Shown: positions 1 through 64,000 of the stretch, piece after piece | How the letters are laid out: every line of letters begins with the position of its first letter | Position numbering within the stretch: position 1 is the stretch's first letter | Source of the DNA: a virus | Reading direction: 5' to 3' (one strand) | DNA: 64,000 nt | IMG/VR virus record: IMGVR_UViG_3300045988_068671 | Coordinates: 20,518-84,517 of that record | Notes under the pieces: model-generated | What the model was told of the DNA's origin: nothing | Seen by the model: only the letters and a program-made list of their open reading frames with translations | The model's database searches: none | Translations under genes and position numbers: made by a program

Positions 1-487
1 ACATTTCGTATAAAATGTCGTGAGTTATAGAAGGATAGAATTTTTTTATATCCATTTTCAAGCAATACTTTGTTTCTTCTGGATGTTTCTATAACACCTT
101 AAACAAATCATACTCTACTTTATGAATACCTCTATTTCGTATAGAGGAATATGTTTGGTCTATAAATATACTAGTCCAAATAGGCTCCATAATATTCATT
201 ATAGCATGGTGAGTTATTCTATCTGGATAGTATGGAAGTCTAAAGATTAATCTTTCTTTAGGTTCGTATATTATAAAGGTACTATATTCAGAGGTTTGAT
301 AAATCAAATCCCTTAACTTATCGGATAATTCCTTATTTTCTTTTAATCTATTCTTATCATGCTGCTTGATTCCACATCTAATAGACTTATTTCTTCTAGC
401 TTTATCGTCAGCTAGTTCGATGTTATCTTCAGCGTATACTTTCTCGTGCAAATATCCTACACGTTTCAATTTTTTTATATATTTCAT
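1..487 (-). CDS. DGR reverse transcriptase, N-terminal part (C-terminus runs off the window start); frame continues through the in-frame TAG at 89-91
   Basis: RT motifs PYYPDRITHHAIMNIMEPIW (domain 1/2) and, after the TAG, LKMDIKKFYPSITHDIL (domain 3); adjacent TR/VR pair. Confidence 0.75.
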
Positions 488-612
488 CGGAAGCGTTCGA
501 GAATTAACCTACTAACACCCTTCATTCAACACTACGTTATCTTTTGCCTAGAGGCAAGGATATTACTTAGCAAACTAAAAAAAATAATAAAATGTTTCTA
601 AATATATAATAA

Positions 613-710
613 CTCGACATTGGAATTGGCATTGCTGACGTCATTGTTAGAATTGAAATAGCTGAGACCTGCATTGCTGCCATTATTCGCGTTGCTGCCT
701 ACTAGCAGTA
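613..710 (-). repeat. DGR template repeat (TR), non-coding, rich in AAY (Asn) codons
   Basis: 98 bp homologous to 814-911 and 29272-29365; it carries A where both copies differ. Confidence 0.8.
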
Positions 711-786
711 CTTTTTTGCCAATCAACGGTTTTTAGAAGTAATATCCTACGATTTATCATCTAAATCGATTTTTATATTGTATATC

Positions 787-2604
787 TTAAGATACTCTAT
801 TCAGAGTCCTGAACCCGACATCGGAATGGGCACCGCCGACGTCATCGTAAGAATGGAAAGAGCCGAGACCCGCATTGCCGCCACTACCCGCGCCGCCGCC
901 CACCAGCAGCGTGCGAAGCGCTGTGCTGCTTGCGTTGCAGTAATGGTAATCGCAAATATAAGTAGTAGCACTTCCTCCAACAGCGGATGGAATTATTTCA
1001 GCGGTTTCACCTAAGTCAAATGCCTTAATATAACCATCAGATGCTACTTCGTATCCTGCAACGGTTTTCTCTCCAACTACGTCGGTAAATTCCGATACGT
1101 TAGTAGTTGTATAGACAGTGCTAATCTCATTAGCAGCTGCCCTCACTATAACTACTCCGTCCAGGTTAGTCCAAATGTCTCCAAACGGATTATCGAACCC
1201 TCTCCAGCGAGGTACCTTAAATGTATGAGTTGCTACTGTACTTGTGCCATCTTGAGCTGTACATTCTGGAATAACTAAATCTTTTACTCCAGTGAAGTTA
1301 CCAAATTCATTGCAGTAACCACAAGGCGTAAGTGGATATGTTGCATTATATCCTGACCAACTTGTAGCTGCGTTAGCCCAATCTGTAACTCCAGGTCCTA
1401 AACCTCCTTGATGATATCCATCCGCAGTTAACTCTGCATTATATGCAGCCTAAGAATTAAAATTAGCATATTCAATGACATAATTCCAGTAGAATATCCA
1501 TTTGTAATATTCATAGCATAGCAATTCTGAACCAGCATTTGTTGCATATGTTCTCATAGTAGCTCTAGAAATATTAGTTCTAGGCTTTCCTAAATCACTT
1601 CTGAATATATCCTTAGTTTCTAATTCTGTAGTTAGATAATCATCGTAGTTAGCTCTATTTCCTCCACCTCTAAATGCAGTAGTAGTATTAACTACTGATA
1701 CAGCTTTTGGAGTTGCGGAGACTGTGGTATCAACTGTACTTCTGTATGCATCTATTAATAGTTCAGGAATTTCTACCCATGAATCATCAATTTTGACAGT
1801 AGAAGTTCTAACCCATCTTTTGTTTCCATCGCTGCCAGATTTTCCATAAAATTTAGGAGTATTAACTCTTACTGTTCCATCAGTTCCATCTAAGACAGAT
1901 GGAGTTTCTCCGTCTTCTTTATAAGACCAGTCATCTGGAAACAGATAGTAATTTACTACATCATTGTTTGCTACACAACCTCTATACGCTGATTGAATAG
2001 GAAGAGATTTATGCAGCAAAGGATTACCTATTCTAGTAAGTTCCGGAGATGCTACTGTAACATCCCATTCTACTCCATAGGAATATAAATCCATATTACT
2101 ATTTAGCTCAGTAATCTACTTATCAAGCTTTTGTTGTGCCTTCTACAATTCTTCCCAAGCCTCATTTAGCGCTGTAAATTGCTCTTCTAGCTTAGAACTT
2201 GAATCTGCCCATTCAGCAGTACCATCTGCTGAGAAAACTAGCATCTATCCAGATGCTCCTCCAGATGGAATATGTTTATTTCCAGAAGTAGTTGGATGTA
2301 CATAATTATTAGCATTATTAGCTATAGTACTTAACTTTTCCTTCTCAGTTTCAGTATAATTGGCTTCAGAAAGTCCCTTTCCTAACTCCTTATCTACTTT
2401 GCCTTCAAGCTCACCCTTAGTAGCTAATTCACTAATATCCTAATGCTCAGTTAAATATCCACTATCATTCTGTAACTAAGAAGTTTTAGTTGGAATTGCA
2501 TTAGCCTTGGCATATGTCGTATCTATAACATTTCCAGCACCATCGTAAGTAGCTTTTAAATCGTATGTGGTTTCCTCAACCTTTATAGATTTGATTGCTG
2601 CCAT
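787..2604 (-). CDS. DGR target protein 1: tail-fibre/receptor-binding-like, coiled-coil N-terminus, Gly-rich C-terminal VR; contains in-frame TAG (e.g. 1450-1452)
   Basis: ORF pieces 787-1146 and 1450-2094 share a frame and join across TAG; TAA at 787; ATG at 2602-2604. Confidence 0.65.
814..911 (-). repeat. DGR variable repeat 1 (VR1) at the C-terminus of the target gene
   Basis: about 22 differences from the TR, all at TR adenines; locally GC-rich. Confidence 0.8.
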
Positions 2605-2605
2605 A

Positions 2606-2818
2606 TCATTGTATTATTAAAGTTTCATCAACTACATCGTGATCTATTCCCTCTATGGAAGCAGTTAGGTCCTCAACAGCCTTCTACAATTCTGCTTTAG
2701 TAGCATAGTTCTTGAGAACTTCCTAGTCTACTCCAGAGCCTCCTCCTATACTTCCTCCAACAACTTTTACTGGTTTGGCAGAACTCTTAAACTGTCCTTC
2801 AATATAAATTGTTCCCAT
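2606..2818 (-). CDS. small hypothetical protein (about 70 aa) with one in-frame TAG
   Basis: ATG 2816-2818, TGA 2606-2608, hand translation. Confidence 0.35.
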
Positions 2819-2823
2819 ATTGT

Positions 2824-4689
2824 TTAAAATATTAATTGTTCATTTTCTCCATCTACCTCTACACTAGAACCTGGCTATAAAGCGTCTATCTTTTTCTACA
2901 ATTCGGCTACGGCCTAGCTAATTAGTTCTTCTACCTCAGCTTTGGTGTAGTATCTCTCTATAAGATATTCGCTCCTAACATATCCAGTATCTTGTAAATC
3001 TTTTTCTCCATAGGTGCAATAATAAGTATCTTCTTCAGTCTTACTATTCTCAACTAGGTCATCATAATCAGCTTGTGGTAAGCATACAAGTTTTGGTACT
3101 TCTTCAGTAATAGCAACTTGCTTGCCTCCAGCAAATAGCCTGTTATCTTCTGTGGTAAGTTTAACAGAACTCTCAATAACTTGCTCAGTTCCTGTTTCCT
3201 CAGAAGGTTCTCCAGTTGTTCCCTATTGTACTTCTTTTTCTCCAATTTTCTAAATAGTAATATCAGAAGTTTCTACTGATGTAGATTTCAAAAGCTCAGT
3301 GCTAAATTCTTTAGCAGCAGCAGCCTAATCATCCTGATATTTTTTCTAGGTAACAAATATGAAATCATCATCTCCGGTTTCAGGAGAGTCTCCCCTTAAA
3401 CTTTCTTTTGTTACGTAATCTTCGGCTATCTAATCTGATAAATCAGATAATGACTATTGAGTAGCATAAGTAGACTGAGCATTTTCCTTAGTAAGAAATT
3501 TGTCATCAACCTGCTAAATAGTATAATAAGCCTTAATATCTTCTGTAGTAACGTAGTTTCCAAGTTTTTGCAAACCTTGAACTATTTCATCAATCTACTT
3601 CTTGGAGTAATAATTTGTAGCAACCCAGGACTGATATTGATTGGTAGTATGATAATTCTAATCCAAATATTCCTTAGTAATATAAACCTTTGCATCATTT
3701 GTGACGTCATATACATAGTAATATGTATCAGGCTCTACCGTCCCTTCCTCTACTAACTTTAGATACTCTTCTTCAGTTAATGTTACTAAGTTCGGAATAT
3801 CCGATTCAGTAGCAATCTAATCTTCACCTATAAATAATCCTTCAGACCTAACGTCTACTACTAACTAGCTCTCTCCCTCTACTACAGGAGATTTTATCTA
3901 TCCAACAGTGATGCTTTCTAAGGAACCATCTCCATCTACCTTTAAAGTCTTATCTAGCTCATCTTGAATAGCCTATTGGTCTTCGTCATACTATTTCTTT
4001 GTAACAAAGACAAAATCATCTCCTTCCATTCCTTCTCCTCTAAGACTTTCTTTGGTAACAAATATGTCATCAGTTTCTTCCTTAGTATAATGGTTAGATA
4101 AGGCTTTAGATAACAAGGACTCTGGGTCCTCTAAATCTAGATCAGTTTTAGGGGCATAATTCTCAGTTAACTCTTCAAGGGTAGCATACTTGGAAAGGTT
4201 AGAGATTGTCTAGTCTAAATCCGTTCTAATCTGTACGACAGTAGTATTTAGAGCTTTCTATTTCAACTATTCCTCTATCTTTTTACCCCATTCTGCTGAT
4301 AAGTAAAACTAATCATCATCTAGGCTGTCTTCATATATATAATAATATGTTTCTGCATGAAGATATGTTTTATCTTCGTCTATAGGTTTAAAATCTTCTG
4401 TGGTATTTTTAGACCATTCCTTATATTCAGCCTCTGTACAGGTGATTATCTAAATAGATTCATAAGAAGCTTTCCAACCTTCTTTGTATTTAATCTTAGA
4501 CTTATCTACTAGCATATAAATATTTCCGTTATCTATATTTGAAACGGTCATGCCTTGATAAGCATATTTCTCCGGAATAGAATATAATTCGTCTAAATTA
4601 TCGACTACTGTTCTATTATCAAGAGGTTTAGGAGTTTCTACGGTTAAAGCAACACCTAATGTAGCATCACCTGTATATTTAAATGCCAT
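2824..4689 (-). CDS. tail-fibre-like repeat protein (about 621 aa) with many in-frame TAG
   Basis: repeated motifs (EEYLKLVEEGTVEPDTYYYVYD / EEVPKLVCLPQADYDDLVE...TYYC); ORF piece 4450-4689 ends at TAG; length divisible by 3. Confidence 0.55.
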
Positions 4690-6278
4690 TATTGTGATAA
4701 AGTAAAGTTAATTTGATGAGGTAGTGCTGAAGAGTAGGTATCCTTCTTAGTCCATACTTTATATGGGAATCCATTTATTTGTTCAGTAGAAGCTTCCCAA
4801 CCATTCAGATCGACATTCAAATATCCCAATCCTCCATCTACTGTGAAGGAATTTAGCTGAGTATTACTTCCTGGTAGTTTTATAATAGCCCTACCGCTTA
4901 ACGAAAATGTAATAGTGCCAGAAGCCTAATTAAATGGAACTAAAGACTATTTTATTAGCCCATCAGTATTTCCGGAATACCAAGGATAAGTAGCTGTTAC
5001 TTGTGCAGTTGCTGATATTGAACCAGCTTCCACCCTCTTGTCTGTAACCTCTCCCTTGTTGTTAATAAGATATTCTCCAGCAGCATAATTTACGGTACCA
5101 GAATGCACATAAACACCGATAGAATCATATGTTTCAGATTCTACAGGAGAATCATTATAGGTAATAGTTTCTTCTCTACCAGTTTCCTCTCCAGCATCAT
5201 TTTTTATAAATGTTAAAGTAGGGGTAAGTAAAGCGGATCCTACCTCCACAATCTAAGAGGTGAAGCTATAATACAACTAAGGATAAACCAAATCTCTAAC
5301 AACAGTAGGAAATAATAGAGTATCTATAATCTCATTAAACGGCTTTCCTTTCAATTTTTCGACTGTAGTTCCTTGAATAACAGTAGAAGTAGTATCATCT
5401 GGAAGTTCAGTTTGATAAGTGGCTATAGTTTCTAAACTTGTCTATATATTTGTGATATTCTTAGTATTGGAATCTACTTTAGAATCAGTGTTCTTCTAAG
5501 CTTCCTATACCCCCTTAACTTCTTCCTTTACCTCTGTTAGAGATGGTTCCAAGTCTTTTACATATATTCCAGGTAAAACTACTGTGGAAGGCTCCCCTTC
5601 CTCCTCTACTGGAGGAATTTCCTACTTAATCAGATGTATTGCATTATCCTCCTACTAAGATAGAATTACTTCTAGAGTATTATCATCCTTTATTTCTATG
5701 GTTTTGGAGTTTTTTAGACTATTAGTTATCCAATTCTAGATGTTTTTGTCAACATCTATATTTTTGATAGACTCGTTAATATCCTCTATTGCCTCATTAA
5801 TCTAGGTTATTTTCTCAGAAAGATTGTTTATGCCAGTTCTGTTAGATTCAATTTCTTCTTCGAGTTCTTCCTTAAGTACAGTAATAGAAGTTCTGATATT
5901 ACTTATATCAACTTTTATTTCCTCTATTTCTTCTGTATTAGCTTCGTACTAACTTATAAAGAATAAAGCATAATCTAAGGCATCTTTTACAGTATTGATA
6001 TTCTCTGCAACATCACTAGTATAAGTCCATTTCTATTCTATGTACTATACTAGATCTTTCTAGGCTTCTATAGTTCCTTCTATATTTCCCCAAAGAAGAC
6101 TCTATTCATCAGCGATGCCTAGATTCTTTCTAACCTTAGCTCTTTCTAATTCAGTTCTATATTCTCCAAGATAATTATTTCTTAAGAGAGGTATAGGTTC
6201 ACTTTTTATTAAATGTCCTTTCTTTCCACAAGGCTTTATATCAGCATTGCTTACCGAAGTGTAAATAGGCTGTATCAT
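4689..6278 (-). CDS. structural protein (about 529 aa), coiled-coil N-terminus, TAG-recoded
   Basis: contains ORF piece 4947-5249; TAA overlaps the next ATG (TAATG). Confidence 0.5.
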
Positions 6279-6433
6279 TATGATTCAATAATTGCTATTT
6301 AATAAATTCGTGATTATCTAATTTTACGGGTAGGTTAATAAAACAAATTAGATTCAAAATATCCTAATAATCTGGTCTATATCCCTTTCTAACCCTTTTA
6401 AGGAAATCCTCATACCTTTTAATAGCCTTTCTT

Positions 6434-7162
6434 TTAAGAGCATCCACAACCTATACGTTTATGTTCATGGTGATTGTTACAGAATCCACCGCAAGTACGG
6501 AACATCGCTAACAATCTTTCAGCTTCCATGAATTGTTTAAAGCCTATTAAATAATCTATAATGTTAAGTGTCATCCAGATAAAATCTCTTGCAAATATAT
6601 CTGCATCATGTTCTCTAGTTAAACACTTATTTAATAAAGAGTCAAAGAGTTTCTTACAGTAGTTAATATAACACTATTGCAGATTTCCTGTAAAGAACAC
6701 ATCTACCTTACATTTTTTGATAGTAGTCCCTTCTATATTTCTTTCAAGGATTTCTTTTACAGTACATTCCTCTAGCTCTCCATCTACTTCTTTATATAGT
6801 TTCTCTCCATCAGTTATATAGATAGTTTCATAATACTCCTTGTATTCATCAGATGAATTTTCATACCATTTCATATTAGGAAGAATTATGTGGTCTACTA
6901 CATAATATCCATCTTCTTTCACCTTAAATGTACAAGAGTCTAAATCCTCTGTATGGTCATTGAGAAGTACGTCTATCAAAGTAGCATCTCCTATACTAAC
7001 TTTTATGATAGTATTTAGGGTAGCACTTTCACTATACTTATAAGAATCATAGGAAGTTACTACCTCTAAATCTTCATCAATATACTATCCATATTCCTTT
7101 GAAAAGTCTTCAATAGTTATTTCCCCGTTAATCTGGGTATGTATATCAATACTAAATTCCAT
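6434..7162 (-). CDS. hypothetical structural protein (about 242 aa), Cys/His-rich C-terminus, TAG-recoded
   Basis: contains ORF piece 6674-6979, which ends at TAG; the true stop is TAA at 6434. Confidence 0.45.
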
Positions 7163-7172
7163 ATTATAATAA

Positions 7173-7907
7173 TTAAGACTCAGTAGTAGGCCATTGACCA
7201 TATTGAGCAGGAGTAGAAAATGGTTTCCACTTACCTTCTTGTCGTATACGTCTAGACATAAAAACTGAACTAAATGATAAACTAATATCTTGAGGATAGT
7301 CTGTCCATGTATATGACTAACCTTCAGGGGTCGGTGGTAGACTATTTAACTTACCAGCTGGTTTTCCATTCCAATAATAATTATAGTCATACGCTTTAGT
7401 TGGAGTAACAGTCGTTGTTTCATGTCCTTCTGAATCTACATATAGAGGATTTCCCTCCTCATCTGTTTTCTACTTATACTCAATAACTGGAGTTATTCCC
7501 TCAGTTCTAGTGTATATATTCTAGATAATAGTAGAAACATCGCTTGCTACAATCTCATAAATAGTAGTTCCCTGAGATTCGTCAGCCCCCTAGAAAGTAA
7601 ATTTAGTTCTTTTCCAGATATATGGATTCTCTTCAGTTGGAAGTTCAAAAGTATCAGTCCACTATTTAGTAGATAATTTTATCTCAGATTCTTCAGCAGT
7701 GTCAGCAGGTAAGTAATGAATCTTAATAATAATATTATTTACCGCTTCACTAGAACCAGAAAGGTCTGACACCTATTTAAATAGTTTCTTTAAATCTTCT
7801 TCCACATTTGATTTAGAACCAGAAGCATTACTAATAATTACTGAACCATCTGAAATAGGATAAATCTATTGCTAATCCTTATTATATACAATTGTTCCAG
7901 TTGCCAT
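7173..7907 (-). CDS. hypothetical structural protein (about 244 aa), TAG-recoded
   Basis: hand translation, ATG 7905-7907, TAA 7173-7175. Confidence 0.45.
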
Positions 7908-7908
7908 A

Positions 7909-10080
7909 TTAATGTATTTGTCTTATTTTGTCATTATATGGATTTCCATCATGAAGCTAAGCCAACTCTATTTCAGTTCTCTTTTCTTCTATATCCATTT
8001 GTCTATCTTTATATGTAGAATCAGATTGAGCTTTGAGCCAGTTAACCTTATATTCTAACTACATTTTCTGCTATTCTAATCCTAATCTCTACTCATCCAA
8101 ACTTTCTATCTTCTACTAAGCTTTCTATAGTTCTTGCTGTAACTGCTATGCCTATTGTGAAGTTTCTTCCAATTTTTCCTATAGCTACTATAGCTAATTG
8201 TTTTCTTCTTTACGAATCTATACTGCTTTCTTAACCTTGTATTTAAGGTCTGTAAGACTCTTAGCAGTTAGTGCTTCAAATATGATGTCAGGATCCATTT
8301 GCTGACTTTTAACAAACTCTGGAATAATAGCTTTAATAGTTTGTAAATCTTCCATTACTTCAGAGCTAGAAGTTATATGGATGTCATAATCAGTAACCGT
8401 AAAATACTCTGGAAGCGCTGTAAATATCTGCTAGTATTTATCTCCAAGTATAATAGTACCAGTCAATCCTTTCTTATATGTTATTTTAGCCTAGTTTAGA
8501 CTATCCAATAATATCTCACAAGTGATTAGGTCCATCTACTAGAAATAATGCTTGGTTACTATGTAAGAGTTAGTAACACCTTGCTTAATATTAGTTACAG
8601 CATCGTGAGTTTCTATTCCATTTAATCTTTCTCTAAATACTCCAGTTATAGATGATGTAGTTTGTTCTACTGATTGAATTGCTAATTCAATAGCCTATAC
8701 AGCCTAAGCTTTTAAGGTATCATCAAATCCATTGTATATCTAGTTAGGTGCTTGCGCTCCATCATTTCTTCCCTCCTAAGTGGAATCAATCCACATGATA
8801 CCACCCTTCTTGTATGCTAACCATTTCTACACTCTTTCTGGCCATTTTACGCCTAGGTTAGTAGGAAGCAATGACATATCCATGATTACTCCAGCAGTAC
8901 CGCTGTTAGCTATCAGGTTGTCCCTATAATAATTTAACAAGTCATATCTATCCTGTAGATGTGCACACTTTAATATCAGAGAGTACGGTTGTTGGGAACG
9001 ATTTAAGAAATATACCCCATTCACAGACAAAGAGCAGAAATTAGGATTATCTTTCGACCTCATAACAGTCTTGTCTAGACCTCTCAGAATATATATTTCT
9101 TCTCCAATTCTAATGGTATTGTATCTCTACATTACAAAATCGTCATCAGTTTCTATCCACTCTACATCATAAACAGGAATTAACTAAAATCTATGAGCAC
9201 TATATTCATTATCTGGATATCCAGGAATAGTTTCATGATTCTAATCTTCGTTTACTATAGTACAAGTGTCACCATAAACTCTTCTATAAACTGCAGCTGA
9301 ATCATCAGCTCTCCATTCATCTTTTAGTCTTTTCAAATCTTCTCTAGAGATTTCTTTTCCGTATTTAGCTAATATCTAGCTTTTACTCATCCATTTTCTA
9401 ACCACAACTCTATACGAATTTCTAACATATGGAGATTCTGGATTCCTATCTACGAAAGTATTTAAAGGATTCAGAACTTCTATTTCTATGTTAGTTCCAG
9501 AAGATGATGATTTTACTCTGAAAAATGTATAGCCAGTAATTAATAAATCTGTAAGTAACTATCGGAGTTTAGTTATTAAATCGGTTTCTCTAGACTGCAT
9601 GATATAATGAATAATATTCTATGCAGCTATCTCATATTGAGAAATAAAAGACTAATCAATGTCTTGAATAATTTTATCTAACTAAGTCTTCACGGCTTTA
9701 TCTGTAATATCTTTTCCGTCGATAAATTTCAGAATAGAATTACTTAAATGGTCTCTAAGAAATTTAACTATTCCTTTAGTTATTTCTAACTATTTTTCTC
9801 TGGTGATATTACTAATGGTATCTGAATCCTTACAAGAAATCTTCGGAAGGATAGGGGTTCCTAGATATTCCCCTACTAGAGCATCTACGTGCTTTTTTAG
9901 TAATGGTGTAAATTCTACAGAAGTAGGACTACCTATTCCAAAGTTTTCTTCCAGGTAACGAAACTATTCTGGGTCTCTCTTTCCGTTATAGTAATTATAG
10001 GCTTTCTATAATTCGTACTTATCATATACAAGCTCCGCAATAGCCTCGTTCGTCTTGTCTATCAGTTCTTTTTCTTTCAT
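7909..10080 (-). CDS. large virion protein, possibly portal (about 723 aa), TAG-recoded
   Basis: continuous frame with about 20 TAG; contains ORF piece 8827-9063; sits immediately downstream of the terminase. Confidence 0.45.
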
Positions 10081-10300
10081 AACATAAATTATGCTGTTCT
10101 GGAGGAAGTTTAGTTGCATTATAGTATTTAACTCTTTGTAACTTCCTACTTCTTAATTCTTCCTTTATAAATGGGAGAAATTCTTCATCAGGTAAATCAG
10201 CTATAATGACTAAAGGCATCTCTGACCTATCAAAGTTAAACGATACCTTATAACCAACTGGATCTAGGTTCTGAATTTCAAGCCCACCTACGTATTCCAT
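10022..10300 (-). CDS. small hypothetical protein overlapping the TerL 3' end
   Basis: ORF-track frame 10022-10483 trimmed to the internal Met. Confidence 0.25.
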   Translation of the reverse strand: MEYVGGLEIQNLDPVGYKVSFNFDRSEMPLVIIADLPDEEFLPFIKEELRSRKLQRVKYYNATKLPPEQHNLCYERKRTDRQDERGYCGACI

Positions 10301-12638
10301 TTTGTACAAGTCTCTCATATAACCTAGGATCACTTGTTTCAATTCTGTATGGGTCATCGTATTCATTTTTTTGTATGTTAGTTTCAAAAGTCTTAGAAGT
10401 TGGTATAACCCCAAATCTTTTGATTCCTCTCTCGTCGTAATAATAACCATAATCTTGGAATTGTTCAACTTCTTTTTCAACAAGCACTGGCTATCTTCCT
10501 GACAATTCCTAGTCTGCCAATTCTGTCATTCCTACAGCGGCTACAATATCGAATTTACCTTTATTCTCATCATTATATCCAGTAAATTGGTCTAACATTT
10601 CTTCAAACCATATAGTATGACAGAAATCCTCAATAAAGGCTGCTGTCAAATCAGTATGTTGTTCTATAATAGTTTTGGTAGCGGGTGTTCCGTACTATTT
10701 AGTAGTTCCATTCTTGACGTCTGTTAGAGTAGCTCTAGGTCTTTTCATAAAGTAGTTTAAACAACCCTTTTCTCTAGCCCAGGTAATCATACCTACACGG
10801 GTAGCTTCTATGTTTATTCTACAATTATAGTATCTAGCTAAACACATAGCTATTTTATAGGCTTCTCTAATGTCATTAGGTCTGTCTTTATACATAGCAA
10901 CATACTACGGTTCGTTTAGACCAAATGCTCTTCTTTTTATAGTTATACAGAAATCAGAAGGATCTCTTGTTTCTTTTGAAGTTTGACTAGCTCCTATATC
11001 AATACCGTCTATTCCTGCAACATATAAATCATGCATTTCTTTATACGCTGGAGATTCAAATTCTTCTCCCCTTTCCTCAGCTTCCTGTCTAAGTTTATCC
11101 ATCTATTCTTTATACAAATCAGACCATACAGGATGTTCAAGTATCTTTACTTTTCCGTTAATATTAGGAATCCATTTAAAACCATCTATATTATCCTAGG
11201 TGTGTTTATTGTTTTTATAGAAGTAGTCTATGTATCCAGATTCTGGTCTTGGTCCTATTTTCTTAAGTCTTATATTAGCTAATTGGTCCGCAATAAGAAT
11301 CTTGTTAAACTTGTTGACACCTTCAAGATTAAATGCTTCTTCTGCATTCCAACATCGTTCTGCACACTTCTTTAGATAGTCATCTGGAACCGCTAATAAG
11401 TTATCACGCTCTTCCTATAGATACTTCTTATATTCTACTGTATTACATACACCCCTATGGTCCATGTATTCTGAATTTAGGGACTAGACAAAATACGGAA
11501 TGAAGAATCCACTTTCAATAGTAGTTCCATCCTATGTATAATTATGTCTAAATGGAAGAACTTTGTAAGCTTTTGGATTGTAATATATCTTCTTAAGACC
11601 TGCTAATGGAGCACCCATATCACCACCAGTACCTCCAAATAACATTGTTCCACGAGGTTTACCCTGAACTTCACAAAGCTCTTGCCCCTGCACTACAGCA
11701 GTATCTAGTCCAGGCCAAGACCCTGCTTCATCATATATTAATAAGTCAACACGGTCTCCACGAATATTAGATGCCTTAGCTCCATTTATTCCAACTACTT
11801 CTGATTTAAATCCAACATCCTCAAACTGTCCGTTTACCTTAATCTGTTTACCAGACTTTTTTCTTAAGTCTTGGTCAATCAAACGTAGTTTGAAGAATCC
11901 CCCTCCTGTACAAGTATTCAAGAATGTTAAAGCATTATCAAACTTACTAAAAGTACCTTTAAGGAAGGTATCATTAAAACAAGTAATCATTACTCTGCTT
12001 CTTCTGATTACTGAATACATTCTTGCAGATAAGGATGCATTTATTTCAGAGAATCCAATAGAACGAGCTTTCATTAGAGCTGCGTGTTTATGCAGGACTC
12101 TAGCCATCTACAGATAATGAAAGAACATATAATGAGATGCGAAAAATATAGGAAAGTCACTACTTGTTCCTTCTCCAGATGCTTTGTTATCATCAATAAT
12201 AGGAAGCTAGTAGAAGTTTAGGAAGAAATAGTTATCTCCAGTAATTGTATAACCATTAACAGTCATTCCATATTTACATCTTCTATACTATTCCTTCCAA
12301 AACTCATTATATCTCTTACTATCTTTTAGATATGGACAATACTTTCCAGTTTTTCTATATACTTCTCTAGTCTCAGTAAACCAGTCTGGGTCGAAGTCAA
12401 GACCATGTGTCTCATCTATTGGTCTATATCCAGTTATTTCATAAGATAAAGTAGGGTCAAATACTTCTATCTTATCTCCTCTTTTTACATCCCAATAATC
12501 AGCATTTTTGTCCCTTTCTTCTCTTATCTTCTATACTAGTTCTCTAGCTTCTTTGGCATCCTCTTTTTGTTCTTTCTCTCTTACCTAATCTACTATATTC
12601 TAGATTTCTTCAGGTAATATTTTTTTCTTTCTAGGCAT
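10278..12638 (-). CDS. terL: terminase large subunit (about 786 aa) with about 12 in-frame TAG
   Basis: Walker-B-like GDRVDLLIYDEAGSWPG, C-terminal nuclease-like region; ORF pieces 11532-12107, 10905-11102, 10695-10895 and 10278-10487 are co-frame. Confidence 0.7.
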
Positions 12639-12640
12639 AA

Positions 12641-13207
12641 TTAAAAGTCTCCTGGGTCAAAGCCGTCTGTAGCTCCACCTCTTACAGTAGATTGTTCTGT
12701 AAGCTCTTTCTTAACCTGCTCTTCTAGTGTTACTAATTCTTCATGAACTTTATGAAGAGTAGCCATTTCTTTCATTACCTTTTCAGCTTGAAAGACGGGT
12801 TTGCCATTATTATCACGTTCATTTAAATCTACTATAGTATCAAAATAATCAATAAACTAGTCAGCTGCTCTTTTAGCTGCTTCTAGAAGTTTTATTGATT
12901 TGTTAGAATCCTACAATGCTCGGTATTTTCTACAGGCTTCCCTGAATAACGGGTCATTAAATTCGGATTCAGATAGTCCAGAGTCACTAATAGCTTCATC
13001 ATGTCTTTCATGTTCTGAATATTGGCTATAAGGACTCTTCCAATCAATAGCTAGATAAATGTAAGACAATTCTCTAGTTACTCGTTCCTTGTCAACAGAT
13101 TTATCTCTCTGTATCAAAGCCTTAAACTCTTTAACTAGAAGAAGCTCTGGTTCATTTATCTCTAACTATTTAGTTAAAGTGTTATAATTAAATACATTCA
13201 TACTCAT
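12641..13207 (-). CDS. possible terminase small subunit (188 aa), TAG-recoded
   Basis: position immediately upstream of terL; TAA overlaps the terL ATG; contains piece 12911-13117. Confidence 0.4.
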
Positions 13208-13237
13208 CAATCATTAACATTAACATCTTTAATCTTT

Positions 13238-14455
13238 TTATTTCATTTTAGAACCGCATTTACTTACTTTCATTTTAGAACCACAAGCATCCTTCTTAGC
13301 ATACTTTGTTCTATCTGGAACCCATTTTCCATTTTTGAAATTTCCCTTGTGTCCCCTGTTCGCCATAACCTCCTGGTCATTATATTTATTAATTGATACG
13401 GAATCTCTGGACGCTTCATCCTTTGCAGATTTCATATCCTTTTTATACTAAGCTCTTCCAGCTTTGAACTTGTCAACTTCATTAGCTTTCTTAGTAACCT
13501 TAGTTCCTTTCTATGCTTTTTGGCAAGCTTTGCAGATTCTTCCTCCCTGTTTAAAATAAACAAGTTCCTCTCCTTCTGGGCATACTCCTTTTAATTTTTT
13601 ATAGTATTCTAGTTTAGCTCCAAGTCTAGCCATAACTCCGCCTTGCATCTTCTACATAAATTCTTGATACTTGGCTTTGATTCCATCTTCTCCTAATTGC
13701 TGAGCATATTGTTCTAAATCCTACTCAGATTGTAATTGTATTCCTTGTGCTGCGGCATCCTGTATTAAGTATGCCATAAATGCTTTTTGTAATTCTTCCT
13801 AATTAGCCATTGCTCCTCCTTGTTGATATTTAACTCGTTGCTATCTAGCAGTTGCCTTTGGTATATGTTCCCAACTTCTCTAATTTTTGAGCTATTCTGG
13901 AGTTAGTTTCTGCCCATACATATTAGTTGTAGGCGGCTTTATCCATTGTTCTTGGATAGTTCCAGTATGCTCTCCAGTTTCCTAGTCTACTTGATTTTGG
14001 TACGTAGTAGCTCTTTTTCCGTCTTGACTATATGTAACATAGGGATTATTCATTACTGGAGTTCCTACCTCTACTGTTGCTTTCTTTCCATTAGCTAACT
14101 ATGTTCCATACACTCCTTTCCCCCATTTGAATTGAGTTAGTCCTCTCTTTCTGGCTTCTCTAAATGCTGCACCAAACCCCTAGACTCCTCTTAAGTCGTC
14201 GTTTTGAATTTGTTGCTAAGGTGCATTTATTTTCTTAGGAATAGTAGGAGTAGACGGCTTTAATCCTAATATAGGTTTTTGTTGTATAGCTGGCACAGCA
14301 CTTCTTTTCTTCTACTATGCAGTATTTCTAATAGAGTTCGGATTACTTTGCCAAGTCTAATGCAACTGTTGTAAAGTTCTTCCGTCTAACTCTGCGTCTC
14401 CATATATAGTCTTGATATGCTACATTAACTCTGGATCAAATTGTATTTTCGCCAT
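13238..14455 (-). CDS. Gln/Lys-rich hypothetical protein (about 405 aa), TAG-recoded
   Basis: C-terminal piece 13238-13435; continuous frame upstream with many TAG. Confidence 0.45.
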
Positions 14456-14665
14456 TATTCTTCTACTTTAATTAAGTCTTTTGTATTAAATACTGCTTCC
14501 TGCATTAATCCAGAATCAGTAAACCATCTACATCTTAGTCCTCGTAATCCTTGGTTATCTTTAAATAAAGCTGCTTCTCTTCTTAGAACAAGCATAACTG
14601 GAGAGTGCATTACTTTACACTACCGTAAAGTAACACAATCCCCAGGCTTAAAATAAACTTTTTCA

Positions 14666-15283
14666 TCAATTGTTTCCATGCTTCAATTCGTCTCTTCTTT
14701 CAGTTAGTTTCTCATTAACTACAGCCATGATTCTATTCTCATTAACTACTACAAATCCTAGTTTATAGAATGGAACCATACATTCGCTAGCTATTGTATA
14801 AAATACAATATCTCCAGGCTTCAAGAACTCACACTTGTGTCCTACTTCTATCACAGTTCCTACTTTAATAAATTGTTGTTCTTCTTCAATTTCTCCAGTC
14901 TCATTAGATTTATAAGTAGGAGTAAATCCACCTAAATCAGTAATAAGACCACTTTTAGTAGTTTTTATTTTTTGGAATGGGTTTCGTTCAAAAGGTTTAA
15001 TTAATGCATACCCATACATCGGCATAATTTCAAGTCCATTCATATCGTTAGATAATGACTTAGCGTAATCCTCTAGTGCCTGATTATGTTTGGAGAATTT
15101 ATCCTCTAACTCATCTACTGCGGTATTAAACTTCTCTTGTTTTTCTCTTAATAATGTTTGGTCTGCAGCTTCTCCATTTAAAATAAAATGTTCTCCCGTA
15201 CCTTCCATTCCAGTTAATGATAGTGCTAGTTTTTCGTTACTGTTTAATTCTGTTCTTAAAGTTTCCATAATCCATTTTACCAT
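14666..15283 (-). CDS. hypothetical protein (205 aa)
   Basis: complete ORF with TGA stop and no internal TAG. Confidence 0.55.
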   Translation of the reverse strand: MVKWIMETLRTELNSNEKLALSLTGMEGTGEHFILNGEAADQTLLREKQEKFNTAVDELEDKFSKHNQALEDYAKSLSNDMNGLEIMPMYGYALIKPFERNPFQKIKTTKSGLITDLGGFTPTYKSNETGEIEEEQQFIKVGTVIEVGHKCEFLKPGDIVFYTIASECMVPFYKLGFVVVNENRIMAVVNEKLTERRDELKHGNN

Positions 15284-15666
15284 TTACATAAATCACAATG
15301 TTCATCTTCAATTCTTGTTTTATTCTCTAATATACAACCACATTCATCGCACACTTCCCCAACAGATGTTTGTAATTTATGGGAACAAGCGTCACAAATT
15401 TTTAATCTTTTGGTTGCCAAATCTTGATTTATTCCGAATATATTGAAATATATACTTTTCAATATTGTCAAAGGTTTAGTAAATATTGCTTTAATCCACT
15501 TCCATATCATATCTTTTTCCTCCTTTGTTTCCCTATTTATATTTTGGACAGTAAGTATATAATGCTTATCTAGTTTATATAATATAGGAGTTCCATAAAT
15601 TACCATTTCCCTGCTGGACAATGTTTCTTTTCGTTTGGAATCTTCTTCTCTAGTAAACATCCACAT
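15277..15666 (-). CDS. Cys-rich zinc-finger-like protein
   Basis: C-terminal CxxC...HCDLCKW, paralogous to 15600-15815. Confidence 0.45.
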   Translation of the reverse strand: MWMFTREEDSKRKETLSSREMVIYGTPILYKLDKHYILTVQNINRETKEEKDMIWKWIKAIFTKPLTILKSIYFNIFGINQDLATKRLKICDACSHKLQTSVGEVCDECGCILENKTRIEDEHCDLCKW

Positions 15667-15815
15667 CCCTTTATATACCCTTCTTTAGGGCTTATACTTA
15701 TATCATTATTCTTTGGATTTAGATACAAATGCCCATTACATAATCCATTATCTTGGTCACATATTGGACAGCGTCTACATATCTCAAATCTTTCTTCTAT
15801 TTCCTCTAGTGTCAT
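15600..15815 (-). CDS. Cys-rich zinc-finger-like protein
   Basis: CRRCPICDQ...HCPAGKW. Confidence 0.4.
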   Translation of the reverse strand: MTLEEIEERFEICRRCPICDQDNGLCNGHLYLNPKNNDISISPKEGYIKGCGCLLEKKIPNEKKHCPAGKW

Positions 15816-15817
15816 AA

Positions 15818-16732
15818 TTAATATTCAATACGTTGACGTTTTCTTTTATTTTCTGCCAATATAGATTCCTTCTTATAGAAGGCTAGCATTTTTATAACCT
15901 CATCTTTTAGATATGGCAAATGATATACTGTCATATTATCATTATGGTCGAAATGTACCAAAACCAAATCCTCTATTTCAAACTCTGGATTTTTCTTTTG
16001 AATCATCCAAGCATAAGTACTTAATTGTAAAGTATAGTGCCAGTAATTAACATCATCTAAATTATTTAGAGGATATTTCATCTTAACAGAAGTTTTAGTT
16101 TTAGAATTGAAGAAACTCTTAGTTTCTATTTTCTTATTGGTCTTCCAGTCTCCTATAATTATCTTATTTCCTCTTTTAACTAATAAGTCAATCTGTCCTG
16201 CTATTCTTAGCTTTCCATCATCCGATACTCTAGATATTAAATACTCAGGATATACACCATTCTCTAAGTCTAATTCATTGTGGTCTTTTATACACTCGAA
16301 CTTGCCACCTATTTGATATTTACTAAGGTCTATGTTCTGTTTCTTTTTATAGAAAGAGTTTTCCAAATCTGCATGGATTTTAGTTCCCCTCTCGCATGAG
16401 TTTCTATTCTCTAAATCCCAAGCATCTAAGATAGCTTGTTGCTCTTTATTAAACTCGTCTTCTGTAATGTTATGAAGTTCAAGTAGAACTTTATCAAATT
16501 TCTTAGTGTTTAACAAAGACTTTTTTTCTATAGCCCAATCTTCTTTAGGTAAGAGTTTCTCTAGTGCTTTATATGCTGACCAGAACTCCTTATCAAATGG
16601 TTGGGTGAAAGAATGAATTAAAGTCGTTACAGATATAAACTTCTGTTCTGGCTTTGTAACATCATAATAAATATGAGCTTCTTCCTCAAAAGCTATGTTC
16701 CCATTTTGTTTTGTAATTTTACTTTTGTCCAT
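15818..16732 (-). CDS. PD-(D/E)xK family nuclease-like protein (304 aa)
   Basis: motif GQIDLLV...IIIGDWKT. Confidence 0.5.
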   Translation of the reverse strand: MDKSKITKQNGNIAFEEEAHIYYDVTKPEQKFISVTTLIHSFTQPFDKEFWSAYKALEKLLPKEDWAIEKKSLLNTKKFDKVLLELHNITEDEFNKEQQAILDAWDLENRNSCERGTKIHADLENSFYKKKQNIDLSKYQIGGKFECIKDHNELDLENGVYPEYLISRVSDDGKLRIAGQIDLLVKRGNKIIIGDWKTNKKIETKSFFNSKTKTSVKMKYPLNNLDDVNYWHYTLQLSTYAWMIQKKNPEFEIEDLVLVHFDHNDNMTVYHLPYLKDEVIKMLAFYKKESILAENKRKRQRIEY

Positions 16733-16846
16733 TAGTCATAATTCATTTAATCATTTATCACATTTATCTATATTTATTTGATACTTTTCAAGTATATTAA
16801 TATTCTTTGTAAGATACAAATCAATAAATAATACATTATATTAAAA

Positions 16847-17188
16847 ATGTCTAATATGACAAAAATGGTAACATTTGGATGTCCAATTTTTAAAAATGGG
16901 TCAGGCATCCATATTAAAGAGAAAAACAAAGGCAAATTTACTGCCTCTGCTAAGGCTTCAGGATAGTCTGTACAGGAACATGCTAAATCTGTACTAAACA
17001 ATCCTAATGCTACTCCTCTTCAGAAGAAGCGTGCTAACTTTGCTAGAAACGCGGCTAAATGGAAACACGAAGATGGAGCTAAGATACATAAACCAAGTGG
17101 ACATAGATCTATTCTAGATAATGGATGGATTCCTACTACTAGATTAAAGAAAGGAAATTATGGATTAATTAAAACAAGAAAGCAATGA
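16847..17188 (+). CDS. small basic protein with one in-frame TAG (16964-16966)
   Basis: hand translation; ends TGA. Confidence 0.35.
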
Positions 17189-17459
17189 ACGCTGTAGTTA
17201 AATTAATTAAAGAATTTATACTTAAGATATATCTTTATTTACTATTTATATTTAATAAGTAATATGGACTATAATAGAGCAACTCTTTATGCGGCAACAG
17301 GTCGCACTCTCTTACTTCCTGGATGGAGAGGATATTTTTATTGGGATTATTCTAAAAAGGAATTGAATTTCAGAAACGGAGATTATCATTTAGATAATAA
17401 ATAGCTTAGAGAAAAAGGAGTTATGGAGAGAACTGATTGGTACTATATTATATAACAAA

Positions 17460-17500
17460 ATAGGCGAGCCTAGAGATTAGGTTCGCCTATTATTATTTAA
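17460..17500. terminator. hairpin AGGCGA...TCGCCT plus T/A run, possibly a bidirectional terminator
   Basis: seen in sequence. Confidence 0.35.
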
Positions 17501-17694
17501 CATTATACTTTGTATCATAAGTACAAGTGATTCTATTTATGCCATCCTCCCACCAAGGTTTATCTGATGGCTATCTAATACCACTTGGGATGGTTATTGT
17601 AGGAGTAGAAGTTTCTACTATAGCATCTACTATTTTAAATAATGTATCCAAGTCAAATTCTGGAAATTCATTATGTAAGTTTGTCAATGTCTTT

Positions 17695-17931
17695 TTAAAG
17701 TCTATCATATCCCTCAAATGTATTATCAATTATTGCTTTTTCTAGTGTAGTGTCTTTATATAGTCCATTTTTAATTAGATTTCTAACTGAATTGTCAACT
17801 ATATTCCATATATCAATCAGTAATGATTTATTCTCCGGAACACTTCTAAGTGCACTTTCTAAATATCCGGCTTTTATCATATTTATTAGTTGACCATTAA
17901 TAAAGACTTCAAATTTAAATTCTTTATCCAT
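17695..17931 (-). CDS. hypothetical protein (78 aa)
   Basis: ORF track. Confidence 0.45.
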   Translation of the reverse strand: MDKEFKFEVFINGQLINMIKAGYLESALRSVPENKSLLIDIWNIVDNSVRNLIKNGLYKDTTLEKAIIDNTFEGYDRL

Positions 17932-18099
17932 ATATTTTAGTATATTACACTTAGTCTATTTAATTCATCTAGGTAATCTAGAAACCATTGTTCATTTTGT
18001 TTTCCTTCTTCTGCAACAATCTCAATTAAAGATTCTGCTGCTAGGAGTATAGTTTCAGATAACTCTTTTAAATTTGGCTTAGTTAGTTCATTGTATTTA

Positions 18100-18414
18100 T
18101 CAGTCAAGTTTAACATAATCCATCCAGTCTTTTATATATGATTTACATTCCTCTAAATCTGGATAGATACTTGCTATAGTGCAACCTGTTTTTGGATTCC
18201 TAAAATGATGAAGTTTTGCTTCCTCATTTTTCTCCTCTTCTATATTTCTATTTAATGTTCTATTCCAGTAGTTGTATTTCTCATCTAGCATTTCCTTATC
18301 ACATTCTTCCAATATTTTCATATTGGGATTACTCATTATTTTGTCATACTTTCTTTTTAAATTAGAAACTTTGACAACATCATTACCATTCAATACGACT
18401 GCACACTGTTCCAT
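18100..18414 (-). CDS. hypothetical protein (104 aa)
   Basis: ORF track. Confidence 0.45.
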   Translation of the reverse strand: MEQCAVVLNGNDVVKVSNLKRKYDKIMSNPNMKILEECDKEMLDEKYNYWNRTLNRNIEEEKNEEAKLHHFRNPKTGCTIASIYPDLEECKSYIKDWMDYVKLD

Positions 18415-18638
18415 TTCACTACTTTATAAGTACATATCTTACCTATCTGCTTTCCTTGAATACTTATTTGTGGAAGAAAGTAGCAGACTTGATTCTCAAA
18501 TTCTTGAGGTACAAATATGTAATCAAATCTACATCCAACTACCTTATCGCAAACTTTATTCCAATCATCTCCCTCTTCAATAATAAGGGTCTTAGCTCCT
18601 GTTGGAGTTACAGCATAATTCTCATTTAACTTTATCAT
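18390..18638 (-). CDS. hypothetical protein (82 aa); the track ORF's N-terminal extension is tRNA sequence
   Basis: trimmed to Met at 18636-18638. Confidence 0.4.
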   Translation of the reverse strand: MIKLNENYAVTPTGAKTLIIEEGDDWNKVCDKVVGCRFDYIFVPQEFENQVCYFLPQISIQGKQIGKICTYKVVKWNSVQSY

Positions 18639-18655
18639 AACTATTAATTTTGGCG

Positions 18656-18727
18656 TTGCCCTACTAGGATTCGAACCCAGACTAAATGATTTAGAGTCAT
18701 CTGTGCTGACCATTACACCATAGGGCA
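18656..18727 (-). tRNA. amber suppressor tRNA, anticodon CUA (reads UAG); resembles the window's tRNA-Gln
   Basis: full cloverleaf: acceptor TGCCCTA/TAGGGCA, anticodon arm GATGA-CTCTAAA-TCATT, T-loop TTCGAAT; D-arm identical to tRNA-Gln at 33540. Confidence 0.8.
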
Positions 18728-18864
18728 GTATTTATTTCTCTTTTAGAGATTTATTCTCCGCTGCCAATTTCTCTAGTTCTTTCCTTAGCTGTTCGTTTTC
18801 GTGAAATAAAGCCTACATGGTTGCATTTACATTAGCAAGAAGTATTCTTATTTGAGCTATTTGT

Positions 18865-19266
18865 TCATACATATGCTTTCAGTTGTTCTATTTTCATAGT
18901 TACCACATTAGATAATGCCATTCTGAATTTAGTAATTCCAGCTCTTACTGATTCCAATTTTCCACTTTCCAAACATTCTTGAATTTTATTCAGTTCGGAT
19001 TCCCCTAGATATTCGCAGACATCTATAAATAAATCATCATCTAAAGATTCTAAGTATTTCTGGAATTTGCCCACTTCTTCATTAGCTAGACAGCTTTCCT
19101 CTTTCTATCTCTCATAAGATATTAATAAGAATAAAGAATCATCTGTAGATTCCGCTTTAATGGTTAGACCATTACTTGATAGATAATACTCCTAGTTCTT
19201 ATTAATTGCATCAACGAGATTCTTAAACTCGTCCTAATTTAGTAATGTTTCTAAGTCTGTAATCAT
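18865..19266 (-). CDS. hypothetical protein with 3 in-frame TAG
   Basis: piece 18865-19074 extended upstream in frame to ATG 19264-19266. Confidence 0.45.
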
Positions 19267-19585
19267 AATTGTCTCTTTTTTAGTTATATACAACAATACC
19301 TTCTGAAAAGTTAAATACAAAGTTAAAAAATTCTAATTCTAATATTATACATATTTCATTTAGTTATCCGCAAATGGGTACAGGTACTTTATATAAATAG
19401 CCCCCTGGGGGTTTAATAAATTCGGAATTTATATACAGGTGAAAATTACCTAGATTCCGAAAATTATATGAGAGACTGTTATGGCGGTCCACAACCCCTT
19501 TAGTCCCCCCCCTGTATATTGATATAAAACTAAAACAAAAACAAAAGTAACTCACAGTATTAACAAATTAAAAATTTTTAGTATT

Positions 19586-20032
19586 ATGACACTCGAAGAA
19601 TTAAAGAACAGTAATCTCAGCGTAGAAGAACGTGCTAAATCAGTGGTAAACTCATTAGGTTTGGAAGGTAATGAACGTTCAGTTGTTGTCGGCTTGAAGA
19701 AGGGCGATAAGTTCCAGATTGTTGCTATGAACAAAATGGAATTGACAAACAATACACAAAGAGAAGGACAAGCAAGATTTGTGCCCATCACTTTCACAAC
19801 TGACAGCGGTGCATCAATTGGAGCTAAACACTTCGCTGGCGTAACTATCGACGACGAAGCTCCTGCTATTGGTTCTACTCCTTTGGAAAATGCAAATTTC
19901 CTTGTTTGGTGCATTGACCATAAAGTAACATTTGTGGTAAAGAGCATTACCTCTGAGGACATCGAAGCACACGGAGGAGTTCCGGCTTACACCAAGAGAA
20001 CTTACAAACTTGAGGTTGAGGATTACGAGTAA
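19586..20032 (+). CDS. hypothetical protein (148 aa), first gene of the plus-strand arm
   Basis: ORF track. Confidence 0.55.
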   Translation: MTLEELKNSNLSVEERAKSVVNSLGLEGNERSVVVGLKKGDKFQIVAMNKMELTNNTQREGQARFVPITFTTDSGASIGAKHFAGVTIDDEAPAIGSTPLENANFLVWCIDHKVTFVVKSITSEDIEAHGGVPAYTKRTYKLEVEDYE

Positions 20033-20083
20033 AAGATTGGGGAGAAATCCCCTTTCTTTTATATACAAATAATCTTTGTAGTT

Positions 20084-20278
20084 ATGGACACGAGAAAAAA
20101 GTTCAGAACGAAAAAGTGTTTGTATAGCTGGGGAATAATCTATGACCCAAAGACTGGAGAAAAGTTAAATCTCAAAGCTGATAGAGTTTATTGCAAAACT
20201 TCAGAAGCATGGGTTATGACTTATCAAAAGTCAGAAGAAGACATTCCAAAAGTAATAAGAATTGTCTTTGTAGATTAA
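20084..20278 (+). CDS. hypothetical protein (64 aa)
   Basis: ORF track. Confidence 0.35.
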   Translation: MDTRKKFRTKKCLYSWGIIYDPKTGEKLNLKADRVYCKTSEAWVMTYQKSEEDIPKVIRIVFVD

Positions 20279-21071
20279 CACGACTCTCTCGTGTATAAAT
20301 AAGTCAAACGTGCAACTCTAAGGTATTACGAGTATAAATAAAATGCCCATATGAACTCCATCATTGGAACATTGGTCAACGGAGAAATCAACAACAAAAC
20401 AAAAAAAAATCAAAACCGAGTTAACTTTTGTAGTAGTTTTAGTTTTTATGTCTGGCTGATAGGAAAGACTATCATTTCTTTTGAAAATTCAGTTTCACAA
20501 AAGAAAATATGGGCAAGTAAGGAGAAGAATGTTCCACAAACTCAAAGGCAGATTTTCCTACTTTTTCCAGTTTTCAAAAAATCGCCAGTAGGACGAGTTT
20601 TATAACTCATACTACAATGATTATTTACTCTAACATTAGCCTATAAAAAGGCAACAAAAAGCGGGGTTACGCAGATAGCCCAATATCCGAAAATAACTGC
20701 TATTAATGAAAATGAGAGTTCGCAAACTTATCTCATGAGTAAGGAGGATTGAGCTATAAGATTGGTCACTTATAGCAATATATGAAAGTACTGCTGACAT
20801 ACCAGTAGACCATGTATGTCATATTTTTATATGTTATGCAATTGTATTAGAAGTTGCCTGGTATAAGCCGCTAGATTAATAAGGCTAGCTGATAAGAGGA
20901 TACCTCATAAGGGTATATTTCCTACCTCGAACTCAGTCGCAAGAATATGGATTAGCTACCTATATTCTTAGTGAACGTTAGTAACGTAGCTATTTGATTT
21001 TCAGTATAGGAAACTGAGAATTAAGTAGTTGAATAACTCTCTATCTTATACTAGTTGCCAAGATAGAGTTT

Positions 21072-21141
21072 TCCCCATTAGTATAATGCATTGCGCCTTC
21101 CTCTAAAGAAGGAGATTCTGGTTCAAACCTGGAGTGGGGAA
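21072..21141 (+). tRNA. second amber suppressor-like tRNA, anticodon CUA; D-arm atypical
   Basis: perfect anticodon arm CCTTC-CTCTAAA-GAAGG, T-loop TTCAAAC, acceptor TCCCCAT/GTGGGGA. Confidence 0.55.
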
Positions 21142-21284
21142 CTTAGTATTTGAGGACTACAGCTACTTGTAGGCTCTATTTGCTGTTAAGGACTATAATG
21201 GGTACGCCCAGAGACTATGTAATTGTTGTGAAACAATTCAAAGGAGAGTGGCACAGGAAGGTCTTTTGATAGTGTTCATTTTTT

Positions 21285-21310
21285 ATCCCCACAGCGGTGG
21301 GGATATTTTT
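21285..21310 (+). terminator. rho-independent terminator ATCCCCAC-AGCG-GTGGGGAT plus T5
   Basis: seen in sequence. Confidence 0.5.
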
Positions 21311-21404
21311 AAAACTCAGCTTAGGAGAGTATAAAATACCATCTGATGAGACTAGGACGAAATATACTTTGTATATAATGGTATAACTAATTAAAACTAA
21401 GAAG

Positions 21405-21632
21405 ATGAAAAAGAGATATATTATTCCAGATGAATTGAGATATTCCTCAGCAAGTTGTGGTTTTGAATGTCATAACTTTGAAGAAGTTCTAGAATTTGCA
21501 AAATATTTCCATTCTATTAATTGTCCTTTTAAAGTTGATGGTTTATACATTGAGCCAGAAGGACAGCTAATGCCTCTAAAATATTTTTCTGAGCAACGAG
21601 ATATATGGGAATATTTAATGCTTGAGTTTTAG
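21405..21632 (+). CDS. hypothetical protein (75 aa; ends TAG)
   Basis: ORF track. Confidence 0.35.
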   Translation: MKKRYIIPDELRYSSASCGFECHNFEEVLEFAKYFHSINCPFKVDGLYIEPEGQLMPLKYFSEQRDIWEYLMLEF

Positions 21633-21956
21633 ACAATATACAGAACGCCTATCGCTGTAAAGACTGGCAAACGCTCACAAGTTACTGTGAGCAAAAGATT
21701 GCACATGAAGATTGAACGCAGAAACATGTGGGAACTAAAGAAGAGAGGTCAGGCAGTTCAAGGTAGTTCCGCTTAGTGTTTATCCTACTAAGTATCACTA
21801 CACGGTCAGGTTGGAAGACTGACATTTAAAAAACTCAATAACTTCCCAAGACATTGAGGGCACCAGTTTCTTTATTATAAAACGCGCGCAAACTATCTAA
21901 TAGATGTGAGTTGCTGCTCATAAAGTTTTAGGTGTAAAATGCAATACTAGTTATAT

Positions 21957-22292
21957 ATGAAAGAGATAAAAATTCTAGAAACAACAAAAGTTCTCTCTGA
22001 TAGAGAGGCTGATTTACTTTGTTCCATATTATGGTCTTTAGGTATTTATCCAGAGATTACAGCACTTGAAAGGAAAAATAGAAACATTACACTGGCGAGT
22101 ATTCTTCCAGAAATGCAACCTAGGACAGCTAGCCGTATTAGAGCTATGTTGGATGATCAAGTTTATATCTCTCTCAACATTTTCATGGAAAACTATTCTT
22201 GGCGTGATTTCATGAAAATGCCTGGTGTTGGAAGGAAATCGCTAAGTGATTTAAGATCAGTTTTGCAAAAGTACGGATACAAAACATTCTAA
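21957..22292 (+). CDS. hypothetical protein (111 aa)
   Basis: ORF track. Confidence 0.5.
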   Translation: MKEIKILETTKVLSDREADLLCSILWSLGIYPEITALERKNRNITLASILPEMQPRTASRIRAMLDDQVYISLNIFMENYSWRDFMKMPGVGRKSLSDLRSVLQKYGYKTF

Positions 22293-22421
22293 CTCGACTT
22301 CGCGAGTATAAATAGGCTTTAGGCGGAGAGCGGTAGGTAGAATAGTCTACCTACGTAGTGTAAAATACTTGCTATTTAGCAAACAAATGTGTAGTATTCT
22401 ATAAATAAAAATTAAATATTT

Positions 22422-23612
22422 ATGGAAGACAAAGTAAAAGAATTTAGAGACAAAAATCCTATACTAGACTTCCTAGCAGGATTTATTCCTGGAGTTGGAG
22501 AAGCATAGGACGCACATGATTTTATTCATGCCGCAAAAGATAAAGATTATATAAGTATGGGTTTAGCAGCTACAGGCTTAATTATTCCAGGAATCACAGG
22601 AGGGCAAATAAAGAAACTTTCAAACGTTTTAATAAAGAAAGGTTGGCGAGAAACGAAGGGAAGAATATTTGACCCATAGGGAGTTGAATACATTAGGAAT
22701 AAAGAAGGAAAACTTCAAAGCTTATCATCTTACAAACAGACTCAAGCCGTAGAAAAAAGAATTGAGGAAAATAAGTCTAAGGCTAAAGCCAGATCTAATC
22801 AACAAAAGAAAGTAATCAAAGAACATAACGAAGAAGCAGAAAAGTTTAGACTTCGAACGGGACTTGATTATTCTTTAGAAAATTGGCAATCACTAGCTTC
22901 AGGACATAAGATGTCACAAGAGGAAATAGACTTATTCACCAAAAAAGCTTTTCCCTAGTTTGTTCAAACTTATAATGAACTAATTAAGTCTGGTAAGCTG
23001 ATAAGATAGCCTAGTGGAAGATATACTGCTAATGGAAGGAAGAATCTAAGCAACATAGAAACTATGTATTATATCTAGGCAAACTCTCCTCAAGGTAAGA
23101 ATCTTTTATATAATGGTATCACAATGAGGTCTGGAATTAAGGATAAACATAGTTTTGAAACCGGAAAAAATAACCAGAATTATGAGAAATGGTTCAGTTC
23201 TAATCCCAGAGGAGCAAAAGCTTACGGAGACTTTGCAATCTGGGGACTACCAGTTAAACCTTCTATAATTAATCCCAACTGGGATGACTAGATTAGGCTT
23301 ATAAAAAGGCAGAAAGCTAATCCATCTTCTAATAATTGGGCAGGAGGTCCAATAGGTGCTTATTTAAGCAAGGATAGAGCACGTTCTGTAAATATGTCTG
23401 AAGGTGTTCTTACAGACGATTATGCAACATAGGTTCTTAATTCTGACCCTATAAAAGGAGTATTTACTATAGTAGGTCCAGATATTCCTGTAAAATCTGT
23501 ATTTGGAGGATCTGGAATGTATGATGTTAGTCCCAAAAAGCTATATAATCCATTCTTATCTCTTACCATGATGGGAATGCTAGGTTATAAACATTTAAAT
23601 AAAGATGAATAA
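22422..23612 (+). CDS. hypothetical protein (about 396 aa) with 7 in-frame TAG, in a region the ORF track shows as empty
   Basis: single frame ATG-to-TAA, length divisible by 3; TAG at 22506, 22677, 22956, 23007, 23076, 23289 and 23430. Confidence 0.55.
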
Positions 23613-33611: not shown

Positions 33612-34477
33612 CTAAATACAGCTTCGCTAGGGAGACCTAGCCTTGCATACCAAGAGGCGGTAAAGTCAGCTGAATAAATCCGTTGCGGTATTACCTAGTA
33701 ATAATCTAAAGCTAGCTAAAGAATAACTAGGAACATAGGGGTAGTAAGGCTGTATTTCTAAATTATATAATTATGGATAAGGAGAATTACAGAAAAGTAG
33801 TTAAAATCTGTGAGAAAGGCAGATGTAAAGTGAGAGAAAATTCATTTGGAGTTTGTTGGTGTGTAAGATGTGGTAAATTACACTCTGATGCTCCAGCTAA
33901 GTTAAAACCTGAAGAGCAAATCATAGTAAAATGAAAGTGATAATTAATAGCTGTTTACTTACAGAACTACTAAAGAATTTCCAAACTTCTCTAGATAATA
34001 TGAGAGTTATTGGAGAAACGTATTCTGTAGAAGATATGAATGAGCTGGTTGAGGAGTTTGCTAAGTTTAACATAAAGCCTGATGATATTATCGGTAAAAC
34101 TATAATATTTAAATGTCAATCAATAAGTGCTTATGCTTAACGTAACTTCTTTCAATATTGGGGAGATAACTAGTAAAGTATCTCTAAATACTCCCAGTAG
34201 CGGAATAATCCAGAGGTCTCATCCTAGAAGTAAATTCGTAAGGTTTCATTCTAGGTCTTCTATGTCAGAATACGCATTCTCTAGTAGACCAAGACTAAGT
34301 AAGGATGGGCCAGAAATTGTAGTATTGCAGATTATGGTATTCGGTAATGATGAATTGCTGGTTGAATATGTCTGCGAACAGGAACTAACAGTAGAATAGG
34401 TTATTAGACCGGTAAATAACCTTCCGTAGCCAGTCGGACGTTGGGAGCTTATAGTCCTACGATAGTGAGACTAAATC

Positions 34478-34552
34478 GGACCTATAGCTCAGCCAGGTCA
34501 GAGCAACTGACTCATAATCAGGAGGTCGGGGGTTCAAAGCCCTCTAGGTCCA
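34478..34552 (+). tRNA. tRNA-Met(CAT), elongator or Ile2-type
   Basis: loop CTCATAA; G1-C72. Confidence 0.8.
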
Positions 34553-34567
34553 CTAGAGAATTAAAAA

Positions 34568-34984
34568 TTGGAATTTATGAATTATCAGTATTTCGGATTG
34601 TTTTTAAATGAACATAATAGGAATGAGCTTATGAAAATCATTTTTGCTAATCCTATTATAGCTAATCTGGTCCTTCAAAGAGGAAGTACTTTATATCTAG
34701 ACCATTGTACTCTGCTCCACAGAAATCAAAACGACAAAGAGATATATGACTCTCTTGTAAAGAAGATTGATGAATCATGGATGGTAGAAGTAAATGGGAT
34801 AGGTTTCTCTAACAAAGCAATAGCTTTTAGAGTTACTATACCAGACTTGCCTTGTGCAAATGCTAAGCCACATATTACTATTTGCACAATCAATGGAGGA
34901 AAACCAGTTGATAGCAATGGAATATGCGAGTGGATTTCTATTCCCAAACTCAATATTTGTTGTGAAATAAAATTAGTGAAATAA
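34568..34984 (+). CDS. hypothetical protein (138 aa)
   Basis: ORF track. Confidence 0.45.
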   Translation: MEFMNYQYFGLFLNEHNRNELMKIIFANPIIANLVLQRGSTLYLDHCTLLHRNQNDKEIYDSLVKKIDESWMVEVNGIGFSNKAIAFRVTIPDLPCANAKPHITICTINGGKPVDSNGICEWISIPKLNICCEIKLVK

Positions 34985-35433
34985 TGTGGTCAAGAGAAAG
35001 TCCAATGAAAGAATATGCCAGGAAACATCCTGGCTGTTCTCTTCAAGAGTATTGTGAATACTTAGATAATATTGCTAGAGAGGAAGCAGAAAGAAGGAGA
35101 CTAAAAGAAGAAGAAAATAATCAACTTCTAAAAAGTTTTGAGGGAAAATGCTTTCAAATAAACTTCAATAGACAATCATTTGGTTATTTCAAGATAACTA
35201 AAGATATTACTGCCTTTAGAGAAGATGTTAAAGAAGATTTCTATGAAGTTTTCATAGATAGCAATACAACTAGAATAAGTCTTGAAAAGAAGAGAATGAT
35301 AAATCGTTATTGGCTTCCTGGGCAGGGAAGTGAAAAGTGTACAATAGTTCCTGAAGAATTGTTCAATAAGGTAGTCGAGTATTATCAAGAGATGTGTACT
35401 ATGGCTGAGAAAATAAGAGACAGGGAATTGTAA
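34984..35433 (+). CDS. hypothetical protein (149 aa)
   Basis: ORF track. Confidence 0.45.
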   Translation: MWSRESPMKEYARKHPGCSLQEYCEYLDNIAREEAERRRLKEEENNQLLKSFEGKCFQINFNRQSFGYFKITKDITAFREDVKEDFYEVFIDSNTTRISLEKKRMINRYWLPGQGSEKCTIVPEELFNKVVEYYQEMCTMAEKIRDREL

Positions 35434-35437
35434 CCTT

Positions 35438-35519
35438 GGGGTAGTGGCGGAATTGGTAGACGCGCTAGACTTAGGATCTAGTACAGAAATGTGTGAGGGT
35501 TCGAGTCCCTCCTACCCTA
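35438..35519 (+). tRNA. tRNA-Leu(TAG)
   Basis: class II; loop CTTAGGA. Confidence 0.8.
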
Positions 35520-35750
35520 CAACTTTTATTCGATTATAGATTATGAAAGAGTTAAGTGAAATTATTCAAGAATTGGTAGAAAATAGCAACTCCATGAATC
35601 AGATTGATTCAAAAACTGCTATACAGTACGTTGTGGAGGCTTACGAAGCTGGAATGGATAAGGCTAAAGAACTTATCAAAGACAGTGGAGAACTTTAATT
35701 AACTGAATGTTCTGAAACATTCATATTAAATAATAATTAAAAATAAAGAA

Positions 35751-36935
35751 ATGAACAAAGTTTGGATGTGTTCCGGGTCTACATACACCCAAGTAGGCTC
35801 AGGTTACAAGGTTTCGGAATCTCTTCCGGTTGGTATTTACAGTATTAGTCTGACAATGACAGGTTATCACCTGGATAAGTATGCAGACAAGTTCGTATTT
35901 CCGTACAAGATGTATGGACTGCAGGAAGATTTCATAGACCATGTAATCAAAACTTATAATAACACAGAAGGAAACTTGGGAATCATGTTTACTGGTACAA
36001 AAGGTACTGGAAAGACTGTCACAGCTAAAGAATTAGCTAATAAGTTGAACCTTCCTGTTATTATCGTAAAGGATATGGGAGACCATAATCAATCTATGAT
36101 TGAGTTTCTCTCTGGTATTGAGGGAGACTGTGTTCTCTTCCTAGATGAGTTTGAAAAGAACTTCAGCGAGTCGGATTCTACAATCCTCCAAATTATGGAT
36201 GGAGTTTATAACTCTAAGTATCGTAAGGTATTCTTGTTGACTACTAATGCAATGTCTATCAACGAGAATATGGTAGGACGTCCGTCTAGAATCCGCTACG
36301 TCAAGAAGTTTGAAAATCTTGATTTGAAGGTTGTAAACGAATATCTAGACGATGCCCTGGAGGTTCCAGAAGCACGTCAAGATTTACTTGACTTCATTGA
36401 TTCTTTGACTATATCAACTATTGATATTCTCAAAACTATAGTTAATGAAGTTAACATTCATGGAATTGAAGGTTTGAAAAAGGCTAAGAGTTTCTTCAAC
36501 GTAGTAACTAATGAGTATGAGTATTCTTGTATCAGAGGTTACGCTTACACTGGAGAAATTGAACAAGACAAGAATAAGTTCTCTATTGAAAACTTCTCCA
36601 AGGCTGTTGAGAGATTTAATAATCCTATACCTAAGCCTATTGTTGATGACGAGGATAACTGTACTATAGAGGAAAGAAAAGCCCTCAACGAATACTATGA
36701 GTATCGTCGTCATAACTTCCACAGCCTGTCGTATAACTTTATCTATTCTTCTACCAAGTTCAGCAATCTTAAGGTAGGAGACGACTTCTACAATGACGAG
36801 ATTATCGCTATTGACAAGAAGTTGAATGTTATTGTTACTAAGGACGGTGGCGAAATTAACTACTGGTGGATTAAAGATCCTAACAGTAAACCATCTCTGT
36901 ATCGTACAGGAAGATACGATTCTTTGGTACTTTAA
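35751..36935 (+). CDS. AAA+ ATPase
   Basis: Walker A GTKGTGKT, Walker B VLFLDEFE. Confidence 0.7.
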   Translation: MNKVWMCSGSTYTQVGSGYKVSESLPVGIYSISLTMTGYHLDKYADKFVFPYKMYGLQEDFIDHVIKTYNNTEGNLGIMFTGTKGTGKTVTAKELANKLNLPVIIVKDMGDHNQSMIEFLSGIEGDCVLFLDEFEKNFSESDSTILQIMDGVYNSKYRKVFLLTTNAMSINENMVGRPSRIRYVKKFENLDLKVVNEYLDDALEVPEARQDLLDFIDSLTISTIDILKTIVNEVNIHGIEGLKKAKSFFNVVTNEYEYSCIRGYAYTGEIEQDKNKFSIENFSKAVERFNNPIPKPIVDDEDNCTIEERKALNEYYEYRRHNFHSLSYNFIYSSTKFSNLKVGDDFYNDEIIAIDKKLNVIVTKDGGEINYWWIKDPNSKPSLYRTGRYDSLVL

Positions 36936-36940
36936 AAACT

Positions 36941-36960
36941 GGGGAGCTAGTCTCCCCTTT
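36941..36960 (+). terminator. GGGGAG-ctagt-CTCCCC plus TTT
   Basis: seen in sequence. Confidence 0.5.
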
Positions 36961-36962
36961 AT

Positions 36963-37036
36963 GTCTGGATGCCTGAGTGGTCTAAGGGAACGGTCTGCAA
37001 AACCGTGTTTCGTGGGTTCGAATCCCACTCCAGATT
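36963..37036 (+). tRNA. tRNA-Cys(GCA)
   Basis: loop CTGCAAA. Confidence 0.8.
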
Positions 37037-37066
37037 CTACACTAATTTATTTGCCTATGGACAGAA

Positions 37067-37485
37067 AATTAAGAAGAGAGCTTTCTAAAAGAAAGTGGAT
37101 TTCTAGAGCTAAAAAAGTTTATAACTCTTGCGGGAAGTTCTATATCCCGGTAAACGGAATTAAAGCCAGTGTTCAGTATAATGTTCCTATTTTCAGAAAT
37201 AGAGCACTGAGAATTTGTGAATCAATTACGGATTTTCTTAATGATTCCAAGTATGCCAAAATGCTTAAGAATTGCACTTCTCCCTACAGAAGTAAGATGA
37301 TGCAGTACGAATATAAGAAAGAGAATAGAAAAGATAGATATAAGGCTAAGAAAGATATCCAGGAAGGTATTCAGGAATATGAGTCCAGGGACAATCTTTC
37401 ATGCTCATCATGTATATTCTATGATGGAGGTCTATGCGAGAAAGGATTATTAACGACAGATGATTGTCCAGAATATTGGGATTAA
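37067..37485 (+). CDS. hypothetical Cys-rich protein (track ORF trimmed past the tRNA)
   Basis: ORF track plus tRNA overlap. Confidence 0.45.
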
Positions 37486-37847
37486 TTATGGATAAATATA
37501 TTAATGGAAATTTAATAAAGAGGATACTAGTTTTTAAAACTAGAAAACATCCAGAATGGAAGCATAGAATAGCGGATACCAAATTTTTATTCTGGAAAAG
37601 GCATATTGATTATTGGTATCTTCTAGACCCATGCTTTGGGACTTACTCTGAGAAAGGGATGCTCGAATCAATTAGTAAGAGAACGTCCTTCTACAAGGAT
37701 GGAATAGTATACCAGAAGCCGCATATTATTCTAGAGTTCTCTGAGAGACATGATGAGTCTATCTATTTTGATAGTGATGAGGAAATGGAAGGCTGGCTTG
37801 AGTCTTTCAGGCAAGAATTTGGAAAACCATTTATGTATATAGAATAA
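37464..37847 (+). CDS. hypothetical protein (127 aa)
   Basis: ORF track. Confidence 0.45.
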   Translation: MSRILGLIMDKYINGNLIKRILVFKTRKHPEWKHRIADTKFLFWKRHIDYWYLLDPCFGTYSEKGMLESISKRTSFYKDGIVYQKPHIILEFSERHDESIYFDSDEEMEGWLESFRQEFGKPFMYIE

Positions 37848-37968
37848 TACCTTTATCCCAGTTTAGAGCTTAGCTCAAGTAGTGAAGAACAGTAGCTATT
37901 GGTTAAAACGAGGTGGAGTGCCAGACGAAAGACTGGAATTAACATAGTTTAACTTTGAATCTCCGACT

Positions 37969-38310
37969 ATGCGGAGTATCATTATGGCAGAATTGATTTT
38001 CTTACCTAACGGAAAATGCGATTTGAAATTTCATGCTAACATCAAAAACTTTAAAAGAGTTGAGATTGTGAAGCATAAGAAGAACTTCTTCAGGGTCTAT
38101 GTAGACCGCAACGATAGCGTTTATGACGTGAAACGGTGCGAAGTCATCACTTGGAAGACCATAGAGAGAGGGAAAAGAAAGGTGAATGTTCCTGACAAGG
38201 TTGACGAGGTACGTGATGTACATCTGTTTGACAAGACTAAGGGAAATCCGTTCAAGATTGCGGTTACTAAAATAATCGGCGAGATTGAGGCACAGGAATT
38301 ACTATCTTAA
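37969..38310 (+). CDS. hypothetical protein (113 aa)
   Basis: ORF track. Confidence 0.45.
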   Translation: MRSIIMAELIFLPNGKCDLKFHANIKNFKRVEIVKHKKNFFRVYVDRNDSVYDVKRCEVITWKTIERGKRKVNVPDKVDEVRDVHLFDKTKGNPFKIAVTKIIGEIEAQELLS

Positions 38311-38347
38311 GATAGCGTTTAGGAGAGTATCGTATAACTCTCCTTAT

Positions 38348-38422
38348 GCAGATGTGGTGTTAATGGTTTGAGCACGTCAGACTTCCAATCTGAAGGGGAG
38401 AGTTCGAGTCTCTCTATCTGCA
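38348..38422 (+). tRNA. tRNA-Gly(TCC)
   Basis: loop CTTCCAA. Confidence 0.85.
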
Positions 38423-38427
38423 CATTT

Positions 38428-38499
38428 GTAGGTATAGCACAACGGTTAGTGCATCGGCTTGCCATGCCGAGGATGTGAGTTCGATTCTCATTACCTACT
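38428..38499 (+). tRNA. tRNA-Gly(GCC)
   Basis: loop TTGCCAT. Confidence 0.85.
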
Positions 38500-38514
38500 C
38501 AAAATTTAAGTTTT

Positions 38515-38817
38515 ATGAAAATAAAGTGTACAGTATGTAATAAAGAATTTTATTATGGAGACCATAACTCTCCAATGTTTATTGATGAGGTTTGGAACAA
38601 GATAATAAATTACTTTAAGCTAACCAATTTTGAAAAAGAAGCTGCAAAGAAATTCTCCTCTTATTACAAAGGGGGAGGTAAAGATTATTATCCAGACCAC
38701 CATGTGTTTATCTGTAGCGAATGTGCGGAGAAGGCTCTAGGTAGGGAAATAACTGATAAGGATATTAATGATTCATTATTTAATATCCCATTTAGAGAGA
38801 AGTACTTTAAATCTTAA
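38515..38817 (+). CDS. zinc-ribbon protein (CTVC...CSEC)
   Basis: ORF track. Confidence 0.45.
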   Translation: MKIKCTVCNKEFYYGDHNSPMFIDEVWNKIINYFKLTNFEKEAAKKFSSYYKGGGKDYYPDHHVFICSECAEKALGREITDKDINDSLFNIPFREKYFKS

Positions 38818-38818
38818 T

Positions 38819-38903
38819 ATCCGTGTGGGTGAATGGTTTAGCCATCAGTCTGCAAAACTGAAAAGAGAAATCTTTAATGAGGGTTCGAATCCCTCCACGG
38901 ATT
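38819..38903 (+). tRNA. unusual tRNA: GCA (Cys) anticodon with a 17-nt class II-type variable arm
   Basis: acceptor ATCCGTG/CACGGAT, TCAGT-CTGCAAA-ACTGA, variable stem AAAGA-GAAA-TCTTT. Confidence 0.6.
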
Positions 38904-38923
38904 CTAATTTTAAATTTAAAAAT

Positions 38924-39559
38924 ATGGCATATATTTATTGCATTACAAATTTAATTAATAGCAAGCGATACGTAGGAAAAACTACTACTTCTATAGAAGA
39001 GCGCTGGAAGGAACATTGTTATGACTTTTAGAAAGAAAGATGCAACAAAAGACCTTTATATGATGCCATGAATAAGTATGGTGTTGAGAACTTTATGATA
39101 GAGGAATTGGAATATGTAGATAGTAACTCTGAATTATCTGAAAGAGAAATCTATTGGATAAAAGAGCTAGGAACTTATGGTTCTAATGGGTACAATGCCT
39201 CTAAAGGAGGAGATGGCACTATTCTATACAATCATAGTGAAATTGTAGAATTAGCTAGATTGGGATATACTAGTTCTTAGATACAAGAAAAAATAGGGTG
39301 CTGTAAAGACACTATTTACAAAGTTTTGAAGGCAAATAATATAAAAATTAGAAAAAGTAACGCAAAGTTAATTGCTTAGTATGACTTAGCAGGTAATTTT
39401 ATACAGGTATTCTTTGGTTCCAGAGAAGCTTAGGAATGGTTAATTAATAACGGAATTACTGACAATAAATCTGCATAGAGTCATATTATAGGATGCTGTA
39501 AGAATAAAACCAAATCATAGTATGGCTACATTTGGAAATATCTTCCAGAGCCTATTTAA
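38924..39559 (+). CDS. GIY-YIG homing endonuclease with about 6 in-frame TAG
   Basis: YIYCITNLINSKRYVGKT ... YNASKGG; ORF pieces 38768-39031 and 39068-39280 are co-frame across TAG. Confidence 0.6.
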
Positions 39560-39705
39560 TCTTTAAATCACTGTTTCGACATTTTCAGTCTAAATGCCGT
39601 GTCTGGAGACGTTACCAACCAGTCGTGCTATACGGTTAGAATAGTCCGTGCCTCACTGGTGATAGAGGCATCCCTGGGTAGCGGATGTAAAGTGGCTACC
39701 AATAT

Positions 39706-39784
39706 CGTGGAGTAGAGAAGTGGTCATCTCGCTAGGCTCATAACCTAGAAATCGTCATAAACGGTTCGAATCCTACCTCCGCAA
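39706..39784 (+). tRNA. tRNA-like element: CAT anticodon, C1xA72, aberrant T-stem (possible degenerate or initiator-like)
   Basis: D-arm GAGA/TCTC, CTAGG-CTCATAA-CCTAG, TTCGAAT. Confidence 0.3.
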
Positions 39785-40028
39785 CGAAACTCCTTTTGTG
39801 GCTCTGAATTAGATTAATTATTAACAATTTTAAACTTTGATGTTATGAAGAAAGTAATTAATGTTGTGAAGAAAGCTGCTAAGTGGTATTTTGAACAGAG
39901 TTCTAAGAGCTATACATGGTTAGTTTCTGGAACTATTCCGCCTCCTTATAGAGGTCTAGAGTAAAGATACTACTAAAAGGTAAGTACCAAAGGGGTACTT
40001 ATCTACACCCGTGGAGAAAATTAACTAT

Positions 40029-40100
40029 TGGGGTATAGTTCAAAGGTCAGAACTTTTGACTGTTAATCAAAGAATCATGGTTCGAGTCCATGTGCCCCAG
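40029..40100 (+). tRNA. tRNA-Asn(GTT)
   Basis: loop CTGTTAA. Confidence 0.85.
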
Positions 40101-40629
40101 CTATTGACCTTATATTAGATTATGCATCAGTGTGATTATTGTTGTTGGTACTACAGTGGAAATTGTGATTGTCCATATGTAATGAAGAAACAAGCGTGTG
40201 AAAATGCTTTGAAAACTAAAGAGAGAAATGAAAGACCTATTAGAAAAGTACAAAATGTTTCAAACTCCAAAACTAGCTAATGAGATTTCATGGAAAGACA
40301 TGAAGGAATTTAACTCTTATATGAAAGAAGTAGTTCGTGATTATAAGATTAAACAGGCTAAATCAATTTAGAGTGCTAGAAACGTAATAATATCCTGACC
40401 TGGCAAGGTAAAAATCCATTCGGGGTTTAAGTTGAAGCCAGTCCCTGCGGAATCATAAAGACCTTTTCTGATACGATAGTCGATGAACTGAGAGAGTAGT
40501 ATGGTTGCGGACTTATGCTACTAGAACATGATTCAAACAAAAAAAACTTATCTGGTGTTGTTAAGTTGTGGAATCTTAACAGTGGAAATTTATGGGTATG
40601 TCACCAATTAAAAAGAAAATCCCAAAAAT

Positions 40630-40702
40630 GGGCCGTTAGCTCAAATGGCTAGAGCGCTGGTTTTGCACACCGGAAGATAGGGTTCGAGTCCCTGCGTGTC
40701 CA
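40630..40702 (+). tRNA. tRNA-Ala(TGC)-like with G3:U70 but a partly mismatched acceptor
   Basis: loop TTTGCAC. Confidence 0.45.
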
Positions 40703-40910
40703 CAAACTTTATTTAAAAAATTATGAAAGTATATGTAGTTGTAGTAAATTATCACCAGCTAATGCTCCTCAAAATTATGAAACTGATTGCCAAATCTTCT
40801 TAGACAAGAAACAGGCAGAGAAGTATAAAGAGGCTAAGGAAAAAGAGTTTCCTATTAGATGGGGAGGAGAGTATAATCATTGTAAACTAATTAAAAAGCA
40901 TTTGTAATAT

Positions 40911-40983
40911 CGCGGGATGATAGCAGAGGTAGCTAGTCAGGCTCATAACCTGAAGGTCGTCGGTTCGAATCCGACTCCCGCTA
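40911..40983 (+). tRNA. initiator-type tRNA-fMet(CAT)
   Basis: near-identical to E. coli tRNA-fMet (CGCGGG...AGGTCGTCGGTTCGAATCCGAC), C1 unpaired. Confidence 0.75.
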
Positions 40984-41014
40984 CTAAGTTATTTTTAACA
41001 ATTAAAATTAGATT

Positions 41015-41440
41015 ATGGATTTCAAGAATCTTACAAAGGAATCTCTTCCGAAAGAATTTCAGGAGAGAATCGAACGTTTCAATCGTTTATTCATTGAAGC
41101 TGGTGATGGTACATTTGAAGAAAATGACCTATTTGGTTATGAAATGGGTTGTATAAAGCAAGCCTTATCGTTTACCGAGTTTTTCAAAGAAATGAGTCTA
41201 GAGGAATGTAAAGCCTTCTATGAGAAATATCCTAGCTTATTTGAGCTGATTGAGGCTATCAAAGACAAACTTCCGTACTTTGATAATGGTCATAGTGGAA
41301 ACTCTATGAGCATGAGTTGGATGCTATACAGGTGTTATAAGGAGAAACCCGAACTTGTTCCTTATATGCACGGTTGTTTAGCCCAACTTGTTGGGGACGA
41401 GGGCTATCATGATAACCGTTCTGATGTTCCAAAACTATGA
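41015..41440 (+). CDS. hypothetical protein (141 aa)
   Basis: ORF track. Confidence 0.45.
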   Translation: MDFKNLTKESLPKEFQERIERFNRLFIEAGDGTFEENDLFGYEMGCIKQALSFTEFFKEMSLEECKAFYEKYPSLFELIEAIKDKLPYFDNGHSGNSMSMSWMLYRCYKEKPELVPYMHGCLAQLVGDEGYHDNRSDVPKL

Positions 41441-41730
41441 GTGTAATACAACAAGTTTATTTAGCTGAAGCTGGTTATTCTATTTACATAAAGGGAATTA
41501 AACCAGATAAGGATAATGAATGTTCTGGTGAGATTACTATAAATGGTAATCCCACTAGATTAGAGAGAAAAGAACGCTATCATATTGATGGCAGTATGCT
41601 TGTAACTGACAATTACCACATTCCTATGGACTTTATAATTAATTTTCTACAGGCCAATGGTTGTATAGAACAGAAGGATGGTAAGATGTATGTTGTATTA
41701 AAGGAAGTAGAATTTAAACCTAATTACTAA
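41437..41730 (+). CDS. hypothetical protein (97 aa)
   Basis: ORF track. Confidence 0.45.
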   Translation: MSVIQQVYLAEAGYSIYIKGIKPDKDNECSGEITINGNPTRLERKERYHIDGSMLVTDNYHIPMDFIINFLQANGCIEQKDGKMYVVLKEVEFKPNY

Positions 41731-42308
41731 TGTTATCTATATTATTCTCAGAATTTAAGGAATGGGGTTGTCCTAATTGTGGATGTGATTCTGTGACCAG
41801 TGGTTGTTTCTCTTGCGGAGGAGTTACCTCTGGAACTTGCAGACATTGTAAACTAACATTCGAAATAAGAAGTGATAACGGAAAAGGCATAGTGCAATAT
41901 GGCTCTCATCCAGAGAATCCTTCTGATCCAAATTCGGAATCCGTAATGGAGTATGCTCATCGTATTGCTCATCCTAGGTCCGGTGTTTCTGCCTGGCATT
42001 GGGAACCAAAAGACATTCGTCCAGAGGAAGGAGAATACTGGAGTTCTAGAGGTGTTGGATATGATTTATCTGGATTCGTAAAAACTAAAGCTGCTGGTGA
42101 ACGTATATTAGCTATGGTGCATGAGGTTTTGGGAACTGATAAGTGTGAGACTTATTTAGACTATAGACCTAGTGAACCAACTTGGATTCAATTTAAGTTC
42201 CAGTCTAGCGAGTTTGACTTAGAAAAGTTGGATAAGCTATCTAGAGAAGCTGATAGAGTAGTTACTAAGGAAATATTAAAACAGTGTTTACATGGCAAAA
42301 GTAATTAA
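41730..42308 (+). CDS. Cys-rich hypothetical protein (192 aa)
   Basis: CPNCGCDSVTSGCFSCGG. Confidence 0.45.
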   Translation: MLSILFSEFKEWGCPNCGCDSVTSGCFSCGGVTSGTCRHCKLTFEIRSDNGKGIVQYGSHPENPSDPNSESVMEYAHRIAHPRSGVSAWHWEPKDIRPEEGEYWSSRGVGYDLSGFVKTKAAGERILAMVHEVLGTDKCETYLDYRPSEPTWIQFKFQSSEFDLEKLDKLSREADRVVTKEILKQCLHGKSN

Positions 42309-42591
42309 TAAGACAATCACAACACATCTTACAAATATGAAAGATGGAGATGTAGCTGAGATTGTAAATTGGTTCTGTGACGAGGAAATGGAGCCTGGAA
42401 CTATAGTTCAGAGGTACGGAGATGCTTTAATTATCATTGGTGGGCGTAGCGGTCTATGCTATCCTAAGCTGTTTACTGTTGAGGATACGCGTCGTTTGCT
42501 TACTTGTAAGGTCACAATTTTGCCTCCTGGCTCAACTATAATGCTATAATTTCTTTTCTCCAGTTTTCTAATCAGAGATAAACTGGAACAT

Positions 42592-43154
42592 GGGCCTACT
42601 TGGATTTGACAGGCGATTACGAATTATAAGGACGTGTAGAGCGCAATCTCTTTAAACGAAGAAAACAAATAACTGCAGAAATTGCACCTGTAAGAATGGC
42701 AGCCTAAGCTGCTGACTTATTAATAGACAATATTAATCAAGTCGGGTTAATGGGGAGACCTAGAAACAGAAGAGGTTTGTATCTAAGTGTTATAACGAGA
42801 CCTTCAGGGAAGAATCATAGTACCTACAGGTTACAGTGAAGCTTAGATGCATTAACTTGAAAGCCAAAGGTTAGTAGAGCTGAAATCTCCACTGCCTATC
42901 TATGGGCTACAAATAGACGTTCTCCAACGTAAATGGAGTGGTGGAAGAATGACTTCTAGTCAGCCCCCAGTTTGGTAGTTTGTAAATTAGTTAGTAGGAG
43001 GACTGCTGGTTCACCTCTACTGTAAAGAATCCAGCTCTTCTAATAAAACTATCTAAATGCTAGAACTCACTAGCTGATGTAATAAAAATGAGACGCACGT
43101 TATCCTTGTAATAAGGGTTGTTTGGACACGGGTTCGACTCCCGTTAGGTCCACA
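42592..43154 (+). ncRNA. ssrA: tmRNA (ssrA-like); tag reading frame 42675-42707 (AEIAPVRMAA-stop)
   Basis: 5' GGGCCUACUUGGAUUUGACAGGCG and 3' GGACACGGGUUCGACUCCCGUUAGGUCCA closely match E. coli tmRNA termini; G3:U70. Confidence 0.7.
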
Positions 43155-43178
43155 TGACAGGGCTATAGTTCAACCGAT

Positions 43179-43250
43179 TGGGATGTAGTTTAACGGTTAG
43201 AACAAGAAACTGATAATTTCTAGACGGCAGTTCAACTCTGCCCTTCCCAA
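43179..43250 (+). tRNA. tRNA-Ile(GAT)
   Basis: loop CTGATAA. Confidence 0.8.
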
Positions 43251-43340
43251 CTAACACTGTAAATAATATGTAGAAAATTTCTGAACAAATCAAACAACAA
43301 GTAAAAATCCTCAGAGAAATATGGTACTGGGATTAAATAT

Positions 43341-43380
43341 CGAGGCTGTGGTGTAATGGCTTGCATATCACACTGTCATT
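43341..43380 (+). other. 5' half of an interrupted tRNA-Asp (acceptor, D-arm, anticodon stem and loop CTGTCA)
   Basis: pairs with the 3' half at 44036-44074. Confidence 0.5.
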
Positions 43381-43400
43381 AAAATTAATTAAACTTATCT

Positions 43401-43952
43401 GTGAATCGAGAACAATCTCTTAAATTGTATTATGAGAATCCTAACCACTGTAAGGAATGTGGTAAGGTAATCGAAGTACTAGATAATCAGAGGGTCGCAG
43501 ATGTGAGGAAGAAACAGTTTTGTAGTCATTCGTGTGCTGCTTCTTACAATAATAGAGGTAGGATAAAGCACGATGAAAACAAGATATGTCCTAGATGTGG
43601 TAAACCTAAGCATAAAGATTCAGAAATGTGTCGTAGTTGCTGGGAAGAACTTAATGGAATTGGTAACAAAACATTAGGTTATTATACATCTGGGCAGAAG
43701 TACTTATCATCTAAATGTCAAGAAATAAGGACTAATGCTCGTAGAGTATTAGAAAGTTCCGAACGTGAGAAAGTATGTCAATATTGTCATAATCATGAAT
43801 TTGATGCAATACTTGAAGTACATCATCTTAAAGGAATATTAGAATTTGACGAAGACACTCTTATTAAGGAGATTAACAACGAGAATAATTTAGTATGGTT
43901 ATGTCCGAATCACCATATTATGTTAGAGAAGGGTTTAATTAGTCTGGAGTAA
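43401..43952 (+). CDS. HNH homing endonuclease
   Basis: HHLKG...NLVWLCPNHH. Confidence 0.7.
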   Translation: MNREQSLKLYYENPNHCKECGKVIEVLDNQRVADVRKKQFCSHSCAASYNNRGRIKHDENKICPRCGKPKHKDSEMCRSCWEELNGIGNKTLGYYTSGQKYLSSKCQEIRTNARRVLESSEREKVCQYCHNHEFDAILEVHHLKGILEFDEDTLIKEINNENNLVWLCPNHHIMLEKGLISLE

Positions 43953-43963
43953 TCCAGTTACAC

Positions 43964-44035
43964 CGAGGGTTAGTTCAGTGGTAGAATAGTGCACTGTCTA
44001 TGCGAAGGTCACCAGTTCGAGTCTGGTACTCTCGG
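43964..44035 (+). tRNA. tRNA-Asp(GTC), intact copy
   Basis: loop CTGTCTA. Confidence 0.75.
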
Positions 44036-44074
44036 CACTGTGAAGGTTGGGGTTCGAATCCCCCAGCCTCGGCA
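44036..44074 (+). other. 3' half of the interrupted tRNA-Asp
   Basis: TGTGA-AGGT-TGGGG TTCGAAT CCCCC-AGCCTCG-G. Confidence 0.5.
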
Positions 44075-44079
44075 TTTAT

Positions 44080-44152
44080 TCCCCTGTAGTTTAGTTGGTT
44101 AGAACACGTGATTTGTAATCTCGAGACCTCGGTTCGAATCCGAGTGGGGGAT
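44080..44152 (+). tRNA. tRNA-Thr(TGT)
   Basis: loop TTTGTAA. Confidence 0.75.
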
Positions 44153-44179
44153 CTTAACCATTAAATTAGATTAATTTTT

Positions 44180-44854
44180 ATGACTAGATTAGAAAAGTAT
44201 TTAGTAGCAACTGCTACTGAGATTATCGAAGCGGAAACAACTGTTTCTCGCTACTTTGTCATTGGAAACGTCAAAGTTAGAGTATCAGACCATTTAAGTA
44301 AAATGAGTGATGCAGACTTACAAGTGATTATTCCATTGAACGGAGGGACTAAGTATATAGTTACTGTTAAGGATAGTCCTGGAAAATTTCTTGTATGGAA
44401 TGCAACTCAAATAAAAGACTTTATTCCTTCATTGCAGATTATTAAGGGCTTGAAGGAAGGAGTGCAACTTAAGCCAAAACCTAAAGACTCTGCAGTTCAG
44501 AAGATTCAGCTAGCATTAAATAATAGTAATACCGATGGAGGTTCGTTAACGTTTGATGGTACTATTATTGAGTCTAGATTGAAAGAAAAGCAACTTACTT
44601 CCAAACAGCGGGAAGTTTTCAGGAGAACTAAATCTACTTGGGATATTTCTCAGATTGGGACATTACCCAGTATGATTAAAGTAGATTTAGGATTGTCAAA
44701 TGGTTCTGTAAACGAAGATGTGCAGATATTTCTAACTTGTACATCTTTAACCTACAAAGAAATTCTGAACATTTATAAAATAATAGTTGTTGATAACCGT
44801 ATGGTTCCAACTATTAAACTGTTGCAAGAAGCTTATAGCTTGATTGTGCAGTAG
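44180..44854 (+). CDS. hypothetical protein (224 aa); ends in TAG, which acts here as a stop just before a tRNA
   Basis: ORF track. Confidence 0.5.
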   Translation: MTRLEKYLVATATEIIEAETTVSRYFVIGNVKVRVSDHLSKMSDADLQVIIPLNGGTKYIVTVKDSPGKFLVWNATQIKDFIPSLQIIKGLKEGVQLKPKPKDSAVQKIQLALNNSNTDGGSLTFDGTIIESRLKEKQLTSKQREVFRRTKSTWDISQIGTLPSMIKVDLGLSNGSVNEDVQIFLTCTSLTYKEILNIYKIIVVDNRMVPTIKLLQEAYSLIVQ

Positions 44855-44857
44855 GAT

Positions 44858-44929
44858 AGCGCCATCATCTAATGGTTAGGATTCAGGCTTTTCACGCCTG
44901 CCATACGGGTTCGAATCCCGTTGGCGTTA
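44858..44929 (+). tRNA. tRNA-Glu(TTC)
   Basis: loop TTTTCAC. Confidence 0.85.
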
Positions 44930-44935
44930 CTATGT

Positions 44936-44968
44936 ACCCCAGCAGCGAAAGTTGTTGGGGTATTTTTT
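44936..44968 (+). terminator. ACCCCAGCA...TTGTTGGGGT plus T6
   Basis: seen in sequence. Confidence 0.5.
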
Positions 44969-45307
44969 GTTTAATTTAATTTGTGTTTAATGCGAAAAAC
45001 ATTTGAATTTGTAAAAGTGGGAGGAGTCTGGTTTTATTGGTGGCCAGACTTCGATGGAGACCCAGGAGAGTTGGCTATGGTTGGCGGGGGCTGACGATCT
45101 TCTTGATTCTCTTGATGATAGATTTGTTAGGTTGCAGATGGTTGACCCTTCTGTAGCTAAGATTGTTCTATCTAAGATTGAAGAAGATGAGAATGGAGCT
45201 ACTTACTTGTGTAAAAGTAAGAATTATAACGATAGAGTTTGGATTTGTCCAGTAACTCTACTAGTATTTAACGAATATCCTCAAAACATTTATTTGTCTG
45301 AATTATA

Positions 45308-45757
45308 ATGAAAACATTAGATGAAATCGTAAACAATTACGAAGAATGGTCTGTATTTCTTGACGATAGATTTGGAGTTAGATTAGCTCAATTTCTGACA
45401 CAGGAACAGTTAGAGAAAATAGGTTTTAAGTGGAATAGTGATGAACCTTATCCTGAACCCAAAGAGTGGACTAGAGAGAATATTCTTTCCCAACTTAAAG
45501 AAGATGTAGAGTTCGGATTTGAAAAAGCCCTTGACAAGAGAGGTATTTCTGCAAGTCTGATGTTTGCTGTAGTTCTTAGATGGAATAGAGTTCTTGAGGA
45601 AGGCTTGGAGGATTATCCAGAGGATAACTATGCTATGTATTTGCCATTATTTAAGGCTACTGCGGGAAAGTATGGCTGGGAGAATCCTATCGGAGATGAT
45701 AGTGGAAGCGAGGACTATTATAACGAAGAGTATGATGAAGGATTGTACTGCGATTAA
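45308..45757 (+). CDS. acidic hypothetical protein (149 aa)
   Basis: ORF track. Confidence 0.45.
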   Translation: MKTLDEIVNNYEEWSVFLDDRFGVRLAQFLTQEQLEKIGFKWNSDEPYPEPKEWTRENILSQLKEDVEFGFEKALDKRGISASLMFAVVLRWNRVLEEGLEDYPEDNYAMYLPLFKATAGKYGWENPIGDDSGSEDYYNEEYDEGLYCD

Positions 45758-46373
45758 AGTCATTGCCGAAGCTCTGGAAGATTATGAAAATAATTTCAAC
45801 CATAAGATAAATATCTTAGAAAGCAAGATTATTCTCTATGAAAAGGAGAGAAAAGCTATTATAAGACATCTTAAGGAAGGGAATATAGAATTATTAAAGA
45901 GTTATTTTGGAATTGAAAAATGAAGGAATACTACCTGATTAAGTGCAGAAATAATATCCCATTCATTATAGGTCAGTATGATACCGAAGAAGATGCCAGG
46001 AAGGCGAAGAATCGTGAGAATCCTAATTCCGAGCTTATGATAGTAGTTAACATAGAAAAGGATAAGCCTGAGAAAACATCATGATTACTGAGATTTCATA
46101 CGATAAGGACTTATTAGGAAAGGAAGTTAGGGGTACAAATACTTCCTACTGGGGTATATCAGCTTTACAGGCAGGCCACGATGACATCCGCCAAGATATT
46201 TCAAAATATTTATTTAGAGACTGTGTGGTAGATAGTGGACATAAAGGGATAATTATAGGGTTCGAAGATAATAACCAATTCTTTGATTACTATTATATAG
46301 TCTATGTCCCAGAACTTGATAAAGTTGTTTATCAACTATGTAATGATGCAAGATTTATTAATTCTATTGAGAT

Positions 46374-46871
46374 ATGAAAAAGAGAGTTTTAATTATTTTA
46401 ATGATTAGTATTGTATTCGGATTTGCAACTGGTTATTCCTTGCACCACTGGATACATTCTGCGAGGTTTCCAGAGGAGAAAATTATGCTGATGCCGGAAC
46501 ATCCATTCTATTTGATGGAGGAGGTGAATGAGGAAGTATTGTATAATACTCTTAAACACTATGATTTCCCAAGTCCTGCTATCATAACAGCTCAGGCTAT
46601 TCTAGAATCTGGTAACTTCAAGTCTAAACTTTGTAAGGACAACAATAATTTGTTCGGACTGTATAATTCAAGAACGATGTCCTATTTCAAGTTTGATAGT
46701 TGGATAAGCTGTGTATTTGCTTATAAGCAATTTATTCTAAGTAGGTACGATCCAGAAGAGGACTATTATAGATTCCTAGATAGGATTGGATATGCCGAAG
46801 ATTCTCTATATGAGAGTAAGGTTAAAGAATTAGAGTTAGATATTATCAACAAGTATGGAAGCCCAGATTGA
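46374..46871 (+). CDS. peptidoglycan hydrolase (glucosaminidase/FlgJ-like domain) with N-terminal TM; candidate SAR endolysin
   Basis: AIITAQAILESGNF...NNLFGLYN. Confidence 0.6.
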   Translation: MKKRVLIILMISIVFGFATGYSLHHWIHSARFPEEKIMLMPEHPFYLMEEVNEEVLYNTLKHYDFPSPAIITAQAILESGNFKSKLCKDNNNLFGLYNSRTMSYFKFDSWISCVFAYKQFILSRYDPEEDYYRFLDRIGYAEDSLYESKVKELELDIINKYGSPD

Positions 46872-47086
46872 AAAGGCTATTGAGCTTAGAAAACAAGCTA
46901 ACTTTAAGATTTTAACTAGACTAGCTCAAATCATAGAATGTAGTCCACATTTGCGATTCCAGCAAATATTATCTAATTACAAAGTCTGTGAATTAGGTAA
47001 GGATAAGTTCTATGAGGAGAGTATAGAAACTCTTAGGAATTTAGAAGGAGAAATGAACAAAAAGTTGAACACTTAATAGATTTAAA

Positions 47087-49102
47087 ATGGAATTTAAGAA
47101 TTTTAAGAAAGATGTAGAAGCTGCTTTCAATAATATGATTGCAGAAAACCTGTTTGTTGCTAATGTTGATAAAGACCTCCTTTGGATGGGCTATCTTCTG
47201 TCGTTTGAAGATGAAACCGTTAGACAAGACCATAACTGCAATGCCTGTAAATCTTTTATCCGGCATTATGGTAAAGTTGTAGCGATTGACCCTCAAACAT
47301 ATAAGACTAAAACATTCTGGGATGATGTGCACACTCCTGGATACGAGAAAACAGCACAGGCTCTAGCTAAATTAGTTAAGGAAGCTGGAATAGGAGATGT
47401 CTTCATTCAAGATGTGAACGAATTTCATGGTTGTGACCATAATGTTCAACTACTCCCTGATGGAACAACTAGAACTTGGACACATCTGTACGTAACTATT
47501 CCGAATAACTTCAAGTTCAACAGGCGAGTTCATGGTTTTGACTCTGCTGCCGGTTACAGGGGAGATGTCAGAGCAAGAGCTGGGGTATTTGAACGCTCTA
47601 TCAGCGAGCTTAAGCTGGAGGCAGTTGAAACTGTTATTGAGCTTATAGAAGGAAATAATCTCTATAGAGGTGCAGAGTTCTTGAAGAGTTTGGAGGAATT
47701 TAGAAGAACACTAGTTACTGCTCAAACTCTGAGTCCAGAAGTAAGAACTAACTATTGCTGGTTAAACTTTAAGTCTCCTATAGCTAAGATTAGAAATACG
47801 GCTATGGGAACTTTACTTATTGATCTAAGCAATGGTGTAGATCTGGAGAAAGCCGTAAGAGCGTATGAAAACATCATGGCTCCTGCTAACTATAAGAGAC
47901 CTACTGCTCTTATTACTAAGAAACAAATTGAAGCCGCTCAGAAGAAGGTAGAAGAGCTAGGTCTTACTGATGCACTTCCTCGTCGTCATGCTCATGTGGA
48001 AGATATTTCTGTGAATGATGTTCTATTCGTAAATAGAGATACTAGAGCAAAGATGAAGGGAGGAATGTTTGATATGCTCTCTGAGACTTCTACAGTAAAT
48101 CCAAAAGAGTTTACCAAAGCCCAAGAAGTTTCTGCTGATGCCTTTGTCAAGAATGTACTTCCAGGAGCTAAGGAGGTTTCTATCTTGGTAGAGAACAGAC
48201 ATATTCCCAACTTTGTTACTCTGACTGCTCCTGAAAATCCGGATGCTGGACAGTTGTTTAAGTGGAATAACAACTTTGCTTGGGTTTATAATGGTTCTGT
48301 AGCCGATTCCTTCAAGGAGAAGGTAAAGGCTGCTGGTGGAAATGTAGACGGTTTCATGAGATGCTCTCTTCACTGGTTTAACTATGATGACCTTGACCTT
48401 CATGTAACCGAACCTGGTGGAAGAGAAATCTATTATGGAAGCAAAACTGGTTATACTGGAGGAACTCTTGATGTTGACATGAATGCAGGTTCCGGAAAAA
48501 CTAGAGATGCTGTTGAGAACATCATATGGACAGACCCTAGCAGACTAAGACCGGGAGATTATGTGGTAAGAGTGCATAACTTCTATAAGAGGGAAAGTAT
48601 TGATTTTGGTTTCGAAATGGAAATCGAGATTAATGGAGAACTTCACAAATTCCAGTATGGAAAAGTAGTTCTGAGCAAGGAATACATTGAAGTTGCTCGT
48701 ATCCATGTTGATGGACAAAGAAACATTTCCATGACTCCTACTATTAAAGAGGGTTCTACATCGTTCAAATCTACTAACGAGTGGGGAATTGATACAATGA
48801 AATTCCAGAAGGTTTCTTGTATTATGTTCTCTCCTAATCATTGGGAAGGCAACGCTATAGGAAACAAGCATCTGTTCTTTATGATAGATGGATGCAAGAA
48901 TCCAGACCCTGTTAGAGGTTTCTTTAATGAATATCTGAGAGCTGACCTTGAAAAGGAGCATAGAAGAGTGTTTGAAGCTCTTGGTTCTAGAGCAAAAGCT
49001 GAGTACAGTGATGACCAGTTGAGTGGATTGGGATTTTCTAGCACATCACACAATGATGTTGTTGTAAAAGTTGATAATAAATCATTTAAAATCATTTTCT
49101 AA
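47087..49102 (+). CDS. large hypothetical protein (671 aa)
   Basis: ORF track. Confidence 0.5.
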   Translation: MEFKNFKKDVEAAFNNMIAENLFVANVDKDLLWMGYLLSFEDETVRQDHNCNACKSFIRHYGKVVAIDPQTYKTKTFWDDVHTPGYEKTAQALAKLVKEAGIGDVFIQDVNEFHGCDHNVQLLPDGTTRTWTHLYVTIPNNFKFNRRVHGFDSAAGYRGDVRARAGVFERSISELKLEAVETVIELIEGNNLYRGAEFLKSLEEFRRTLVTAQTLSPEVRTNYCWLNFKSPIAKIRNTAMGTLLIDLSNGVDLEKAVRAYENIMAPANYKRPTALITKKQIEAAQKKVEELGLTDALPRRHAHVEDISVNDVLFVNRDTRAKMKGGMFDMLSETSTVNPKEFTKAQEVSADAFVKNVLPGAKEVSILVENRHIPNFVTLTAPENPDAGQLFKWNNNFAWVYNGSVADSFKEKVKAAGGNVDGFMRCSLHWFNYDDLDLHVTEPGGREIYYGSKTGYTGGTLDVDMNAGSGKTRDAVENIIWTDPSRLRPGDYVVRVHNFYKRESIDFGFEMEIEINGELHKFQYGKVVLSKEYIEVARIHVDGQRNISMTPTIKEGSTSFKSTNEWGIDTMKFQKVSCIMFSPNHWEGNAIGNKHLFFMIDGCKNPDPVRGFFNEYLRADLEKEHRRVFEALGSRAKAEYSDDQLSGLGFSSTSHNDVVVKVDNKSFKIIF

Positions 49103-49104
49103 TT

Positions 49105-49479
49105 ATGTTTAAACAAGCGTCAAAAATGAAGTTGCGTTTCGCAACTAGTAAAGGTAATCTGAGTGTAGAAGATTTGTGGGACTTGAGCCTGCCAGTATTG
49201 GATAAATTAGCCGTTTCTTACGATGAGGAACTAGCTAAAAGTCCAAGAAAGTCTTTCATAACTAATGATACTCCCAGCAATACCGAACTTGAATTGAAGT
49301 TCAATATTGTGAAGGAGATTATAACGGATAAGCTAAAAGAGAAGGCTGATAGAGAGACAGCTAAGAATAAGGCTGCTGAAAAGGCTCGCCTGACGGAACT
49401 GTTAGCTAAGAAACAATCTGAGAAGTTAGAAAGCTTGTCCGAAGATGAAATCAAACGGAGACTCGCCGAACTCGGGTGA
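49105..49479 (+). CDS. hypothetical protein (124 aa)
   Basis: ORF track. Confidence 0.45.
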   Translation: MFKQASKMKLRFATSKGNLSVEDLWDLSLPVLDKLAVSYDEELAKSPRKSFITNDTPSNTELELKFNIVKEIITDKLKEKADRETAKNKAAEKARLTELLAKKQSEKLESLSEDEIKRRLAELG

Positions 49480-49872
49480 GTGTGTAGTATTAAAGACTGT
49501 CAGTCCACAAATCTTAGACAGACTAAGAGAAAGTGGGTTGACAGTTTGTATTTGTTGCGAATTTGAAGGAGTAGCCTGGTTGACATTCAGTCCTGGACTA
49601 CCCTTTGATATTCATGGAGAGGGTTACGATTTTGAAGAGCTTGGGTTAATAGGCACAGAAGCTAATCTAAGATACTTTGAAAAAGTTACCCCTAACTATA
49701 TTGATTGTGGAACTGATGTTGATAAGTTTATTAACACCTGTCTACAGTTTAAGTAAGTTAACAGTTTTTAACTTTGAATTTAACAATTCGGAGACTAATC
49801 TAGTAAGAAGATTAGAAAAATGATACTTTAGGATTATCTCTCGGTAGCGGTTCGTGAGAATAGCTACCATAT

Positions 49873-49957
49873 GCCCGGATGGTGGAATTGGTAGACACGT
49901 CAGATTTAAGCTCTGATGCCCATTGAGGGCGTGTGGGTTCGAGTCCCACTTCGGGTA
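49873..49957 (+). tRNA. tRNA-Leu(TAA)
   Basis: class II; loop TTTAAGC. Confidence 0.8.
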
Positions 49958-50299
49958 CTATAAAATGTTTTGATATGGAAAGATACATAAAAGAACTAGT
50001 AGAGATTTATACTAGCAATACTCTTAAGTCAAAAGAGGAGCTAGAAAGTTTGAAGAAACTTATTATGAATGCTCATAGAGCTGGTTTCATAGCTGGAGAA
50101 GAATCTATAGTAAATGTAATTGATAAGTTAACAAAATGAAAGAAAGTGTATTTTTTGGAAACGAAGGATTGACTTCTACATCTGCTAACTATTATGCTAA
50201 TGTTGCGCAGGAAATGATTCAGGCTGCTACTGAGCGTCTGAATAGTGTGAGGTTCTATCAAGTGTTTGTAGCCTCTATAGGAGGTGGGAGAAGCAATTA

Positions 50300-51049
50300 A
50301 TGACAGTAGGTCAAACTTCCCTAGACTTTATTAAGGACGACTTAGAAAAGTCAGCGGAAATGAATAGCTTCTGTGCTTGGGTGCGGGAGGCTATTAAGAA
50401 AAAGGAGGAATTGATTTCCTATACTACTGCTTGCTCTATCGAAAAATGGGCTAGAGAAAACAATGTTGAGATTCCAGAACAACCTCAATATCCAGATTCA
50501 CCTATTAAGGCGGATGAAAAAGAGGTAATGGATTCATGGGATGCCAATAAGAGAAACAAGTACCTAAGACTTGAAGCGTTTGCTTCTACTTATGGGAAAT
50601 ATATTCACCCAAAAGGAGCTTTTAGTAAAGCTAGAAAAGATGTTCATGCTGCTGAAAACTGCCCAATCTACAGGGAAGGAACTGGTAGAGACTTAATTCT
50701 CTATTACCAAGACCCTACTATTAAGGTAGAGGACGTTGATACGATGTTTATGTCTCTTCAAGATACGTATCGTTCTTATGAAAAAGAACTAAACGCTATG
50801 AAGGCAGAACTTAAAGAGACTGTAAATAAACTTGATATGACTAGAGAAAGGGAATATCAAGATAGAGTAGCAGAATTTAAGGCTGACTATGAGAGATATA
50901 ATTCTAAAATGCAAGAATTTAGAAGTCAGTTTAATAACTGGAGAACGTCTGAACAGGAGAGAATCTCTCAACTAAAGATTACCTTGCCAACGAATCTTCT
51001 AGGAATTTTCGAAGAAATTAGGAAACAAGGCGATCCCTCCTCTAAGTAA
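50300..51049 (+). CDS. hypothetical protein (249 aa)
   Basis: ORF track. Confidence 0.5.
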   Translation: MTVGQTSLDFIKDDLEKSAEMNSFCAWVREAIKKKEELISYTTACSIEKWARENNVEIPEQPQYPDSPIKADEKEVMDSWDANKRNKYLRLEAFASTYGKYIHPKGAFSKARKDVHAAENCPIYREGTGRDLILYYQDPTIKVEDVDTMFMSLQDTYRSYEKELNAMKAELKETVNKLDMTREREYQDRVAEFKADYERYNSKMQEFRSQFNNWRTSEQERISQLKITLPTNLLGIFEEIRKQGDPSSK

Positions 51050-51439
51050 TTAGAGGAATTTTCTGTAGGAAGCTAACAATTTATATATACGTTAGGAATA
51101 ATATATGAATCTTTATTTGGAAATCTAAGGATTTCTGACTTACACATTCGCTGGTCTCACAAAAATCTTGAAATTACTCTCTTATTGAGAGTCTTTGTCT
51201 TAGTCTTCGCTAGTGTGACCAGGTCTTCGACTTTGATTTCATCTTTGCCTGCGTGTTAGCTTCCTACTATAGCTCACCAACCAAGTTGTTGGAGGAGTTA
51301 CGAAGCCCTGTTAAGGGTTTCAGCATTTGCTTCAGTTACAAGTAATCTTTAAACTTGGTGACTATTATCCCAAATTCTCAACAAGATGAAGAGGGAGGTT
51401 GGCCGACCTAATAACGGTACAAGCTCTTCGGAGTGATAG

Positions 51440-51490
51440 GAGTGGGGAAAGTATCTGAGAAGCACAGATACTGGAACCACTCTTTTTTTT
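51440..51490 (+). terminator. nested hairpin GAGTGG[AGTATCTG-agaagca-CAGATACT]CCACTC plus T8
   Basis: seen in sequence. Confidence 0.55.
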
Positions 51491-51528
51491 GATAGATAAA
51501 ATGTTTAACTAATTAAAATTATTGAAAA

Positions 51529-51693
51529 TGAAGAAGTTACTATTGCTTTTTGTGTTAGTTGCTGCTATGTCAGCTTGCACACACAAGACTCAACCGGCAA
51601 CTGTAGTTGCAGAAGACTCTGTTGTAGTCGTTGAGAATGTTGCAGACACAACTGCTGTCGATTCTATAGTATCTAACGATAGTATTCAGTAAG
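51529..51693 (+). CDS. small lipoprotein (54 aa, lipobox AMSAC)
   Basis: hand translation. Confidence 0.4.
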
Positions 51694-52735
51694 TATGGAT
51701 TTCATCGCAACTAGAGTTAGTGAACTCCTAGAAAAGGTTTCACCCATTAGACGATGGCTTATTTCCGATGTTGCGAATGAATACTACCGTGAAGGTTATC
51801 AAGATGGTCAGAAGCTAGTCTATAGAAATGTATTGAAAGGTAACGCATTGAAAGAATTTATTGAAATTCTTAATCATTGCGGAATCAAATTGAGTTACAA
51901 TCTGCGGAAAGGAGGTTTAATTGTCAGTGTGAGATCTGACAAACTTCCCAATCTGCAACGTCTCGTTGAATGTTATAAAAATGAAAGTAAAGAAGACAAG
52001 AAATTTCAGTGATGCCCCACCTCTTGATGTTCAGTATAACTACATCATGGAGAACTTTGACTTTGACAAGGTTCTAGAATATATGAGTTGGGACAAGAGT
52101 CATAGAACATATGACGATGATGGGAAATGTGTAGGAAAGTCTCCTTGGAGGATGTATATAAGTCCTGGAGAGTATAGAGTTCCATCTATTTCTGACCTAA
52201 GAGCACTAGCTAGAGACTTACTTACGCAAGTAATAAGAAATTATAGAAACAGTAAATCAACATTTGTTTCTATATCTACTGGGCCATTTAAGGCTATGTG
52301 TAGATATGGTATGCTAGAGTTGGTTGGTGTTATAGAATCTTGGAGCGGTGATTGAGTTCAATGAAGTGTTCTGTTTAGATTTAAAAGATGATTTTGAGGA
52401 ATTAGGAAGGCATGAGAGAAATTTCGAGCTAGATGAATTCATTCAGAAGGATTTGAGTAGAGCTTTTGCTTTTGGTTATTGTCACTTAGATTGGATAAAA
52501 GAAAAAATGTGGTTTCCAGTCTCTATTAGAAAAGCCTTGAGGCATCTTGGAGATAATTTGGAAGACTTTATTCCACAAATTAAGTGGCTTAATGGGAAGT
52601 ATGGAGCTGTAGGAAAGAGAGTTAGAATAAGTGATTACGCAAACTATATTTTAGATAATATATTTTGTGATAACCAAGACGACCTGCTAAAGATAGCAAT
52701 ACTACTAGGAACTAATCTCAGGACTAATACTCAGA

Positions 52736-53197
52736 ATGAGTAATTTAGAGGTCTTTACTGACGGAGCTTTTAGTTCATCTAGAAATACAGGAGGAGTAGG
52801 AGTTGTATTCGTAATTGATGGGAAAAAATCCTATGAATTTAGCAAGATGATTCCAAATACTACTAACAACAAATGTGAGTTGTTAGCTGTAATATATGCT
52901 CTCAATGCAGTAAGCCGTAAGATAGAATCTCTTACTATCTATTCAGATTCTCAGTATATCATAGGATGTGCTACAAAAGGATGGAAAAGAAAAAAGAATG
53001 TAGAGTTGTGGAACTTATATGACAAGGTTTTTGCTAAGGCAAGCCAGTTTTGCCCTGACATAAAATTTTGTTGGGTTAAGGGACATACTTCAAATTCTGA
53101 TTTCTCTTCTGAGATGAATAATTTAGCAGATAAATTAGCAGTTGAAGCAAGTCAAGAATATGAAACTAAGAAAGAACAAAAACAAGAGACTCATTAA
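52736..53197 (+). CDS. rnhA: ribonuclease HI
   Basis: TDGA...ELLAV...YSDSQY...WVKGH...NNLADKLA. Confidence 0.7.
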   Translation: MSNLEVFTDGAFSSSRNTGGVGVVFVIDGKKSYEFSKMIPNTTNNKCELLAVIYALNAVSRKIESLTIYSDSQYIIGCATKGWKRKKNVELWNLYDKVFAKASQFCPDIKFCWVKGHTSNSDFSSEMNNLADKLAVEASQEYETKKEQKQETH

Positions 53198-53592
53198 AGA
53201 GGCTATGAAGTTCTATCCGTTTGATTATGGTTTTGTTCTCTCCCTAGAGAAACAAGCTTTAATTAGAATGTATGAATACTTCAAAGTATCTAGAATTGCT
53301 GAAGGTAACGAAGTTGTTGAAAAGAATCTAAAACTCGCACTAGGACTTTTAGATATTGTTCTAGAGATAGATTCTGCCTATCATTGTGATTTCAGACCTG
53401 GGTCTGAAGGATTCGTAGATAGGCACATAAACATTAAGAACTGGAAACGATTCTGGCCTAAAGCTGCTGATCTTGATTTGAGTAAACCTATTCTTCAAGA
53501 CCATTTGAGAAGAGAAAAAGCCTGGTACTTGTACAATAAACTTAGGTTTGAACGTATGAGAACTTGGTGGGATTAATTTAACTAATTTAATT

Positions 53593-54609
53593 ATGAAGAG
53601 AATTTTTAGTATTATTTGTTTGTGTTTGATGTGTGCATTTGCTAGCGCACAAGTTGTTGAGACTGGAAGTATGAAGGATAACTGGTATATTTCTGGTAAT
53701 GTTGGAACTACTATTTGGGATAACCATAGAAGTTGGGCAGAACCAAATGATGTACTAGTAAACATTGCTATTGGTAAGGAGATTACTCCTATCTTTGGCT
53801 TGGAGTTAGACATGATGGCTGGAATGAACCAAGGAAATAAAACATTCTTTGATTCACATAATTTGACAGCTAACGTTACTACCAATCTTACTAACCTGAT
53901 ATGTGGATATAACGGAGATAGACGTCTGTTTGAGCCTATATTAATCATTGGTGCTGGTTGGTATCATACTTATGGAGGTGTCTATAATAATGTATCCGCC
54001 CGTGGAGCCGTTAGATGTAACTTTAATATCTCTAATAGATGGGCATTAAATGTTACTCCTGAGTATATGTTACTTCCCAAGACTTCCCCTCTGAATCATG
54101 AGTTTAACATCTATATTGGTGCTACCTATCGCTTTAAGTCTAGCAAAGGGGACTTTCCAATTATGAAGTTGTATAGTGATGCCGAGGTTGAAAGCCTAAA
54201 CGCTTCTATTAATGAGTTGAGAGCCAAGAATGAGGAACTTATGGCTCGTAAACCAATAGAAATTGTTAAGACGGACACAATCGAAATTACTAAAGTAGAG
54301 CTTTTGACTCCAAAAATTCAATTCCTTCAAAATTCTTCAGAGATTTCTAAAACTTCCAATGTGGCTGTCTCAGAACTAGCTTCCTATATTTCTAATAGTG
54401 GAAAAACTTATGTGATTGAGGGATATGCTTCGGAAGAAGGTCCAGAAGAGTTTAATAATAACCTTGCTGTAGCTAGGGCAGAATCTATGAAGAAGGCTCT
54501 GATTAGCTATGGTGCTCCAGAGGATAAGTTGGTTGTTAAGGGATGTGGAATTACCACTGAATTTGGAGATAATGAATTTAATCGTATCGTAATAATTTCT
54601 GAACAATGA
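53593..54609 (+). CDS. outer-membrane OmpA-family protein (signal peptide, OmpA-like C-terminus)
   Basis: VIEGYASEEGPEEFNNNLAVARAESMKKAL. Confidence 0.6.
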   Translation: MKRIFSIICLCLMCAFASAQVVETGSMKDNWYISGNVGTTIWDNHRSWAEPNDVLVNIAIGKEITPIFGLELDMMAGMNQGNKTFFDSHNLTANVTTNLTNLICGYNGDRRLFEPILIIGAGWYHTYGGVYNNVSARGAVRCNFNISNRWALNVTPEYMLLPKTSPLNHEFNIYIGATYRFKSSKGDFPIMKLYSDAEVESLNASINELRAKNEELMARKPIEIVKTDTIEITKVELLTPKIQFLQNSSEISKTSNVAVSELASYISNSGKTYVIEGYASEEGPEEFNNNLAVARAESMKKALISYGAPEDKLVVKGCGITTEFGDNEFNRIVIISEQ

Positions 54610-55046
54610 AGTATAAGAAAAAAGTAGCTTGGTTAAAGGCAAAGCAAGCATGGTGGGATAAACAAGGAAAAGATTTTCAGGCTGCAACTACCAGACCTGG
54701 GTCTGTTAAAACTCGATAAATCATGGTTGCATTTATAATTGTGTGCATAATGTTTGCCGCGTATATTTATTATGACCCGTATGTAGACATTACAGAGGAT
54801 AATGTACTACTATGGTATAATAAAAGTGGCAATAGAGAATATATTATTCTATGGTCGAGAAAAACTTAATTAAGGCATTTGTTGCCGTTCTGTTAATCGT
54901 TGTGATTTACAACGTCAGCTTATGGTTATTATCCGAATCATTGTATGCTGCAAATATCTTGGGGTTGTTACTATTACTAGTGGCAATCCCAAGTTTAGTT
55001 TATAGGATATTCAAATACATTAAGAAACATTATTTAAATAAGGAAA

Positions 55047-55874
55047 ATGAAGACAATTATTAAGCTTTTGTGTGTATTAACTTTGGTGTTTGGCTTGTCT
55101 AGTTGTGGCTACGAGAGAATTGATGCTGGTTACGAAGGCATTAAGGTGAATCTATACGGAGACGGTAAGGGAGTAGACGATGTGTCTCTTGTTACTGGCG
55201 CGGTGTGGTATAATCCTGTTACTACGGCTGTATATGAATATCCTACATTCGTACAGACTGTGGACTATCCTCCTTTCAGTATTAATGCTAAAGATGGATC
55301 ATCATTTACTGTAGACCCTACAATTTCTTTGAAGATTGTTGACGGGAAATCACCAGAAGTATTTAAGAAGTATAGAAAGGAAGATATTGTAGAGGTAATT
55401 AACACTACTTTGTATAATTACGTAAAGAATGCTTTTCGCATTCAGCTGAATAACTATACTACTGATGAACTAGTAAGTAAACGTGAGGAGTTTGAGAAGT
55501 CTATAGAAGATAGACTGTCAAAGGAACTCTTGGCTGAGAATTTTCAGCTTGAACAAATGACTTCTGGTCTTCAATATCCACAGACGCTAGTCAATTCTAT
55601 TGATGCTAAGAATGCTGCAATTCAACAGGCTTTGAAGGCAGAGAATGAAGTTAAGACTATTGAGGCAGAAGCTAAAAAGAAAGTAGCAGCTGCACAAGGA
55701 GAGGCAGAAGCTCTTAAGATTAAGGGTGATGCAGAAGCTGAATATAATAGAAAGATTTCAGCATCTTTGTCAGTTCTCATAGTTCAGCAGGATATGATTA
55801 AGAAGTGGGATGGAAAACTTCCTACTTATGGTCAGGTTCCCACCTTATTTAAAGACGTAGCTAATAACAAATGA
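55047..55874 (+). CDS. SPFH/prohibitin-like lipoprotein (lipobox LSSCG)
   Basis: band-7-like core plus AEAEAKKK coiled coil. Confidence 0.55.
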   Translation: MKTIIKLLCVLTLVFGLSSCGYERIDAGYEGIKVNLYGDGKGVDDVSLVTGAVWYNPVTTAVYEYPTFVQTVDYPPFSINAKDGSSFTVDPTISLKIVDGKSPEVFKKYRKEDIVEVINTTLYNYVKNAFRIQLNNYTTDELVSKREEFEKSIEDRLSKELLAENFQLEQMTSGLQYPQTLVNSIDAKNAAIQQALKAENEVKTIEAEAKKKVAAAQGEAEALKIKGDAEAEYNRKISASLSVLIVQQDMIKKWDGKLPTYGQVPTLFKDVANNK

Positions 55875-56190
55875 TGTATCTAGTAATATGCACTGTGATG
55901 GTAATCATCACGGTGCTTATCTTGAAAGATACCCATGTAACCGTTTATTACAATGGGTATAGCAGAAGTGTGGCACTTATAGAAGAAGACTATGACCTTA
56001 AAGTTCCAGTGTGGCTAGTTTTAGTAATACTAATCCTAGGATTTATCCCAGTACTGAACATTATGCTATACACAGTAGGATATTTATTCTATATAGTTCA
56101 TGCTGTGTGGAATCCAGACAAGTTGTCTGGATATACACATAAGTTCAATCTAAGAGGAAATAATTTTCTAACTAGAATAGTGAAGAAGAT

Positions 56191-56715
56191 ATGGAAATTC
56201 TTAAATGTATGTGTATAACACTGAGACATCTTAGGCGAATACTTAGACATAAGTTTTGGGTAGCTTATTACTGTTTTCAGTTAGGTTTATACAAACAGGG
56301 CATCTTGCACGACTTATCTAAATTCGGATGGTATGAGTTCTCTCGTTCTGTAAAATTTTACGATGATGACACATCTCCCTTAAACAAGGAAAAAGAAATT
56401 CTAGGATATTCTAGGTCTTATTTACATCACAGAGGAAGAAATCCACACCATTATGAATACTGGGTAACTAAGCTAGACATTGGCGGTGTTCCAGTGAAGA
56501 TGCCTAAAGAGTATGCTCTAGAATTGGTATGCGATTATCTGGCTGCTGGTAAAGTATACAACGGTAATAGTTTTCAAGGAGAATATAACTGGTGGATTAA
56601 GTATATAAATTCTCCTAGGGCTATCCATCCAGAAACGAAGGAATTTATCACTCAGTGTTTTAAGAATTTAGCTAGTGGTAAAGGCATGAAAAGTTTATTA
56701 ACAATTAGTTATTAA
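56191..56715 (+). CDS. hypothetical protein with possible HD-like His motifs
   Basis: LHDLSKF ... HHRGRNPHH. Confidence 0.3.
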   Translation: MEILKCMCITLRHLRRILRHKFWVAYYCFQLGLYKQGILHDLSKFGWYEFSRSVKFYDDDTSPLNKEKEILGYSRSYLHHRGRNPHHYEYWVTKLDIGGVPVKMPKEYALELVCDYLAAGKVYNGNSFQGEYNWWIKYINSPRAIHPETKEFITQCFKNLASGKGMKSLLTISY

Positions 56716-56728
56716 AATAATTTTTAGA

Positions 56729-58291
56729 ATGGAAATAATTAATGCAACAGATGGCTATAAATTGGGCCACCATAGAATGTATCCAGAAGGTACTGAACAA
56801 GTTTACAGTAATTGGACTCCTAGAAGTAACAAATACTTTCCAGAAGCCACTGAAGGTTCTGTAGTATTCGGAATCCAATATTTAATTAAGAAGTATCTGA
56901 TTGATGAATTTAATCAGAATTTCTTTGGATTGCCCAAAGAGAAAGCTGTAGAAATGTTTTATCGAAGAGTTCATAACTTCGTGGGAATTGAGTCCGTAGG
57001 ATATAAACATATTGAAGCCTTGTATGATTTAGGTTATCTTCCCATTCGCATTAAAGCGTTGCCAGAAGGTTCAATATGCCCTATTAGGGTTCCTATGATG
57101 ACTATTACTAATACAAAGTCAGAGTTCTTCTGGTTAACTAATTATTTAGAGACTTTGATTAGTTGTACTCTGTGGATGCCTTGCACCTCTGCTACTAGAG
57201 CAAGACTCTATAAGAATGAACTTAAAAGACACGCAGTACATACTGGATTTCCAGAAGATGTAAATCTGGATTTCTTGTGTCATGACTTCTCTATGAGAGG
57301 AATGGCTGGTTTAGAGGCCGCTATCATTTCTGGTATGGCACATATGACTTCGTTTGTTGGAAGTGAGACCATTCCAGCTATTGCTGCTCTAGAAGAATAT
57401 TATGGTGCAAATTCTGACAATGAATTAATTGCCGCCACTGTTCCAGCTACAGAACATTCTGTAATGTGTGCTGGTGGAGAAGAGGATGAACTTCAAACCT
57501 TTAAGCGATTAATTAACGAATTGTATCCATCTGGGTTCGTTTCTATAGTTTCTGATACTTGGGACTTCTGGAATGTTATTGAAAACTTCCTTCCCAAATT
57601 AAAGAAGGATATTATGGCTCGTGATGGACGTGTAGTTATTCGTCCAGATAGCGGAGACCCTGTTGATATTATTTGTGGTTTAAGAACTAATCCTCACTTC
57701 CATACTAGAATGAAAGAGGGTAAGTATTATTGTTGCTACGCTCCATTTAACGATGATGCTGAGTATGTAGAAGTTTCAGAAGGTCAATACTACGGTGCTT
57801 ATTATATGCTTGGTAAGATTTTTGGATGGAATACTACTTCTAAGGATTATCGCTATCCTAGTACGAAAATAGGTTTGTTGTATGGTGATTCTATCACTCT
57901 TGAACGTCAGAAGCAAATCTATATGCGACTTGAGAATGCTCATATGGCAGCTTGCAATCTTGTTCTAGGAGTAGGTTCATTTTCATATCAGTATGCAAGT
58001 AGAGATAGCTTAGGCTTTGCAATCAAAGCTACTGCTTGTGTAGTTAATGGAGAATTGAAAGAAATATTCAAACATCCTAAAACAGATGATGGAACTAAAA
58101 ATTCTCTTAAAGGTCTAATTGCTGTCTATCAGGACGTTAATGGCGTTTACTATGCTGAAGACCAGGTAACTCCTGAGGTAGAAAGCGGAGGCTGCTTAGA
58201 GACTGTGTTCGAAGATGGCGTCCTTAAAAAGGAGTACACTCTTAAAGAAATTAGACAGCGGATTAATGAAGGGCTTTATGGAAAGTTTTAA
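56729..58291 (+). CDS. nadV: nicotinamide phosphoribosyltransferase
   Basis: NAMPT-like N-terminus DGYKLGHHRMYPEGT and overall length. Confidence 0.75.
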   Translation: MEIINATDGYKLGHHRMYPEGTEQVYSNWTPRSNKYFPEATEGSVVFGIQYLIKKYLIDEFNQNFFGLPKEKAVEMFYRRVHNFVGIESVGYKHIEALYDLGYLPIRIKALPEGSICPIRVPMMTITNTKSEFFWLTNYLETLISCTLWMPCTSATRARLYKNELKRHAVHTGFPEDVNLDFLCHDFSMRGMAGLEAAIISGMAHMTSFVGSETIPAIAALEEYYGANSDNELIAATVPATEHSVMCAGGEEDELQTFKRLINELYPSGFVSIVSDTWDFWNVIENFLPKLKKDIMARDGRVVIRPDSGDPVDIICGLRTNPHFHTRMKEGKYYCCYAPFNDDAEYVEVSEGQYYGAYYMLGKIFGWNTTSKDYRYPSTKIGLLYGDSITLERQKQIYMRLENAHMAACNLVLGVGSFSYQYASRDSLGFAIKATACVVNGELKEIFKHPKTDDGTKNSLKGLIAVYQDVNGVYYAEDQVTPEVESGGCLETVFEDGVLKKEYTLKEIRQRINEGLYGKF

Positions 58292-58718
58292 CCATCCATT
58301 TGGAAAAGAGGCTTGCAAGAAACGACTATTAGAAGAGTATCATAAATACAGAAAGCTAATAGTCGCTTTCGATTTTGATAATACTATTTTCGATTACCAT
58401 AATACTGGCGGAGATTATAGTTGCGTTATAGAACTACTTAAAGAATGCTCACTTCTAGGTTTTGAAATGATTTTATTCACCACTGATGAAGATGATTATA
58501 AAATTATGGCAAAGCAGACAATTTGTATGCGATTAGGAATAGCAAATATTACTTCTAATACTTTATCTGCTCCAAACATTAGTAGTTCTATATTCTCTAA
58601 ATCTAAGAAACCTTATTACAATATCCTCCTAGATGATAGGGCAGGTCTAGAAGAAAGTTATGAAATCTTAAAATATGTAGTAGATGAAATTAAACTTAAT
58701 CAACAAGGAAATCAGTGA
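58215..58718 (+). CDS. HAD-superfamily phosphatase-like protein
   Basis: FDFDNTI motif. Confidence 0.5.
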   Translation: MASLKRSTLLKKLDSGLMKGFMESFNHPFGKEACKKRLLEEYHKYRKLIVAFDFDNTIFDYHNTGGDYSCVIELLKECSLLGFEMILFTTDEDDYKIMAKQTICMRLGIANITSNTLSAPNISSSIFSKSKKPYYNILLDDRAGLEESYEILKYVVDEIKLNQQGNQ

Positions 58719-59493
58719 AATTAAGTACGATGTTACTAGATTTCCTGATGGAGAGCCTCAGTTTTTCCTTACTGAGGAATTAAACAGAAAGGAATCTATT
58801 GATGTCATTTGTAGAATATCTAATACTGAGGATTTATTCCTCTTAATGCAAGTAGGAGATATTTTAGATAGACAAGAAGTAGAATGGGATTTACATATTA
58901 CTTATTTAATGTCTATGCGTATGGATAGAGTAATGAGTTTTAATCGTCCATTCTCCTTGAAAGTAGTATGTAATATGTTAAATAGCTTAGGCTATAGAAA
59001 CATATATGTTCTTGAGGCACATTCTAGTAGAACTTTTCATCTTCTTGGTGACAGATGTTTACCTTGGGAATTTGGACACTACTCTTGGATTCCAGCCCAA
59101 AGTAATATCGTGTTCCCAGACCATGGGGCGAAGGACAGATATGGAAGTAACTATTCTCACTATGGTTATTTAGTCTTCAAAAAGGAAAGAAATCTAGAGA
59201 CTGGAAGAATTGAGTCCTTTGAAATAGAGGAGTCTAAGAATTGCTACTATTCTACATTTGTGTTCATTGATGACTTGTGTGATGCTGGAGGAACTTTCCT
59301 AGGAGAGCTTAAGGTTCTCAAAGAGAGATATCCAAATAGCAAGTTTATCATAATCGTATGTCATGTAGTTAATGATAAAGGCCTGGTTAATATGTGTAAT
59401 AATTTTGACCAGGTTATTGTATCTAATTCTCATAGGGATATTAATTATCGTCCCGGCAACGAGAACTTAACTGTAATAGACGTTTGTAAATAA
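58684..59493 (+). CDS. prs: ribose-phosphate pyrophosphokinase (PRPP synthetase)-like
   Basis: FPDGE ... VFIDDLCDAGGTF. Confidence 0.65.
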   Translation: MKLNLINKEISEIKYDVTRFPDGEPQFFLTEELNRKESIDVICRISNTEDLFLLMQVGDILDRQEVEWDLHITYLMSMRMDRVMSFNRPFSLKVVCNMLNSLGYRNIYVLEAHSSRTFHLLGDRCLPWEFGHYSWIPAQSNIVFPDHGAKDRYGSNYSHYGYLVFKKERNLETGRIESFEIEESKNCYYSTFVFIDDLCDAGGTFLGELKVLKERYPNSKFIIIVCHVVNDKGLVNMCNNFDQVIVSNSHRDINYRPGNENLTVIDVCK

Positions 59494-60429
59494 CAAAATA
59501 AAATGGTAATTGAAGGTCCTTTTTACAGACTTACTCCCATTAGTGAATCTTCTCCGAGGTTTGACTTGGAATTGTTGTATGATATTGGTGGGAAAAATCC
59601 GAGAAAAGAATTTAAAGTGGAGGGCTACGGCTATCCCCTAGAAGCTGCTATAGAGCGATGTCGCCATTATGCAGTAAGAAAAAAGTTCGGAAAAGATGAA
59701 GTTATAACTTTAGGTAGGTACTTAGATGAGTTTAAAAAGGCAAAGGAGGAAATTAAACTCGAAGTCTCAGGAGATTCAGGAGATTCTAGCGGAGAGGCTG
59801 AATAAGCTTTGTAGATTCTTAGATGAGGAATATGACGTTAATTGTGGAGGGTGTTGCTATATAGCATACTGTCTAGCCAGGCTACTAAGTAGAGATAAAT
59901 TCAAGTTCAAAGTCATTATTTACGAGGATTATGAACTAGAAGAAAAGTTTAGCGAAGTAGAGAGAAGTCATTATCATTATGCGATTTCTATTGGAAAGTA
60001 CACCATAAACGCAGCAGATTGTGATGATGACGATAGCTTTTGCAGAAATGTGTATACTGGTGTAAAAGCTTCCGAACTACTATCTCACTATCAGAAATGT
60101 AGCTGGAATGACTGTTATAATACTCAAAAGAATCAATTCATTTTTAAGACTATAAAGGTATTTTATGACGACCTCACGGAGGACTTACGAGAAGGATAAA
60201 CAGATTGTGCATACGCATGATAAGTTTATCTACTGTAGTTCAGTATATCAAATATGGAGCTGGGGAGCTGCTCTAATGGAAGAAAAATACTACTCTTCTA
60301 ATAAACCCATTGTATTGAAAAAGAATCAACTATGCTGTAAGAGGAAGAAATACTCTCTGCATAGGTTCTTTGAATTACAATTTGCTCCCGAAGAATATTT
60401 AATTAATAACGGTTTTAAAATTGTAGAAA

Positions 60430-61014
60430 ATGAAACAGGATGTGATTGAGTACATGGTAGACTCATTTGTAGACTTTAAGGGTGAAGAACGTAAAATTGT
60501 AGCTTGTGCTTTAAGTCAGGCTGCTGAAGTAAGTGAGGATGATTGTGTCTTAGCAGTAGGTTGGGTGGCTCCCGATGAATACATATGCACAAATGATCCG
60601 GACTATGCTAGAATCTGTAGAGTAGTAACCGTTGGTATTGCAGTATGTAATCCTAGTGATACCTTCGATTTGGCTAAGGGACAGAAGAAGGCTTACGATA
60701 AGGCTCTTCATGATCCAAAGTGTCCAGCTATTTATACTACATCTAGAGGTGTAGCAGGTAAAGTGCTGGTAAAAGCATTCTTGGAACAGGAGCTTACTTT
60801 CTTGAAAGAAAATCCAGAGCGTATCATTAAGGGATATAACCAAATGAAAGCTCGGTTTGAAAGAAAAGAAGCCCTCAAAAATGAAATCAAAAATCTCTCT
60901 GATAAAGAGAAGCAAGCTTTGAATCTAGCTAAAGAAGGTATAGATGTAGTTAAATGCGCTGAACTGGTAACTAAAGCCAAGGCAATAGGCGTTGATCTGA
61001 ATGAACAGGACTAA
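60430..61014 (+). CDS. hypothetical protein (194 aa)
   Basis: ORF track. Confidence 0.45.
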   Translation: MKQDVIEYMVDSFVDFKGEERKIVACALSQAAEVSEDDCVLAVGWVAPDEYICTNDPDYARICRVVTVGIAVCNPSDTFDLAKGQKKAYDKALHDPKCPAIYTTSRGVAGKVLVKAFLEQELTFLKENPERIIKGYNQMKARFERKEALKNEIKNLSDKEKQALNLAKEGIDVVKCAELVTKAKAIGVDLNEQD

Positions 61015-62094
61015 GTTTTGCTATATCTTAATAGCCTTGATGGGATTGTTAATTATTTATTTGCTAATACCTAAGAAGGAAACCACAGTTTCTCCACCTA
61101 ATGTGCAGGAAATAGTAAGGGATTCTATAATTAGAGATAGCATCTATATAGTTAACGATTCCATCGTGGAGAAAATTAAGTATATAGACAAAGAGTATGA
61201 TGAGAAAGTATCTACTATTATGTCTAGTTCTGATAGCATCAATTTGTGCTTTTTCTCAGAATACATCGACCGTTACAATAACCAGCGAGCAACTAAAAAC
61301 AACTAATCTGATATTTGCTGAGCATCAGAAGTTGTCTGAAACTGTTCCGTTATTGAATAAGCGAATAACTAATCTAGAACTAATAAATAAGAGTTGGGAA
61401 AAAACGGATTCTCTTCGTAGAGTTCAGTTACTGTATTATGGAAACATAATTGAAGATAAAAATAGATCTATTGAAGGTCTTAATAAGTCTTTAAAAAAGA
61501 AGCAGAATGTCATTAAATATGGCACTGCTGGTTCATGTGTATTAATATTATTATGCCTATTACTGAAGTAATGTTTAAGGACAAAGATGGTTTTCACTAC
61601 AAACATCCTGAACGTAGCTGCACTAGGTGTAAGAATTACCCTTGCTTGCCTAACATGGATAAGCTGCAAGGAGACTTCGCTTCTTATGGTTGTAGGAAGT
61701 TCGAGGATATTAATACATTTGAAGTGTGGAAACCAAAGAAGTAACTTACCATGTCAAATTTGTTGCTGAATGTGAGGACGGGATGGGATACGCTAATTAT
61801 GTCTTTGAAAGGCTAGAATATGATAATCTAGATTACAAGGATATAATGTGTGTTCGATTCCCGAATTGGAACCAGTGTTCTATGAAATTAGGAGATGTCG
61901 GCTATGTTTCACTAAGATACGTAGAAGAAGGCATCGATAAATGGTACGATGGTAAAGATTTTGTTCCATACAAGGATAGTAATATAATTTTCTTGAAATT
62001 TATTCATGAAAAGCCTATCATTGAAGATGGACAAATATTATTAGATTAACATTAAAAAGGAGATAAACTATGAAGTATTTTTAAAGAATAATTT

Positions 62095-62958
62095 ATGACT
62101 GTATTAGGAGATAAGCTGAGAGAGGCTTTGAGCGATAAAGCAAACGACGTTAATAGCTATGTATGGAAAGGACCTAAGGTAAATGGGGTCCAGGAGGAAA
62201 TTAAATTGGTAGACGCAGGTTATGACCAGCTAAGACGATTCTACAATCATTGTGAACAAATGTTGTACAACTCTGATACCAAGAATCCGGGTCGTGTAAC
62301 ATTACTCGGAATTGTGTCCGACCAAATACAAAGATGTCGTGCAGAGCTTCTTATTAGATGGCTTAGAGCTGAAAAGCAATACACAAACACACGTTGTTTG
62401 GAAGACTTGAAAGCTGTTATCAAAAACAATAAGGAAGTGTTAACTAATGAGGCTATTAAGGTCTATCCAATTGGAGAGATTCTTAATGGAATCCCTGTAG
62501 AGTTTAGAGAAGTACCAGTAAGTTTAGTTATGGATGCTTGTTTAGATTCCTTGGGATTGTTTGACAACTCTCATTTGACGCTTAACTTCATTGTAAAAAT
62601 GGGACTGTGGTTTACACAGCAAGAAATGCAGAAAGACTTGTATCGTAAAGACCCAGTGACAGGTAAAGCTGTTAACAGACTGTTAGTAGTAAGTAAGGAA
62701 CTTCGTTTGAATCCTTCTATAGCTCTGAAAATCTGTGATACTGGATTAAGTTATGCTGAGTTTAGATCTATGTGTAGATTGAAACGAGATAAATATGCTA
62801 ACTTAACTAGTGATCAGCTCAGACTGCTATCAAACAAAGTTCTTTATCGCTTCCAGAATCAATGTGAAAGTCAAGCCAAACAGTGGAAGGACAAAATGGA
62901 AGAAATTAAGAAAGTTGCCGAACTTAAAGGTTGGGACATCACTAGAAATATAGACTAA
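62095..62958 (+). CDS. hypothetical protein (287 aa)
   Basis: ORF track. Confidence 0.5.
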   Translation: MTVLGDKLREALSDKANDVNSYVWKGPKVNGVQEEIKLVDAGYDQLRRFYNHCEQMLYNSDTKNPGRVTLLGIVSDQIQRCRAELLIRWLRAEKQYTNTRCLEDLKAVIKNNKEVLTNEAIKVYPIGEILNGIPVEFREVPVSLVMDACLDSLGLFDNSHLTLNFIVKMGLWFTQQEMQKDLYRKDPVTGKAVNRLLVVSKELRLNPSIALKICDTGLSYAEFRSMCRLKRDKYANLTSDQLRLLSNKVLYRFQNQCESQAKQWKDKMEEIKKVAELKGWDITRNID

Positions 62959-64000
62959 TGAAGGACCTTTTTACTCCTGTCACTCGTGATGAGCGGCAGG
63001 AGGAGTCCGTCAAAAAGTGGATTAAGTCCAAAGGAAGAGGTACAATAGTTGCTTGTACTGGGTATGGAAAGACTAGGGTTGCTACTATTATTATAGGAAA
63101 ACTTATTTCTAAGTATCCTTCTATCAAGGTATTAGTAGTCGTTCCAAATTCTACTTTGCAAGAACAATGGTCTGGAATCCTAGACAGTTTGGGATATGGA
63201 TTGAATGTCGAAGTTGGAATTATTAATTCCATGGCAAAGAACGGGTATGATTGTGACCTTCTAATTCTGGATGAAATTCACAGATGTCCTGCTGATACTT
63301 TCTCTTCAGTATTTACTAAGGTAAAATATAAACTTATTCTTGGCTTAACTGCTACTATAGAGAGACTCGATGGAAAGCACAGTATCATAGAAAAATACTG
63401 TCCAGAGATTGATAATATTTCTATAGAAGTAGCCAAAGCCAATGGTTGGGTATCAAACTTTTCAGAATATCAAGTTATAATAACGGTGGACGACATAGAC
63501 TTGTATAGAAAATATAACAAGGAGTTTGTTCAACATTTTGAATATTTTAACTTTGATTTTGACTTAGTTATGAGTATGTTAGGTCAAAACGGATTTGTCA
63601 ATAGGGCTAAGTATAGGGACGAACTATGTAACCGAAACAGCAAGCTGGATAGGAAAGAAGTTTTCAAAGAAATTACTTTTCATGCTACGGCATTTATGAG
63701 AGCTTTGCAGAGTAGGAAAAAGTTCATATACAATCATGCTAAGAAGCTAGAAATAGCCAAGAAGATAATCAAGTATAGGTCCGATAAGAAAATCATTACC
63801 TTTTCAGCTAATGTGAAAATGGCTGAAAGCATAGGTATAGGATACGTTTATACTGGAAGAGAGAGTAAAAAGAAAAACAGAATAACTATAGAGGAATTTT
63901 CCACACTTAGCTCTGGAGTACTTAATAGCGTCCAGCTAGCTAATGAGGGTTTGGACTGTAAGGGTTTATCTGTTGGTATTGTTCTTGGTCTAGATTCCAG
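62958..64000 (+). CDS. SF2 (DEAH-box) helicase, partial; runs off the window end
   Basis: Walker A ACTGYGKT, LILDEIHR, GLTAT. Confidence 0.65.
   Translation, partial: MKDLFTPVTRDERQEESVKKWIKSKGRGTIVACTGYGKTRVATIIIGKLISKYPSIKVLVVVPNSTLQEQWSGILDSLGYGLNVEVGIINSMAKNGYDCDLLILDEIHRCPADTFSSVFTKVKYKLILGLTATIERLDGKHSIIEKYCPEIDNISIEVAKANGWVSNFSEYQVIITVDDIDLYRKYNKEFVQHFEYFNFDFDLVMSMLGQNGFVNRAKYRDELCNRNSKLDRKEVFKEITFHATAFMRALQSRKKFIYNHAKKLEIAKKIIKYRSDKKIITFSANVKMAESIGIGYVYTGRESKKKNRITIEEFSTLSSGVLNSVQLANEGLDCKGLSVGIVLGLDS

Follow-up and report, generated by a model that had tools for sequence, protein, structure and literature searches.

A diversity-generating retroelement with an adenine-specific repeat pair in the TAG-recoded structural module of a crAss-like phage, probably of the Zeta type

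Gene content, genetic code and phage context

The window (the whole 64,000-nt stretch of viral DNA that was analysed) carries, in minus-strand order, genes for the large terminase (TerL), the portal and several structural proteins, followed by the target gene of a diversity-generating retroelement (DGR) with the variable repeat (VR) near its 3' end, the template repeat (TR) and the reverse transcriptase (RT) gene (Table 1). VR and TR are separated by 103 nt, and the RT start codon is 123 nt away from the TR.

Table 1. Positions of the element, its surrounding genes and the CTA-anticodon tRNAs in the window
Feature	Position	Strand	Remarks
DGR reverse transcriptase gene, 5' part	1..487	-	162 codons; ATG 485-487; in-frame TAG 89-91; continues past the window edge
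RT-17-like structured RNA element	473..561	-	TR-to-RT spacer; Rfam RF03020; ends over the RT start codon
TR	611..708	-	98 nt; 30 adenines; non-coding; 10 AAY codons in the VR frame
VR	812..909	-	98 nt; codes for the target C-terminus up to the last ten residues
DGR target gene	787..2604	-	605-aa tail protein; predicted C-terminal C-type-lectin (CLec)-type domain; TAA stop 787-789
Portal	7909-10152	-	phrog_6547
Large terminase	10278-12656	-	phrog_6681
Suppressor tRNA, anticodon CTA	18655..18727	-	ARAGORN; Rfam tRNA 66.3 bits
Second CTA-anticodon tRNA	21072..21142	+	ARAGORN; weaker Rfam tRNA match, 32.6 bits

Under translation table 11 the RT/target region breaks into short ORFs. With TAG read as sense, the fraction covered by ORFs of 150 aa or longer rises from 0.42 to 0.68, and a contiguous minus-strand block is obtained from ~14.5 kb to position 1, in which single ORFs contain as many as 34 in-frame TAGs; much of the window beyond this block is TAG-free. 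Six in-frame TAGs were located in the target gene (2476-2478, 2440-2442, 2245-2247, 2143-2145, 2116-2118 and 1450-1452), and the RT gene, described beforehand as interrupted by TAG, contains one such codon in its windowed part. Since the standard code splits both RT and target into short ORFs, standard pipelines tend to miss DGRs of this kind, and the element is a natural example of such an easily missed type.

Using ARAGORN, 27 tRNAs were detected in the window, two with anticodon CTA and 25 others. The minus-strand CTA suppressor has its closest similarity to the tRNA-Gln(TTG) that the phage itself encodes (33540-33612, 71% identity); the second CTA tRNA is not close to tRNA-Gln (52% identity). 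At the sole TAG position compared, 1450-1452 in the target gene, the codon aligns with a Gln that is conserved in at least 90% of the homologues. These comparisons support a reading of TAG as Gln, and the minus-strand suppressor tRNA is probably a Gln tRNA and would be needed for translating the target and RT genes. The TAG recoding proposed in the preliminary description therefore stands, on ORF coverage, the CTA suppressor tRNA and the aligned Gln.

The TerL is 26-29% identical to the TerL proteins of Crassvirales. A megablast search of positions 1-8000 against annotated phages gave no match, thus no close annotated relative is contained in the collection searched. Zeta crAss-like phages (a proposed family in the Crassvirales) are marked by a crAss-type TerL and portal, a genome size of ~155-190 kb and numerous tRNAs, and amber or opal recoding is frequent among them. 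The element probably resides in the genome of a large crAss-like gut phage of ~185 kb and Zeta type, an assignment based on agreement in genome size, number of tRNAs, GC, amber code, RT length and TerL similarity.

The repeat pair, its target and the reverse transcriptase

A repeat search returned TR and VR as direct copies at an offset of 201 nt with 79% identity. At each of the 21 mismatches the 611-708 copy has a T on the plus strand and hence an A on the minus strand, where the changes from TR to VR amount to 17 A>G, 3 A>C and 1 A>T; by the hypergeometric distribution, 21/21 mismatches would land on the TR's 30 adenines (of 98 positions) with a probability of 1.1e-14. The preliminary description had set the repeat at 613-710 and 814-911, with about 22 mismatches, all at adenines of the former copy. 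The repeat itself proved real and the limits had to be shifted by 2 nt; within the earlier limits, 22 of 23 mismatches fall on adenines, the exception, position 710, lying outside the repeat. Tabulated by TR base within the corrected limits, the mismatches are adenine-specific throughout (21/21). A search pattern with N at each TR adenine matched TR and VR only in the 64-kb window and had 0 matches in 100 shuffles, so that one TR and one VR are present in the window.

Read in the VR frame, the TR has AAY at 10/32 codons, in line with the Asn-rich character already noticed for the A-bearing copy. The VR translates as LLVGGGAGSGGNAGLGSFHSYDDVGGAHSDVG and stops 30 nt short of the TAA that closes ORF 787-2604, so the coding copy does form the C-terminal part of that gene, as had been stated. 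The TR/VR homology stops at GTT, and near the 3' end the TR reads GAG and the VR GGG, the adenine in question being G in 23/23 VRs (those of the window and 22 related contigs). No recognisable IMH or IMH* element, of the sort expected at the 3' ends of VR and TR, was found, and a search for a hairpin or cruciform 3' of the VR gave only a weak 6-bp stem across the VR boundary that is not conserved among eight crAss-type DGRs.

The 605-aa target protein matched the tail-protein family phrog_5302 (E 3.4e-84), and its N-terminal part is coiled-coil-like; searches of Pfam and NCBIfam gave nothing meaningful for this protein. For its own C-terminal 220 residues the AF2 model was mediocre (pLDDT 67), and Foldseek matches of this model to TaqVP and Mtd were non-significant. 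Because of this poor model, a 72%-identical homologue was used as a proxy, and its predicted structure supports a DGR-type CLec fold for the C-terminal domain of the target; in DGRs the VR usually occupies the 3' end of the target gene and falls in a CLec or Ig fold. Taken with the phrog_5302 assignment, the homologue's model agrees with the earlier view of the target as, most likely, a receptor-binding tail protein.

The RT fragment (162 aa) matched the reverse transcriptase family phrog_1423 (E 1.5e-44), and its 26.5 bits against Pfam RVT_1 stayed under the cut-off because the sequence is partial; the RT homology expected for translated ORF 1-487 is thus given by phrog_1423, and the RT motifs quoted from this ORF beforehand are present. 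The best NCBIfam match of the fragment was a group II intron RT/maturase model with 41.6 bits (cut-off 300). In tblastn, RTs of crAss-like phages shared 45-62% identity with the N-terminal 160 residues, and there were matches to Bordetella phages too. As the window edge truncates the RT, catalytic motifs were taken from a related contig (L026), whose RT is identical to that of the window over the shared residues and comprises ~428 codons with five in-frame TAGs. It carries PIGNYLSQ (GxxxSQ signature) and YADD, matches RVT_1 with 1e-19, and has 8ub7_A as its best PDB match (3e-45), which is the BPP-1 brt product (100% identity in tblastn); group II intron and retron RTs followed with 8e-16 or weaker. 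The hallmark of DGR-clade RTs is [I/L/V]GxxxSQ in motif 4 along with YxDD. The relative's sequence therefore supports placing the RT closest to the BPP-1 DGR enzyme.

The spacer between TR and RT was matched to Rfam RF03020 (RT-17) with 28.7 bits (gathering threshold 40.4; E 0.001, local search). Parts of the RT-17 element that are seen include the CCUUGCCUC/GGCAAAA hairpin, with the sequence CCUUGCCUCUAGGCAAAA, and the UAGUAG...UCGAA elements. At the equivalent place, ending at the RT start, RT-17 matches were obtained in cr6_1 (44.5 bits, above gathering), cr7_1 (38.6), cr55_1 (32.9) and LMMB (30.5), and the spacer is conserved among relatives of the phage (pi 0.047). Positions 473-561 may accordingly be regarded as a candidate for the portion of the DGR RNA that binds the RT and primes cDNA synthesis. 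The minimum free energy fold of TR plus spacer was not more stable than shuffles (z = +1.2), and therefore thermodynamics alone gives a global structure no support. In BPP-1, Weinberg et al. located RT-10 in the interval from TR to brt, and they suggested speculatively that further RT-n motifs might act in other DGRs (PMC5737381); the RT-17 placements in crAss-type spacers fit this idea. The Rfam RT-17 motif is now tied to the TR-to-RT spacer of crAss-type DGRs. In a scan of positions 1-1000 for sigma-70 promoters and terminators, hits were no better than chance or fell on the wrong strand.

Between VR, TR and RT there is no room for an Avd ORF in gaps of this length, which agrees with the preliminary description, where no avd-like ORF had been seen between the elements. 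In relatives the RT is followed by ORFs of 125 aa and 73 aa and then by a giant ORF of 2,172 aa, and no Avd-type Pfam domain was found in these post-RT ORFs. Avd was thus not found at the canonical positions, as in most crAss-like DGRs; it is common in DGRs and not universal. The 125-aa post-RT protein (phrog_11557) was considered as a substitute for Avd, being homologous in four DGR loci, including the small post-RT ORFs of cr7_1, cr55_1 and cr50_1, yet it is not DGR-specific: it also occurs in IAS virus, where no RT is annotated nearby, and cr50_1 has a second paralogue past the next large ORF. It was rejected as a DGR accessory for these two reasons, and looks like a tail-module gene. A candidate for supporting processive adenine-mutagenic synthesis without Avd is the C-terminal extension of the RT, ~100 residues relative to Brt.

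Variation among related contigs and activity of the cassette

Related loci were located with a 45-nt exact TR probe, which gave 31 IMG/VR contigs, many of them ~185-190 kb in length. In the window and 22 related contigs, the VR sequences are all distinct (23/23) and the TR is identical in 21/23. Of the TR/VR differences at these 23 loci, 511/525 are located at TR adenines, and VR columns have a mean entropy of 1.21 bits where the TR has adenine vs 0.04 bits elsewhere. The heterogeneity of the VR that had been predicted for populations is hence found between public contigs, confined to TR-adenine positions at that ratio. Nucleotide diversity was calculated from a MAFFT alignment of 15 loci: pi in the VR is 0.49 at adenine sites vs 0.018 at non-adenine sites, compared with 0.14 in the target gene upstream of the VR and 0.10 in the RT. 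In the TR pi is 0.0014, an invariance that is partly an ascertainment effect, since the loci were found by a TR probe.

Low diversity at non-adenine VR sites amid flanks that are 10-14% diverged is what continuing overwriting of the VR from the TR predicts, and argues against a relic cassette, in which the TR/VR pair would record past activity and the target would no longer be diversified. The RT is not whole within the window, as such a relic might have it, but the relatives carry full-length RT ORFs with intact motifs. In a relic, non-adenine differences would moreover be expected to build up, whereas they make up 0/21 in the window, pi at non-adenine VR sites is 0.018 vs 0.14 in the adjacent gene, and the VR is different in each of the 23 genomes. 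A relic is therefore considered very improbable.

Still less credit is due to an ordinary diverged duplication or gene-conversion tract beside an unrelated retron or group II intron RT, with an adenine bias due to chance or composition. The group II intron RT/maturase model that ranks first for the RT fragment in NCBIfam would suit it, at a score far under the cut-off; the match of the RT to BPP-1 Brt is, however, ~30 orders of magnitude better than to group II or retron RTs, the RT has GxxxSQ where those enzymes have GxxxSP, and neither intron RNA domains nor a retron msr/msd were found in an Rfam search. Chance restriction to adenines has a P of 1e-14, and the pattern is replicated in 22 further genomes. 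VR hypervariability from inter-strain recombination or selected point mutation, with no reverse transcription involved, can practically be discarded. The compared lineages are diverged enough (flank pi 0.10-0.14) to have given selection time, but neither process would restrict changes to the adenine positions of a separate non-coding repeat or keep the VR almost the same as the TR at the remaining 68 positions.

The locus is accordingly interpreted, with a probability of about 95%, as a functional DGR located among the late, TAG-recoded structural genes of a crAss-like gut phage of ~185 kb, probably of the Zeta type. The identification as a DGR from TR, VR and RT made in the preliminary description is upheld by the adenine-specific mismatches, the BPP-1-like RT, the tail protein target with its modelled CLec domain and the VR heterogeneity at TR adenines. 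Judged from sequence, the DGR is very probably active, and the comparison between genomes suggests retrohoming.

If the element works as BPP-1 does, the RT would bind an RNA made of the TR and the downstream RT-17-like spacer, misincorporation opposite adenines would accompany the reverse transcription of this RNA, and the VR would be replaced by the cDNA. In this way ~22 adenine-templated codon positions would be re-randomised on the ligand-binding face of the CLec tip of the tail protein, and the receptor specificity would be altered. As RT and target both carry in-frame TAG, they would be translated only while the amber suppressor is active; diversification would then be tied to late infection, and mutagenic retrohoming may be gated to this stage via the CTA suppressor tRNA.

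Comparison with known elements and the 3'-neighbour effect

The preliminary description implied novelty for an amber-recoded DGR, which does not hold: the kind is already known from Zeta crAss-like phages, reported in 2025 (PMC12386605), and the first crAss-like DGR was published in 2020 (crAssphage LMMB; PMC7290462). DGRs were found in 18/43 Zeta genomes, with amber-suppressed RT genes, a GxxxSQ motif and C-type-lectin tail-fibre targets, the RTs being similar to those of Intestiviridae and Suoliviridae, and Avd was present in only two Zeta crAss-like phages (PMC12386605). Rows 13-16 of Table 1 in that report list genomes of 176-189 kb with 23-27 tRNAs, GC ~35%, a CTA suppressor, amber code, a DGR and an RT of 414 aa (PMC12386605).

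The related contigs found here (~185-190 kb) are alike in size to those Zeta phages (~176-189 kb), and 23-27 tRNAs, GC ~35%, a CTA suppressor and amber suppression inside the RT gene are common to both. A GxxxSQ RT, a tail fibre target with C-terminal CLec, the lack of Avd and the RT similarity to Intestiviridae and Suoliviridae are likewise shared; the RT has 414 aa in the Zeta report vs ~428 codons here (relative L026). The element may thus already have been described, its likeness to the published Zeta genomes being one of properties. The Zeta report raises the question whether the DGR cassettes still operate (PMC12386605). The between-genome analysis indicates that they do, the VR appearing re-randomised at adenines and homogenised to the TR elsewhere in lineages that are 10-14% diverged. 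The general picture of how DGRs work is unchanged by this element.

Seven annotated Crassvirales DGRs (LMMB, cr7_1, cr6_1, cr55_1, cr56_1, cr50_1 and cr115_1) were also compared. Their layout, tail protein(VR)-TR-RT, is the same as here, their TR/VR differences are adenine-only as well (16-22 each), and no Avd is annotated in any of them; RT-17 is located just upstream of the RT, as here, in cr6_1, cr7_1, cr55_1 and LMMB. Their genomes measure ~100 kb, the TerL of the phage studied is only 26-29% identical to theirs, and, unlike in these phages, its late genes, RT and target included, are densely TAG-recoded.

BPP-1 is the prototype DGR, with the order mtd-avd-TR-brt. The present element differs from it in having no Avd gene, an RT that is ~100 residues longer at the C-terminus (relative L026), TAG-recoded genes, a spacer RNA that is RT-17-like instead of RT-10, and no recognisable IMH or cruciform. 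According to the homologue's model, the target fold would be nearer to TaqVP than to Mtd. With Thermus aquaticus TaqVP (PDB 5VF4) the sequence identity is 16% only, and TaqVP is a bacterial protein, whereas the domain here sits at the end of a phage tail protein of 605 aa whose N-terminal part is coiled-coil-like.

As a separate observation, the substitution spectrum was seen to vary with the base 3' of the TR adenine. In the VRs of the phage and its relatives, an A followed by G had G as outcome in 178/184 cases; T or C was the outcome in 1/69 cases for A followed by C and in 69/207 for A followed by T. Across seven independent crAss-type DGRs, 44/47 adenines preceding a G became G and none became T or C (Fisher P = 2e-13, G vs T+C compared between strong and weak neighbours). 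Among four-fold degenerate third positions with a G next to them on the 3' side, 66/68 had G as outcome, and selection at the protein level is therefore an insufficient explanation.

Brt of BPP-1 reportedly misincorporates at ~30% on average. That crAss-type DGRs copy a TR adenine before G almost deterministically as G, with a bias far above this value, is proposed tentatively and is somewhat more doubtful than probable. The near-deterministic A-to-G outcome that natural A|G sites show may exceed that of the BPP-1 system, with few synonymous sites in the other contexts. In kind, the neighbour effect is known, because for BPP-1 Brt a dominant 3'-neighbour effect was reported in 2026, G being hardly misincorporated in the NAG context (PMC12875486). 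If the proposal is true, TR AGC and AGT 'Ser' codons would in effect become fixed Gly in the VR, and TR CTA, GTA and GCA codons would in effect become fixed G-ending codons. The TR adenines would then fall into two classes, randomised (AAY codons) and programmed A-to-G, and the pattern would be a natural-population counterpart to the neighbour-dependent error spectrum of the BPP-1 enzyme.

Adenine substitution in the variable repeats

The outcome of substitution at template-repeat (TR) adenines was influenced by the 3' neighbour of the adenine, as seen in the TR (611-708) and variable repeat (VR, 812-909) of the window, in the related contigs carrying a matching TR (L002-L032) and in the loci of seven other annotated crAss-type DGRs (L001, L033-L038). 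Adenines followed by G were replaced by G in 178 of 184 cases in the window phage and its relatives, and in 44 of 47 cases in the seven other DGRs, where T or C was found in none. At four-fold degenerate sites with this neighbour, G was likewise present (66/68). For the window phage and its relatives, adenines followed by C gave T or C in 1 of 69 cases, and those followed by T did so in 69 of 207. An effect of the 3' neighbour has already been published for Brt of BPP-1 (PMC12875486); no statement of near-complete A-to-G replacement before G was found in the literature.

In cr6_1 (L037), the VR (approximately 1806-1900) contained an in-frame TAG opposite AAA of the TR, located within the annotated tail-protein CDS. 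In an amber-recoded phage, TAG codons made by the DGR would be sense, so that one stop-codon hazard of adenine mutagenesis would be gone. Despite the presence of a TR, a VR was not found within six non-adenine mismatches in several related contigs (L004, L016, L021, L023, L031 and others), in some of which the region is cut by the edge of the locus. In L004, the target ORF was present (5185-7044), yet without a VR match, and the VR of this contig may therefore have diverged or been replaced.

Genes following the reverse transcriptase

In relatives of the window phage and in three Suoliviridae, the DGR RT gene shares its 3' end with the gene for a conserved small protein of approximately 110-125 amino acids, which belongs to phrog_11557 (family annotated as function unknown); the two genes overlap there. 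IAS virus also has this gene, without an RT annotated nearby, and phrog_11557 is probably a gene of the tail-fibre module. Downstream of the RT in L026, a relative with full-length RT, the DGR cassette was followed by a giant ORF.

Coordinates of features in the window and in further loci
Feature	Locus	Position	Strand	Remarks
tRNA-CTA, first	window	18655-18727	-	71% identity to tRNA-Gln
RAGATH-14 RNA	window	20849-21042	+	183 bits; immediately upstream of second tRNA-CTA
tRNA-CTA, second	window	21072-21142	+	weak tRNA match, 32.6 bits
RAGATH-1 hammerhead ribozyme	window	21313-21382	+	68 bits; ~170 nt downstream of second tRNA-CTA
Pistol ribozyme	window	22292-22360	+	63 bits; ~1.1 kb downstream of second tRNA-CTA
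Stop-to-stop ORF	window	22416-23612	+	7 in-frame TAGs
Stop-to-stop ORF	window	37519-38310	+	8 in-frame TAGs
Stop-to-stop ORF	window	38753-39559	+	6 in-frame TAGs
tRNA	window	40630-40702		Rfam call only
Phage-encoded tmRNA	window	42592-43155	+	Rfam 68.8 bits, gathering 47
phrog_11557	L026	6499-6882
phrog_11557	L001	7193-7558
phrog_11557	L036	5226-5561
phrog_11557	L038	1572-1916; 4264-4650
phrog_11557	L039	4001-4378
Giant ORF	L026	7108-13626		2,172 codons, 39 in-frame TAGs; off-window

TAG recoding, tRNAs and structured RNAs

Recoding of TAG was confined to regions, in-frame TAG use differing between positions 1-14500 (minus strand) and 14600-64000 of the window: ORFs of the minus-strand structural block carried as many as 34 in-frame TAGs each, and the majority of plus-strand ORFs had none. 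A small number of stop-to-stop ORFs on the plus strand, which may be recoded genes or non-coding frames, were rich in TAG; three examples are listed in the table.

Using ARAGORN and Rfam, 27-28 tRNA genes were located within approximately 31 kb (18655-50000), with Tyr, Cys and Gly duplicated and three Met/CAT; the two tRNA-CTA genes were unlike each other. The tmRNA was absent from the ARAGORN output. Its Rfam call spans 564 nt against a model of 374 positions, a difference that points to a large insertion or to a tmRNA of the permuted or two-piece type.

The second tRNA-CTA sits inside a cluster of structured RNAs, all on the plus strand, and self-cleaving ribozymes might process or regulate the adjoining suppressor tRNA.

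Follow-up and report, generated by a model that had tools for sequence, protein, structure and literature searches.

Alternatively coded gut phages were reportedly described by Ivanova et al. in 2014. Within the crAss-like phages, the definition of the Zeta group goes back to Yutin et al. 2021 (PMC7886860). According to a 2025 description (PMC12386605), these phages have genomes of 176-189 kb and encode 23-27 tRNAs and a CTA suppressor; amber suppression and a DGR are further features, and their RT genes contain amber codons. Its Table 1 includes ctHMy13, ctoVY1, cthgQ11, and 3717_85572 as amber-recoded (code 15) examples. Borges et al. (10.1101/2021.08.26.457843) proposed that a code switch regulates late and lysis genes, a timing model that accommodates recoded homing endonucleases in early regions, and reported recoded prophages inside standard-code hosts as well as a bias of recoding toward lysis genes.

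Here we analyzed a 64,000-nucleotide stretch of viral DNA (the window). Over 20.5 kb it matches a 188,976-bp JGI contig at 100% identity, assemblies made independently from many samples agree at 98-100%, and the exact DUF1810 protein encoded next to one of the recoded genes is present in 473 blocks of the collection. The phage to which it belongs is a common Zeta-type crAss-like gut phage of ~189 kb. Features in common with the Zeta phages are the likely genome size (~189 kb here; 188,977 bp in cthgQ11), a GC content of about 35%, about 27 tRNAs and a tRNA(CUA), structural genes and a DGR RT gene that contain amber codons, a DGR acting on a tail-fibre protein, and scattered homing-type endonuclease genes; comparison with the available parts of the published descriptions yielded no real difference (PMC12386605). 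The findings, including the early/late asymmetry that the original prediction had likened to that of stop-codon-recoded gut phages, fit what has been published on Zeta crAss-like phages (Yutin 2021; Borges 2021; Peters 2022; Zeta paper 2025). The recoding is confirmed and is already published biology for exactly this phage group.

Results

Late genes are interrupted by TAG only

When TAG is read as sense, the minus strand between 787 and 14679 resolves into 12 contiguous genes comprising 4588 codons, which from 787 upward measure 605, 70, 621, 529, 75, 255, 244, 736, 786, 188, 405, and 74 aa and contain 6, 2, 22, 17, 3, 2, 8, 34, 15, 3, 16, and 1 in-frame TAG, respectively. These 129 TAG stand against no in-frame TAA or TGA, and the joined frames terminate as had been predicted, with nine TAA, three TGA, and no TAG. 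Off-frame, stop triplets on the same strand are about equally frequent (TAA 400, TGA 286, TAG 276 in 9176 positions), which excludes chance as the cause of the TAG-only in-frame use. The share of the arm lying within ORFs of at least 100 aa rises from 19% under code 11 to 95% under code 15, compared with 19% when TGA and 26% when TAA is taken as sense, and TAG-sense translation yields full-length, homolog-matching proteins. Between 33 and 68% of Gln codons in late genes are written TAG, the first UAG being reached at codons 6-80. All five CTA triplets quoted in the original prediction (89-91, 1450-1452, 4450-4452, 6674-6676, and 8827-8829) are present and in frame in minus-strand genes; the standard-code pieces span 0 to 221 codons, not 60-214 aa as stated there.

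The arm holds packaging, portal, and tail genes, all on the minus strand. The tail protein gene targeted by the DGR (787-2604, 605 aa, 6 TAG, stop TAA) matches the phrog_5302 tail protein at E=3e-84. A 621-aa structural-arm gene (2824-4689, stop TAA) contains 22 TAG (55% of its Gln codons), consistent with the more than 20 claimed, and its homolog in the relative L001 is 87% identical over 384 aligned residues, with TAG kept or swapped with CAR. It is accompanied by a tail-like gene (4689-6278, 529 aa, 17 TAG; phrog_788 tail protein, E=1e-5), a 255-aa gene of uncertain start (6434-7201, 2 TAG; L001 homolog 95% identical), and a 244-aa gene (7173-7907, 8 TAG). The portal protein gene (7909-10080, about 723-736 aa) carries 34 TAG, 59% of its Gln codons, and matches the phrog_6547 portal (E=9e-48) and phrog_156 (E=4e-14). 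The large terminase gene terL (10278-12638, 786 aa, stop TGA) contains 15 TAG rather than the approximately 12 first counted; its product, crAss-like by tblastn, matches phrog_6681 (E=1e-61) over residues 90-713, a span including 12 TAG, and 786-aa homologs are 73-91% identical, with TAG, CAA, and CAG interchanging at the codon level. The block continues with a 188-aa gene (12641-13207, 3 TAG; phrog_16390, E=9e-10) and a Gln-rich gene (13238-14455, 405 aa, 16 TAG) that is predicted as a 405-aa gene in relatives as well. Its first gene (14455-14679, 74 aa, 1 TAG), in which all changes relative to related phages are synonymous, shares 14 nt with the end of the TAG-free gene 14666-15283.

At 1-562 (minus strand), the window edge truncates a gene for a DGR-type reverse transcriptase, of which the N-terminal part is included. 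Its interruption by TAG, proposed earlier, is seen in this edge fragment as four in-frame TAG, and full-length RT relatives of 334-340 aa contain 4-9 each. The fragment scores 26.5 bits against Pfam RVT_1 (E=6e-6), below the cut-off of 29.6 because the gene is truncated. The template repeat (TR; 611-708, minus strand) is a 98-nt direct repeat of the variable repeat (VR; 812-909, minus strand), which lies within the tail-protein gene at its 3' end, and 21 of 21 mismatches between them fall at TR adenines on the coding strand.

TAG exchanges with glutamine codons

Window CAA/CAG codons are aligned to TAG in relatives in 22.3% of cases, compared with at most 2.6% for codons of any other amino acid, an approximately tenfold preference. 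Conversely, 45 of the 107 non-TAG codons found opposite window TAGs in relatives are CAA or CAG, and TAG positions are kept or swapped with CAR at protein identities of 33-98%. In homolog alignments, suggested earlier as a check, TAG positions are internal and fall mostly in Gln columns, not in gaps or at termini. The RT is particularly informative: the TAG in 'FKVL[TAG]KHPEE' is aligned to Q in six RT variants ('AKDLKYVL[Q]KYPEET'), and the invariant Gln of the GNYLSQ motif is TAG in 31 of 74 unique variants of this phage group but Q in all 11 TAG-free RTs, a behavior repeated in a second invariant Gln column. Likewise, at column Q29 of the 396-aa protein described below, at least 90% of homologs have Q, and the codon here is TAG. 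In the standard-code TerL of MT835470 (~42% identity), Q occupies only 2 of 14 covered TAG columns, most of the others being E, K, R, or D, a pattern that is compatible with Gln without being diagnostic of it. Metaproteomics of related phages found Q (PMC9523058).

Two tRNA(CUA) genes

The strongest mechanistic evidence for recoding, absent from the original prediction, comes from two tRNA genes with anticodon CUA, both called by ARAGORN. Suppressor tRNA A (18655-18727, minus strand; Rfam tRNA, 66.3 bits) is tRNA-Gln-like; it lies upstream of the late genes and is encoded on their strand. Its closest relative among the window tRNAs is the phage tRNA-Gln(UUG) (33540-33612, plus strand), with which it has U1-A72, G2-C71, A73, and the D-arm in common. 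The gene is conserved in L002 and L017 with compensatory stem changes, and relatives that keep it have a TerL ~74% identical or a homolog of the 396-aa protein 62% identical. Upstream of it, a 133-aa ORF (18865-19266, minus strand) retains all of its three TAG at 90-91% nucleotide identity, with 18-19 synonymous versus 11-15 nonsynonymous changes. In E. coli, supE (glnV/glnX) is an amber suppressor of similar make, a CUA-anticodon tRNA-Gln that places Gln at UAG in competition with RF1. Suppressor tRNA A has the same combination of a tRNA-Gln body and anticodon CUA; whereas supE is a weak host mutation with partial read-through, the suppressor here is a phage gene. As essential late genes rely on it for about half of all their Gln codons, decoding must be efficient.

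Suppressor tRNA B (21072-21142, plus strand; Rfam tRNA, 32.6 bits) is atypical, with a D-loop devoid of GG. In the L146 and L150 variants, its acceptor, anticodon, and T stems show compensatory changes, and a terminator-like hairpin follows downstream (21284-21305). Directly upstream lies a RAGATH-14 RNA (20849-21042, plus strand; Rfam RF03145, 183.3 bits, E about 1e-35), an adjacency found in 9 of 9 scanned IMG/VR relatives of the phage group. The accessible parts of the published Zeta-phage descriptions make no mention of a second tRNA(CUA) with a RAGATH-14 neighbor.

Recoding is distributed by gene

The plus strand holds 38 solid genes (at least 100 aa; 7949 codons, 223 CAA/CAG) without a single TAG, ending in 29 TAA and nine TGA, in agreement with the prediction that most plus-strand genes use these stops. 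On the minus strand, the genes at 14666-18414, which separate the recoded block from suppressor tRNA A, are likewise TAG-free and code-neutral; among their products are a GroES-like protein and a PD-(D/E)XK nuclease. One TAG occurs in a small doubtful ORF of this region (17493-17708). The plus strand has three recoded genes. A conserved 396-aa gene (22422-23612, 7 TAG) runs into the start of the DUF1810 gene (23605-24090), which is TAG-free. A PD-(D/E)XK homing-type endonuclease gene (26263-26724) inside the tRNA array has three TAG as its only Gln codons and matches Pfam PDDEXK_5 (E=2e-23) over profile positions 2-134 of 138, TAGs spanned. A GIY-YIG homing-type endonuclease gene (38924-39559, 6 TAG; Pfam GIY-YIG, E=6e-13) directly follows tRNA-Cys (38819-38904). 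The predicted early/late asymmetry is supported, but the division runs per gene and not by strand or arm. Alt-type proteins of phage T4 are ADP-ribosyltransferases packaged in the virion; the 396-aa product, whose TAG codons imply that it would be made late, may be likened by analogy only to a protein of ADP-ribosyltransferase fold.

One plus-strand gene ends in TAG (44180-44872; TAG at 44852-44854), with a back-up TAA five codons on (44870-44872) that sits inside a tRNA-Glu gene. That TAG does terminate 44180-44854, as initially suspected, is supported by relatives (77-85% identity) that end '...EAYSLIA' at TAA or TGA one residue earlier. A candidate cell-wall hydrolase (glucosaminidase, 46374-46871) is free of TAG. 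Because TAG is almost completely avoided, as sense codon and as stop alike, plus-strand genes read correctly under either code; they are not written in a different one.

As in the phages of Borges et al. (10.1101/2021.08.26.457843), structural genes are recoded while many other genes are standard-code compatible, the suppressor tRNA lies in standard-code-compatible DNA, TAG is rare as a stop, and a recoded homing endonuclease gene is found inside an early region. Unlike in those phages, no RF2/aminoacyl-tRNA synthetase 'code change module' was seen in the 64 kb here, the window's one candidate wall hydrolase carries no recoding, and the TAG-rich block begins inside an apparent single operon.

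Discussion

We consider it highly probable (roughly 93%) that this Zeta-type crAss-like phage of ~189 kb uses code 15 in selected genes, with UAG read as Gln via its own tRNA(CUA). Were the TAGs true stops, the late arm would consist of pseudogenes or of assembly or sequencing artefacts, its long frames being coincidental. Under code 11, ORFs of at least 100 aa indeed leave 81% of the arm uncovered, and JGI standard-code gene calls on the identical contig (L013) are short fragments only. Yet TAG alone interrupts the frames (129 vs 0 TAA/TGA) despite the similar off-frame frequency of all three triplets, independent assemblies agree across many samples, the exact DUF1810 neighbor recurs throughout the collection, TAG sites remain conserved or CAR-swapped in distant relatives, and the arm encodes the indispensable TerL and portal, so that this explanation is effectively refuted. 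A different residue at TAG (pyrrolysine, Glu, Lys, Tyr, Leu, or Trp) might be suspected from the 'tRNA-Pyl' label that ARAGORN gives both tRNA(CUA), from TAG columns that are mostly E, K, or D in distant standard-code TerLs or face K, E, or T in relatives, and from suppressor tRNA B, which does not resemble tRNA-Gln. The label, however, is mere convention for any CUA anticodon, and Pfam scans of window ORFs found no pyl genes. The preferential exchange with CAA/CAG, the two invariant RT Gln columns, including the GxxxSQ motif, written TAG in many variants, the acceptor and D-arm features common to suppressor tRNA A and the phage tRNA-Gln, and the Q obtained by metaproteomics of related phages (PMC9523058) make any residue other than Gln very improbable.

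Alternatively, the host might supply the code, by native reading of UAG as Gln or by its own suppressor, with the phage tRNA(CUA) merely boosting it and no timed switch. Such a scenario agrees with the overlap between the first recoded gene and its TAG-free, probably co-transcribed neighbor, and with the finding that ~50 window ORFs compared with Pfam (64 of ~189 kb) include no release factor or tRNA synthetase gene, glutaminyl-tRNA synthetase among them. A host-read TAG would, however, spread over all phage genes, whereas it accounts for 33-68% of Gln codons in late genes and for none in the 38 plus-strand genes, and it terminates 44180-44854 where relatives use TAA or TGA. Moreover, Prevotella, Phocaeicola, and Lachnospira are standard-code bacteria. 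These are the predicted hosts of matching Zeta phages in Table 1 of the 2025 description (PMC12386605), and recoded prophages have been reported inside standard-code hosts (Borges, 10.1101/2021.08.26.457843). We therefore regard a host-supplied code as highly unlikely.

Under phage-encoded reassignment, UAG would be translated as Gln in the packaging, portal, and tail genes, the DGR RT, the two homing-type endonucleases, and the 396-aa gene. The decoder would be the amber suppressor tRNA(CUA) at 18655-18727, derived from tRNA-Gln, with the atypical tRNA(CUA) at 21072-21142 as a possible further contributor. The sequences themselves show the codon pattern, the Gln meaning of TAG, the two tRNAs and their conservation, and the near-complete lack of TAG in most other genes. 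Timing is taken over from the model published for phages of this kind, and early or late assignment is inferred from gene functions. At the start of infection, a standard-code host would translate TAG-free genes only, and on recoded mRNA host RF1 would release any ribosome at the first UAG. Charged by host GlnRS, the suppressor tRNA would accumulate and outcompete RF1, allowing read-through of late genes. A simple early/late switch fits poorly with the 3-TAG ORF upstream of suppressor tRNA A and with the start of the block, where 14455-14679 and the last TAG-free gene are, given their overlap, probably co-transcribed; the TAG-free glucosaminidase also fits it poorly, contrary to the lysis-gene bias of Borges et al. 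Genome-wide avoidance of TAG stops would limit harmful read-through of the phage's own early proteins, and the sole clear TAG stop has a TAA five codons on. Since late genes would be read through only after suppressor build-up, recoding would act as a translational gate atop transcriptional timing.

TAG is the only in-frame stop of the late-gene arm

Across its 64 kb the window has a GC content of 35.6% and a GC skew that changes sign near 20 kb, with minus-strand genes to the left and plus-strand genes to the right of this point. With TAG taken as a sense codon, the minus-strand region 787–14679 resolves into 12 contiguous genes, 4588 codons in total, which contain 129 in-frame TAG triplets and neither TAA nor TGA; nine of these genes terminate in TAA and three in TGA. 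Essential conserved genes are thereby interrupted in frame by one stop type alone and terminated by the other two. Off frame, the same strand carries 400 TAA, 286 TGA, and 276 TAG triplets at 9176 positions. As the three are about equally common there, the in-frame monopoly of TAG is no effect of base composition. Five CTA triplets named as examples in the original prediction all exist and lie in frame in minus-strand genes. Its count of about 12 TAG codons in the large terminase gene was too low, the actual number being 15, and the RT gene is TAG-interrupted as described, but only a truncated fragment of it is present, at 1–562.

Under the standard code (table 11), 19% of the late arm is covered by open reading frames of 100 aa or more; with TAG read as glutamine (table 15) the figure is 95%, compared with 19% and 26% in control reassignments of TGA and TAA, respectively. 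The median ORF length of the arm rises from 136 to 330 aa with TAG as sense. In the plus-strand arm, coverage increases from 61% to 69% when TAG is read as sense, with controls at 66% and 72%; the gain in this arm is non-specific. Standard-code gene calls by JGI on an identical contig break up the terminase, portal, tail, and RT genes, and translation with table 15 is necessary for annotating these genes of the window.

The joined frames encode crAss-like phage proteins

Reading TAG as sense yields long proteins that match homologs, as originally anticipated. The large terminase (TerL; 10278–12638, minus strand) matches phrog_6681 (E = 1e-61) over residues 90–713, where 12 of its TAG codons lie, and the portal (7909–10080, minus strand) and tail proteins (787–2604, minus strand) match phrog_6547 (E = 9e-48) and phrog_5302 (E = 3e-84). 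By tblastn, TerL is 42–46% identical to sequences on unclassified human-gut phage contigs and 26–29% identical to those of Suoliviridae and other Crassvirales. Together with the PHROG portal and TerL families, these similarities place the window among crAss-like phages, and its TerL is crAss-like as judged from sequence. Many TerL homologs in the protein database have a length of 786 aa, share 73–91% identity, and are located on contigs of 170–195 kb. The 20.5 kb segment 13605–34090 is 100% identical to JGI contig 3300029118 Ga0168844_100042 (188,976 bp), further assemblies of 183–207 kb are 98–99% identical, and IMG/VR holds dozens of relatives of 183–193 kb. The exact DUF1810 protein is present in 473 collection blocks. 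A megablast search of 7000–15000 against the INPHARED phage collection gave no match.

The length of the 188,976-bp relative and the 27 tRNA genes of the window agree with the 145–192 kb genomes and many tRNAs of the Crassvirales Zeta group. A probable placement in this group is based on a match to Table 1 of a 2025 paper on Zeta-type crAss-like phages (PMC12386605) in size, tRNA count, suppressor tRNA, DGR, and GC content; the crAss signature genes MCP, IHF, and giant RNAP lie outside the window. Entries 13–16 of that table resemble the window in size, GC content, ~27 tRNAs, a CTA suppressor, amber suppression, and a DGR, and they include cthgQ11, listed at 188,977 bp.

A complete DGR lies at the left edge of the window, where the RT fragment (1–562), the template repeat (TR, 611–708), and the variable repeat (VR, 812–909) at the C-terminus of the tail protein are all located on the minus strand. 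All 21 mismatches between TR and VR fall on coding-strand adenines of the TR, and full-length RT relatives contain the GxxxSQ motif. DGRs are already known in this phage group, and amber codons in RT genes have been reported for Zeta crAss-like phages (PMC12386605).

Evidence for a glutamine reading of UAG

Within the clade, glutamine is the majority residue at 11 of the 15 TAG columns of TerL, a test that is partly circular because the homologs are themselves recoded and were translated with TAG as glutamine. It was replaced by codon-level comparisons and by RT homologs free of TAG. Eight late genes were compared with those of three relatives (L001–L003) at 33–98% protein identity. TAG in these relatives faces 22.3% of the CAA/CAG codons of the window, but at most 2.6% of the codons for any other amino acid. 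Conversely, CAA or CAG accounts for 45 of the 107 non-TAG codons that face a TAG of the window, followed by GAA with 11.

The RT comparison comprised 74 distinct full-length variants from IMG/VR, 11 of them without TAG. All 11 TAG-free RTs carry the invariant glutamine of GNYLSQ, the DGR hallmark motif, and 31 recoded variants with otherwise identical flanks have TAG in its place. A second invariant glutamine, in KPNY[Q]IF, shows the same TAG/Q behavior. The TAG of the window RT itself (FKVL[TAG]KHPEE) stands opposite glutamine in six variants (AKDLKYVL[Q]KYPEET). The proposed alignment of TAG positions to glutamine is thus borne out by codon exchange in the late genes and by two invariant RT columns. 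In late genes, TAG is the commonest glutamine codon (129, compared with 92 CAA and 33 CAG), making up 33–68% of glutamine codons per gene. For other crAss-like phages, metaproteomic support for code 15 was presented by Peters et al. 2022 (PMC9523058). Taken together, codon comparisons strongly support a reading of UAG as glutamine in the recoded genes of this phage.

Distant TerL proteins at 26–42% identity, two of them standard-code and two stop-interrupted under table 11, place the TAG columns at internal, mostly polar, non-terminal positions; they are too divergent to identify the residue. Two of the four Suoliviridae reference TerLs have internal stops in their RefSeq CDS under table 11: six in NC_055892.1 cr109_1 and seven in NC_055898.1 cr115_1. 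These two genes are presumably recoded as well, which makes them unsafe as “standard-code” references.

Recoding is gene-specific rather than strand-specific

TAG is missing altogether from 38 plus-strand genes with a length of 100 aa or more (7949 codons, including 223 CAA/CAG), against 129 TAG codons in the late arm, and these 38 genes end in TAA (29) or TGA (nine). Their products include DUF1810, radical-SAM, SPFH, AAA, RNase H, OmpA-like, NAMPT, PRPP synthetase, and SF2 helicase proteins, and a 25-gene tRNA array is interspersed among them. The glucosaminidase gene (46374–46871) is likewise not recoded. Recoding is concentrated in structural genes, whose designation as late follows from gene function only. 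The strand asymmetry of the original prediction holds for these 38 genes but not as a strand rule, as exceptions occur on both strands: minus-strand genes at 14666–18414, between a suppressor tRNA gene and the recoded block, contain no TAG, and the recoded genes outside the structural set are the RT gene, two homing-type endonuclease genes, and a 396-aa ORF. Recoding is therefore gene-specific, not strand-specific.

Both endonuclease genes lie on the plus strand inside the tRNA array. A PDDEXK_5 gene (PD-(D/E)XK, PF11645; 26263–26724) has three TAG as its sole glutamine codons, and a GIY-YIG gene within 38819–39559 has six TAG. The latter directly follows an unusually long (86-nt) tRNA-Cys gene. 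Recoded homing endonucleases within early regions have previously been described by Borges et al. The conserved 396-aa ORF (22422–23612, plus strand) contains seven TAG, and its homologs at 37–62% identity contain 7–14; the DUF1810 gene that overlaps it downstream has zero TAG throughout the same comparison. At the border of the late arm, the first recoded gene (14455–14679) and the last TAG-free gene share 14 nt.

A TAG that terminates

TAG terminators are almost absent, with one clear case. The gene at 44180–44854 had been proposed to end in TAG, and rightly so: relatives at 77–85% identity stop there too, one residue earlier, with TAA or TGA. Read-through of the TAG at 44852–44854 would add only five residues up to a TAA (to 44872), and this back-up stop falls within a tRNA-Glu gene starting at 44858. 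As TAG ends this gene and encodes glutamine elsewhere, one codon serves as both stop and sense in one genome.

Two suppressor tRNAs and an RNA cluster

ARAGORN identified 27 tRNA genes in the window, two of which have the anticodon CUA; both are phage-encoded, and both show compensatory stem changes in relatives. ARAGORN labels them “Pyl”, a mere naming convention for the CUA anticodon. Suppressor tRNA A (18655–18727, minus strand) folds into a canonical cloverleaf (Rfam, 66 bits). Its nearest counterpart among the tRNAs of the window is the phage tRNA-Gln(UUG), with which it shares U1-A72, G2-C71, A73, and an identical D-arm. In more distant relatives, homologous tRNA(CUA) genes are also positioned upstream of late genes; their acceptor, anticodon, and T stems show compensatory changes, and they retain the anticodon loop CUCUAAA. 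Suppressor tRNA B (21072–21142, plus strand) is atypical, with a D-loop lacking GG and an Rfam score of 32.6 bits. Its variant in two relatives (L146 and L150) carries compensatory changes in three stems, indicating that tRNA B is also under tRNA-like constraint; it was not found in a more distant relative (L017).

The gene for tRNA B is part of a plus-strand cluster right of the strand switch. About 30 nt separate the tRNA from a RAGATH-14 RNA upstream (from 20849; 183 bits), and the tRNA is followed by a terminator-like hairpin (21284–21305), a RAGATH-1 hammerhead ribozyme (21313–21382), two small ORFs, a pistol ribozyme, and the recoded 396-aa ORF. A pistol ribozyme likewise precedes the 396-aa homolog in a divergent relative (L016). 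Adjacency of RAGATH-14 and tRNA B is kept in nine of nine scanned IMG/VR relatives of the phage group. An exact-pattern search of IMG/VR for RAGATH-14, which was too strict, gave 11 loci, of which 10 belong to this group; the sole foreign contig (98 kb) has a tRNA(CUA) 7.5 kb away. A full-text literature search on RAGATH-14 found no paper.

Discussion

The TAG pattern, the glutamine meaning, two conserved tRNA(CUA) genes, and the code-neutral remaining genes form the observed basis for a possible course of infection, modeled on Yutin 2021 and Borges 2021. In a host with the standard code, the TAG-free genes would be translated first, and recoded mRNAs would abort at their first UAG, at codons 6–80. 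The suppressor tRNA, presumably charged by the host GlnRS, would then accumulate and outcompete RF1, upon which the packaging, portal, tail, RT, endonuclease, and 396-aa proteins would be made. Neither a release factor nor GlnRS nor any other code-change protein was detected in Pfam and PHROG scans of plus-strand ORFs, and no gene for RF2 or GlnRS came to light within the 64 kb covered. TAG-free and recoded genes meet within an apparent operon, which suggests a gate that acts at translation instead of merely mirroring transcription. A sigma-70 promoter scan of 12500–23800 gave 49 sites compared with 46 expected from shuffles; Bacteroidota/crAss promoters lie outside the reach of that scan.

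A tmRNA-like gene is located at 42592–43155 on the plus strand (Rfam RF00023, 68.8 bits, E about 1e-24). At 564 nt, it exceeds the 374 positions of the model and contains large insertions; an apparent reading frame for the tag, ...AEIAPVRMAA, is followed by UAA. ARAGORN did not detect it, and the Zeta crAss paper (PMC12386605) makes no mention of tmRNA. In a phage with a recoded stop codon, a phage-encoded tmRNA could be relevant to the rescue of ribosomes at unsuppressed UAG. In addition, two adjoining TAG-free plus-strand genes for NAD salvage (56729–59493) encode NAMPT (56729–58291) and a ribose-phosphate pyrophosphokinase (58684–59493). They possibly constitute a counter-defence, NAD-replenishing module, and the pair is noteworthy beside the 396-aa ORF, a candidate ADP-ribosyltransferase-fold protein.

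The observation that TAG is recoded in this phage is correct but already known, since published work on Zeta phages and by Borges and Peters covers the same features. Small advances are a pairing, conserved in the phage group, between RAGATH-14 and a second tRNA(CUA), a recoding set gene by gene even for overlapping neighbors (the 396-aa ORF and DUF1810), and the documented dual stop/sense use of TAG within a single genome. A speculative and rather improbable extension is that the code switch does not depend on a single suppressor: the RAGATH-14/tRNA B unit might act as a regulated or processed timer or trigger, or as an additional decoder that has a charging identity or timing of its own, apart from the tRNA-Gln-like late-strand suppressor. 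If true, RAGATH-14 would gain a role in the control of genetic-code switching. Earlier publications cover the phenomenon with its late-gene bias, the suppressor tRNA, amber DGR RTs, and recoded homing endonucleases, and no new principle is put forward; the window offers a clean and strongly supported case in which a phage drives the reassignment of UAG to glutamine in selected genes, within one of the commonest phage lineages of the human gut.

Follow-up and report, generated by a model that had tools for sequence, protein, structure and literature searches.

The phage from which the 64,000-nucleotide stretch of DNA analysed here (the window) derives very probably uses genetic code 15, in which TAG specifies glutamine, for its late genes, with one of its tRNAs, Sup1, acting as a glutamine-inserting amber suppressor and another, Sup2, as a second suppressor. 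The reading of TAG as Gln in the late genes is strongly supported, and the window is a member of the known TAG-to-Gln (code 15) recoding system of crAss-like phages. Phage TAG recoding with suppressor tRNAs is well documented (bioRxiv 10.1101/2021.08.26.457843; PMC7886860; PMC9523058; PMC12386605; PMC10879173), and a model linking recoding to the late genes has been presented by Borges et al. (bioRxiv 10.1101/2021.08.26.457843). The window provides a clean, controlled case for this picture, in which phages gate late-gene translation by a suppressor tRNA; the only parts that seem not to have been described yet are the cassette containing Sup2 and the CUA/UUA polymorphism of its anticodon.

The window has a G+C content of 35.6% and carries 27 tRNA genes recognized by ARAGORN, two of which, Sup1 and Sup2, have the anticodon CUA (Table 1). 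Its large terminase (TerL) shares 26-29% identity with the terminases of classified Crassvirales and 42-46% with those of two unclassified human-gut phage contigs, and the nearest relatives of the window are contigs of 185-195 kb. We infer that the source is a large crAss-like gut phage of ~185-190 kb, Zeta-like, with architecture as the sole basis of the Zeta placement; the host is probably a member of the Bacteroidales.

Table 1. Features of the window bearing on TAG recoding and the two CUA tRNAs.
Feature	Coordinates	Strand	Basis
TAG-recoded late block	787-14467	-	ORF scan reading through TAG; PHROGs matches (tail, portal, TerL)
TAG-free genes (GroES-like, zinc-ribbon, PD-(D/E)XK exonuclease)	14666-16735	-	No TAG in 645 codons
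Sup1, tRNA(CUA), putative core amber suppressor	18655-18727	-	ARAGORN; Rfam tRNA model, 66.3 bits (gathering threshold 29)
Two small TAG-containing genes	18732-19266	-	ORF list; same strand as Sup1 and immediately upstream
RAGATH-14 RNA (orphan Rfam family)	20849-21042	+	Rfam, 183 bits (gathering threshold 149); 30 nt upstream of Sup2
Sup2, second CUA tRNA, putative accessory suppressor	21072-21142	+	ARAGORN; Rfam, 32.6 bits (gathering threshold 29)
Terminator-like hairpin	21284-21305	+	9-bp stem followed by TTTTT; 142 nt downstream of Sup2; consensus match only
Phage tRNA-Gln(UUG), closest tRNA to Sup1 in the window	33540-33612	+	ARAGORN; structural comparison (47/65)

TAG codons in the late genes

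Reading through TAG in an ORF scan raises the long-ORF coverage of the window from 28 to 49 kb and renders TerL and the portal protein, both of which match PHROGs families, full-length. Annotation of the window requires TAG to be read as Gln, without which the genes for terminase, portal and tail break into fragments. The nine late genes contain 123 in-frame TAG codons next to 88 CAA and 33 CAG, such that TAG accounts for half of their Gln-type codons. As many as 34 TAGs are found in the portal gene and 15 in the large terminase gene, with the rest distributed over the tail protein, several structural ORFs and others. The main true stop codon of the window is TAA.

The use of TAG is concentrated in the late block, but is not confined to it. 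The TAG-free genes listed in Table 1 lie between Sup1 and the recoded block, none of the 25 ORFs tallied as controls outside the block contains a TAG, and the 22 plus-arm ORFs among the controls, chosen for having no TAG, comprise 5847 codons. In-frame TAGs are present in some other ORFs of the plus arm, for instance, in 22416-23612, which has seven. The same holds for the two small genes adjacent to Sup1 (three TAGs in 18865-19266 and one in 18732-18872); the former has homologues in 58 related loci, in which its TAGs are either kept or replaced mostly by Q, N and K.

The five relatives examined for recoding are all recoded. TerL genes of relatives contain 18-23 TAGs at partly different positions, and TAG is exchanged with CAA and CAG at aligned codons. 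We compared nine genes with those of twelve relatives at the codon level. Opposite the TAGs of the window, the relatives carry TAG 338 times and an amino acid codon 498 times, 254 of which specify Gln. The resulting frequency of Gln (0.51) closely resembles that opposite true Gln codons (0.49), and Gln is ahead of the next-best amino acid by about 680 log-likelihood units. Conversely, CAA/CAG codons of the window are aligned to TAG in the relatives in 23% of cases, compared to at most 3.7% for codons of any other amino acid. The alignment of homologues thus bears out the proposal, made previously from the sequence, that Gln is inserted at UAG, and agrees with the metaproteomic demonstration of TAG-to-Gln recoding in crAss-like phages (PMC9523058).

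Two other sources of evidence were set aside. The presence of Q at TAG positions in database homologues (P0001-P0120) is circular as proof of Gln, because those genes had been called with TAG as Q: in six database hits checked at the DNA level, the standard code does not give the database protein. Distant non-recoded homologues, namely, TerL of MT835470.1 (42% identity, no TAG) and cr109_1, are too diverged for position-by-position use. In some relatives, TerL is enlarged or interrupted: P0003 is a protein of 1131 aa with intein/LAGLIDADG domains, and the loci L037, L063, L066 and L069 show frame breaks and extra DNA inside the gene, which indicates that TerL of some relatives holds inteins or introns.

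Sup1 and its relationship to tRNA-Gln

The two CUA tRNAs reported in the earlier note are real: ARAGORN and Rfam accept both folds, with coordinates within one base of those given before, and the anticodon CUA is confirmed within a CUCUAAA loop in each case. In both, CUA occupies positions 34-36, and Sup1 further features U1-A72, A73 and a 4-nt variable loop, with no encoded CCA. In a gap-free alignment of 16 distinct sequences, including Sup1, its counterparts from the relatives and tRNA-Gln, 97.6% of the stem positions are paired and 14 pairs are changed on both sides; the corresponding values for 12 distinct Sup2 sequences are 96.8% and nine. None of the 500 shuffles reached these values in either case, and given these compensatory changes, neither tRNA is a chance fold. 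Single-sequence folding energy, as usual for tRNAs, is not discriminating (z-scores of -2.3 for Sup1 and -1.0 for Sup2).

Sup1 occupies a syntenic site in nearly all related loci, on the late-gene strand 2-3 kb upstream of the exonuclease gene. The earlier description of Sup1 as lying at the edge of the recoded arm is approximately correct: the gene is some 0.6 kb into the leftward arm and precedes the first TAG-heavy late gene by 4.2 kb, with the TAG-free genes located before the late block. The next ORF starts about 17 nt after Sup1. Sup1-type CUA tRNAs are common on crAss-like contigs: a search pattern that covered D-arm and anticodon loop matched more than 119 IMG/VR contigs, many of them 85-103 kb in size, and a CUA tRNA was present in 111 of the 114 loci that were re-examined. 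An apparent loss of Sup1 in one relative, L041 (IMGVR_UViG_3300045988_113697), was rejected, since an insertion of ~1 kb, carrying an ORF for an HNH-type endonuclease, splits the gene (positions 5366-6438) there between U35 and A36 of the anticodon. The insertion, which had no match to the Rfam intron model at E <= 1, resembles group I introns in its boundaries, with U as the last base of the 5' exon and G as its own last base. The suppressor tRNA of L041 would be one interrupted by an intron.

The provenance of Sup1 proved less straightforward than the earlier note implied. Outside the anticodon loop, Sup1 is closest to the tRNA-Gln of the window (47/65 positions, compared to 44/66 for tRNA-Thr and 44/68 for tRNA-Met), and it aligns over 73 nt without gaps with phage and Bacteroidales tRNA-Gln(UUG), which have the same length and variable loop. 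In the acceptor, Sup1 shares 11-13 of 15 positions with Bacteroidales tRNA-Gln but only 8 of 15 with the tRNA-His sequences that have its D-arm, and it has the U1-A72 pair and A73 of the former rather than G1-C72 and C73 of the latter. The likeness of the D-arm to that of tRNA-Gln, on which the previous claim had also relied, was discarded as a mark of tRNA-Gln, since searching bacterial genomes for this sequence recovered 98 tRNA-His of Patescibacteria versus 14 tRNA-Gln. Indeed, the D-arm sequence UAUGGUGUAAUGGUNAGCAC is common to tRNA-His(GUG) of many Patescibacteria and to tRNA-Gln of Bacteroidales and others, which cautions against isotype calls from D-arm likeness. Nor does the body as a whole separate the two, with overall identities of 46-49/66 to tRNA-His and 47-52/66 to tRNA-Gln. 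With the D-arm found mostly in tRNA-His, the argument for descent narrows to the acceptor end.

Comparison with the determinants of glutaminyl-tRNA synthetase (GlnRS) gave a similarly divided picture. The identity set of the Escherichia coli enzyme comprises U1-A72, G2-C71, G3-C70, G10, U35, A37, U38 and G73, and Sup1 has U1-A72, G2-C71, G10, U35 and A37 but carries C3-G70, A38 and A73 in place of G3-C70, U38 and G73. However, the E. coli rules may not transfer, given that the recovered Bacteroidales tRNA-Gln also have A73. Overall, derivation of Sup1 from tRNA-Gln appears moderately supported by the sequence comparisons; it is safer to say that Sup1 resembles the substrates of GlnRS in a Bacteroidales host.

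The D-arm scan (L083-L202) also recovered four tRNAs with the anticodon CUA, on phage contigs that seem to have been mis-binned. Sup1-type tRNAs are present on contigs assigned to bacterial MAGs, namely, L158/L136 (DXLM01000001.1, 186 kb, 'Bacteroides sp.'), L164 (CALEBD010000406.1, 'Clostridium sp.'), L182 and L121. L158 and L164 carry the same tRNA as the window, L182 a version with 2 of 73 positions changed and L121 a more distant one, with 60 of 73 positions shared; DXLM01000001.1 also carries a phage-type tRNA-Gln. These contigs appear to be phage genomes that were assigned to bacterial MAGs during binning.

Sup2 and its RAGATH-14 neighbour

Sup2 shares U1-A72 and A73 with Sup1 and, as previously described, has an atypical D-arm, which consists of a 3-bp stem with a U.U mismatch and a 6-nt loop, AAUGCA, that lacks GG. 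This odd D-arm, along with two adjacent G.U pairs in the T-stem, accounts for the low Rfam score; orthologues from the relatives score 53-58 bits as tRNA, the copy in the window being the weakest of the family. Among the 12 distinct Sup2 sequences, compensatory changes are found in all four stems, with the D-stem pairs completely replaced in some, and 11 sequences retain a 7-nt loop of the form C-U-(C/U)-U-A-A-A, with U33 and A37-A38 intact, so that Sup2 is predicted to always read a UAR stop codon. Judging from this pattern of covariation, Sup2 is a structurally constrained tRNA. A search for its parent tRNA gave no clear candidate: identity of about 50% to many tRNAs of the window represents the baseline.

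The distribution of Sup2 is patchy. It is missing from a subclade with 72% identity that is still TAG-recoded, with 15-20 TAGs in TerL. Among the related loci, the anticodon is CUA in 19 and UUA in 10 (about a third), and two further loci, L014 and L036, have aberrant anticodon loops. Its absence from the subclade and these damaged loops suggest that Sup2 may be dispensable or partly decaying. Furthermore, L029 and L035 are 99.7% identical over the late region, yet carry different Sup2 types. Sup2 is thus an accessory, fast-evolving, mosaic cassette, the type of which does not track the late genes.

Within the clade, the association of Sup2 with RAGATH-14 is constant. The two are separated by 26-55 nt in L012, L022, L025 and L041, with RAGATH-14 upstream, and in a pattern scan of IMG/VR, RAGATH-14 is followed by Sup2 in 15 of 15 contigs of the ~185-kb clade but in 0 of 15 smaller crAss-like contigs. 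A general rule joining RAGATH-14 to tRNAs was accordingly discarded: the association is limited to the clade, and crAss-like contigs of ~50-107 kb with RAGATH-14 have no tRNA downstream. The RAGATH-14 and tRNA cassette provides a first functional lead for RAGATH-14, and its CUA/UUA polymorphism is a natural experiment on the extent of TAA read-through that can be tolerated by a phage or host. It is possible that the hairpins at 20039-20052 and 21284-21305 bracket a transcription unit consisting of RAGATH-14 and Sup2; eight terminator-like sites were found, compared to 2.5 expected. A scan for sigma-70 promoters, the consensus of which does not cover Bacteroidota or phage promoters, gave no more hits than in shuffled sequences.

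Does Sup2 decode at all? It might be a decaying duplicate or, by analogy with mascRNA/MALAT1, a tRNA-like RNase P signal that sets the 3' end of RAGATH-14, with suppression being carried out by Sup1 alone. We consider this the less probable reading, if one to be taken seriously, for the low score and the structural oddities of the D- and T-arms, the invariable joining to RAGATH-14 in the clade, the lack of Sup2 in a subclade that is still recoded, the variation of the anticodon among near-identical genomes and the aberrant loops of two relatives would all fit. However, compensatory changes in four stems exceed the needs of a processing signal or a pseudogene, all but one of the distinct sequences keep a loop suited to UAR, and the scores of the orthologues are those of proper tRNAs. 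We favour the view that Sup2 is a second suppressor, carried in a mobile RAGATH-14 and tRNA cassette in the opposite gene arm. Most likely, it would add to suppressor dosage or provide a differently timed supply, a decoding activity suggested by the conservation of its structure and anticodon loop, and it probably also carries Gln.

A bolder interpretation, which we regard as unlikely, is that the cassette is a separately transcribed, horizontally shuffled code switch, composed of RAGATH-14 and a compact tRNA, with the anticodon toggling between CUA (amber) and UUA (amber and ochre) in genomes that are otherwise nearly identical. If both forms of Sup2 are functional, UUA-type Sup2 would favour read-through of TAA, which is the principal stop codon in phage and host. 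The cassette would then be a tunable termination regulator or a weapon against host translation, and RAGATH-14 would be a leader or a processing/regulatory element, giving a function to this orphan RNA family.

It is still less to be expected that the relatives with UUA-type Sup2 also read through or recode TAA, moving toward two reassigned stops or corrupting host termination. The UUA anticodon is found in an otherwise intact tRNA (57-58 bits) at 10 related loci, and suppressors have been suggested to serve Zeta crAss-like phages as weapons against the host (PMC12386605). Nevertheless, there is no in-frame TAA in TerL (zero in the UUA genomes L022, L024, L031, L033 and L041) or in the other long late ORFs of these genomes, ORF lengths are the same, and the ratio of TAA to TGA stops is 33/8 in the UUA genomes compared to 22/5 and 20/4 in CUA genomes. 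With no in-frame TAA and stop usage unchanged, TAA does not appear to be recoded in the UUA genomes; besides, the possibility concerns the relatives, Sup2 of the window being CUA. A UUA anticodon also reads UAG by wobble, and hence need not signal recoding of TAA. Any-frame comparison of TAA and CAA in pairs of near-identical genomes was uninformative.

Downstream of Sup2, on the same strand, there are two self-cleaving ribozymes, a RAGATH-1 hammerhead (21313-21382, 68 bits) and a pistol ribozyme (22292-22360, 63 bits), and a sub-threshold match to the type III hammerhead (24082-24131, plus strand, 23 bits). This cluster is interleaved with small accessory ORFs, some of which contain TAG, and suggests that the transcript is cut into pieces.

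Proposed decoding mechanism, known systems and further features

In the proposed mechanism, Sup1 would be transcribed from the late-gene strand, processed and provided with a CCA end by host enzymes. It would then be charged with glutamine by the host GlnRS, which is presumably used given that no phage aminoacyl-tRNA synthetase was seen, and to which it would present the acceptor end of Bacteroidales tRNA-Gln (U1-A72, A73) and C34-U35 of the Gln anticodon. C34 and U35 are GlnRS determinants, and the A36-A37-A38 loop context is typical of efficient UAG readers. Glutamine would be inserted by Sup1 at the 123 UAGs that lie in frame in the structural genes, including those for tail, portal and terminase; the late genes would be untranslatable until the suppressor accumulates, whereas TAG-free genes would be readable by the standard code of the host. 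The 34 UAGs of the portal gene alone require near-complete read-through, because at 34 sites, efficiencies of 0.9 and 0.99 would yield about 3% and 71% of full-length product, respectively. This, in turn, implies that release factor RF1 would be strongly outcompeted or disabled by means not visible in the window, where about 28 ORFs include no aminoacyl-tRNA synthetase, release factor or RF1 inhibitor.

The label 'tRNA-Pyl', which ARAGORN attaches to both Sup1 and Sup2, is merely its name for the anticodon CUA. A tRNA-Pyl has a 6-bp anticodon stem, a 3-nt variable loop, one base between the acceptor and D stems, a tiny D-loop and no T-psi-C, whereas in Sup1 and Sup2, the anticodon stem comprises 5 bp and the variable loop 4 nt, positions 8-9 hold two bases and the T-loop contains UUC. 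Neither thus has the architecture of a tRNA-Pyl, and no pyl-like genes were found among the ORFs scanned. That UAG specifies some other residue (Lys, Glu, Trp, Tyr or pyrrolysine), or is ambiguous with Sup1 and Sup2 inserting different ones, is highly improbable: apart from the ARAGORN label, it could draw on K and E being the next most common opposite TAG, on the lack of an identifiable parent for Sup2 and on the Trp, Ile and Tyr isotypes predicted by tools for some phage suppressor tRNAs (PMC10879173), but every other amino acid trails Gln by about 680 log-likelihood units or more, the frequencies of K and E opposite TAG (0.094 and 0.086) equal those opposite true Gln codons (0.077 and 0.097), two-component mixtures assign at least 94.5% to Gln and at most 5.5% to any second residue, and Y and W, each one mutation from TAG, almost never occur opposite it.

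Glutamine insertion at UAG is consistent with what is known of other phages. The window resembles code 15 gut phages in its low GC content, crAss-like terminase, concentration of TAGs in structural and packaging genes with many ORFs lacking them, CUA suppressor with a Gln-like body, TAA as the main stop and no phage aminoacyl-tRNA synthetase seen. It differs in nothing essential, except that there are two CUA tRNAs on opposite arms and that Sup1 lies inside the late-strand arm, preceded by two TAG-containing genes. Code 15 recoding with a phage-encoded tRNA-Sup(CUA) was reportedly described, for crAss-like and other gut phages, by Ivanova in 2014 and Yutin in 2021.

The suppressor supE of E. 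coli is a tRNA-Gln with the anticodon CUA and a weak suppressor, and GlnRS is known to mischarge amber suppressors. Like supE, Sup1 has an anticodon one base from the Gln anticodon CUG and the U1-A72 pair; unlike in supE, there is A73 rather than G73, C3-G70 rather than G3-C70, A38 rather than U38 and a CUCUAAA loop. Furthermore, unlike the weak suppression by supE, that in the phage must be nearly complete.

The Zeta crAss-like phage Lera has a genome of 179.6 kb with 26 tRNAs, including two suppressor tRNAs, and recodes TGA to Trp, with a UCA tRNA and an apparently idle CUA tRNA (PMC12386605). As in Zeta phages, the relatives of the window, itself a 64-kb fragment, are about 185-195 kb in size, 27-28 tRNAs are gathered in one arm with the virion genes in the opposite one, homing endonucleases and a reverse transcriptase are encoded by the relatives, and two suppressor tRNAs are present in some members. 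By contrast with Lera, both suppressors of the window are CUA and the recoded codon is TAG.

Suppressor tRNAs associated with theta (HDV-like) ribozymes are also known in gut phages, being defined by a minimal HDV-like ribozyme with a cleavage site <=5 nt from the tRNA 3' end (PMC10879173). The similarities include a recoded phage of gut Bacteroidota, no encoded CCA and a region rich in self-cleaving ribozymes (RAGATH-1 hammerhead, pistol). However, no HDV-like ribozyme was detected in the whole window at E <= 5 and none abuts Sup1 or Sup2. The ribozyme nearest to Sup2 is the hammerhead 170 nt downstream, past the terminator-like hairpin, with RAGATH-14 30 nt upstream instead.

Several features of the window are unrelated to recoding or only loosely connected to it. 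An additional tRNA (40630-40702, plus strand) is recognized by Rfam only (39.5 bits); its anticodon, read by eye, is UGC (Ala), it has a G3.U70 pair, and ARAGORN probably missed it due to the imperfect acceptor stem. Rfam also places a tmRNA at 42592-43155 (plus strand; 68.8 bits versus a gathering threshold of 47), with no ARAGORN call; at 564 nt for a 374-position model, this may be a phage tmRNA carrying a large insertion. Within the tRNA array, a small ORF (34565-34981, plus strand) encodes a tRNA-ligase cyclic-phosphodiesterase domain (PF08302, E = 6e-8), which could heal the 2',3'-cyclic phosphate ends produced by ribozyme or nuclease cleavage. The TAG-free plus-arm ORFs 56702-58291, 31014-32990, 55038-55874 and 53560-54609 include a nicotinamide/nicotinate phosphoribosyltransferase, two SPFH/Band-7 proteins and an OmpA-like beta-barrel, with auxiliary roles unrelated to the suppressor tRNAs. 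Finally, two stretches of the plus strand (21821-21944 and 24089-24126) are 93-100% identical to unannotated intergenic DNA of very distant crAss-like phages of ~100 kb, including cr109_1, cr53_1, cr10_1, cr131_1 and others; the former, for which there is no matching Rfam family, could represent a conserved RNA not described so far or one end of a mobile element.

Follow-up and report, generated by a model that had tools for sequence, protein, structure and literature searches.

A phage tRNA with a cysteine anticodon and a long variable arm: a probable tRNA-Cys within a large phage family

Introduction

Textbooks and reviews assign the long variable arm only to the tRNAs for Ser, Leu and bacterial Tyr, plus Sec (PMC7609411, PMC9976931). 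In a 64,000-nt stretch of viral DNA (IMG/VR record IMGVR_UViG_3300045988_068671, positions 20,518 to 84,517; hereafter the window), one tRNA gene joins such an arm to the anticodon GCA, which belongs to cysteine. Which amino acid does a tRNA of this kind carry, and how did it come by its arm? A sequence-only reading of the window had offered two answers: a body of Ser or Leu identity that would mistranslate UGY codons, or a relative of the SelC-like recoding tRNAs. We argue for a third.

Structure of the gene

The gene and its parts, all on the plus strand, are the following.

38819..38903, +, class II shaped tRNA gene with anticodon GCA, 85 nt through the discriminator, CCA not encoded
38819..38825 / 38896-38902, +, acceptor stem ATCCGTG / CACGGAT, 7 bp, first pair A1:U72
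38828..38843, +, D arm GGT(G) / AATGGTTT / (A)GCC, 3 bp plus a G13.A22 mismatch
38845..38861, +, anticodon arm TCAGT-CTGCAAA-ACTGA, from ARAGORN and direct sequence reading
38852..38854, +, anticodon GCA, decoding UGU/UGC, from ARAGORN
38862..38878, +, variable region AAAGA-GAAA-TCTTT-AAT, 17 nt in total, the hairpin alone 14 nt
38879..38895, +, T arm GAGGG-TTCGAAT-CCCTC, 5 bp with a canonical T loop
38903, +, discriminator base 73, T (U73), from direct sequence reading

ARAGORN calls a tRNA-Cys(gca) at 38819-38904, and Rfam RF00005 matches 38819-38903 with 56.3 bits (E=4.5e-12 in a local search, against a threshold of 29), aligning the variable region as a 14-nt insertion plus flanks. The minimum free energy (MFE) structure, at -26.7 kcal/mol (z=-2.59), is a cloverleaf whose variable region forms a 5-bp hairpin; 1 of 200 shuffles reached this stability. 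We considered an intron or an alternative fold and discarded both: ARAGORN, Infernal and the MFE fold all give the long arm, and no fold removes it. All stems are perfectly paired and the universal nucleotides are intact: U8 (followed by G9), A14, G18G19, U33 and the T-loop TTCGAAT are present. The D stem has 3-4 bp and its loop, AATGGTTT, 8 nt; A15 could form a Levitt pair with U48 (38878), the last of three unpaired nucleotides, AAT (positions 46-48), that follow the variable hairpin.

The mismatch of class II shape and Cys anticodon, as the sequence-only reading had described it, therefore stands in its structural part: the cloverleaf, the long arm and the GCA are all there. The acceptor is fully paired by direct reading, the anticodon arm is clean both by direct reading and in ARAGORN, and the sequence and the MFE fold agree on the hairpin within the 17-nt variable region. 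The functional part of that reading did not withstand a look at the identity elements, to which we turn after the surroundings of the gene.

Genomic surroundings

The G+C content of the window is 35.6%, and ARAGORN finds 27 tRNA genes in it, of which almost all are plus-strand and lie between 26 and 50 kb. The window comes from a human-gut phage; a sequence from human faeces, MT837398, is 95% identical to it, and related contigs span 140-200 kb. The long-arm gene is identical in 12 related contigs, where the flanks are also 98-100% identical, too close for a comparison to bear on purifying selection. A BLAST search of the tRNA against GenBank phages returned only the near-identical fragment MT837398 and no annotated cultured relative. 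Three neighboring features bear on what follows.

36963..37036, +, companion class I tRNA-Cys(GCA), 74 nt, G1.U72, U73, 5-nt variable loop, from ARAGORN and Rfam
38515-38817, zinc-ribbon ORF (CxxC...CxxC) of 100 aa, directly upstream of the long-arm tRNA
38924-39559, GIY-YIG homing endonuclease gene with six in-frame TAGs, directly downstream of the long-arm tRNA

The companion confirms an earlier claim that a standard tRNA-Cys(GCA) lies nearby. Seven minus-strand ORFs at 787-14467 contain in-frame TAG codons, from 2 to 34 apiece, and four of them have at least 15; a tRNA with a CUA anticodon at 18655-18727 resembles the window tRNA-Gln. Taken together, these indicate that TAG is probably read as Gln in those seven genes. 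Cysteine codons, mostly TGT, occur at 18.3 per 1000 in plus-strand genes, and this usage, with the neighboring zinc-ribbon ORF, means that the phage needs Cys decoding. No aminoacyl-tRNA synthetase and no selA, selB or cysS-like gene was found among the window ORFs examined.

Identity elements

Cys identity is given by U73 together with the GCA anticodon, and U73 alone confers it on minihelices (Giege and Eriani, PMC9976931). The same source lists for bacterial Ser identity G73, C72, G2-C71, R4-Y69, C11-G24, a large variable region and G30-C40, for Leu identity A73 (crucial) and tertiary features, and for Tyr identity A73 with G34 and U35; it names the long variable arm as the main determinant for SerRS, which does not read the anticodon (PMC9976931).

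Held against these lists, the window tRNA has both the GCA anticodon and the U73 of tRNA-Cys. The discriminator, which the sequence-only reading had wished to see inspected for G73, is thus of Cys type. Only two of the seven Ser determinants are present, the long arm and G30-C40; the other five positions read U73, U72, U2-A71, C4-G69 and G11-C24. The 5-bp arm stem is Ser-type in length, but three nucleotides are unpaired on its 3' side, against about one in phage tRNA-Ser; three is also the number in tRNA-Tyr and in the phage long-arm Cys family described below. For Leu, A15:U48 is present but U73 replaces A73. For Tyr, U73 and C35 stand in place of A73 and U35, and only the arm geometry is Tyr-like. 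With five Ser determinants and the A73 of Leu missing, the idea of a Ser or Leu body that mistranslates UGY loses its footing, and it does not look as though the arm changes the amino-acid identity.

Two features depart from ordinary tRNA-Cys. One is the variable region itself, 17 nt with a hairpin where class I has 4-5 nt. The other is the first pair: G1:C72 is the commonest first pair of tRNA-Cys and is read by the CP1 domain of CysRS, and here it is A1:U72. By analogy with the selC* tRNA-Cys, where a species with A1:U72 needed a specialised CysRS, this pair counts against a Cys reading and leaves some doubt.

The SelC-like proposal is contradicted by the secondary structure, and we rejected it. 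The window tRNA does share a long arm, U73 and GCA with selC* tRNA-Cys, and A1:U72 with the Desulfobacterales selC* group, as a recoding tRNA for Sec or Cys that uses a special elongation factor might. However, tRNA-Sec, selC* and allo-tRNAs have 8/5, 8/4 or 9/3 acceptor/T branches and long D stems (PMC5389517), and the window tRNA has a 7-bp acceptor and a 5-bp T stem, with a D stem of 3-4 bp and an 8-nt loop instead of a 6-bp stem with a tetraloop. Because of the 7/5 branch and the short D stem we do not regard it as similar to any of the three. The Rfam tRNA model also scores above the tRNA-Sec model of its clan, and selA, selB and cysS-like genes were absent from the ORFs examined. We give this reading almost no credence.

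Charging by SerRS deserves a longer hearing. On that view the tRNA accepts Ser (or Leu): SerRS would charge it by way of the arm, and Ser would go in at UGU/UGC, a mistranslation that could be deliberate or tolerated. Since SerRS mainly needs the long arm and leaves the anticodon unread, and since Mukai et al. regarded U73 in allo-tRNAs as compatible with serylation, some serylation is conceivable, and the window tRNA may be serylated to some extent. Its D arm resembles that of the window tRNA-Ser(GCU); its arm of 5 bp and variable region of 17 nt lie toward Ser within the range that the family covers. On profiles with anticodon, discriminator and arm masked, the window copy scores marginally best as Ser (35.1 bits, against 34.3 for Cys and 34.1 for Trp), values that give no separation. 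The A1:U72 pair, the Ser-like D arm and the ambiguous masked-body score leave some doubt for this particular copy. The weight on the other side comes from the missing Ser determinants and from the relatives of the window tRNA.

A family of long-arm GCA tRNAs in phages

IMG/VR viral contigs were scanned for CTGCAAA followed by 20-30 nt and GGTTCGAATCC, which yielded at least 119 stretches. ARAGORN lengths of the long GCA tRNAs in the scanned loci are 82-93 nt. A set of 92 non-redundant long-arm GCA tRNAs was drawn from among the matches listed, together with a few GCA tRNAs from cellular genomes, and was compared with the class II tRNAs of the same loci. Arm geometry is given as (unpaired nt 5', unpaired nt 3') of the variable hairpin.

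GCA long-arm (n=92, among the matches listed): U73 78/92 (85%); modal geometry (1,3); stem 3-4 bp; 2:71 and 3:70 unconstrained
Ser, same loci (n=83): G73 62/83; geometry (1,1); stem 5-7 bp; G2:C71 79/83, A3:U70 64/83
Leu, same loci (n=66): A73 66/66; geometry (0,1) or (1,2); stem 3-6 bp
Tyr, same loci (n=41): A73 39/41; geometry (1,3); stem 3 bp

Variable regions of the family span 12-22 nt and their stems are very diverse (among the matches listed). Among the matches listed, 47 of 87 GCA tRNAs form a (1,3) hairpin with 3 bp or more; 500 shuffles of the variable regions gave a mean of 3.5 and a maximum of 10. A covariance model (A2, R1) built from nine family members was used to align 59 non-redundant viral members. 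In this alignment U73 is present in 56 of 58, and the hairpin covaries: pairing holds in 41/45, 46/46, 45/46 and 39/47 sequences at its four pairs, each of which shows 3-5 kinds of Watson-Crick pair. These counts lean toward structure, the alignment having been fitted to the model.

The family model (R1) gives the window long-arm tRNA 74.6 bits and the window class I tRNA-Cys 72.6, followed by Ser(GCU) with 64.9, Tyr with 57.8 and Leu with 47.1 bits. The window tRNA has the features of the family: the 7/5 branch, GCA, U73, G13.A22, R15:Y48 and a hairpin placed before a retained 46-48. To judge by these features it belongs to a large phage family. It is a divergent member, whose best non-identical relative among about 1,500 sampled tRNAs has ~70% identity, and its D loop is AATGGTTT where the family has AGTGGTTGA. 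It also has A15:U48; among the matches listed, the family has G:C at 15:48 in 76 of 87 and A:T in 5, the window copy included. Three nucleotides are retained after the hairpin, often CAC (AAT in the window tRNA), and position 15 covaries with the third. Because 46-48 are kept and 15:48 covaries, the hairpin seems to have been inserted between 45 and 46 into a variable loop that is otherwise normal.

How closely does this family follow ordinary phage tRNA-Cys? The class I comparison set (n=94) comes from a second scan, described in the next section; all class II values refer to the matches listed.

1:72: class I GC 76, GT 7, CG 4, AT 3; class II, among the matches listed, GC 76, GT 6, CG 4, AT 3
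U73: class I 90/93; class II, among the matches listed, 78/92
13:22 as G.A: class I 66; class II, among the matches listed, 68 (of 92)
15:48 as G:C: class I 70; class II, among the matches listed, 76

The A1:U72 of the window copy is found in 3 of 92 class II genes among the matches listed and in 3 of 94 class I phage tRNA-Cys. Isotype profile HMMs were built from phage tRNAs after removal of the arm and masking of anticodon and discriminator; among the matches listed, class I Cys was the best profile for 64 of 77 U73 members and Ser for 11. In 44 of 61 loci with at least 10 tRNAs, among the matches listed, the class II gene is the sole Cys tRNA; one such array (L127) holds 29 tRNAs. These patterns suggest that the family behaves as tRNA-Cys, unlike Ser, Leu or Tyr, and the conservation of U73 (85-97%) and the Cys-like 1:72, 13:22 and 15:48 point to selection by CysRS.

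The same data weigh against Ser charging. Phage tRNA-Ser holds 2:71 as G:C and 3:70 as A:U in most copies (79/83 and 64/83), and the GCA family leaves both unconstrained; its modal arm has three nucleotides on the 3' side instead of the one in Ser; U73 and the Cys-like pairs are conserved. Many dense arrays have no Cys tRNA besides the class II gene, and there the insertion of Ser would harm zinc-binding and catalytic cysteines. We therefore hold Ser charging of the window tRNA, with Cys-to-Ser mistranslation as its outcome, to be very improbable.

Frequency and distribution

The second, unbiased scan accepted a spacing of 9-30 nt from the anticodon loop to the T loop and gave 120 stretches. 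New loci made up 102 of these, 96 of them with class I Cys; the other 18 had already been found by the class II pattern, and 12 of those 18 known loci hold an ARAGORN class II gene. From these counts, about a tenth of the sampled phage tRNA-Cys genes of the scanned sequence type are class II.

Long-arm GCA tRNAs are rare in cellular genomes and enriched in phages. A stricter pattern applied to representatives of 185,579 bacterial and archaeal species gave just 42 stretches, about half of which lie in dense, phage-like tRNA arrays on contigs of metagenome-assembled genomes, including two relatives of the window phage that had been binned as ‘Clostridium’ and ‘Bacteroides’. The remainder comprises two types. 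Ser-type GCA tRNAs, with GGAG... acceptors, G73, an encoded CCA, (1,1) geometry and long stems, are singletons in chromosomes of Acidobacteriota, Verrucomicrobiota and Dehalococcoidia. The Tyr-type ones carry A73 and occupy a thrU-tyrU-glyT-thrT-like position. True Ser and Tyr bodies with a Cys anticodon thus exist, which lends the Ser reading a precedent, but the window tRNA, judged by its sequence, is of neither kind.

One cultured phage, Rhizobium phage B1VFA (MT770738, 344-427), has a family member, annotated tRNA-Cys-GCA, and the announcement of its genome names this tRNA-Cys without comment (PMC12509600). The full-text literature that we searched contained no description of a 7/5 long-arm phage tRNA-Cys, the nearest entries being selC* tRNA-Cys and allo-tRNAs; absence there is not proof of novelty, and the family is apparently undescribed.

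Origin of the family

Two comparisons speak to the ancestry of these genes. A common class II type (L019) is, outside the arm, very like the window class I tRNA-Cys. In another member (L054), 46 of 50 nt of the D, anticodon and variable half are those of the tRNA-Tyr of Salmonella phage 7t3 and Klebsiella phage KP6F1, with one arm pair changed compensatorily, C35 for U35 and U73 for A73; the acceptor/T half is completely different. Pairwise body similarity of the family is 0.567 to class I Cys, 0.561 to Ser, 0.549 to Tyr and 0.537 to Leu, values too close to single out an ancestor. On the strength of the L019 and L054 likenesses, the family has evolutionary ties to both ordinary tRNA-Cys and phage tRNA-Tyr, the latter clear for one sub-lineage.

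A rival view is that the window gene is a decaying or recently remoulded duplicate, for example of tRNA-Ser(GCU) or tRNA-Tyr(GUA) after an anticodon mutation, poorly charged and in effect a pseudogene, in a mosaic tRNA array with many homing endonucleases. Either anticodon is one substitution away from GCA, the D arm resembles that of the window Ser(GCU), L054 shows a Tyr-to-Cys link elsewhere, a GIY-YIG homing endonuclease gene lies directly downstream, and A1:U72 is atypical. A gene in decay should not, however, have perfect stems and intact universal nucleotides, nor fit a large conserved family at 74.6 bits, and drift would not be expected to switch the discriminator to U73 as well. The identical copies in the 12 related contigs are too close for an informative test. 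We consider decay or remoulding of this kind improbable.

Long arms on other tRNAs

Variable-region hairpins are not confined to Cys. In the same arrays they are also found on Thr, Asn, Met, Arg, Ile, Lys and Pro, and further on Gln, Glu, Asp, Val, Trp and Phe; GAAA loops and the 1/3 geometry are frequent, and most of these tRNAs retain the discriminator expected for their identity. Among the matches listed, 52 of 572 tRNAs of other identities have a long arm where the locus has a class II Cys, and 12 of 514 where its only Cys is class I (Fisher p=1.8e-6). From this difference, arm gain is clustered in particular phages, which suggests that certain phage lineages have repeatedly acquired long arms on identities that are otherwise class I.

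Could the RNA then be mainly non-translational, a decoy for host nucleases that target tRNAs or a substitute resistant to them, or could the arm be a tag by which a phage or host factor distinguishes phage tRNAs from those of the host? The clustering across many identities, the conserved geometry and the recurrent GAAA-type loops would fit, as would the presence of a normal tRNA-Cys in the window phage. On the other hand, all that charging and decoding need has been kept: U73, GCA, a 7-nt loop with U33 and A37, the canonical T loop and, for EF-Tu, the 7/5 acceptor/T branch. Most arrays have no Cys tRNA other than the class II gene. Across unrelated loci, no dedicated partner gene (aaRS, SelB-like or other) was found next to the class II Cys genes; the only neighbor family enriched there is one of HNH homing endonucleases (23/60 against 8/71 locus groups, among the matches listed). 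A mainly non-translational role is, in our judgment, unlikely.

Proposed explanation and significance

We propose that the window tRNA is an elongator tRNA-Cys, charged by CysRS, with an expanded variable arm. We regard this as probable, its charging and its use in translation being deduced from sequence. Hypothetically, the variable loop of a tRNA-Cys in a TAG-recoding human-gut phage expanded into a hairpin and so gave the 7/5 class II shape; since the hairpin lies between 45 and 46 and leaves 46-48 in place, the tertiary core (R15:Y48, G13.A22) would be intact. The transcript would be excised from the phage tRNA array and receive its CCA from a host enzyme. Host CysRS, reading U73 and G34-C35-A36, would charge it with cysteine, and it would decode UGU/UGC alongside the phage's ordinary tRNA-Cys.

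What the arm does for such a tRNA-Cys is a separate matter. Since several identities tend to have long arms in the same phages, the arm may be a property of the lineage, and it could be neutral, stabilising, or a tag that some factor recognises or avoids. A more speculative hypothesis, to which we give only a small chance, is that the hairpin is not a neutral insertion but a functional structural tag that certain phage lineages put on their own tRNAs. Its carriers would be Cys most often and also Thr, Asn, Met, Lys, Arg, Val and others, and with it these tRNAs would evade host defence nucleases that target tRNAs, or the phage's own clearance of host tRNAs; alternatively, it could shield the gene from the homing endonucleases enriched in the same arrays. 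In a bolder variant still, the arm confers dual charging with Cys and Ser.

Cysteine would be a fourth identity on the long-arm architecture with the normal 7/5 branch. If charging by CysRS is true, the boundaries between tRNA classes are easily crossed, why phages decorate their tRNAs becomes a testable question, and, because the arm tolerates inserts, these tRNAs offer natural scaffolds for tRNA engineering. For annotation there is a warning: a mismatch of anticodon and architecture does not by itself mean mistranslation.

Comparison with known systems

Canonical class I tRNA-Cys shares with the window tRNA the GCA anticodon, U73, the 7/5 branch, a 3-bp D stem of the G13.A22 type and R15:Y48, and the family as a whole resembles it in the statistics of 1:72, 13:22 and 15:48. 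It differs in the variable region, which is 12-22 nt with a hairpin in the family (17 here) against 4-5 nt, and the window copy has A1:U72 instead of the usual G1:C72. Bacterial-type tRNA-Tyr resembles the family in arm shape: the family arm likewise has 3-4 bp with one unpaired nucleotide on the 5' side and three on the 3' side. The family has C35 and U73 where Tyr has U35 and A73, the two major determinants for TyrRS; to go by sequence, it differs from tRNA-Tyr at exactly both identity positions, and the replacements are CysRS determinants.

Allo-tRNAs and the nev-/nov-tRNAs, the latter being noncanonical V-arm tRNAs reportedly described in nematodes and other eukaryotes by Hamashima et al., also combine a long arm with an anticodon that is not of Ser, Leu or Tyr. 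They retain the identity elements of Ser or Leu and are considered mistranslating or non-translational. In the window tRNA, by contrast, the identity elements match the anticodon.

A natural long-arm tRNA-Cys is already known in selC* tRNA-Cys, which has U73 and GCA or UCA (Mukai et al. 2017, PMC5389517). An opal-anticodon species with A1:U72 was cysteinylated and decoded UGA in E. coli, and this assayed species needed a CysRS engineered to resemble the dedicated paralogue (PMC5389517). These tRNAs are tRNA-Sec-like, with an 8/4 branch, a long D stem and a longer anticodon stem, and are found in anaerobic bacteria with Sec machinery, sometimes paired with selB*/cysS* (PMC5389517). The window tRNA differs in its 7/5 branch, its ordinary D arm and its place in a phage tRNA array where no such partner genes were seen; it shares with them the long arm, U73 and GCA. 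We therefore see in selC* tRNA-Cys its closest known relative in kind and, by analogy, a precedent for the charging of a long-arm tRNA by CysRS.

Homing endonucleases and probable TAG recoding

The class II tRNA-Cys gene of the window, a GCA-anticodon tRNA whose variable arm is long, is followed directly on its 3' side by a homing endonuclease gene that holds six in-frame TAG codons:

38924-39559 (+), gene for a GIY-YIG homing endonuclease (Pfam match, 6e-13)

Across unrelated phages, HNH endonucleases are commoner near class II tRNA-Cys genes (23 of 60 locus groups) than in the comparison set (8 of 71 locus groups).

Long minus-strand ORFs at 787-14467 (-) carry 2-34 in-frame TAG codons each, and two tRNAs have a CUA anticodon:

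18655-18727 (-), first CUA-anticodon tRNA, closely resembling the window tRNA-Gln(UUG)
21072-21142 (+), second CUA-anticodon tRNA

Together, the in-frame TAGs and these two tRNAs, the first of them Gln(UUG)-like, suggest that TAG is read as Gln in late or structural genes, with the standard code retained in most plus-strand genes.

The second suppressor tRNA adjoins a cluster of structured RNAs:

20849-21042 (+), RAGATH-14 RNA (183 bits)
21313-21382 (+), RAGATH-1 hammerhead ribozyme
22292-22360 (+), Pistol ribozyme

Other RNAs of the array and the phage host

The array also holds two further tRNAs and a tmRNA match:

39706-39785 (+), tRNA-Met(CAT), scoring only 39.2 bits
40630-40702 (+), tRNA-Ala(UGC) as read, with G3:U70 (Rfam only, 39.5 bits)
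42592-43155 (+), tmRNA match (Rfam, 68.8 bits, full model 1-374)

The tRNA-Met has an unpaired 11-nt variable region and a poorly pairing T stem. The Rfam tmRNA match spans 564 nt within the phage tRNA array, exceeding the model by about 190 nt, and ARAGORN made no tmRNA call at this position; it may be a phage tmRNA carrying an insertion.

Further plus-strand genes encode proteins of other kinds:

31017-32990 (+) and 53593-54609 (+), SPFH/Band 7 proteins
55047-55874 (+), OmpA-like outer-membrane beta-barrel protein
56729-58291 (+), nicotinamide/nicotinate phosphoribosyltransferase

The phage-encoded OmpA-like protein suggests that the host is Gram-negative, probably a member of the Bacteroidota.

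Long variable arms beyond phage tRNA-Cys

Hairpin-bearing long variable arms are also found on other tRNAs in phage arrays at many viral loci (e.g. L019, L030, L035, L072, L082 and L085), covering Thr, Asn, Met, Lys, Arg, Ile, Pro, Gln, Glu, Asp, Val, Trp and Phe identities. Most of these non-Cys tRNAs retain the discriminator typical of their identity, and they occur at four times the frequency in phages that also carry class II tRNA-Cys.

On the chromosomes of cellular MAGs, ten Ser-like singleton genes (L123, L128, L131, L136, L139, L142, L155, L159, L160 and L162) combine a GGAG... acceptor, G73, an encoded CCA and a long arm of 1/1 geometry (one unpaired nucleotide on either side of the stem) with either a GCA anticodon or an 8-nt CTGCAAAG loop. 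They come from Acidobacteriota, Verrucomicrobiota, Chthoniobacterales and Dehalococcoidia, and are candidates for genuine Cys-codon missense or frameshift tRNAs.

In three other MAGs, of Trichlorobacter (L130), Krumholzibacteriia (L156) and Anaerolineales (L154), GCA replaces GUA in long-arm tRNAs with A73, which could reflect a true anticodon change or an assembly error. The Trichlorobacter and Krumholzibacteriia genes have tRNA-Tyr bodies of the E. coli type, and the former has Thr tRNA on one side and Gly/Thr tRNAs on the other, an arrangement like that of thrU-tyrU-glyT-thrT.

Follow-up and report, generated by a model that had tools for sequence, protein, structure and literature searches.

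The endonuclease gene and its surroundings

The DNA analysed here, referred to throughout as the window, is a stretch of 64 kb from a crAss-related human-gut phage with a Bacteroidota-type host, recoded TAG-to-Gln, whose terminase shares only 26-29% identity with those of named crAss-like phages. It contains an array of 27 tRNAs, within which an open reading frame was located that, judged from its translation and homology, encodes a complete GIY-YIG endonuclease. The ATG of this gene is at 38924, 19 nt past the end (38904) of a tRNA with a GCA anticodon, and the TAA occupies 39557-39559. Six TAG codons are in frame, at codons 36, 119, 152, 170, 185 and 199 (window positions 39029, 39278, 39377, 39431, 39476 and 39518), while no in-frame TGA or TAA precedes the terminal TAA across the 211 codons. 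The first-pass annotation of this DNA had placed the gene at the same coordinates, directly after a tRNA and with at least six in-frame TAGs up to a TAA, and was exact in each of these points. The gene is intergenic, with complete tRNA genes on either side, and is therefore free-standing. The features discussed below are collected in Table 1.

Table 1. Positions of the endonuclease gene, its predicted domains and other features of the window.
Feature	Coordinates	Strand	Description
Endonuclease gene	38924..39559	+	211 sense codons; free-standing GIY-YIG homing endonuclease; TAA stop
GIY-YIG catalytic domain, residues 1-92	38924..39199	+	Pfam, I-TevI sequence and fold matches
Three-helix HTH-like DNA-binding module (predicted), residues ~104-138	39233..39337	+	Weak HTH matches, AF2
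NUMOD1/IENR1-like module, residues ~148-208	39365..39547	+	Sub-cutoff NUMOD1, family matches, AF2
Cys-rich 100-aa ORF (ORF100), function unassigned	38515..38817	+	Same present/absent segment, ~100%-identity island
tRNA, GCA (Cys) anticodon	38819..38904	+	86 nt, unusually long variable arm
tRNA-Met (CAT)	39706..39785	+	Site at its 3' end, unoccupied in the window
tmRNA gene	42592..43155	+	Second such site at its 3' end, likewise unoccupied
CUA-anticodon tRNA (TAG reader)	18655..18727	-	Among window tRNAs, nearest to the phage's own tRNA-Gln(UUG)
Second CUA-anticodon tRNA	21072..21142	+	Atypical: 71 nt, Rfam 32.6 bits
PD-(D/E)XK nuclease ORF	26263-26724	+	3 TAGs
ORF with 7 TAGs	22422-23612	+	

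The length of the frame was compared with that expected by chance. TAA/TGA-free runs in mononucleotide shuffles of the window had a mean of 178 codons and a maximum of 283; since runs longer than 211 codons arise by shuffling, the length of the ORF alone is not decisive, and a chance ORF is ruled out by homology, not by length. The Pfam GIY-YIG model (PF01541) was matched at E = 6e-13 over model positions 1-78 of 78, and PHROG 314, "homing endonuclease", at E = 4e-31 with residues 1-206 aligned, a span that includes all six TAGs. Furthermore, the protein scores 76 bits against TIGR01453 ("group I intron endonuclease"), for which the cutoff is 56, and 985 homologs were found in databases, many of exactly 211 aa. 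The C-terminal half, regarded in the first-pass annotation as the part on which its reading would stand or fall, is coherent in both frame and homology up to residue 206.

Regarding the neighbourhood, the motif GGTTCRANTCC occurs 20 times on the plus strand of the window. This strand had been described as otherwise written in the standard code, which does not hold, since two further plus-strand ORFs use TAG (Table 1). An HNH endonuclease ORF of the same array (43626-43952) contains no TAG. A scan of 37800-40200 for sigma-70 promoters and terminators returned only marginal matches above shuffles and is uninformative for a Bacteroidota-type host.

Domain organisation and predicted fold

The N-terminal motifs named in the first-pass annotation, MAYIYCITNL...YVGKT and ...GYNASKGG, are present in the translation, and the spacing of IYCI (Y5) and YVG (Y16) matches that of GIY and YIG, which stand about 10-11 residues apart. 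The catalytic residues of I-TevI are R27, H31, E75 and N90. In the window protein, Y5, Y16, R27, H31, E75 and N91 are all present, and the last four are invariant in sets of 20 and of 40 homologs. The sequence match to I-TevI in the PDB (1mk0/1ln0) has E = 1e-11, with 34% identity to the I-TevI catalytic domain and every catalytic residue kept. When the AF2 model was searched with Foldseek, 1mk0 was matched with a TM of 0.83, an rmsd of 2.0 Å and E = 2e-5. It should be noted that the model was made on the same gene from a near-identical contig (P0001), which differs at two residues and carries a spurious 52-residue N-terminal extension running across the tRNA. Pfam, PHROG 314, TIGR01453 and the sequence and fold of I-TevI are thus in agreement on the homing-type GIY-YIG endonuclease that had been proposed.

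Two modules are predicted to follow the catalytic domain. Residues ~104-138 form three helices in the AF2 model, and weak matches to HTH_23, HTH_28 and HTH_7 were obtained for the window protein; HTH_23 was found in 13 of 20 family members, with a best E of 1.7e-6. The module at residues ~148-208 is predicted, with a pLDDT of ~96, as a beta-beta-alpha-alpha-beta fold with a conserved C-terminal YGYxWKY motif, and displays a weak fold match to the DNA-binding region of I-HmuI. The first-pass annotation had suggested looking for NUMOD domains in this half. In the window protein itself, NUMOD1 (PF07453) reaches only 16.6 bits, under the cutoff of 22.8, while six of 20 family members match at E <= 0.01 (best 4e-5). 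The I-TevI DNA-binding domain was not found among the Foldseek hits of the family model.

Reading of TAG as glutamine

Alignment of the family indicates that TAG is glutamine in this gene. Evidence comes from columns 152 and 161, which are invariant for Gln and are written CAA or CAG in some homologs and TAG in others, in line with the earlier claim that TAG is sense here. Over the alignment as a whole, Gln opposite TAG is enriched 3.5-fold, although four of the six TAG positions of the window copy lie in variable columns that are mostly non-Gln (K/E/A/S) in more distant homologs. Elsewhere in the window, each of the portal, terminase and tail ORFs contains between 6 and 34 TAGs, and two tRNAs with a CUA anticodon are encoded, the second of which is flanked by ribozyme-associated RNAs. 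Published metaproteomics has shown that TAG is read as Gln in other crAss-like phages (PMC9523058).

The use of reassigned codons extends to the relatives of the gene. Among related large phage contigs, the close homologs and paralogs of the gene have 1-6 TAGs, mostly at different positions; several more distant homologs are TAG-free and others, including those of L015, L017 and L020, have 5-6. In one TGA-recoded contig, the homolog uses four TGA and no TGG for Trp, whereas most of its neighbours there are without TGA. Long residence in recoded genomes, as had been proposed, is supported both by the shifting TAGs of close homologs and by the exclusive use of TGA for Trp in this relative.

Mobility at the 3' ends of tRNA genes

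Comparison with related genomes shows that the endonuclease gene is mobile. Two relatives (L004 and L007) possess the same Gly-Gly...Met tRNA backbone with the endonuclease gene absent, and the GCA tRNA is missing from relatives in which this site carries no endonuclease. The endonuclease of L001 and L082 is 635-636/636 identical to that of the window, and their ORF100 302-303/303 identical, whereas ORFs ~1 kb upstream are only 77-83% identical. Together with the adjacent tRNAs, these two genes share 99.8-100% identity with L001/L082, forming an island of ~100% identity that sits in flanks of ~80% identity. The 636-nt gene is 635-636/636 identical in four contigs besides that of the window, and the flanks of these have diverged. 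Such a pattern is that of a recent transfer with co-conversion of the flanks.

Paralogs occupy the two sites that are free in the window. Directly after the 3' end of tRNA-Met in L002 and MT837398 (= L082), relatives that are 97-98% identical, lies a paralog with three TAGs, and another with four TAGs directly follows the tmRNA 3' end in L001; paralogs at the tRNA-Met and tmRNA sites are present or absent among genomes of 90-98% identity. Across 17 related loci, the homolog usually starts 16-240 nt past a tRNA of varying identity, L015 and L022 being exceptions. Insertion of paralogs at tRNA/tmRNA 3' ends may leave a repeat of the target of 13-16 nt; in 5 of 23 copies, the stop codon is followed by a tRNA 3'-end repeat that begins in the T-loop. 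No tRNA 3'-end repeat was found flanking the window copy (7/14 positions match), nor does the leader of several paralogs, CCTCCACGTGGTG, have a match beside it at <=2 mismatches. Loss is also observed: L013 carries a recombinant between two tandem paralogs from which tRNA-Met is deleted, with the deletion junction in the T-loop. Furthermore, the content of the tRNA array varies between close relatives.

Codon contrast and probable timing of translation

The glutamine codons of the endonuclease differ strongly from those of its neighbours. TAG accounts for six of its eight Gln codons, whereas the 12 longest TAG-free plus-strand ORFs have 132 Gln codons, not one of them TAG (Fisher p = 3e-9). 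In the late block, which encodes the portal, TerL and tail proteins, 123 of 242 Gln codons are TAG (51%), from which the endonuclease is not distinguished (p = 0.28). Counts of TAG in neighbouring ORFs were also made across loci; such counts are blurred by out-of-frame ORFs and by other endonuclease paralogs, and serve for qualitative use only. This contrast makes suppressor-dependent translation likely. As the first TAG is codon 36, a ribosome reading the standard code would yield only a 35-residue fragment, and translation of the endonuclease likely waits for a suppressor tRNA. Since that tRNA would be needed for the full length, production is probably limited to the phase of infection in which TAG is read as Gln. 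Late expression is therefore a reasonable expectation, for which a published precedent exists: Borges et al. (bioRxiv 10.1101/2021.08.26.457843, section 8) proposed that in-frame stops postpone the production of a recoded intron endonuclease. However, the plus-strand block opens with the CUA tRNA at 21072-21142; suppression could start early, which would weaken the expectation that the enzyme is late.

Proposed mechanism and alternatives

We consider it probable that the gene, free-standing and mobile at present, encodes a functional GIY-YIG homing endonuclease of the SegB/I-TevI type, resident in the tRNA array of a recoded phage and made in the phase in which TAG is Gln. If the enzyme behaves like SegB, its recognition site probably comprises the conserved T-arm (GGTTCRANTCC) of tRNA-like genes together with their 3'-end region. 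The targets of the enzyme would be phage genomes without the endonuclease, which would be cut there, and recombinational repair would then copy the endonuclease gene in, flanking markers included. Under the standard code, translation would stop at codon 36; the CUA suppressor tRNA of the phage would allow full-length enzyme to be made, presumably when the portal, terminase and tail genes are translated.

A tentative extension, rather doubtful as it stands, is that codon reassignment acts as a safety lock on a nuclease that cuts tRNA genes and is housed in an array of 27 of them, and that the nuclease family in turn drives the rearrangement, duplication and loss of tRNA genes, and their passage between recoded phages, by inserting at tRNA/tmRNA 3' ends; the genes affected would potentially include suppressor tRNAs. 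If true, the mobile element and the code-switch machinery would co-evolve, the endonuclease needing the suppressor while spreading the tRNA toolkit that enables recoding.

The strongest competing account differs from the proposed mechanism only in the cause of the TAGs. It holds that the endonuclease is functional and mobile and that its TAGs have no timing role, having arisen by AT-biased drift from CAG/CAA to TAG in the absence of any selection for translation ahead of suppressor activity. The TAG share, which does not differ statistically from that of late genes, is fitted as well by drift under tolerance as by a selected lock, and the variation of TAG positions among homologs is what drift predicts. 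The gene is also AT-rich (31.3% GC versus 35.6% for the window), and the TAG-free HNH ORF indicates that recoding is not universal for nucleases in the array. Against this, all copies examined in TAG-recoded relatives bear TAGs, the TGA-recoded relative has TGA at 4/4 Trp codons, and Borges et al. (bioRxiv 10.1101/2021.08.26.457843) report an endonuclease family that prefers the recoded codon to a statistically supported degree; moreover, a nuclease with ~20 potential sites in its own genome obviously needs restraint. Such tolerance has a real but smaller than even chance of being the cause of the TAGs.

It is improbable, though less so than the readings that follow, that the nuclease has been domesticated and is kept for the benefit of the phage, whether by amplification and reshuffling of the tRNA array against tRNA-targeting defences or by exclusion of co-infecting relatives. 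SegB is reported to amplify tRNA and anti-defence loci (PMC13096335), and both the loss of tRNA-Met in the L013 paralog recombinant and the differing array content of close relatives would agree with such a role. On the other hand, copy number and position vary in genomes that are 97-98% identical, and the island of identity is fresh, both being typical of a selfish element. The domesticated and selfish roles are not mutually exclusive.

There is very little to suggest that a self-splicing group I intron houses the ORF, as in the case of I-TevI or the recoded Agate endonuclease. The cutoff of TIGR01453 is passed, and a structured look and conservation in L004 mark the 146 nt downstream; however, L004 is endonuclease-less, so the downstream element is not tied to the ORF, and complete tRNA genes flank the ORF with no gene split. 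An Rfam scan of the whole window at gathering thresholds and a scan of 38300-40200 at E <= 1 show no intron, the latter revealing no group I intron or other non-tRNA family except antisense-tRNA artefacts, and this candidate was rejected. Equally remote and strongly disfavoured is a decaying pseudogene in which the TAGs are true nonsense mutations and the endonuclease is dead: homing endonuclease genes often degenerate once fixed and relatives include one frameshifted copy (L027) and two with a single in-frame TGA (L010, L021), but here the six interruptions are all TAG with no TAA, TGA or frameshift, the catalytic residues are intact, near-complete identity persists in four other contigs despite diverged flanks, TAG falls at invariant Gln columns, and the portal, terminase and tail genes read TAG as sense.

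Comparison with known systems

T4 SegB, a GIY-YIG homing endonuclease encoded by a free-standing gene in the tRNA gene cluster of T4 (PMC2330249; PMC13096335), is among the known systems closest to the mobile endonuclease proposed above. It belongs to the same catalytic family and is close in size (221 aa, versus 211 for the window protein). A tblastn comparison with the annotated segB of a Tequatrovirus gave 28% identity over residues 3-204 (E = 5e-5), and hhalign gave a probability of 97% (E = 3.5e-11), the confident part being the catalytic domain and the DNA-binding half weak. The window protein is thus detectably a distant SegB homolog over nearly its full length, as these alignments suggest, and the weak similarity in the DNA-binding half means that target specificity may differ. 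Both genes are free-standing within a phage tRNA array, both are missing from the homologous arrays of relatives, with flanking markers replaced, and the window family is tied to the 3' ends of tRNAs of many isotypes, as are SegB homologs (PMC13096335). In excess, SegB attacks many tRNA genes, and a tight restraint on its expression is assumed (PMC2330249). This restraint is thought to lie in an RNA hairpin and transcript processing, whereas the window gene is written in code 15 with six TAGs and is carried by a crAss-related gut phage of Bacteroidota type instead of a T-even phage.

Regarding the codons, a close parallel is the recoded endonuclease of Agate phages (Borges et al.), which is likewise of homing type, rich in the reassigned stop and placed among early standard-code genes. 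Its authors propose that no enzyme is made before the code switch, the same consequence as that proposed here, and its designation, "group I intron endonuclease", is shared with the TIGR01453 model. The Agate gene is TGA-recoded and intron-borne in a protein-coding gene, while the window gene is TAG-to-Gln, free-standing and in a tRNA array. I-TevI, from the T4 td intron, has a catalytic domain alike in sequence and fold, and both proteins are modular, DNA-binding modules following the catalytic domain and a linker; the window gene differs in having no intron and in its C-terminal modules, which are predicted to be HTH-like and NUMOD1-like. Translation of I-TevI is also delayed to late infection (PMC2330249), by a sequestered ribosome-binding site, where the delay proposed here would come from codon reassignment.

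Finally, passages of a paper on epsilon/zeta crAss-like phages describe large genomes with a tRNA block, suppressor tRNAs and stop-recoded structural genes, as well as endonuclease genes that differ between genomes of ~91% identity (PMC12386605). This polymorphism matches that of the paralogs reported here. The same passages make no mention of recoded codons within endonucleases or of a tie to tRNA 3' ends, and the term GIY-YIG is absent from the text.

Significance of the recoded endonuclease

A literature search found no paper, in the library covered, combining crAss-like phages, GIY-YIG, the genetic code and tRNA. The delayed production of recoded endonucleases and the tie of SegB-like enzymes to tRNA genes have each been published, and the window gene is a clear new example of these two known phenomena; as both underlying ideas are in print, the finding extends current understanding and does not overturn it. 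It offers a natural case in which the reading of a selfish gene would depend on the code switch of the phage itself. Moreover, one endonuclease family forms a recoded island amid standard-code neighbours under TAG-to-Gln here and under TGA-to-Trp in a relative, a pattern that supports stop-codon reassignment as a translational timer for dangerous proteins, beyond lysis and structural genes. Genome comparison shows, too, that much structural variation among tRNA arrays in large gut phages has its source in this family. As the enzyme is small, its target predictable and the suppressor known, the locus provides a tractable test system. Genome annotation is affected as well, because gene callers that apply the standard code shatter recoded genes of this kind.

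Identification and domain structure of the endonuclease

The ORF of interest starts 19 nt after a tRNA with a GCA anticodon, which ends at 38904, and carries in-frame TAG at codons 36, 119, 152, 170, 185, and 199 without any in-frame TGA or TAA. Its length alone is no proof of a gene, because runs free of TAA and TGA in the shuffled window averaged 178 codons and reached 283. The encoded protein matches the Pfam GIY-YIG family (E=6e-13) and, with 76 bits, passes the cutoff of 56 for TIGR01453 “group I intron endonuclease”, while the alignment to PHROG 314 “homing endonuclease” (E=4e-31) covers residues 1-206 and therefore crosses every TAG. Among 985 protein-database homologs, very many are exactly 211 aa long. 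Judged by homology, the ORF is a real gene. The first-pass annotation had placed a GIY-YIG endonuclease gene here, directly after a tRNA and running through TAG codons to a TAA; these observations are confirmed, the C-terminal half is coherent over the PHROG span and in homolog length, and the earlier reading of the gene holds up apart from small corrections.

The catalytic domain aligns with that of I-TevI, the T4 td intron endonuclease, and Y5, Y16, R27, H31, E75, and N91 are all present and invariant across the family. In an AlphaFold model of P0001, which is this gene as it occurs on a near-identical contig, the N-terminal domain superposes on I-TevI with a TM of 0.83 and an rmsd of 2.0 Å. 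Matches to the HTH module are weak in the window protein and reach E=1.7e-6 within the family. In the C-terminal half, where NUMOD domains had been suggested as a check, NUMOD1 scores 16.6 bits, below the threshold of 22.8; among 20 relatives, 6 have a NUMOD1 match at E<=0.01. In fold, the same region weakly resembles the part of I-HmuI that binds DNA. In many annotated phages, the protein matches genes labelled homing endonuclease or SegB. Compared with Tequatrovirus segB, identity is 28% over residues 3-204, and profile comparison gives a probability of 97%, the catalytic domain being the confidently aligned part. Together these results show an intact GIY-YIG nuclease gene of SegB/I-TevI type.

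Features of the window, the endonuclease protein, and related loci
Feature	Sequence	Position	Strand	Detail
GIY-YIG endonuclease gene	window	38924-39559	+	ATG start, 211 sense codons, TAA stop
Catalytic domain	endonuclease	residues 1-92		match to I-TevI catalytic domain 1mk0/1ln0, E=1e-11
HTH module	endonuclease	residues ~104-138		three helices in model
NUMOD1-like module	endonuclease	residues ~148-208		confident beta-beta-alpha-alpha-beta unit in model, pLDDT about 96
Insertion with bounding 3' end and repeat	L082	2863-3600
Insertion with bounding 3' end and repeat	L002	10862-11600
Insertion with bounding 3' end and repeat	L001	14883-15610
Insertion with bounding 3' end and repeat	L007/L012	9914-10650
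Insertion with bounding 3' end and repeat	L009	3800-4525
Insertion with bounding 3' end and repeat	L021
Leader CCTCCACGTGGTG	L001	14901
Leader CCTCCACGTGGTG	L002	10878
Leader CCTCCACGTGGTG	L007	9931
Leader CCTCCACGTGGTG	L009	3818
Leader CCTCCACGTGGTG	L012	2025 and 9931
Leader CCTCCACGTGGTG	L020	357
Leader CCTCCACGTGGTG	L027	9936
Leader CCTCCACGTGGTG	L082	2880
Chimeric endonuclease	L013	10001-10636
TGA-containing homolog	L024	10001-10636
Homolog with TAG on Tyr columns	L030	10001-10651
Late block	window	787-14455	-
tRNA-CUA	window	18655-18727	-
RAGATH-14	window	20849-21042	+	183 bits
tRNA-CUA	window	21072-21142	+
RAGATH-1 hammerhead	window	21313-21382	+
Pistol ribozyme	window	22292-22360	+
396-aa ORF	window	22422-23612	+	7 in-frame TAGs
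PD-(D/E)XK endonuclease	window	26263-26724	+	PF11645, E=2e-23
tRNA ligase-domain ORF	window	34577-34984	+	PF08302, E=5e-8
Long-arm tRNA-Cys	window	38819-38904	+	86 nt
Cys-like tRNA, uncalled	L008	about 9900-9990
~115-nt element	window	39590-39705	+
~115-nt element	L004	14067-14202
Spurious-looking ORF	window	40515-40907
Extra Rfam tRNA	window	40630-40702	+	39.5 bits
tmRNA	window	42592-43155	+	Rfam 68.8 bits, full model matched, span 564 nt
HNH endonuclease ORF	window	43626-43952	+	PF13391
ORF with TAG and TAA	window	44180-44872	+
Nicotinamide phosphoribosyltransferase	window	56729-58291	+	PHROG 448, E=1e-181

Decoding of TAG and residence in recoded genomes

The window (GC 35.6%) switches strand near 20 kb. 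Long ORFs of the minus-strand block, including portal, large terminase, and tail protein, contain 2-34 in-frame TAGs each. The terminase is 26-29% identical to those of named crAss-like phages and 42-46% identical to those of unannotated human-gut phage contigs; contigs carrying the same endonuclease gene measure 143-185 kb. On the plus strand lie 25 of the 27 tRNA genes and the tmRNA. TAG is avoided in the long ORFs of this strand: in the 12 longest ones that lack it, 132/132 Gln codons are CAA/CAG, and standard-code ORFs stop at TAA (38), TGA (13), and rarely TAG (3). Two tRNAs have a CUA anticodon, and the one on the minus strand finds its nearest relative within the window in the phage's own tRNA-Gln(UUG). 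The layout is the one published for TAG-to-Gln recoded crAss-like phages, in which early genes can be read in the standard code, late genes are recoded, and the phage supplies its own suppressors. The first-pass description of an otherwise standard-code plus strand needs correction: the strand is mostly TAG-free, but the PD-(D/E)XK gene (3 TAGs) and the 396-aa ORF use TAG as well, which makes three TAG-using genes with the endonuclease.

TAGs were masked as X for the homolog search, followed by DNA-level comparison of 80 related loci. Gln is invariant across the family at two columns. The window, L009, and L010 write column 152 as TAG, and the remaining close homologs have CAA/CAG there. At column 161 the window has CAG, and TAG occurs in L007, L008, L010, and L012. 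Opposite TAG in the homolog alignment, Gln is enriched 3.5-fold, the other frequent partners, Glu and Lys, being one mutation from TAG. The remaining four TAG positions of the window copy fall in variable columns and are therefore uninformative on decoding. At the level of alignment, TAG is thus shown to be decoded as Gln in this gene. The same reading was confirmed by metaproteomics in other crAss-like phages (PMC9523058).

The TAG share of Gln codons is 6/8 in the endonuclease against 0/132 for the longest ORFs nearby (Fisher p=3e-9) and 123/242 for the late block (p=0.28), showing codon usage that is late-gene-like and unlike that of the neighbours. Close homologs and paralogs on related large contigs carry 1-6 TAGs, mostly at differing positions, with TAG at column 36 common to five loci. 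Many more distant homologs are TAG-free, and the distant L015, L017, and L020 carry 5-6. In the L024 homolog, 4/4 Trp codons are TGA, each at a conserved Trp column, with no TGG, and most adjoining ORFs contain no TGA; here the “recoded island” pattern recurs with TGA read as Trp. TAG in the close homologs and TGA in L024 imply that the family adopts the code of its resident phage, under two reassignments, and long residence in recoded genomes, as proposed earlier, is supported.

In a further homolog, L030, 2/3 in-frame TAGs stand where relatives have Tyr: position Y16 in the YIG motif is Tyr in 26/26 other sequences, and Y200 is Tyr in 19/26. This copy is either inactivated or derived from a phage reading TAG as Tyr.

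Mobility and insertion architecture

L004 and L007 share the Gly-Gly...Met tRNA backbone of the window, with a different tRNA-like sequence replacing the Cys-rich ORF100, the long-arm tRNA-Cys, and the endonuclease. In L001 and L082 (MT837398), the endonuclease is identical to the window copy at 635-636/636 positions and ORF100 at 302-303/303, while identity drops to 77-83% in ORFs lying about 1 kb upstream and is 95% in the L001 spacer downstream. Recent transfer with co-conversion would be expected to leave such an identity island. L002 and L082, 97-98% identical to the window, have a paralog (50% identity, 3 TAGs) inserted right behind tRNA-Met, and L001 has another (57% identity, 4 TAGs) right behind the tmRNA; the window has no insertion at either site. 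The L013 gene is a chimera whose first ~58 codons are identical to the window gene and the rest to the tRNA-Met paralog, the C-terminal part of the first gene, the spacer, and tRNA-Met having been lost. P0017, a 265-aa homolog, is a second chimera with a different breakpoint. Of 17 related loci scanned for tRNAs, most have a tRNA (Cys, Met, Leu, Pro, or Gln) ending 16-240 nt before the homolog begins, L015 and L022 being exceptions. Location and polymorphism are shown to be typical of a free-standing homing endonuclease, and on these sequence comparisons the gene is evidently mobile at present.

In 5/23 non-redundant copies, the 3' end of the upstream intact tRNA or tmRNA is repeated, with 13-14/14 matches, 0-3 nt past the stop codon, whereas mismatched locus pairs reach this level in 5/506. 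One of the five is the distant TAG-free homolog L021. The repeat starts at TCC of the T-loop and looks like a target-site duplication, an unusual feature for a homing endonuclease. It covers the interval from the T-arm motif to the tRNA 3' end. Since the recognition motif of SegB is GGTTCRANTCC and its cleavage falls at tRNA-gene 3' ends (PMC2330249), this span would fit a SegB-like target. Furthermore, many copies share the leader CCTCCACGTGGTG a few nt after the tRNA or tmRNA end, about 55-70 nt before the endonuclease ATG, with the palindrome CCACGTGG inside it. Neither repeat nor leader was found at the window copy, which, together with the identity island, suggests allelic homing that brought the flanks along, not a fresh ectopic insertion, as the origin of this copy.

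Proposed mechanism and relation to known systems

The putative target is the T-arm/3'-end region of tRNA-like genes in genomes without the endonuclease. A standard-code ribosome would stop at codon 36, so that active enzyme would appear only once a CUA tRNA works, and production would be tied to the late phase. Such restraint could be useful, because the window contains 20 plus-strand copies of the SegB-type motif and SegB in excess cuts many tRNA genes (PMC2330249). The main uncertainty is that the TAG load may be merely tolerated rather than selected, since the TAG share of the endonuclease is not above that of the late genes. In addition, the plus-strand block opens with one of the CUA tRNAs, so suppression could begin early. 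Co-evolution of the family with a code-switch tRNA toolkit appears unlikely.

Most of this has precedent in three published strands. Borges et al. (bioRxiv 10.1101/2021.08.26.457843), in their treatment of TGA-recoded Agate phages, described a “group I intron endonuclease” in an early gene that prefers TGA and proposed that in-frame stops hold the endonuclease back until late. SegB, from the T4 tRNA cluster, is a GIY-YIG endonuclease targeting tRNA T-arms (PMC2330249), its homologs are widely tied to tRNA genes (PMC2330249; PMC13096335), and endonuclease genes vary between close relatives among the zeta crAss-like phages compared in PMC12386605. Added here are a SegB-like gene, free-standing and recoded with TAG, from the tRNA array of a crAss-related phage; evidence for a single family behaving as a recoded island whether TAG or TGA is reassigned; and the tRNA 3'-end repeat at paralog insertions. 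No paper in the library searched brings these points together.

Neighbouring genes and RNAs

The tRNA preceding the endonuclease combines a Cys anticodon (GCA) and discriminator U with a long Ser/Leu-like variable arm. The L008 tRNA, directly upstream of that locus's endonuclease copy, has an identical anticodon arm (CAGTCTGCAAAACTG), and the L020 copy is likewise preceded by tRNA-Cys; tRNA-Cys and endonuclease may travel together. The ~115-nt element directly upstream of tRNA-Met is conserved and structured-looking, occurs also in the endonuclease-less L004 and partly in L007, and has no Rfam match.

The PD-(D/E)XK gene, a second recoded nuclease in the tRNA array, uses TAG at 3/3 Gln codons and starts 18 nt after tRNA-Lys; it is absent from L001, where the Lys-to-Pro gap is 54 nt. 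The HNH ORF, between tRNA-Ile and tRNA-Asp, has no TAG and CAR at 3/3 Gln codons, so not every array nuclease is recoded. The 396-aa ORF directly follows the pistol ribozyme and has no match in Pfam or PHROG. The ribozyme-RNA cluster surrounding the plus-strand CUA tRNA (20849-22360) may have a role in processing of the suppressor tRNA transcript.

The window's tmRNA has no ARAGORN call, unlike those of L012 and L024. The extra Rfam tRNA also has no ARAGORN call and overlaps the spurious-looking ORF. The ORF at 44180 reaches TAG after 224 codons and TAA six codons further, which looks like a dual-code-compatible stop with a backup, resembling the arrangement noted for zeta crAss-like phages (PMC12386605). 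Of two auxiliary genes, the small ORF inside the tRNA array matches the cyclic-phosphodiesterase domain of tRNA ligase, and a nicotinamide phosphoribosyltransferase gene lies further along the plus strand.

What the first reader, a model, noticed from the sequence alone, without database searches (positions are those of the whole stretch)
42592..43154. tmRNA-like gene of unusual length
The 5' end (GGGCCUACUUGGAUUUGACAGGCG) and 3' end (GGACACGGGUUCGACUCCCGUUAGGUCCA) are near-copies of the E. coli tmRNA tRNA-like domain termini, including a G3:U70 pair. Between them is a short ORF-like segment GCAGAAAUUGCACCUGUAAGAAUGGCAGCCUAA followed by a GCUGCUGA helix, as in tag reading frames. The predicted tag ends in MAA rather than LAA, and the element is about 560 nt, much longer than typical tmRNAs. 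A tmRNA in a genome whose early phase must cope with TAG-containing late messages is intriguing, although the connection to recoding is speculation.
Basis: partly seen in the sequence, partly recalled or inferred. Interest (0 to 1): 0.75.

Follow-up and report, generated by a model that had tools for sequence, protein, structure and literature searches.

The report
Oversized tmRNA gene of gut phage
The window, from a large crAss-related gut phage that reads TAG as an amino acid in its late genes, carries a real ribosome-rescue RNA (tmRNA) gene about 165 nt longer than its likely hosts' tmRNA, one of at least 73 distinct such phage tmRNAs that the usual annotation program misses.

Summary
Window 42592-43152(+) is a complete one-piece tmRNA gene. 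It matches Rfam RF00023 over the full model (68.8 bits against a threshold of 47, E 1e-24). The acceptor stem has 7 bp with G3:U70, and the T-arm and long helix H2 are present. The resume codon is GCA at 42675 and the tag is AEIAPVRMAA, ending at TAA.

It is 561 nt long. Sixty-nine Bacteroidota tmRNAs measured here are 352-425 nt. There is no intron, no ORF and no permutation.

The extra length is an enlarged pseudoknot domain. It has conserved blocks specific to this lineage and four variable modules that are swapped between otherwise near-identical phages.

I recovered 87 complete copies (73 distinct, 507-601 nt) from large IMG/VR viral contigs. All but two degenerate copies have G3:U70, and every called tag ends in RMAA. 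Compensatory changes support the tRNA-like domain and H2. ARAGORN misses the gene.

Most likely it is a working phage tmRNA that uses host SmpB and AlaRS to free ribosomes stalled during infection. The link to TAG recoding is plausible, because suppressor read-through creates tmRNA substrates, but it is untested.

Verdict: a new variant of a known kind, of moderate interest.

The parts
42592..43152 (+). Complete one-piece tmRNA gene, 561 nt to the discriminator A. CCA is not encoded.
   Evidence: Rfam RF00023, 68.8 bits, E 1e-24, full model. MFE z-score -3.05. 73 distinct homologues.
42592..42598 (+). Acceptor stem, 5' strand GGGCCUA. G3 forms the G:U alanine-identity pair.
   Evidence: Pairs with 43145-43151. 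Over 71 distinct sequences G3:U is invariant and 2 of 7 pairs show compensatory change.
42610..42637 (+). Helix H2, 5' strand (RNA positions 19-46).
   Evidence: Pairs with 43095-43124. 13 of 24 pairs show two-sided compensatory changes and 93-100% of cells are canonical.
42638..42661 (+). PK1 region. A 4-bp hairpin AGAG/CUCU with loop CGCAAU; the second stem is at best 2-3 bp in this copy.
   Evidence: Stem invariant in 71 sequences. Sister subtypes have a 6-bp stem plus a loop-to-downstream pairing with a compensatory change (GUA/UAC versus GCA/UGC).
42675..42707 (+). Tag reading frame, AEIAPVRMAA then TAA. It is preceded by UAACU, with the conserved U(-5)A(-4).
   Evidence: Rfam alignment. 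ARAGORN on shortened constructs. Family tags. Upstream context.
42698..42713 (+). Hairpin H5, GGCAGC-CUAA-GCUGCU, with the stop codon in its loop.
   Evidence: 100% canonical in 71 sequences, but no variation, so neither supported nor contradicted by covariation. Also flagged as a stem-loop.
42714..42743 (+). Second hairpin after the tag (H5b), 12 bp.
   Evidence: All 7 inner pairs show two-sided changes across the family, though only 78% of cells are canonical. The close relatives show A-U to G-C exchanges.
42744..42778 (+). Conserved block GGGUUAA..GAGACCUAGAAACAGAAGAGGUU, with the small hairpin ACCU/AGGU.
   Evidence: Conserved at 90% or more across 71 sequences. The motif AAACAGAAGAGGT is in 66 of 71 phage copies and 0 of 69 host tmRNAs.
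42778..42851 (+). Variable module V1, a long branched hairpin closed by UGUAUCUAAG/CUUAGAUGCA. At 75 nt this is one of the longest versions.
   Evidence: 27 distinct V1 modules of 28-76 nt with six unrelated closing stems, each self-complementary. Own-partner duplex energy averages -9.3 kcal/mol against -3.5 +/- 1.9 for mismatched partners.
42852..42882 (+). Conserved block UUAACUUGAAAGCCAAAGGUUAGUAGAGCUGAAA.
   Evidence: Conservation profile. Its proposed pairings (Pa, P3) are not significantly supported.
42883..42917 (+). Variable module V2.
   Evidence: The segment containing it varies from 56 to 93 nt in the family and is unalignable between cassette types.
42918..42945 (+). Conserved block CGUUCUCCAACGUAAAUGGAGUGGUGGA, with the hairpin CUCCA/UGGAG (42922-42938).
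   Evidence: 5 bp, 2 pairs with compensatory change, 96% canonical. The CGTT[CT]T[CT]C part is in 70 of 71 phage copies against 1 of 69 host tmRNAs, and the GTGGT[GA]GA part in 66 of 71 against 3 of 69.
42950..42962 (+). Small hairpin UGACU-UCU-AGUCA.
   Evidence: A hairpin is predicted at this position in every cassette type (UGAC/GUCA, GACC/GGUC). The segment is 20-81 nt in the family.
42970..42981 (+). 5' strand of a long-range helix, in the block AGUUUGGUAGUUU.
   Evidence: Pairs with 43045-43058. 8 bp, 98% canonical, 3 variable pairs all kept paired, 1 two-sided change. The strand is G/U-rich, so alternative partners are not excluded.
42984..43042 (+). Variable module V3. It contains a hairpin whose loop can pair downstream (a candidate inner pseudoknot).
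   Evidence: 44-82 nt in the family. The analogous hairpin plus loop-to-downstream pairing in the L001 type was found by eye on the sequences and was not scored statistically.
43045..43058 (+). 3' strand of the long-range helix (AAAACUAUCUAAAU).
   Evidence: The motif is in 66 of 71 phage copies and 0 of 69 host tmRNAs.
43059..43092 (+). PK4-like element: hairpin GCUAG-AACUCA-CUAGC, plus loop CUCA pairing with UGAG at 43089-43092.
   Evidence: The Rfam alignment places PK4 here. 2 of 5 hairpin pairs are compensatory, and the CUC/GAG core of the second stem is invariant.
43095..43124 (+). Helix H2, 3' strand.
43128..43144 (+). T-arm, ACGGG-UUCGACU-CCCGU.
   Evidence: 4 of 5 pairs compensatory and 100% canonical in 71 sequences.
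43145..43152 (+). Acceptor stem 3' strand UAGGUCC plus discriminator A, followed by CAU rather than CCA.
   Evidence: Only 3 of 73 distinct family members encode CCA.

Best explanation
This is a functional phage-encoded transfer-messenger RNA.

Proposed mechanism (all steps inferred):
1. It is transcribed with the phage's tRNA array, in the block of genes that are mostly free of in-frame TAG.
2. It is trimmed like a tRNA and given CCA by the host enzyme.
3. Host alanyl-tRNA synthetase charges it with alanine through the G3:U70 pair.
4. Host SmpB and EF-Tu carry it into ribosomes stalled at the ends of broken or stop-less mRNAs.
5. Translation resumes at GCA (42675), adds A-AEIAPVRMAA and terminates at TAA, which frees the ribosome.

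Infection probably produces many such stalls. Sources would include host mRNA decay and, once the phage's amber-suppressor tRNAs act, read-through of TAG stop codons to mRNA 3' ends. Extra rescue capacity would keep ribosomes available for phage protein synthesis.

Shown here: the gene's identity, the conserved fold, the conserved tag frame and the existence of a lineage.

The extra ~165 nt is an enlarged pseudoknot ring, made of lineage-specific conserved blocks and exchangeable structured modules. It is not an intron.
For: - Identity: full-length Rfam tmRNA hit above threshold. Ten family members that were scanned also pass.
- Defining features present: 7-bp acceptor with G3:U70, discriminator A, T-arm, H2, the resume context U(-5)A(-4), a 10-codon tag with a hydrophobic ..MAA end, and an in-frame TAA.
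- Purifying selection: 87 complete copies, 73 distinct, and all but two degenerate copies keep a 7-bp acceptor with G3:U70. All 71 called tags are 9-11 codons and end in RMAA. Two-sided compensatory changes occur in 4 of 5 T-arm pairs, 2 of 7 acceptor pairs and 13 of 24 H2 pairs.
- Phage-borne: it sits in an array of 27 tRNA genes, next to TAG-recoded terminase and portal genes. The family is found on viral contigs, many of them 90-200 kb.
- Host compatibility: the tRNA-like ends resemble Bacteroidota tmRNA.
- Background from the literature: phage tmRNAs are known in huge phages (PMC7162821). Read-through of stop codons by suppressor tRNA creates tmRNA substrates (PMC3985003, citing Ueda 2002).
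- Not an intron: no intron or ribozyme family and no ORF. The surplus is spread over four modules present in every relative.
Against: - No expression, processing, charging or tagging data exist.
- No SmpB gene was found in the window or in the loci fetched by then, L001-L063. Dependence on host SmpB is therefore assumed.
- PK1, the only pseudoknot needed in E. coli, is weak in this copy: a 4-bp stem, and a second stem of 2-3 bp at most.
- Most of the central domain has no validated secondary structure. Helices P3 and X failed my controls, and the variable core folds only marginally better than shuffled sequence (z -1.73).
- Whether an RMAA end is a degradation signal is unknown.
Confidence: 0.75

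Rival explanations
1. The phage tmRNA is a dedicated part of the TAG-recoding programme rather than general rescue capacity. One version: it competes with host tmRNA (tag GETNYALAA, a strong degron) at ribosomes paused on UAG or run off read-through mRNAs. It would then attach an RMAA tag with a different proteolytic fate, or protect phage late mRNAs from decay linked to host tmRNA. The enlarged conserved pseudoknot blocks would bind a phage or host factor that gives this specificity.
For: - Late genes carry 2-34 in-frame TAGs each, and there are two tRNA(CUA) genes in the window. tRNA(CUA) also lies near family tmRNAs in L069 and L100.
- All family tags end in RMAA, whereas the native Bacteroides tag is GETNYALAA and drives aggressive degradation (bioRxiv 10.1101/2025.03.18.644028).
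- In an E. coli strain lacking RF1, tmRNA acts at UAG codons and blocks propagation of UAG-containing viruses (PMC6207430).
- The lineage-specific internal blocks are in 65-70 of 71 phage copies and at most 3 of 69 host tmRNAs.
- In the 31 loci found through the tRNA-like ends, a search that did not constrain the stop codon, tag stop codons are TAA or TGA and never TAG.
Against: - No test for enrichment of tmRNA in recoded against non-recoded phages could be run.
- Phage tmRNAs also occur in other viral contigs where I saw no suppressor tRNA in the short flanks.
- TAA is the usual tmRNA stop codon anyway.
- From memory and unverified: MAA-ending tags exist in some Bacteroidota and Chlorobi, so RMAA may simply be a working degron.
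Confidence: 0.15
2. The gene is a replacement for host tmRNA that becomes unavailable during infection. Host tmRNA might be cleaved by a host defence nuclease that targets tRNA-like RNAs, or shut off with host transcription. This is the logic proposed for phage tRNA arrays. The rapidly exchanged central modules would reflect escape from such a nuclease.
For: - The gene sits inside a tRNA array that also encodes an RNA-repair-like protein (tRNA_lig_CPD domain, 34565-34984).
- The central 268 nt is only ~42% identical (effectively unalignable) between phages whose flanks are 95-100% identical and whose tRNA-like and tag parts are 98-100% identical (L011 and L024 against the window).
Against: - No nuclease that targets tmRNA is identified here.
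- Pseudoknots 2-4 are known to be dispensable and replaceable in vitro (PMC3985003), so relaxed constraint plus recombination at conserved anchors explains the mosaicism without any arms race.
- The flanking DNA is itself mosaic in many loci.
Confidence: 0.07
3. It is not a working gene. It would be either a decaying captured copy of a bacterial ssrA gene, or the ssrA-derived attachment-site fragment that temperate elements integrating at tmRNA genes carry.
For: - Many mobile elements integrate at ssrA and carry part of it (general knowledge).
- One family copy (L054) has a broken 3' acceptor strand.
- PK1 is weak in this copy.
Against: - The gene is full length, with both halves and an intact tag frame.
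- 73 distinct copies preserve the fold through compensatory changes and preserve the RMAA tag.
- Only the ~35-50-nt ends resemble host tmRNA, so it is not a recent capture or an attachment-site duplicate.
- It lies in a tRNA array of a crAss-related phage.
- I did not scan every ORF for an integrase.
Confidence: 0.03

Closest known systems
Bacterial one-piece tmRNA (Rfam RF00023), in particular Bacteroidota ssrA (tag GETNYALAA)
   Same: - Same gene order and parts: tRNA-like domain with G3:U70, H2, PK1, a resume codon preceded by U(-5)A(-4), a short tag ending in two alanines, a hairpin at the stop codon, further pseudoknots and a T-arm.
- The 5' and 3' ends are recognisably similar to Bacteroidota tmRNA.
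- Some family tags (GNTEVRMAA, GETEGYLRMAA) start like GETNYALAA, and several are 9 residues long.
   Different: - Length: 561 nt (family 507-601) against 352-425 nt, mode 395, in 69 Bacteroidota tmRNAs.
- The tag ends in RMAA, not ALAA.
- The internal conserved blocks are absent from host tmRNAs.
- There are two hairpins after the tag.
- The pseudoknot domain is roughly doubled and partly made of exchangeable modules.
- It is encoded by a phage.
Phage-encoded tmRNAs of huge/jumbo phages (Al-Shayeb et al. 2020, PMC7162821) and other viral contigs found here (L038, L039, L051, L062)
   Same: It is a tmRNA carried by a large phage among tRNA and other translation-related genes. The presumed role is ribosome rescue during infection.
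   Different: - Those tmRNAs were found with ARAGORN, and the ones I measured are 396-494 nt with other tags.
- This lineage is longer and shares the RMAA tag.
- ARAGORN misses this lineage: it made no call in 31 of 32 family loci and one call with a spurious tag.
- PMC7162821 also reports SmpB in huge phages. None was seen in this window or in the loci fetched by then.
tmRNA genes lengthened by a group I intron in the T-loop (clostridial example; recalled from memory, not checked)
   Same: An over-long tmRNA gene.
   Different: Here the T-loop is uninterrupted (GGGUUCGACUCCC) and no intron family matches even at E<=10. The surplus lies in the pseudoknot domain and includes blocks conserved across the lineage.
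Two-piece (circularly permuted) tmRNA (Rfam RF04321)
   Same: A structural variant of tmRNA.
   Different: The permuted model scores 25.7 and 18.6 bits, below its threshold of 47. The gene order here is standard, with the 5' acceptor strand first and the T-arm last.

Membership tests
tmRNA (RF00023, one-piece) | Significant full-length match to the family covariance model. | tested here: met
   68.8 bits against a gathering score of 47, E 1.1e-24, model positions 1-374. Ten relatives that were scanned score 55-96 bits.
tmRNA (RF00023, one-piece) | tRNA-like domain: 7-bp acceptor stem joining the 5' and 3' ends, G3:U70 alanine identity pair, discriminator A, and a T-arm with a GUUCGAnUC-type loop. 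| tested here: met
   for this copy. Across 71 distinct sequences G3:U is invariant, the T-arm is 100% canonical with 4 of 5 pairs compensatory, and the acceptor has 2 of 7 compensatory pairs.
tmRNA (RF00023, one-piece) | Long helix H2 connecting the tRNA-like domain to the pseudoknot and mRNA ring. | tested here: met
   24 pairs, 13 with two-sided changes, 93-100% canonical. An unbiased scan of column pairs recovered it as the top helices.
tmRNA (RF00023, one-piece) | Pseudoknot PK1 just upstream of the resume codon. | tested here: inconclusive
   This copy has a 4-bp hairpin, and its second stem is at most 2-3 bp. Sister subtypes have a 6-bp stem plus a loop-to-downstream stem with a U-A to C-G exchange.
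tmRNA (RF00023, one-piece) | Internal tag reading frame: resume codon without a start signal, the upstream U(-5)A(-4) context, a short tag with a hydrophobic end plus Ala-Ala, and an in-frame stop. | tested here: met
   UAACU|GCA..., AEIAPVRMAA then TAA. 71 of 73 distinct relatives give 9-11-residue tags that all end in RMAA.
tmRNA (RF00023, one-piece) | Further pseudoknots (PK2-PK4) between the tag and the 3' strand of H2. | tested here: inconclusive
   Supported: several helices (V1 stem, E hairpin, long-range helix, PK4-like hairpin). Not supported: the other proposed helices Pa, P3 and X. The overall topology of the ~350-nt domain was not resolved.
tmRNA (RF00023, one-piece) | Partner protein SmpB available. 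| not testable with these tools
   No SmpB-like ORF in the window or in loci L001-L063 by tblastn. Only 64 kb of a roughly 185-190 kb genome is visible. Host SmpB is assumed.
tmRNA (RF00023, one-piece) | Alanylation and trans-translation activity. | not testable with these tools
   Needs biochemistry or proteomics.
Two-piece / permuted tmRNA (RF04321) | Permuted gene order, with the acceptor 3' piece upstream of the coding piece. | tested here: not met
   Only sub-threshold partial hits (25.7 and 18.6 bits against 47), and the gene order is standard.
Intron-interrupted tmRNA gene | A group I or group II intron, or another self-splicing element, inside the gene. | tested here: not met
   No intron or ribozyme family at E<=10 in 42500-43260. 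No ORF of 30 aa or more. The T-loop is intact.

The most novel reading that the evidence does not exclude
This lineage of 507-601-nt tmRNAs is a phage-specific adaptation of trans-translation to a split genetic code. Its invariant RMAA tag and its conserved, lineage-only pseudoknot blocks would let the phage RNA, rather than host tmRNA (tag GETNYALAA, a strong degron), handle ribosomes that pause at UAG or run off the ends of messages once amber suppression is switched on. That would change the fate of the tagged proteins or of the phage late mRNAs. If so, tmRNA would be a working component of stop-codon reassignment in phages.
Probability: 0.15. Interest if true: 0.8.

Novelty: new variant of a known kind. 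Interest (0 to 1): 0.5.

Why it matters
1. Annotation. Phage and virome pipelines call tmRNAs with ARAGORN (PMC9805569, PMC7162821, PMC12291355). ARAGORN gave no call in 31 of 32 loci of this family and a wrong tag in the other, so a lineage found on at least 87 large viral contigs (its GenBank twins are from human faeces) goes unseen. Its only two GenBank phage records are unannotated fragments.

2. RNA biology. These appear to be among the longest uninterrupted tmRNAs. They are 110-200 nt longer than the 69 Bacteroidota tmRNAs measured here. Conserved blocks alternate with structured modules that are swapped between near-identical genomes. This is a natural experiment on what the pseudoknot ring is for.

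3. Recoding. The gene offers a concrete handle on how phages that recode TAG cope with the ribosome stalling and read-through that suppression must cause. Possible tests are tag proteomics, reporters ending in RMAA against ALAA, and a census by genetic code.

Tried and rejected
- Intron or mobile insertion: rejected. No Rfam intron or ribozyme hit at E<=10, no ORF, and an intact T-loop.
- Permuted or two-piece tmRNA: rejected.
- A pure ARAGORN length cut-off: only partly right. ARAGORN fails on the native RNA and on versions shortened by up to 120 nt, and succeeds at 424 nt or less. It also called a 516-nt relative (L026) and a 494-nt unrelated phage tmRNA, the former with a spurious tag. The failure therefore seems to come from where it looks for the tag, not from a hard size limit.
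- Secondary structure of the central domain:
  - Whole-alignment RNAalifold and per-type MFE folds were inconsistent between cassette types.
  - Helix P3 (42871-42882 with 43032-43043) and helix X (42886-42892 with 42939-42945) looked good by eye. They failed the shuffle and cross-partner controls, so I do not claim them.
  - Helix Pa (42744-42750 with 42852-42858) shows only one-sided changes.
- Recent capture from the host: rejected. A profile of 69 Bacteroidota tmRNAs matches only the terminal 35-50 nt.
- Phage SmpB: tblastn found nothing.
- Promoter and terminator scan around the gene: no more sites than chance. The consensus used is sigma-70 type and is not suited to Bacteroidota.
- Literature: searches for tmRNA together with crAss-like, Crassvirales, recoding, alternative genetic code or crAss returned only tool and pipeline papers and general reviews, and 'phage-encoded tmRNA' returned none. 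No description of this lineage was found.
- Not used: the metagenome scan and the large protein-database searches. Nothing here depended on them.
Full report

Yes. The sequence at 42592-43152(+) begins GGGCCUACUUGGAUUUGACAGGCG and ends GGACACGGGUUCGACUCCCGUUAGGUCC-A.

Rfam's tmRNA covariance model (RF00023) matches 42592-43155 across the whole model (positions 1-374). The score is 68.8 bits against a gathering score of 47, with E 1.1e-24. A permissive rescan of the region gives the same result.

The permuted-tmRNA model gives only partial hits below threshold, 25.7 and 18.6 bits against 47.

The minimum-free-energy fold of the 561-nt RNA forms the 7-bp acceptor stem (G1-C560, G2-C559, G3:U558 and so on). 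It also forms the T-arm and a long helix H2. The z-score is -3.05, and none of 100 dinucleotide shuffles folds as well.

**2. The tag.**

The Rfam alignment puts the resume codon at GCA, 42675-42677. The frame is GCA GAA AUU GCA CCU GUA AGA AUG GCA GCC UAA, giving AEIAPVRMAA.

ARAGORN found 27 tRNA genes in the window but no tmRNA. When I removed 140 nt or more from the centre of the RNA, leaving 424 nt or less, ARAGORN called a tmRNA with exactly this tag.

The codon is preceded by UAACU. All 71 relatives examined keep U(-5)A(-4). From memory, these are the positions known to set the frame in E. coli.

The stop codon lies in the loop of the hairpin GGCAGC-CUAA-GCUGCU, and a second 12-bp hairpin follows it.

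CCA is not encoded: after the discriminator A comes CAU.

**3. What genome is this?**

- On the minus strand, the genes at 787-14467 each carry 2-34 in-frame TAG codons. They give long reading frames only if TAG is read as sense. Most large plus-strand genes from about 19.5 kb onward have none.
- Read with TAG as Gln, 10278-12656 is a large terminase subunit and 7909-10152 is a portal protein.
- The terminase is 26-29% identical to those of Crassvirales phages from human and pig faeces.
- Two tRNAs with a CUA anticodon, which would act as amber suppressors, lie at 18655-18727 and 21072-21142.
- GenBank holds two unannotated "Bacteriophage sp." fragments from human faecal samples that match: MT837398 covers the whole gene at 100% identity, and MT836666 matches only its 3' 124 nt at 100%.
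- Many of the related IMG/VR viral contigs are 180-192 kb.

The tmRNA gene lies in the mostly TAG-free block, inside the tRNA array. tRNA-Ile begins 27 nt downstream of it.

**4. A whole lineage, all of it long.**

Exact-pattern scans of viral contigs used the 3' end, the 5' end and the end of the tag. Local profile searches followed. Together they gave 87 complete copies, 73 of them distinct.

- Lengths are 507-601 nt, including the discriminator.
- All but two degenerate copies (L054 and one other) have a 7-bp acceptor stem with G3:U70, and all have discriminator A. Only three encode CCA.
- ARAGORN run on centrally shortened versions returned tags for 71 of the 73: GNTEVRMAA (25), ATYSEVRMAA (11), AEIAPVRMAA (10), AERSDYRMAA (7), GNTTYRMAA (4) and others. 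Every one ends in RMAA.

Across 71 distinct sequences the canonical helices are strongly supported:

| Helix | Pairs with two-sided compensatory change | Canonical cells |
|---|---|---|
| T-arm | 4 of 5 | 100% |
| Acceptor | 2 of 7 | 96% |
| H2 | 13 of 24 | 93-100% |

An unbiased scan of all column pairs returns these helices at the top. This rules out a decaying pseudogene.

**5. Comparison with likely hosts.**

The native Bacteroides SsrA tag is GETNYALAA (bioRxiv 10.1101/2025.03.18.644028). In the first 80 of these, ARAGORN found 69 tmRNAs of 352-425 nt, with a mode of 395.

A profile built from these matches the phage RNAs only over the last ~35 nt and the first ~30-50 nt.

The phage lineage's internal conserved motifs compare as follows:

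| Motif | Phage copies (of 71) | Host tmRNAs (of 69) |
|---|---|---|
| AAACAGAAGAGGT | 66 | 0 |
| CGTT[CT]T[CT]C | 70 | 1 |
| GTGGT[GA]GA | 66 | 3 |
| AGTTTG[GA]T[AG]G | 65 | 0 |
| AAACTA[TC]CTA | 66 | 0 |

The tRNA-like domain is therefore host-like, which would suit use of host AlaRS, SmpB and EF-Tu (inference). The rest is an old lineage of its own and not a recent capture.

**6. Where the extra length is.**

There is no intron or ribozyme family in the region even at E<=10. No ORF of 30 aa or more lies on either strand between 42549 and 43144. The T-loop is intact.

The conservation profile over 71 sequences shows a constant 5' part of ~172 nt and a constant 3' part of ~110 nt. Between them is a central domain in which conserved blocks alternate with variable modules:

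| Module | Window coordinates | Range in family | This copy |
|---|---|---|---|
| V1 | 42778-42851 | 28-76 nt | 75 nt |
| Segment containing V2 | 42862-42917 (V2 is 42883-42917) | 56-93 nt | 56 nt |
| Hairpin segment | 42946-42968 (hairpin 42950-42962) | 20-81 nt | 23 nt |
| V3 | 42984-43042 | 44-82 nt | 67 nt |

Helices that are supported:
- The V1 closing stem. There are 27 distinct modules with six unrelated stem sequences, each self-complementary. Own-partner duplexes average -9.3 kcal/mol against -3.5 +/- 1.9 for mismatched partners.
- The hairpin CUCCA/UGGAG at 42922-42938, with two compensatory pairs.
- A long-range helix, 42974-42981 with 43046-43053. It has 8 bp, is 98% canonical, and three variable positions stay paired.
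- A PK4-like hairpin at 43059-43074.

Not supported:
- Helices I called P3 and X failed the shuffle and cross-partner controls.
- MFE and RNAalifold predictions for the centre disagree between cassette types.
- The variable core alone folds only marginally better than shuffles, z -1.73.

I therefore describe the domain as an enlarged, partly resolved pseudoknot ring and do not offer a full model.

**7. Cassette exchange.**

In L011 and L024 the 1.5 kb on either side is 95-100% identical to the window, and the tRNA-like and tag parts are 98-100% identical. The central 268 nt is only ~42% identical, which means it cannot be aligned.

Whole structured modules are therefore exchanged between otherwise near-identical phages, presumably by recombination at the conserved blocks. 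E. coli pseudoknots 2-4 are dispensable and interchangeable in vitro (Nameki 2000, via PMC3985003). Relaxed constraint is thus the simplest reading. An arms-race reading is possible but has no support here.

**8. How it most likely works.**

Shown here: the gene's identity, the conserved fold, the conserved tag frame, its location in a phage, and the existence of a lineage.

Inferred: the RNA is transcribed with the tRNA array, processed like a tRNA, and completed with CCA by the host enzyme. Host AlaRS charges it through G3:U70. SmpB and EF-Tu deliver it to ribosomes stalled on stop-less mRNAs. There it adds A-AEIAPVRMAA and terminates at UAA.

No SmpB was detectable in the window or in the loci fetched by then, but that was a weak test.

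Phage tmRNAs, together with SmpB, have been reported in huge phages and interpreted in the same way (PMC7162821).

**9. The recoding link.**

- Read-through of stop codons by suppressor tRNAs generates tmRNA substrates (Ueda 2002, as cited in PMC3985003).
- In an E. coli strain with unassigned UAG, tmRNA acts at UAG codons, and its tagging is what blocks UAG-containing viruses (PMC6207430).

A phage that turns on amber suppression should therefore raise the load of stalled ribosomes, and it may not want the host's strong degron tag on its products.

Consistent observations:
- The RMAA tag is invariant, where the host tag ends in ALAA.
- Tag stop codons are TAA or TGA.
- tRNA(CUA) genes lie near family members in L069 and L100.

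None of this is a test. I give the specialised-recoding reading about 15%.

**10. Novelty and score.**

tmRNA is a well-known family and phage-borne tmRNAs are known.

New here is a coherent lineage of unusually long tmRNAs in large crAss-related gut phages. It has its own tag signature, its own conserved core blocks and exchangeable modules. Standard annotation does not see it: ARAGORN made no call in 31 of 32 family loci and one wrong call.

Six literature searches found no description of it. Its only GenBank phage records are unannotated.

I class it as a new variant of a known kind, with interest 0.5.

Noticed in passing
window 20849-22360: The plus-strand amber-suppressor tRNA(CUA) at 21072-21142 is bracketed by three structured RNAs: RAGATH-14 (20849-21042, 183 bits), a RAGATH-1 hammerhead ribozyme (21313-21382) and a Pistol ribozyme (22292-22360). 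Self-cleaving ribozymes next to the suppressor tRNA might process or time its release. A second tRNA(CUA) lies at 18655-18727(-).
   Followed up: no
window 787-14467 (-): A block of late or structural genes, including terminase 10278-12656 and portal 7909-10152, with 2-34 in-frame TAG codons per gene. Most large plus-strand genes from about 19.5 kb on have none. This is a clear split in genetic code between gene blocks.
   Followed up: partly
window 34565-36935: Inside the tRNA array there is an ORF with a tRNA-ligase cyclic-phosphodiesterase domain (34565-34984; Pfam tRNA_lig_CPD, E 6e-8) and an AAA-type ATPase (35730-36935). These may be an RNA-repair module that guards the phage tRNAs and tmRNA.
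   Followed up: no
window 38819-38904, 39706-39785, 40630-40702: Unusual tRNA genes: tRNA-Cys of 86 nt and tRNA-Met of 80 nt (a long extra arm or an insertion), and a tRNA at 40630-40702 that Rfam calls (39.5 bits) but ARAGORN does not.
   Followed up: no
window 43401-43952: An HNH-endonuclease-like ORF lies immediately downstream of the tmRNA and tRNA-Ile genes. The flanks of the tmRNA gene differ by insertions and deletions between otherwise similar phages, which fits homing-endonuclease traffic in the tRNA array.
   Followed up: partly
window 23599-24090, 46371-46871, 53560-54609, 55038-55874, 56702-58291: Accessory genes: DUF1810, a glucosaminidase-domain protein, an OmpA-family beta-barrel protein (pointing to a Gram-negative host), an SPFH/Band 7 protein, and nicotinamide phosphoribosyltransferase.
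   Followed up: no
L038 4989-5928; L039 2405-5566: Unrelated phage tmRNAs of 406-408 nt. In L038 the tmRNA and a GOLLD RNA (306 bits) lie side by side. In L039 the GOLLD RNA (318 bits) is about 2.4 kb upstream of the tmRNA.
   Followed up: no
L026 2620-3135; L054 7390-7954: ARAGORN calls the 516-nt family member in L026 but assigns a spurious tag (VQQKDDRATVLNLKAKG**) in place of ATYSEVRMAA. The L054 copy has a disrupted 3' acceptor strand (…CCCGTTGGCGTT), so it is a degenerate copy or a misassembly.
   Followed up: partly
L069 4470-4542; L100 2908-2980: tRNA(CUA) suppressor genes occur in the tRNA arrays flanking other members of this tmRNA lineage. The tmRNA and the amber suppressor therefore co-occur in more than one sub-lineage.
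   Followed up: no
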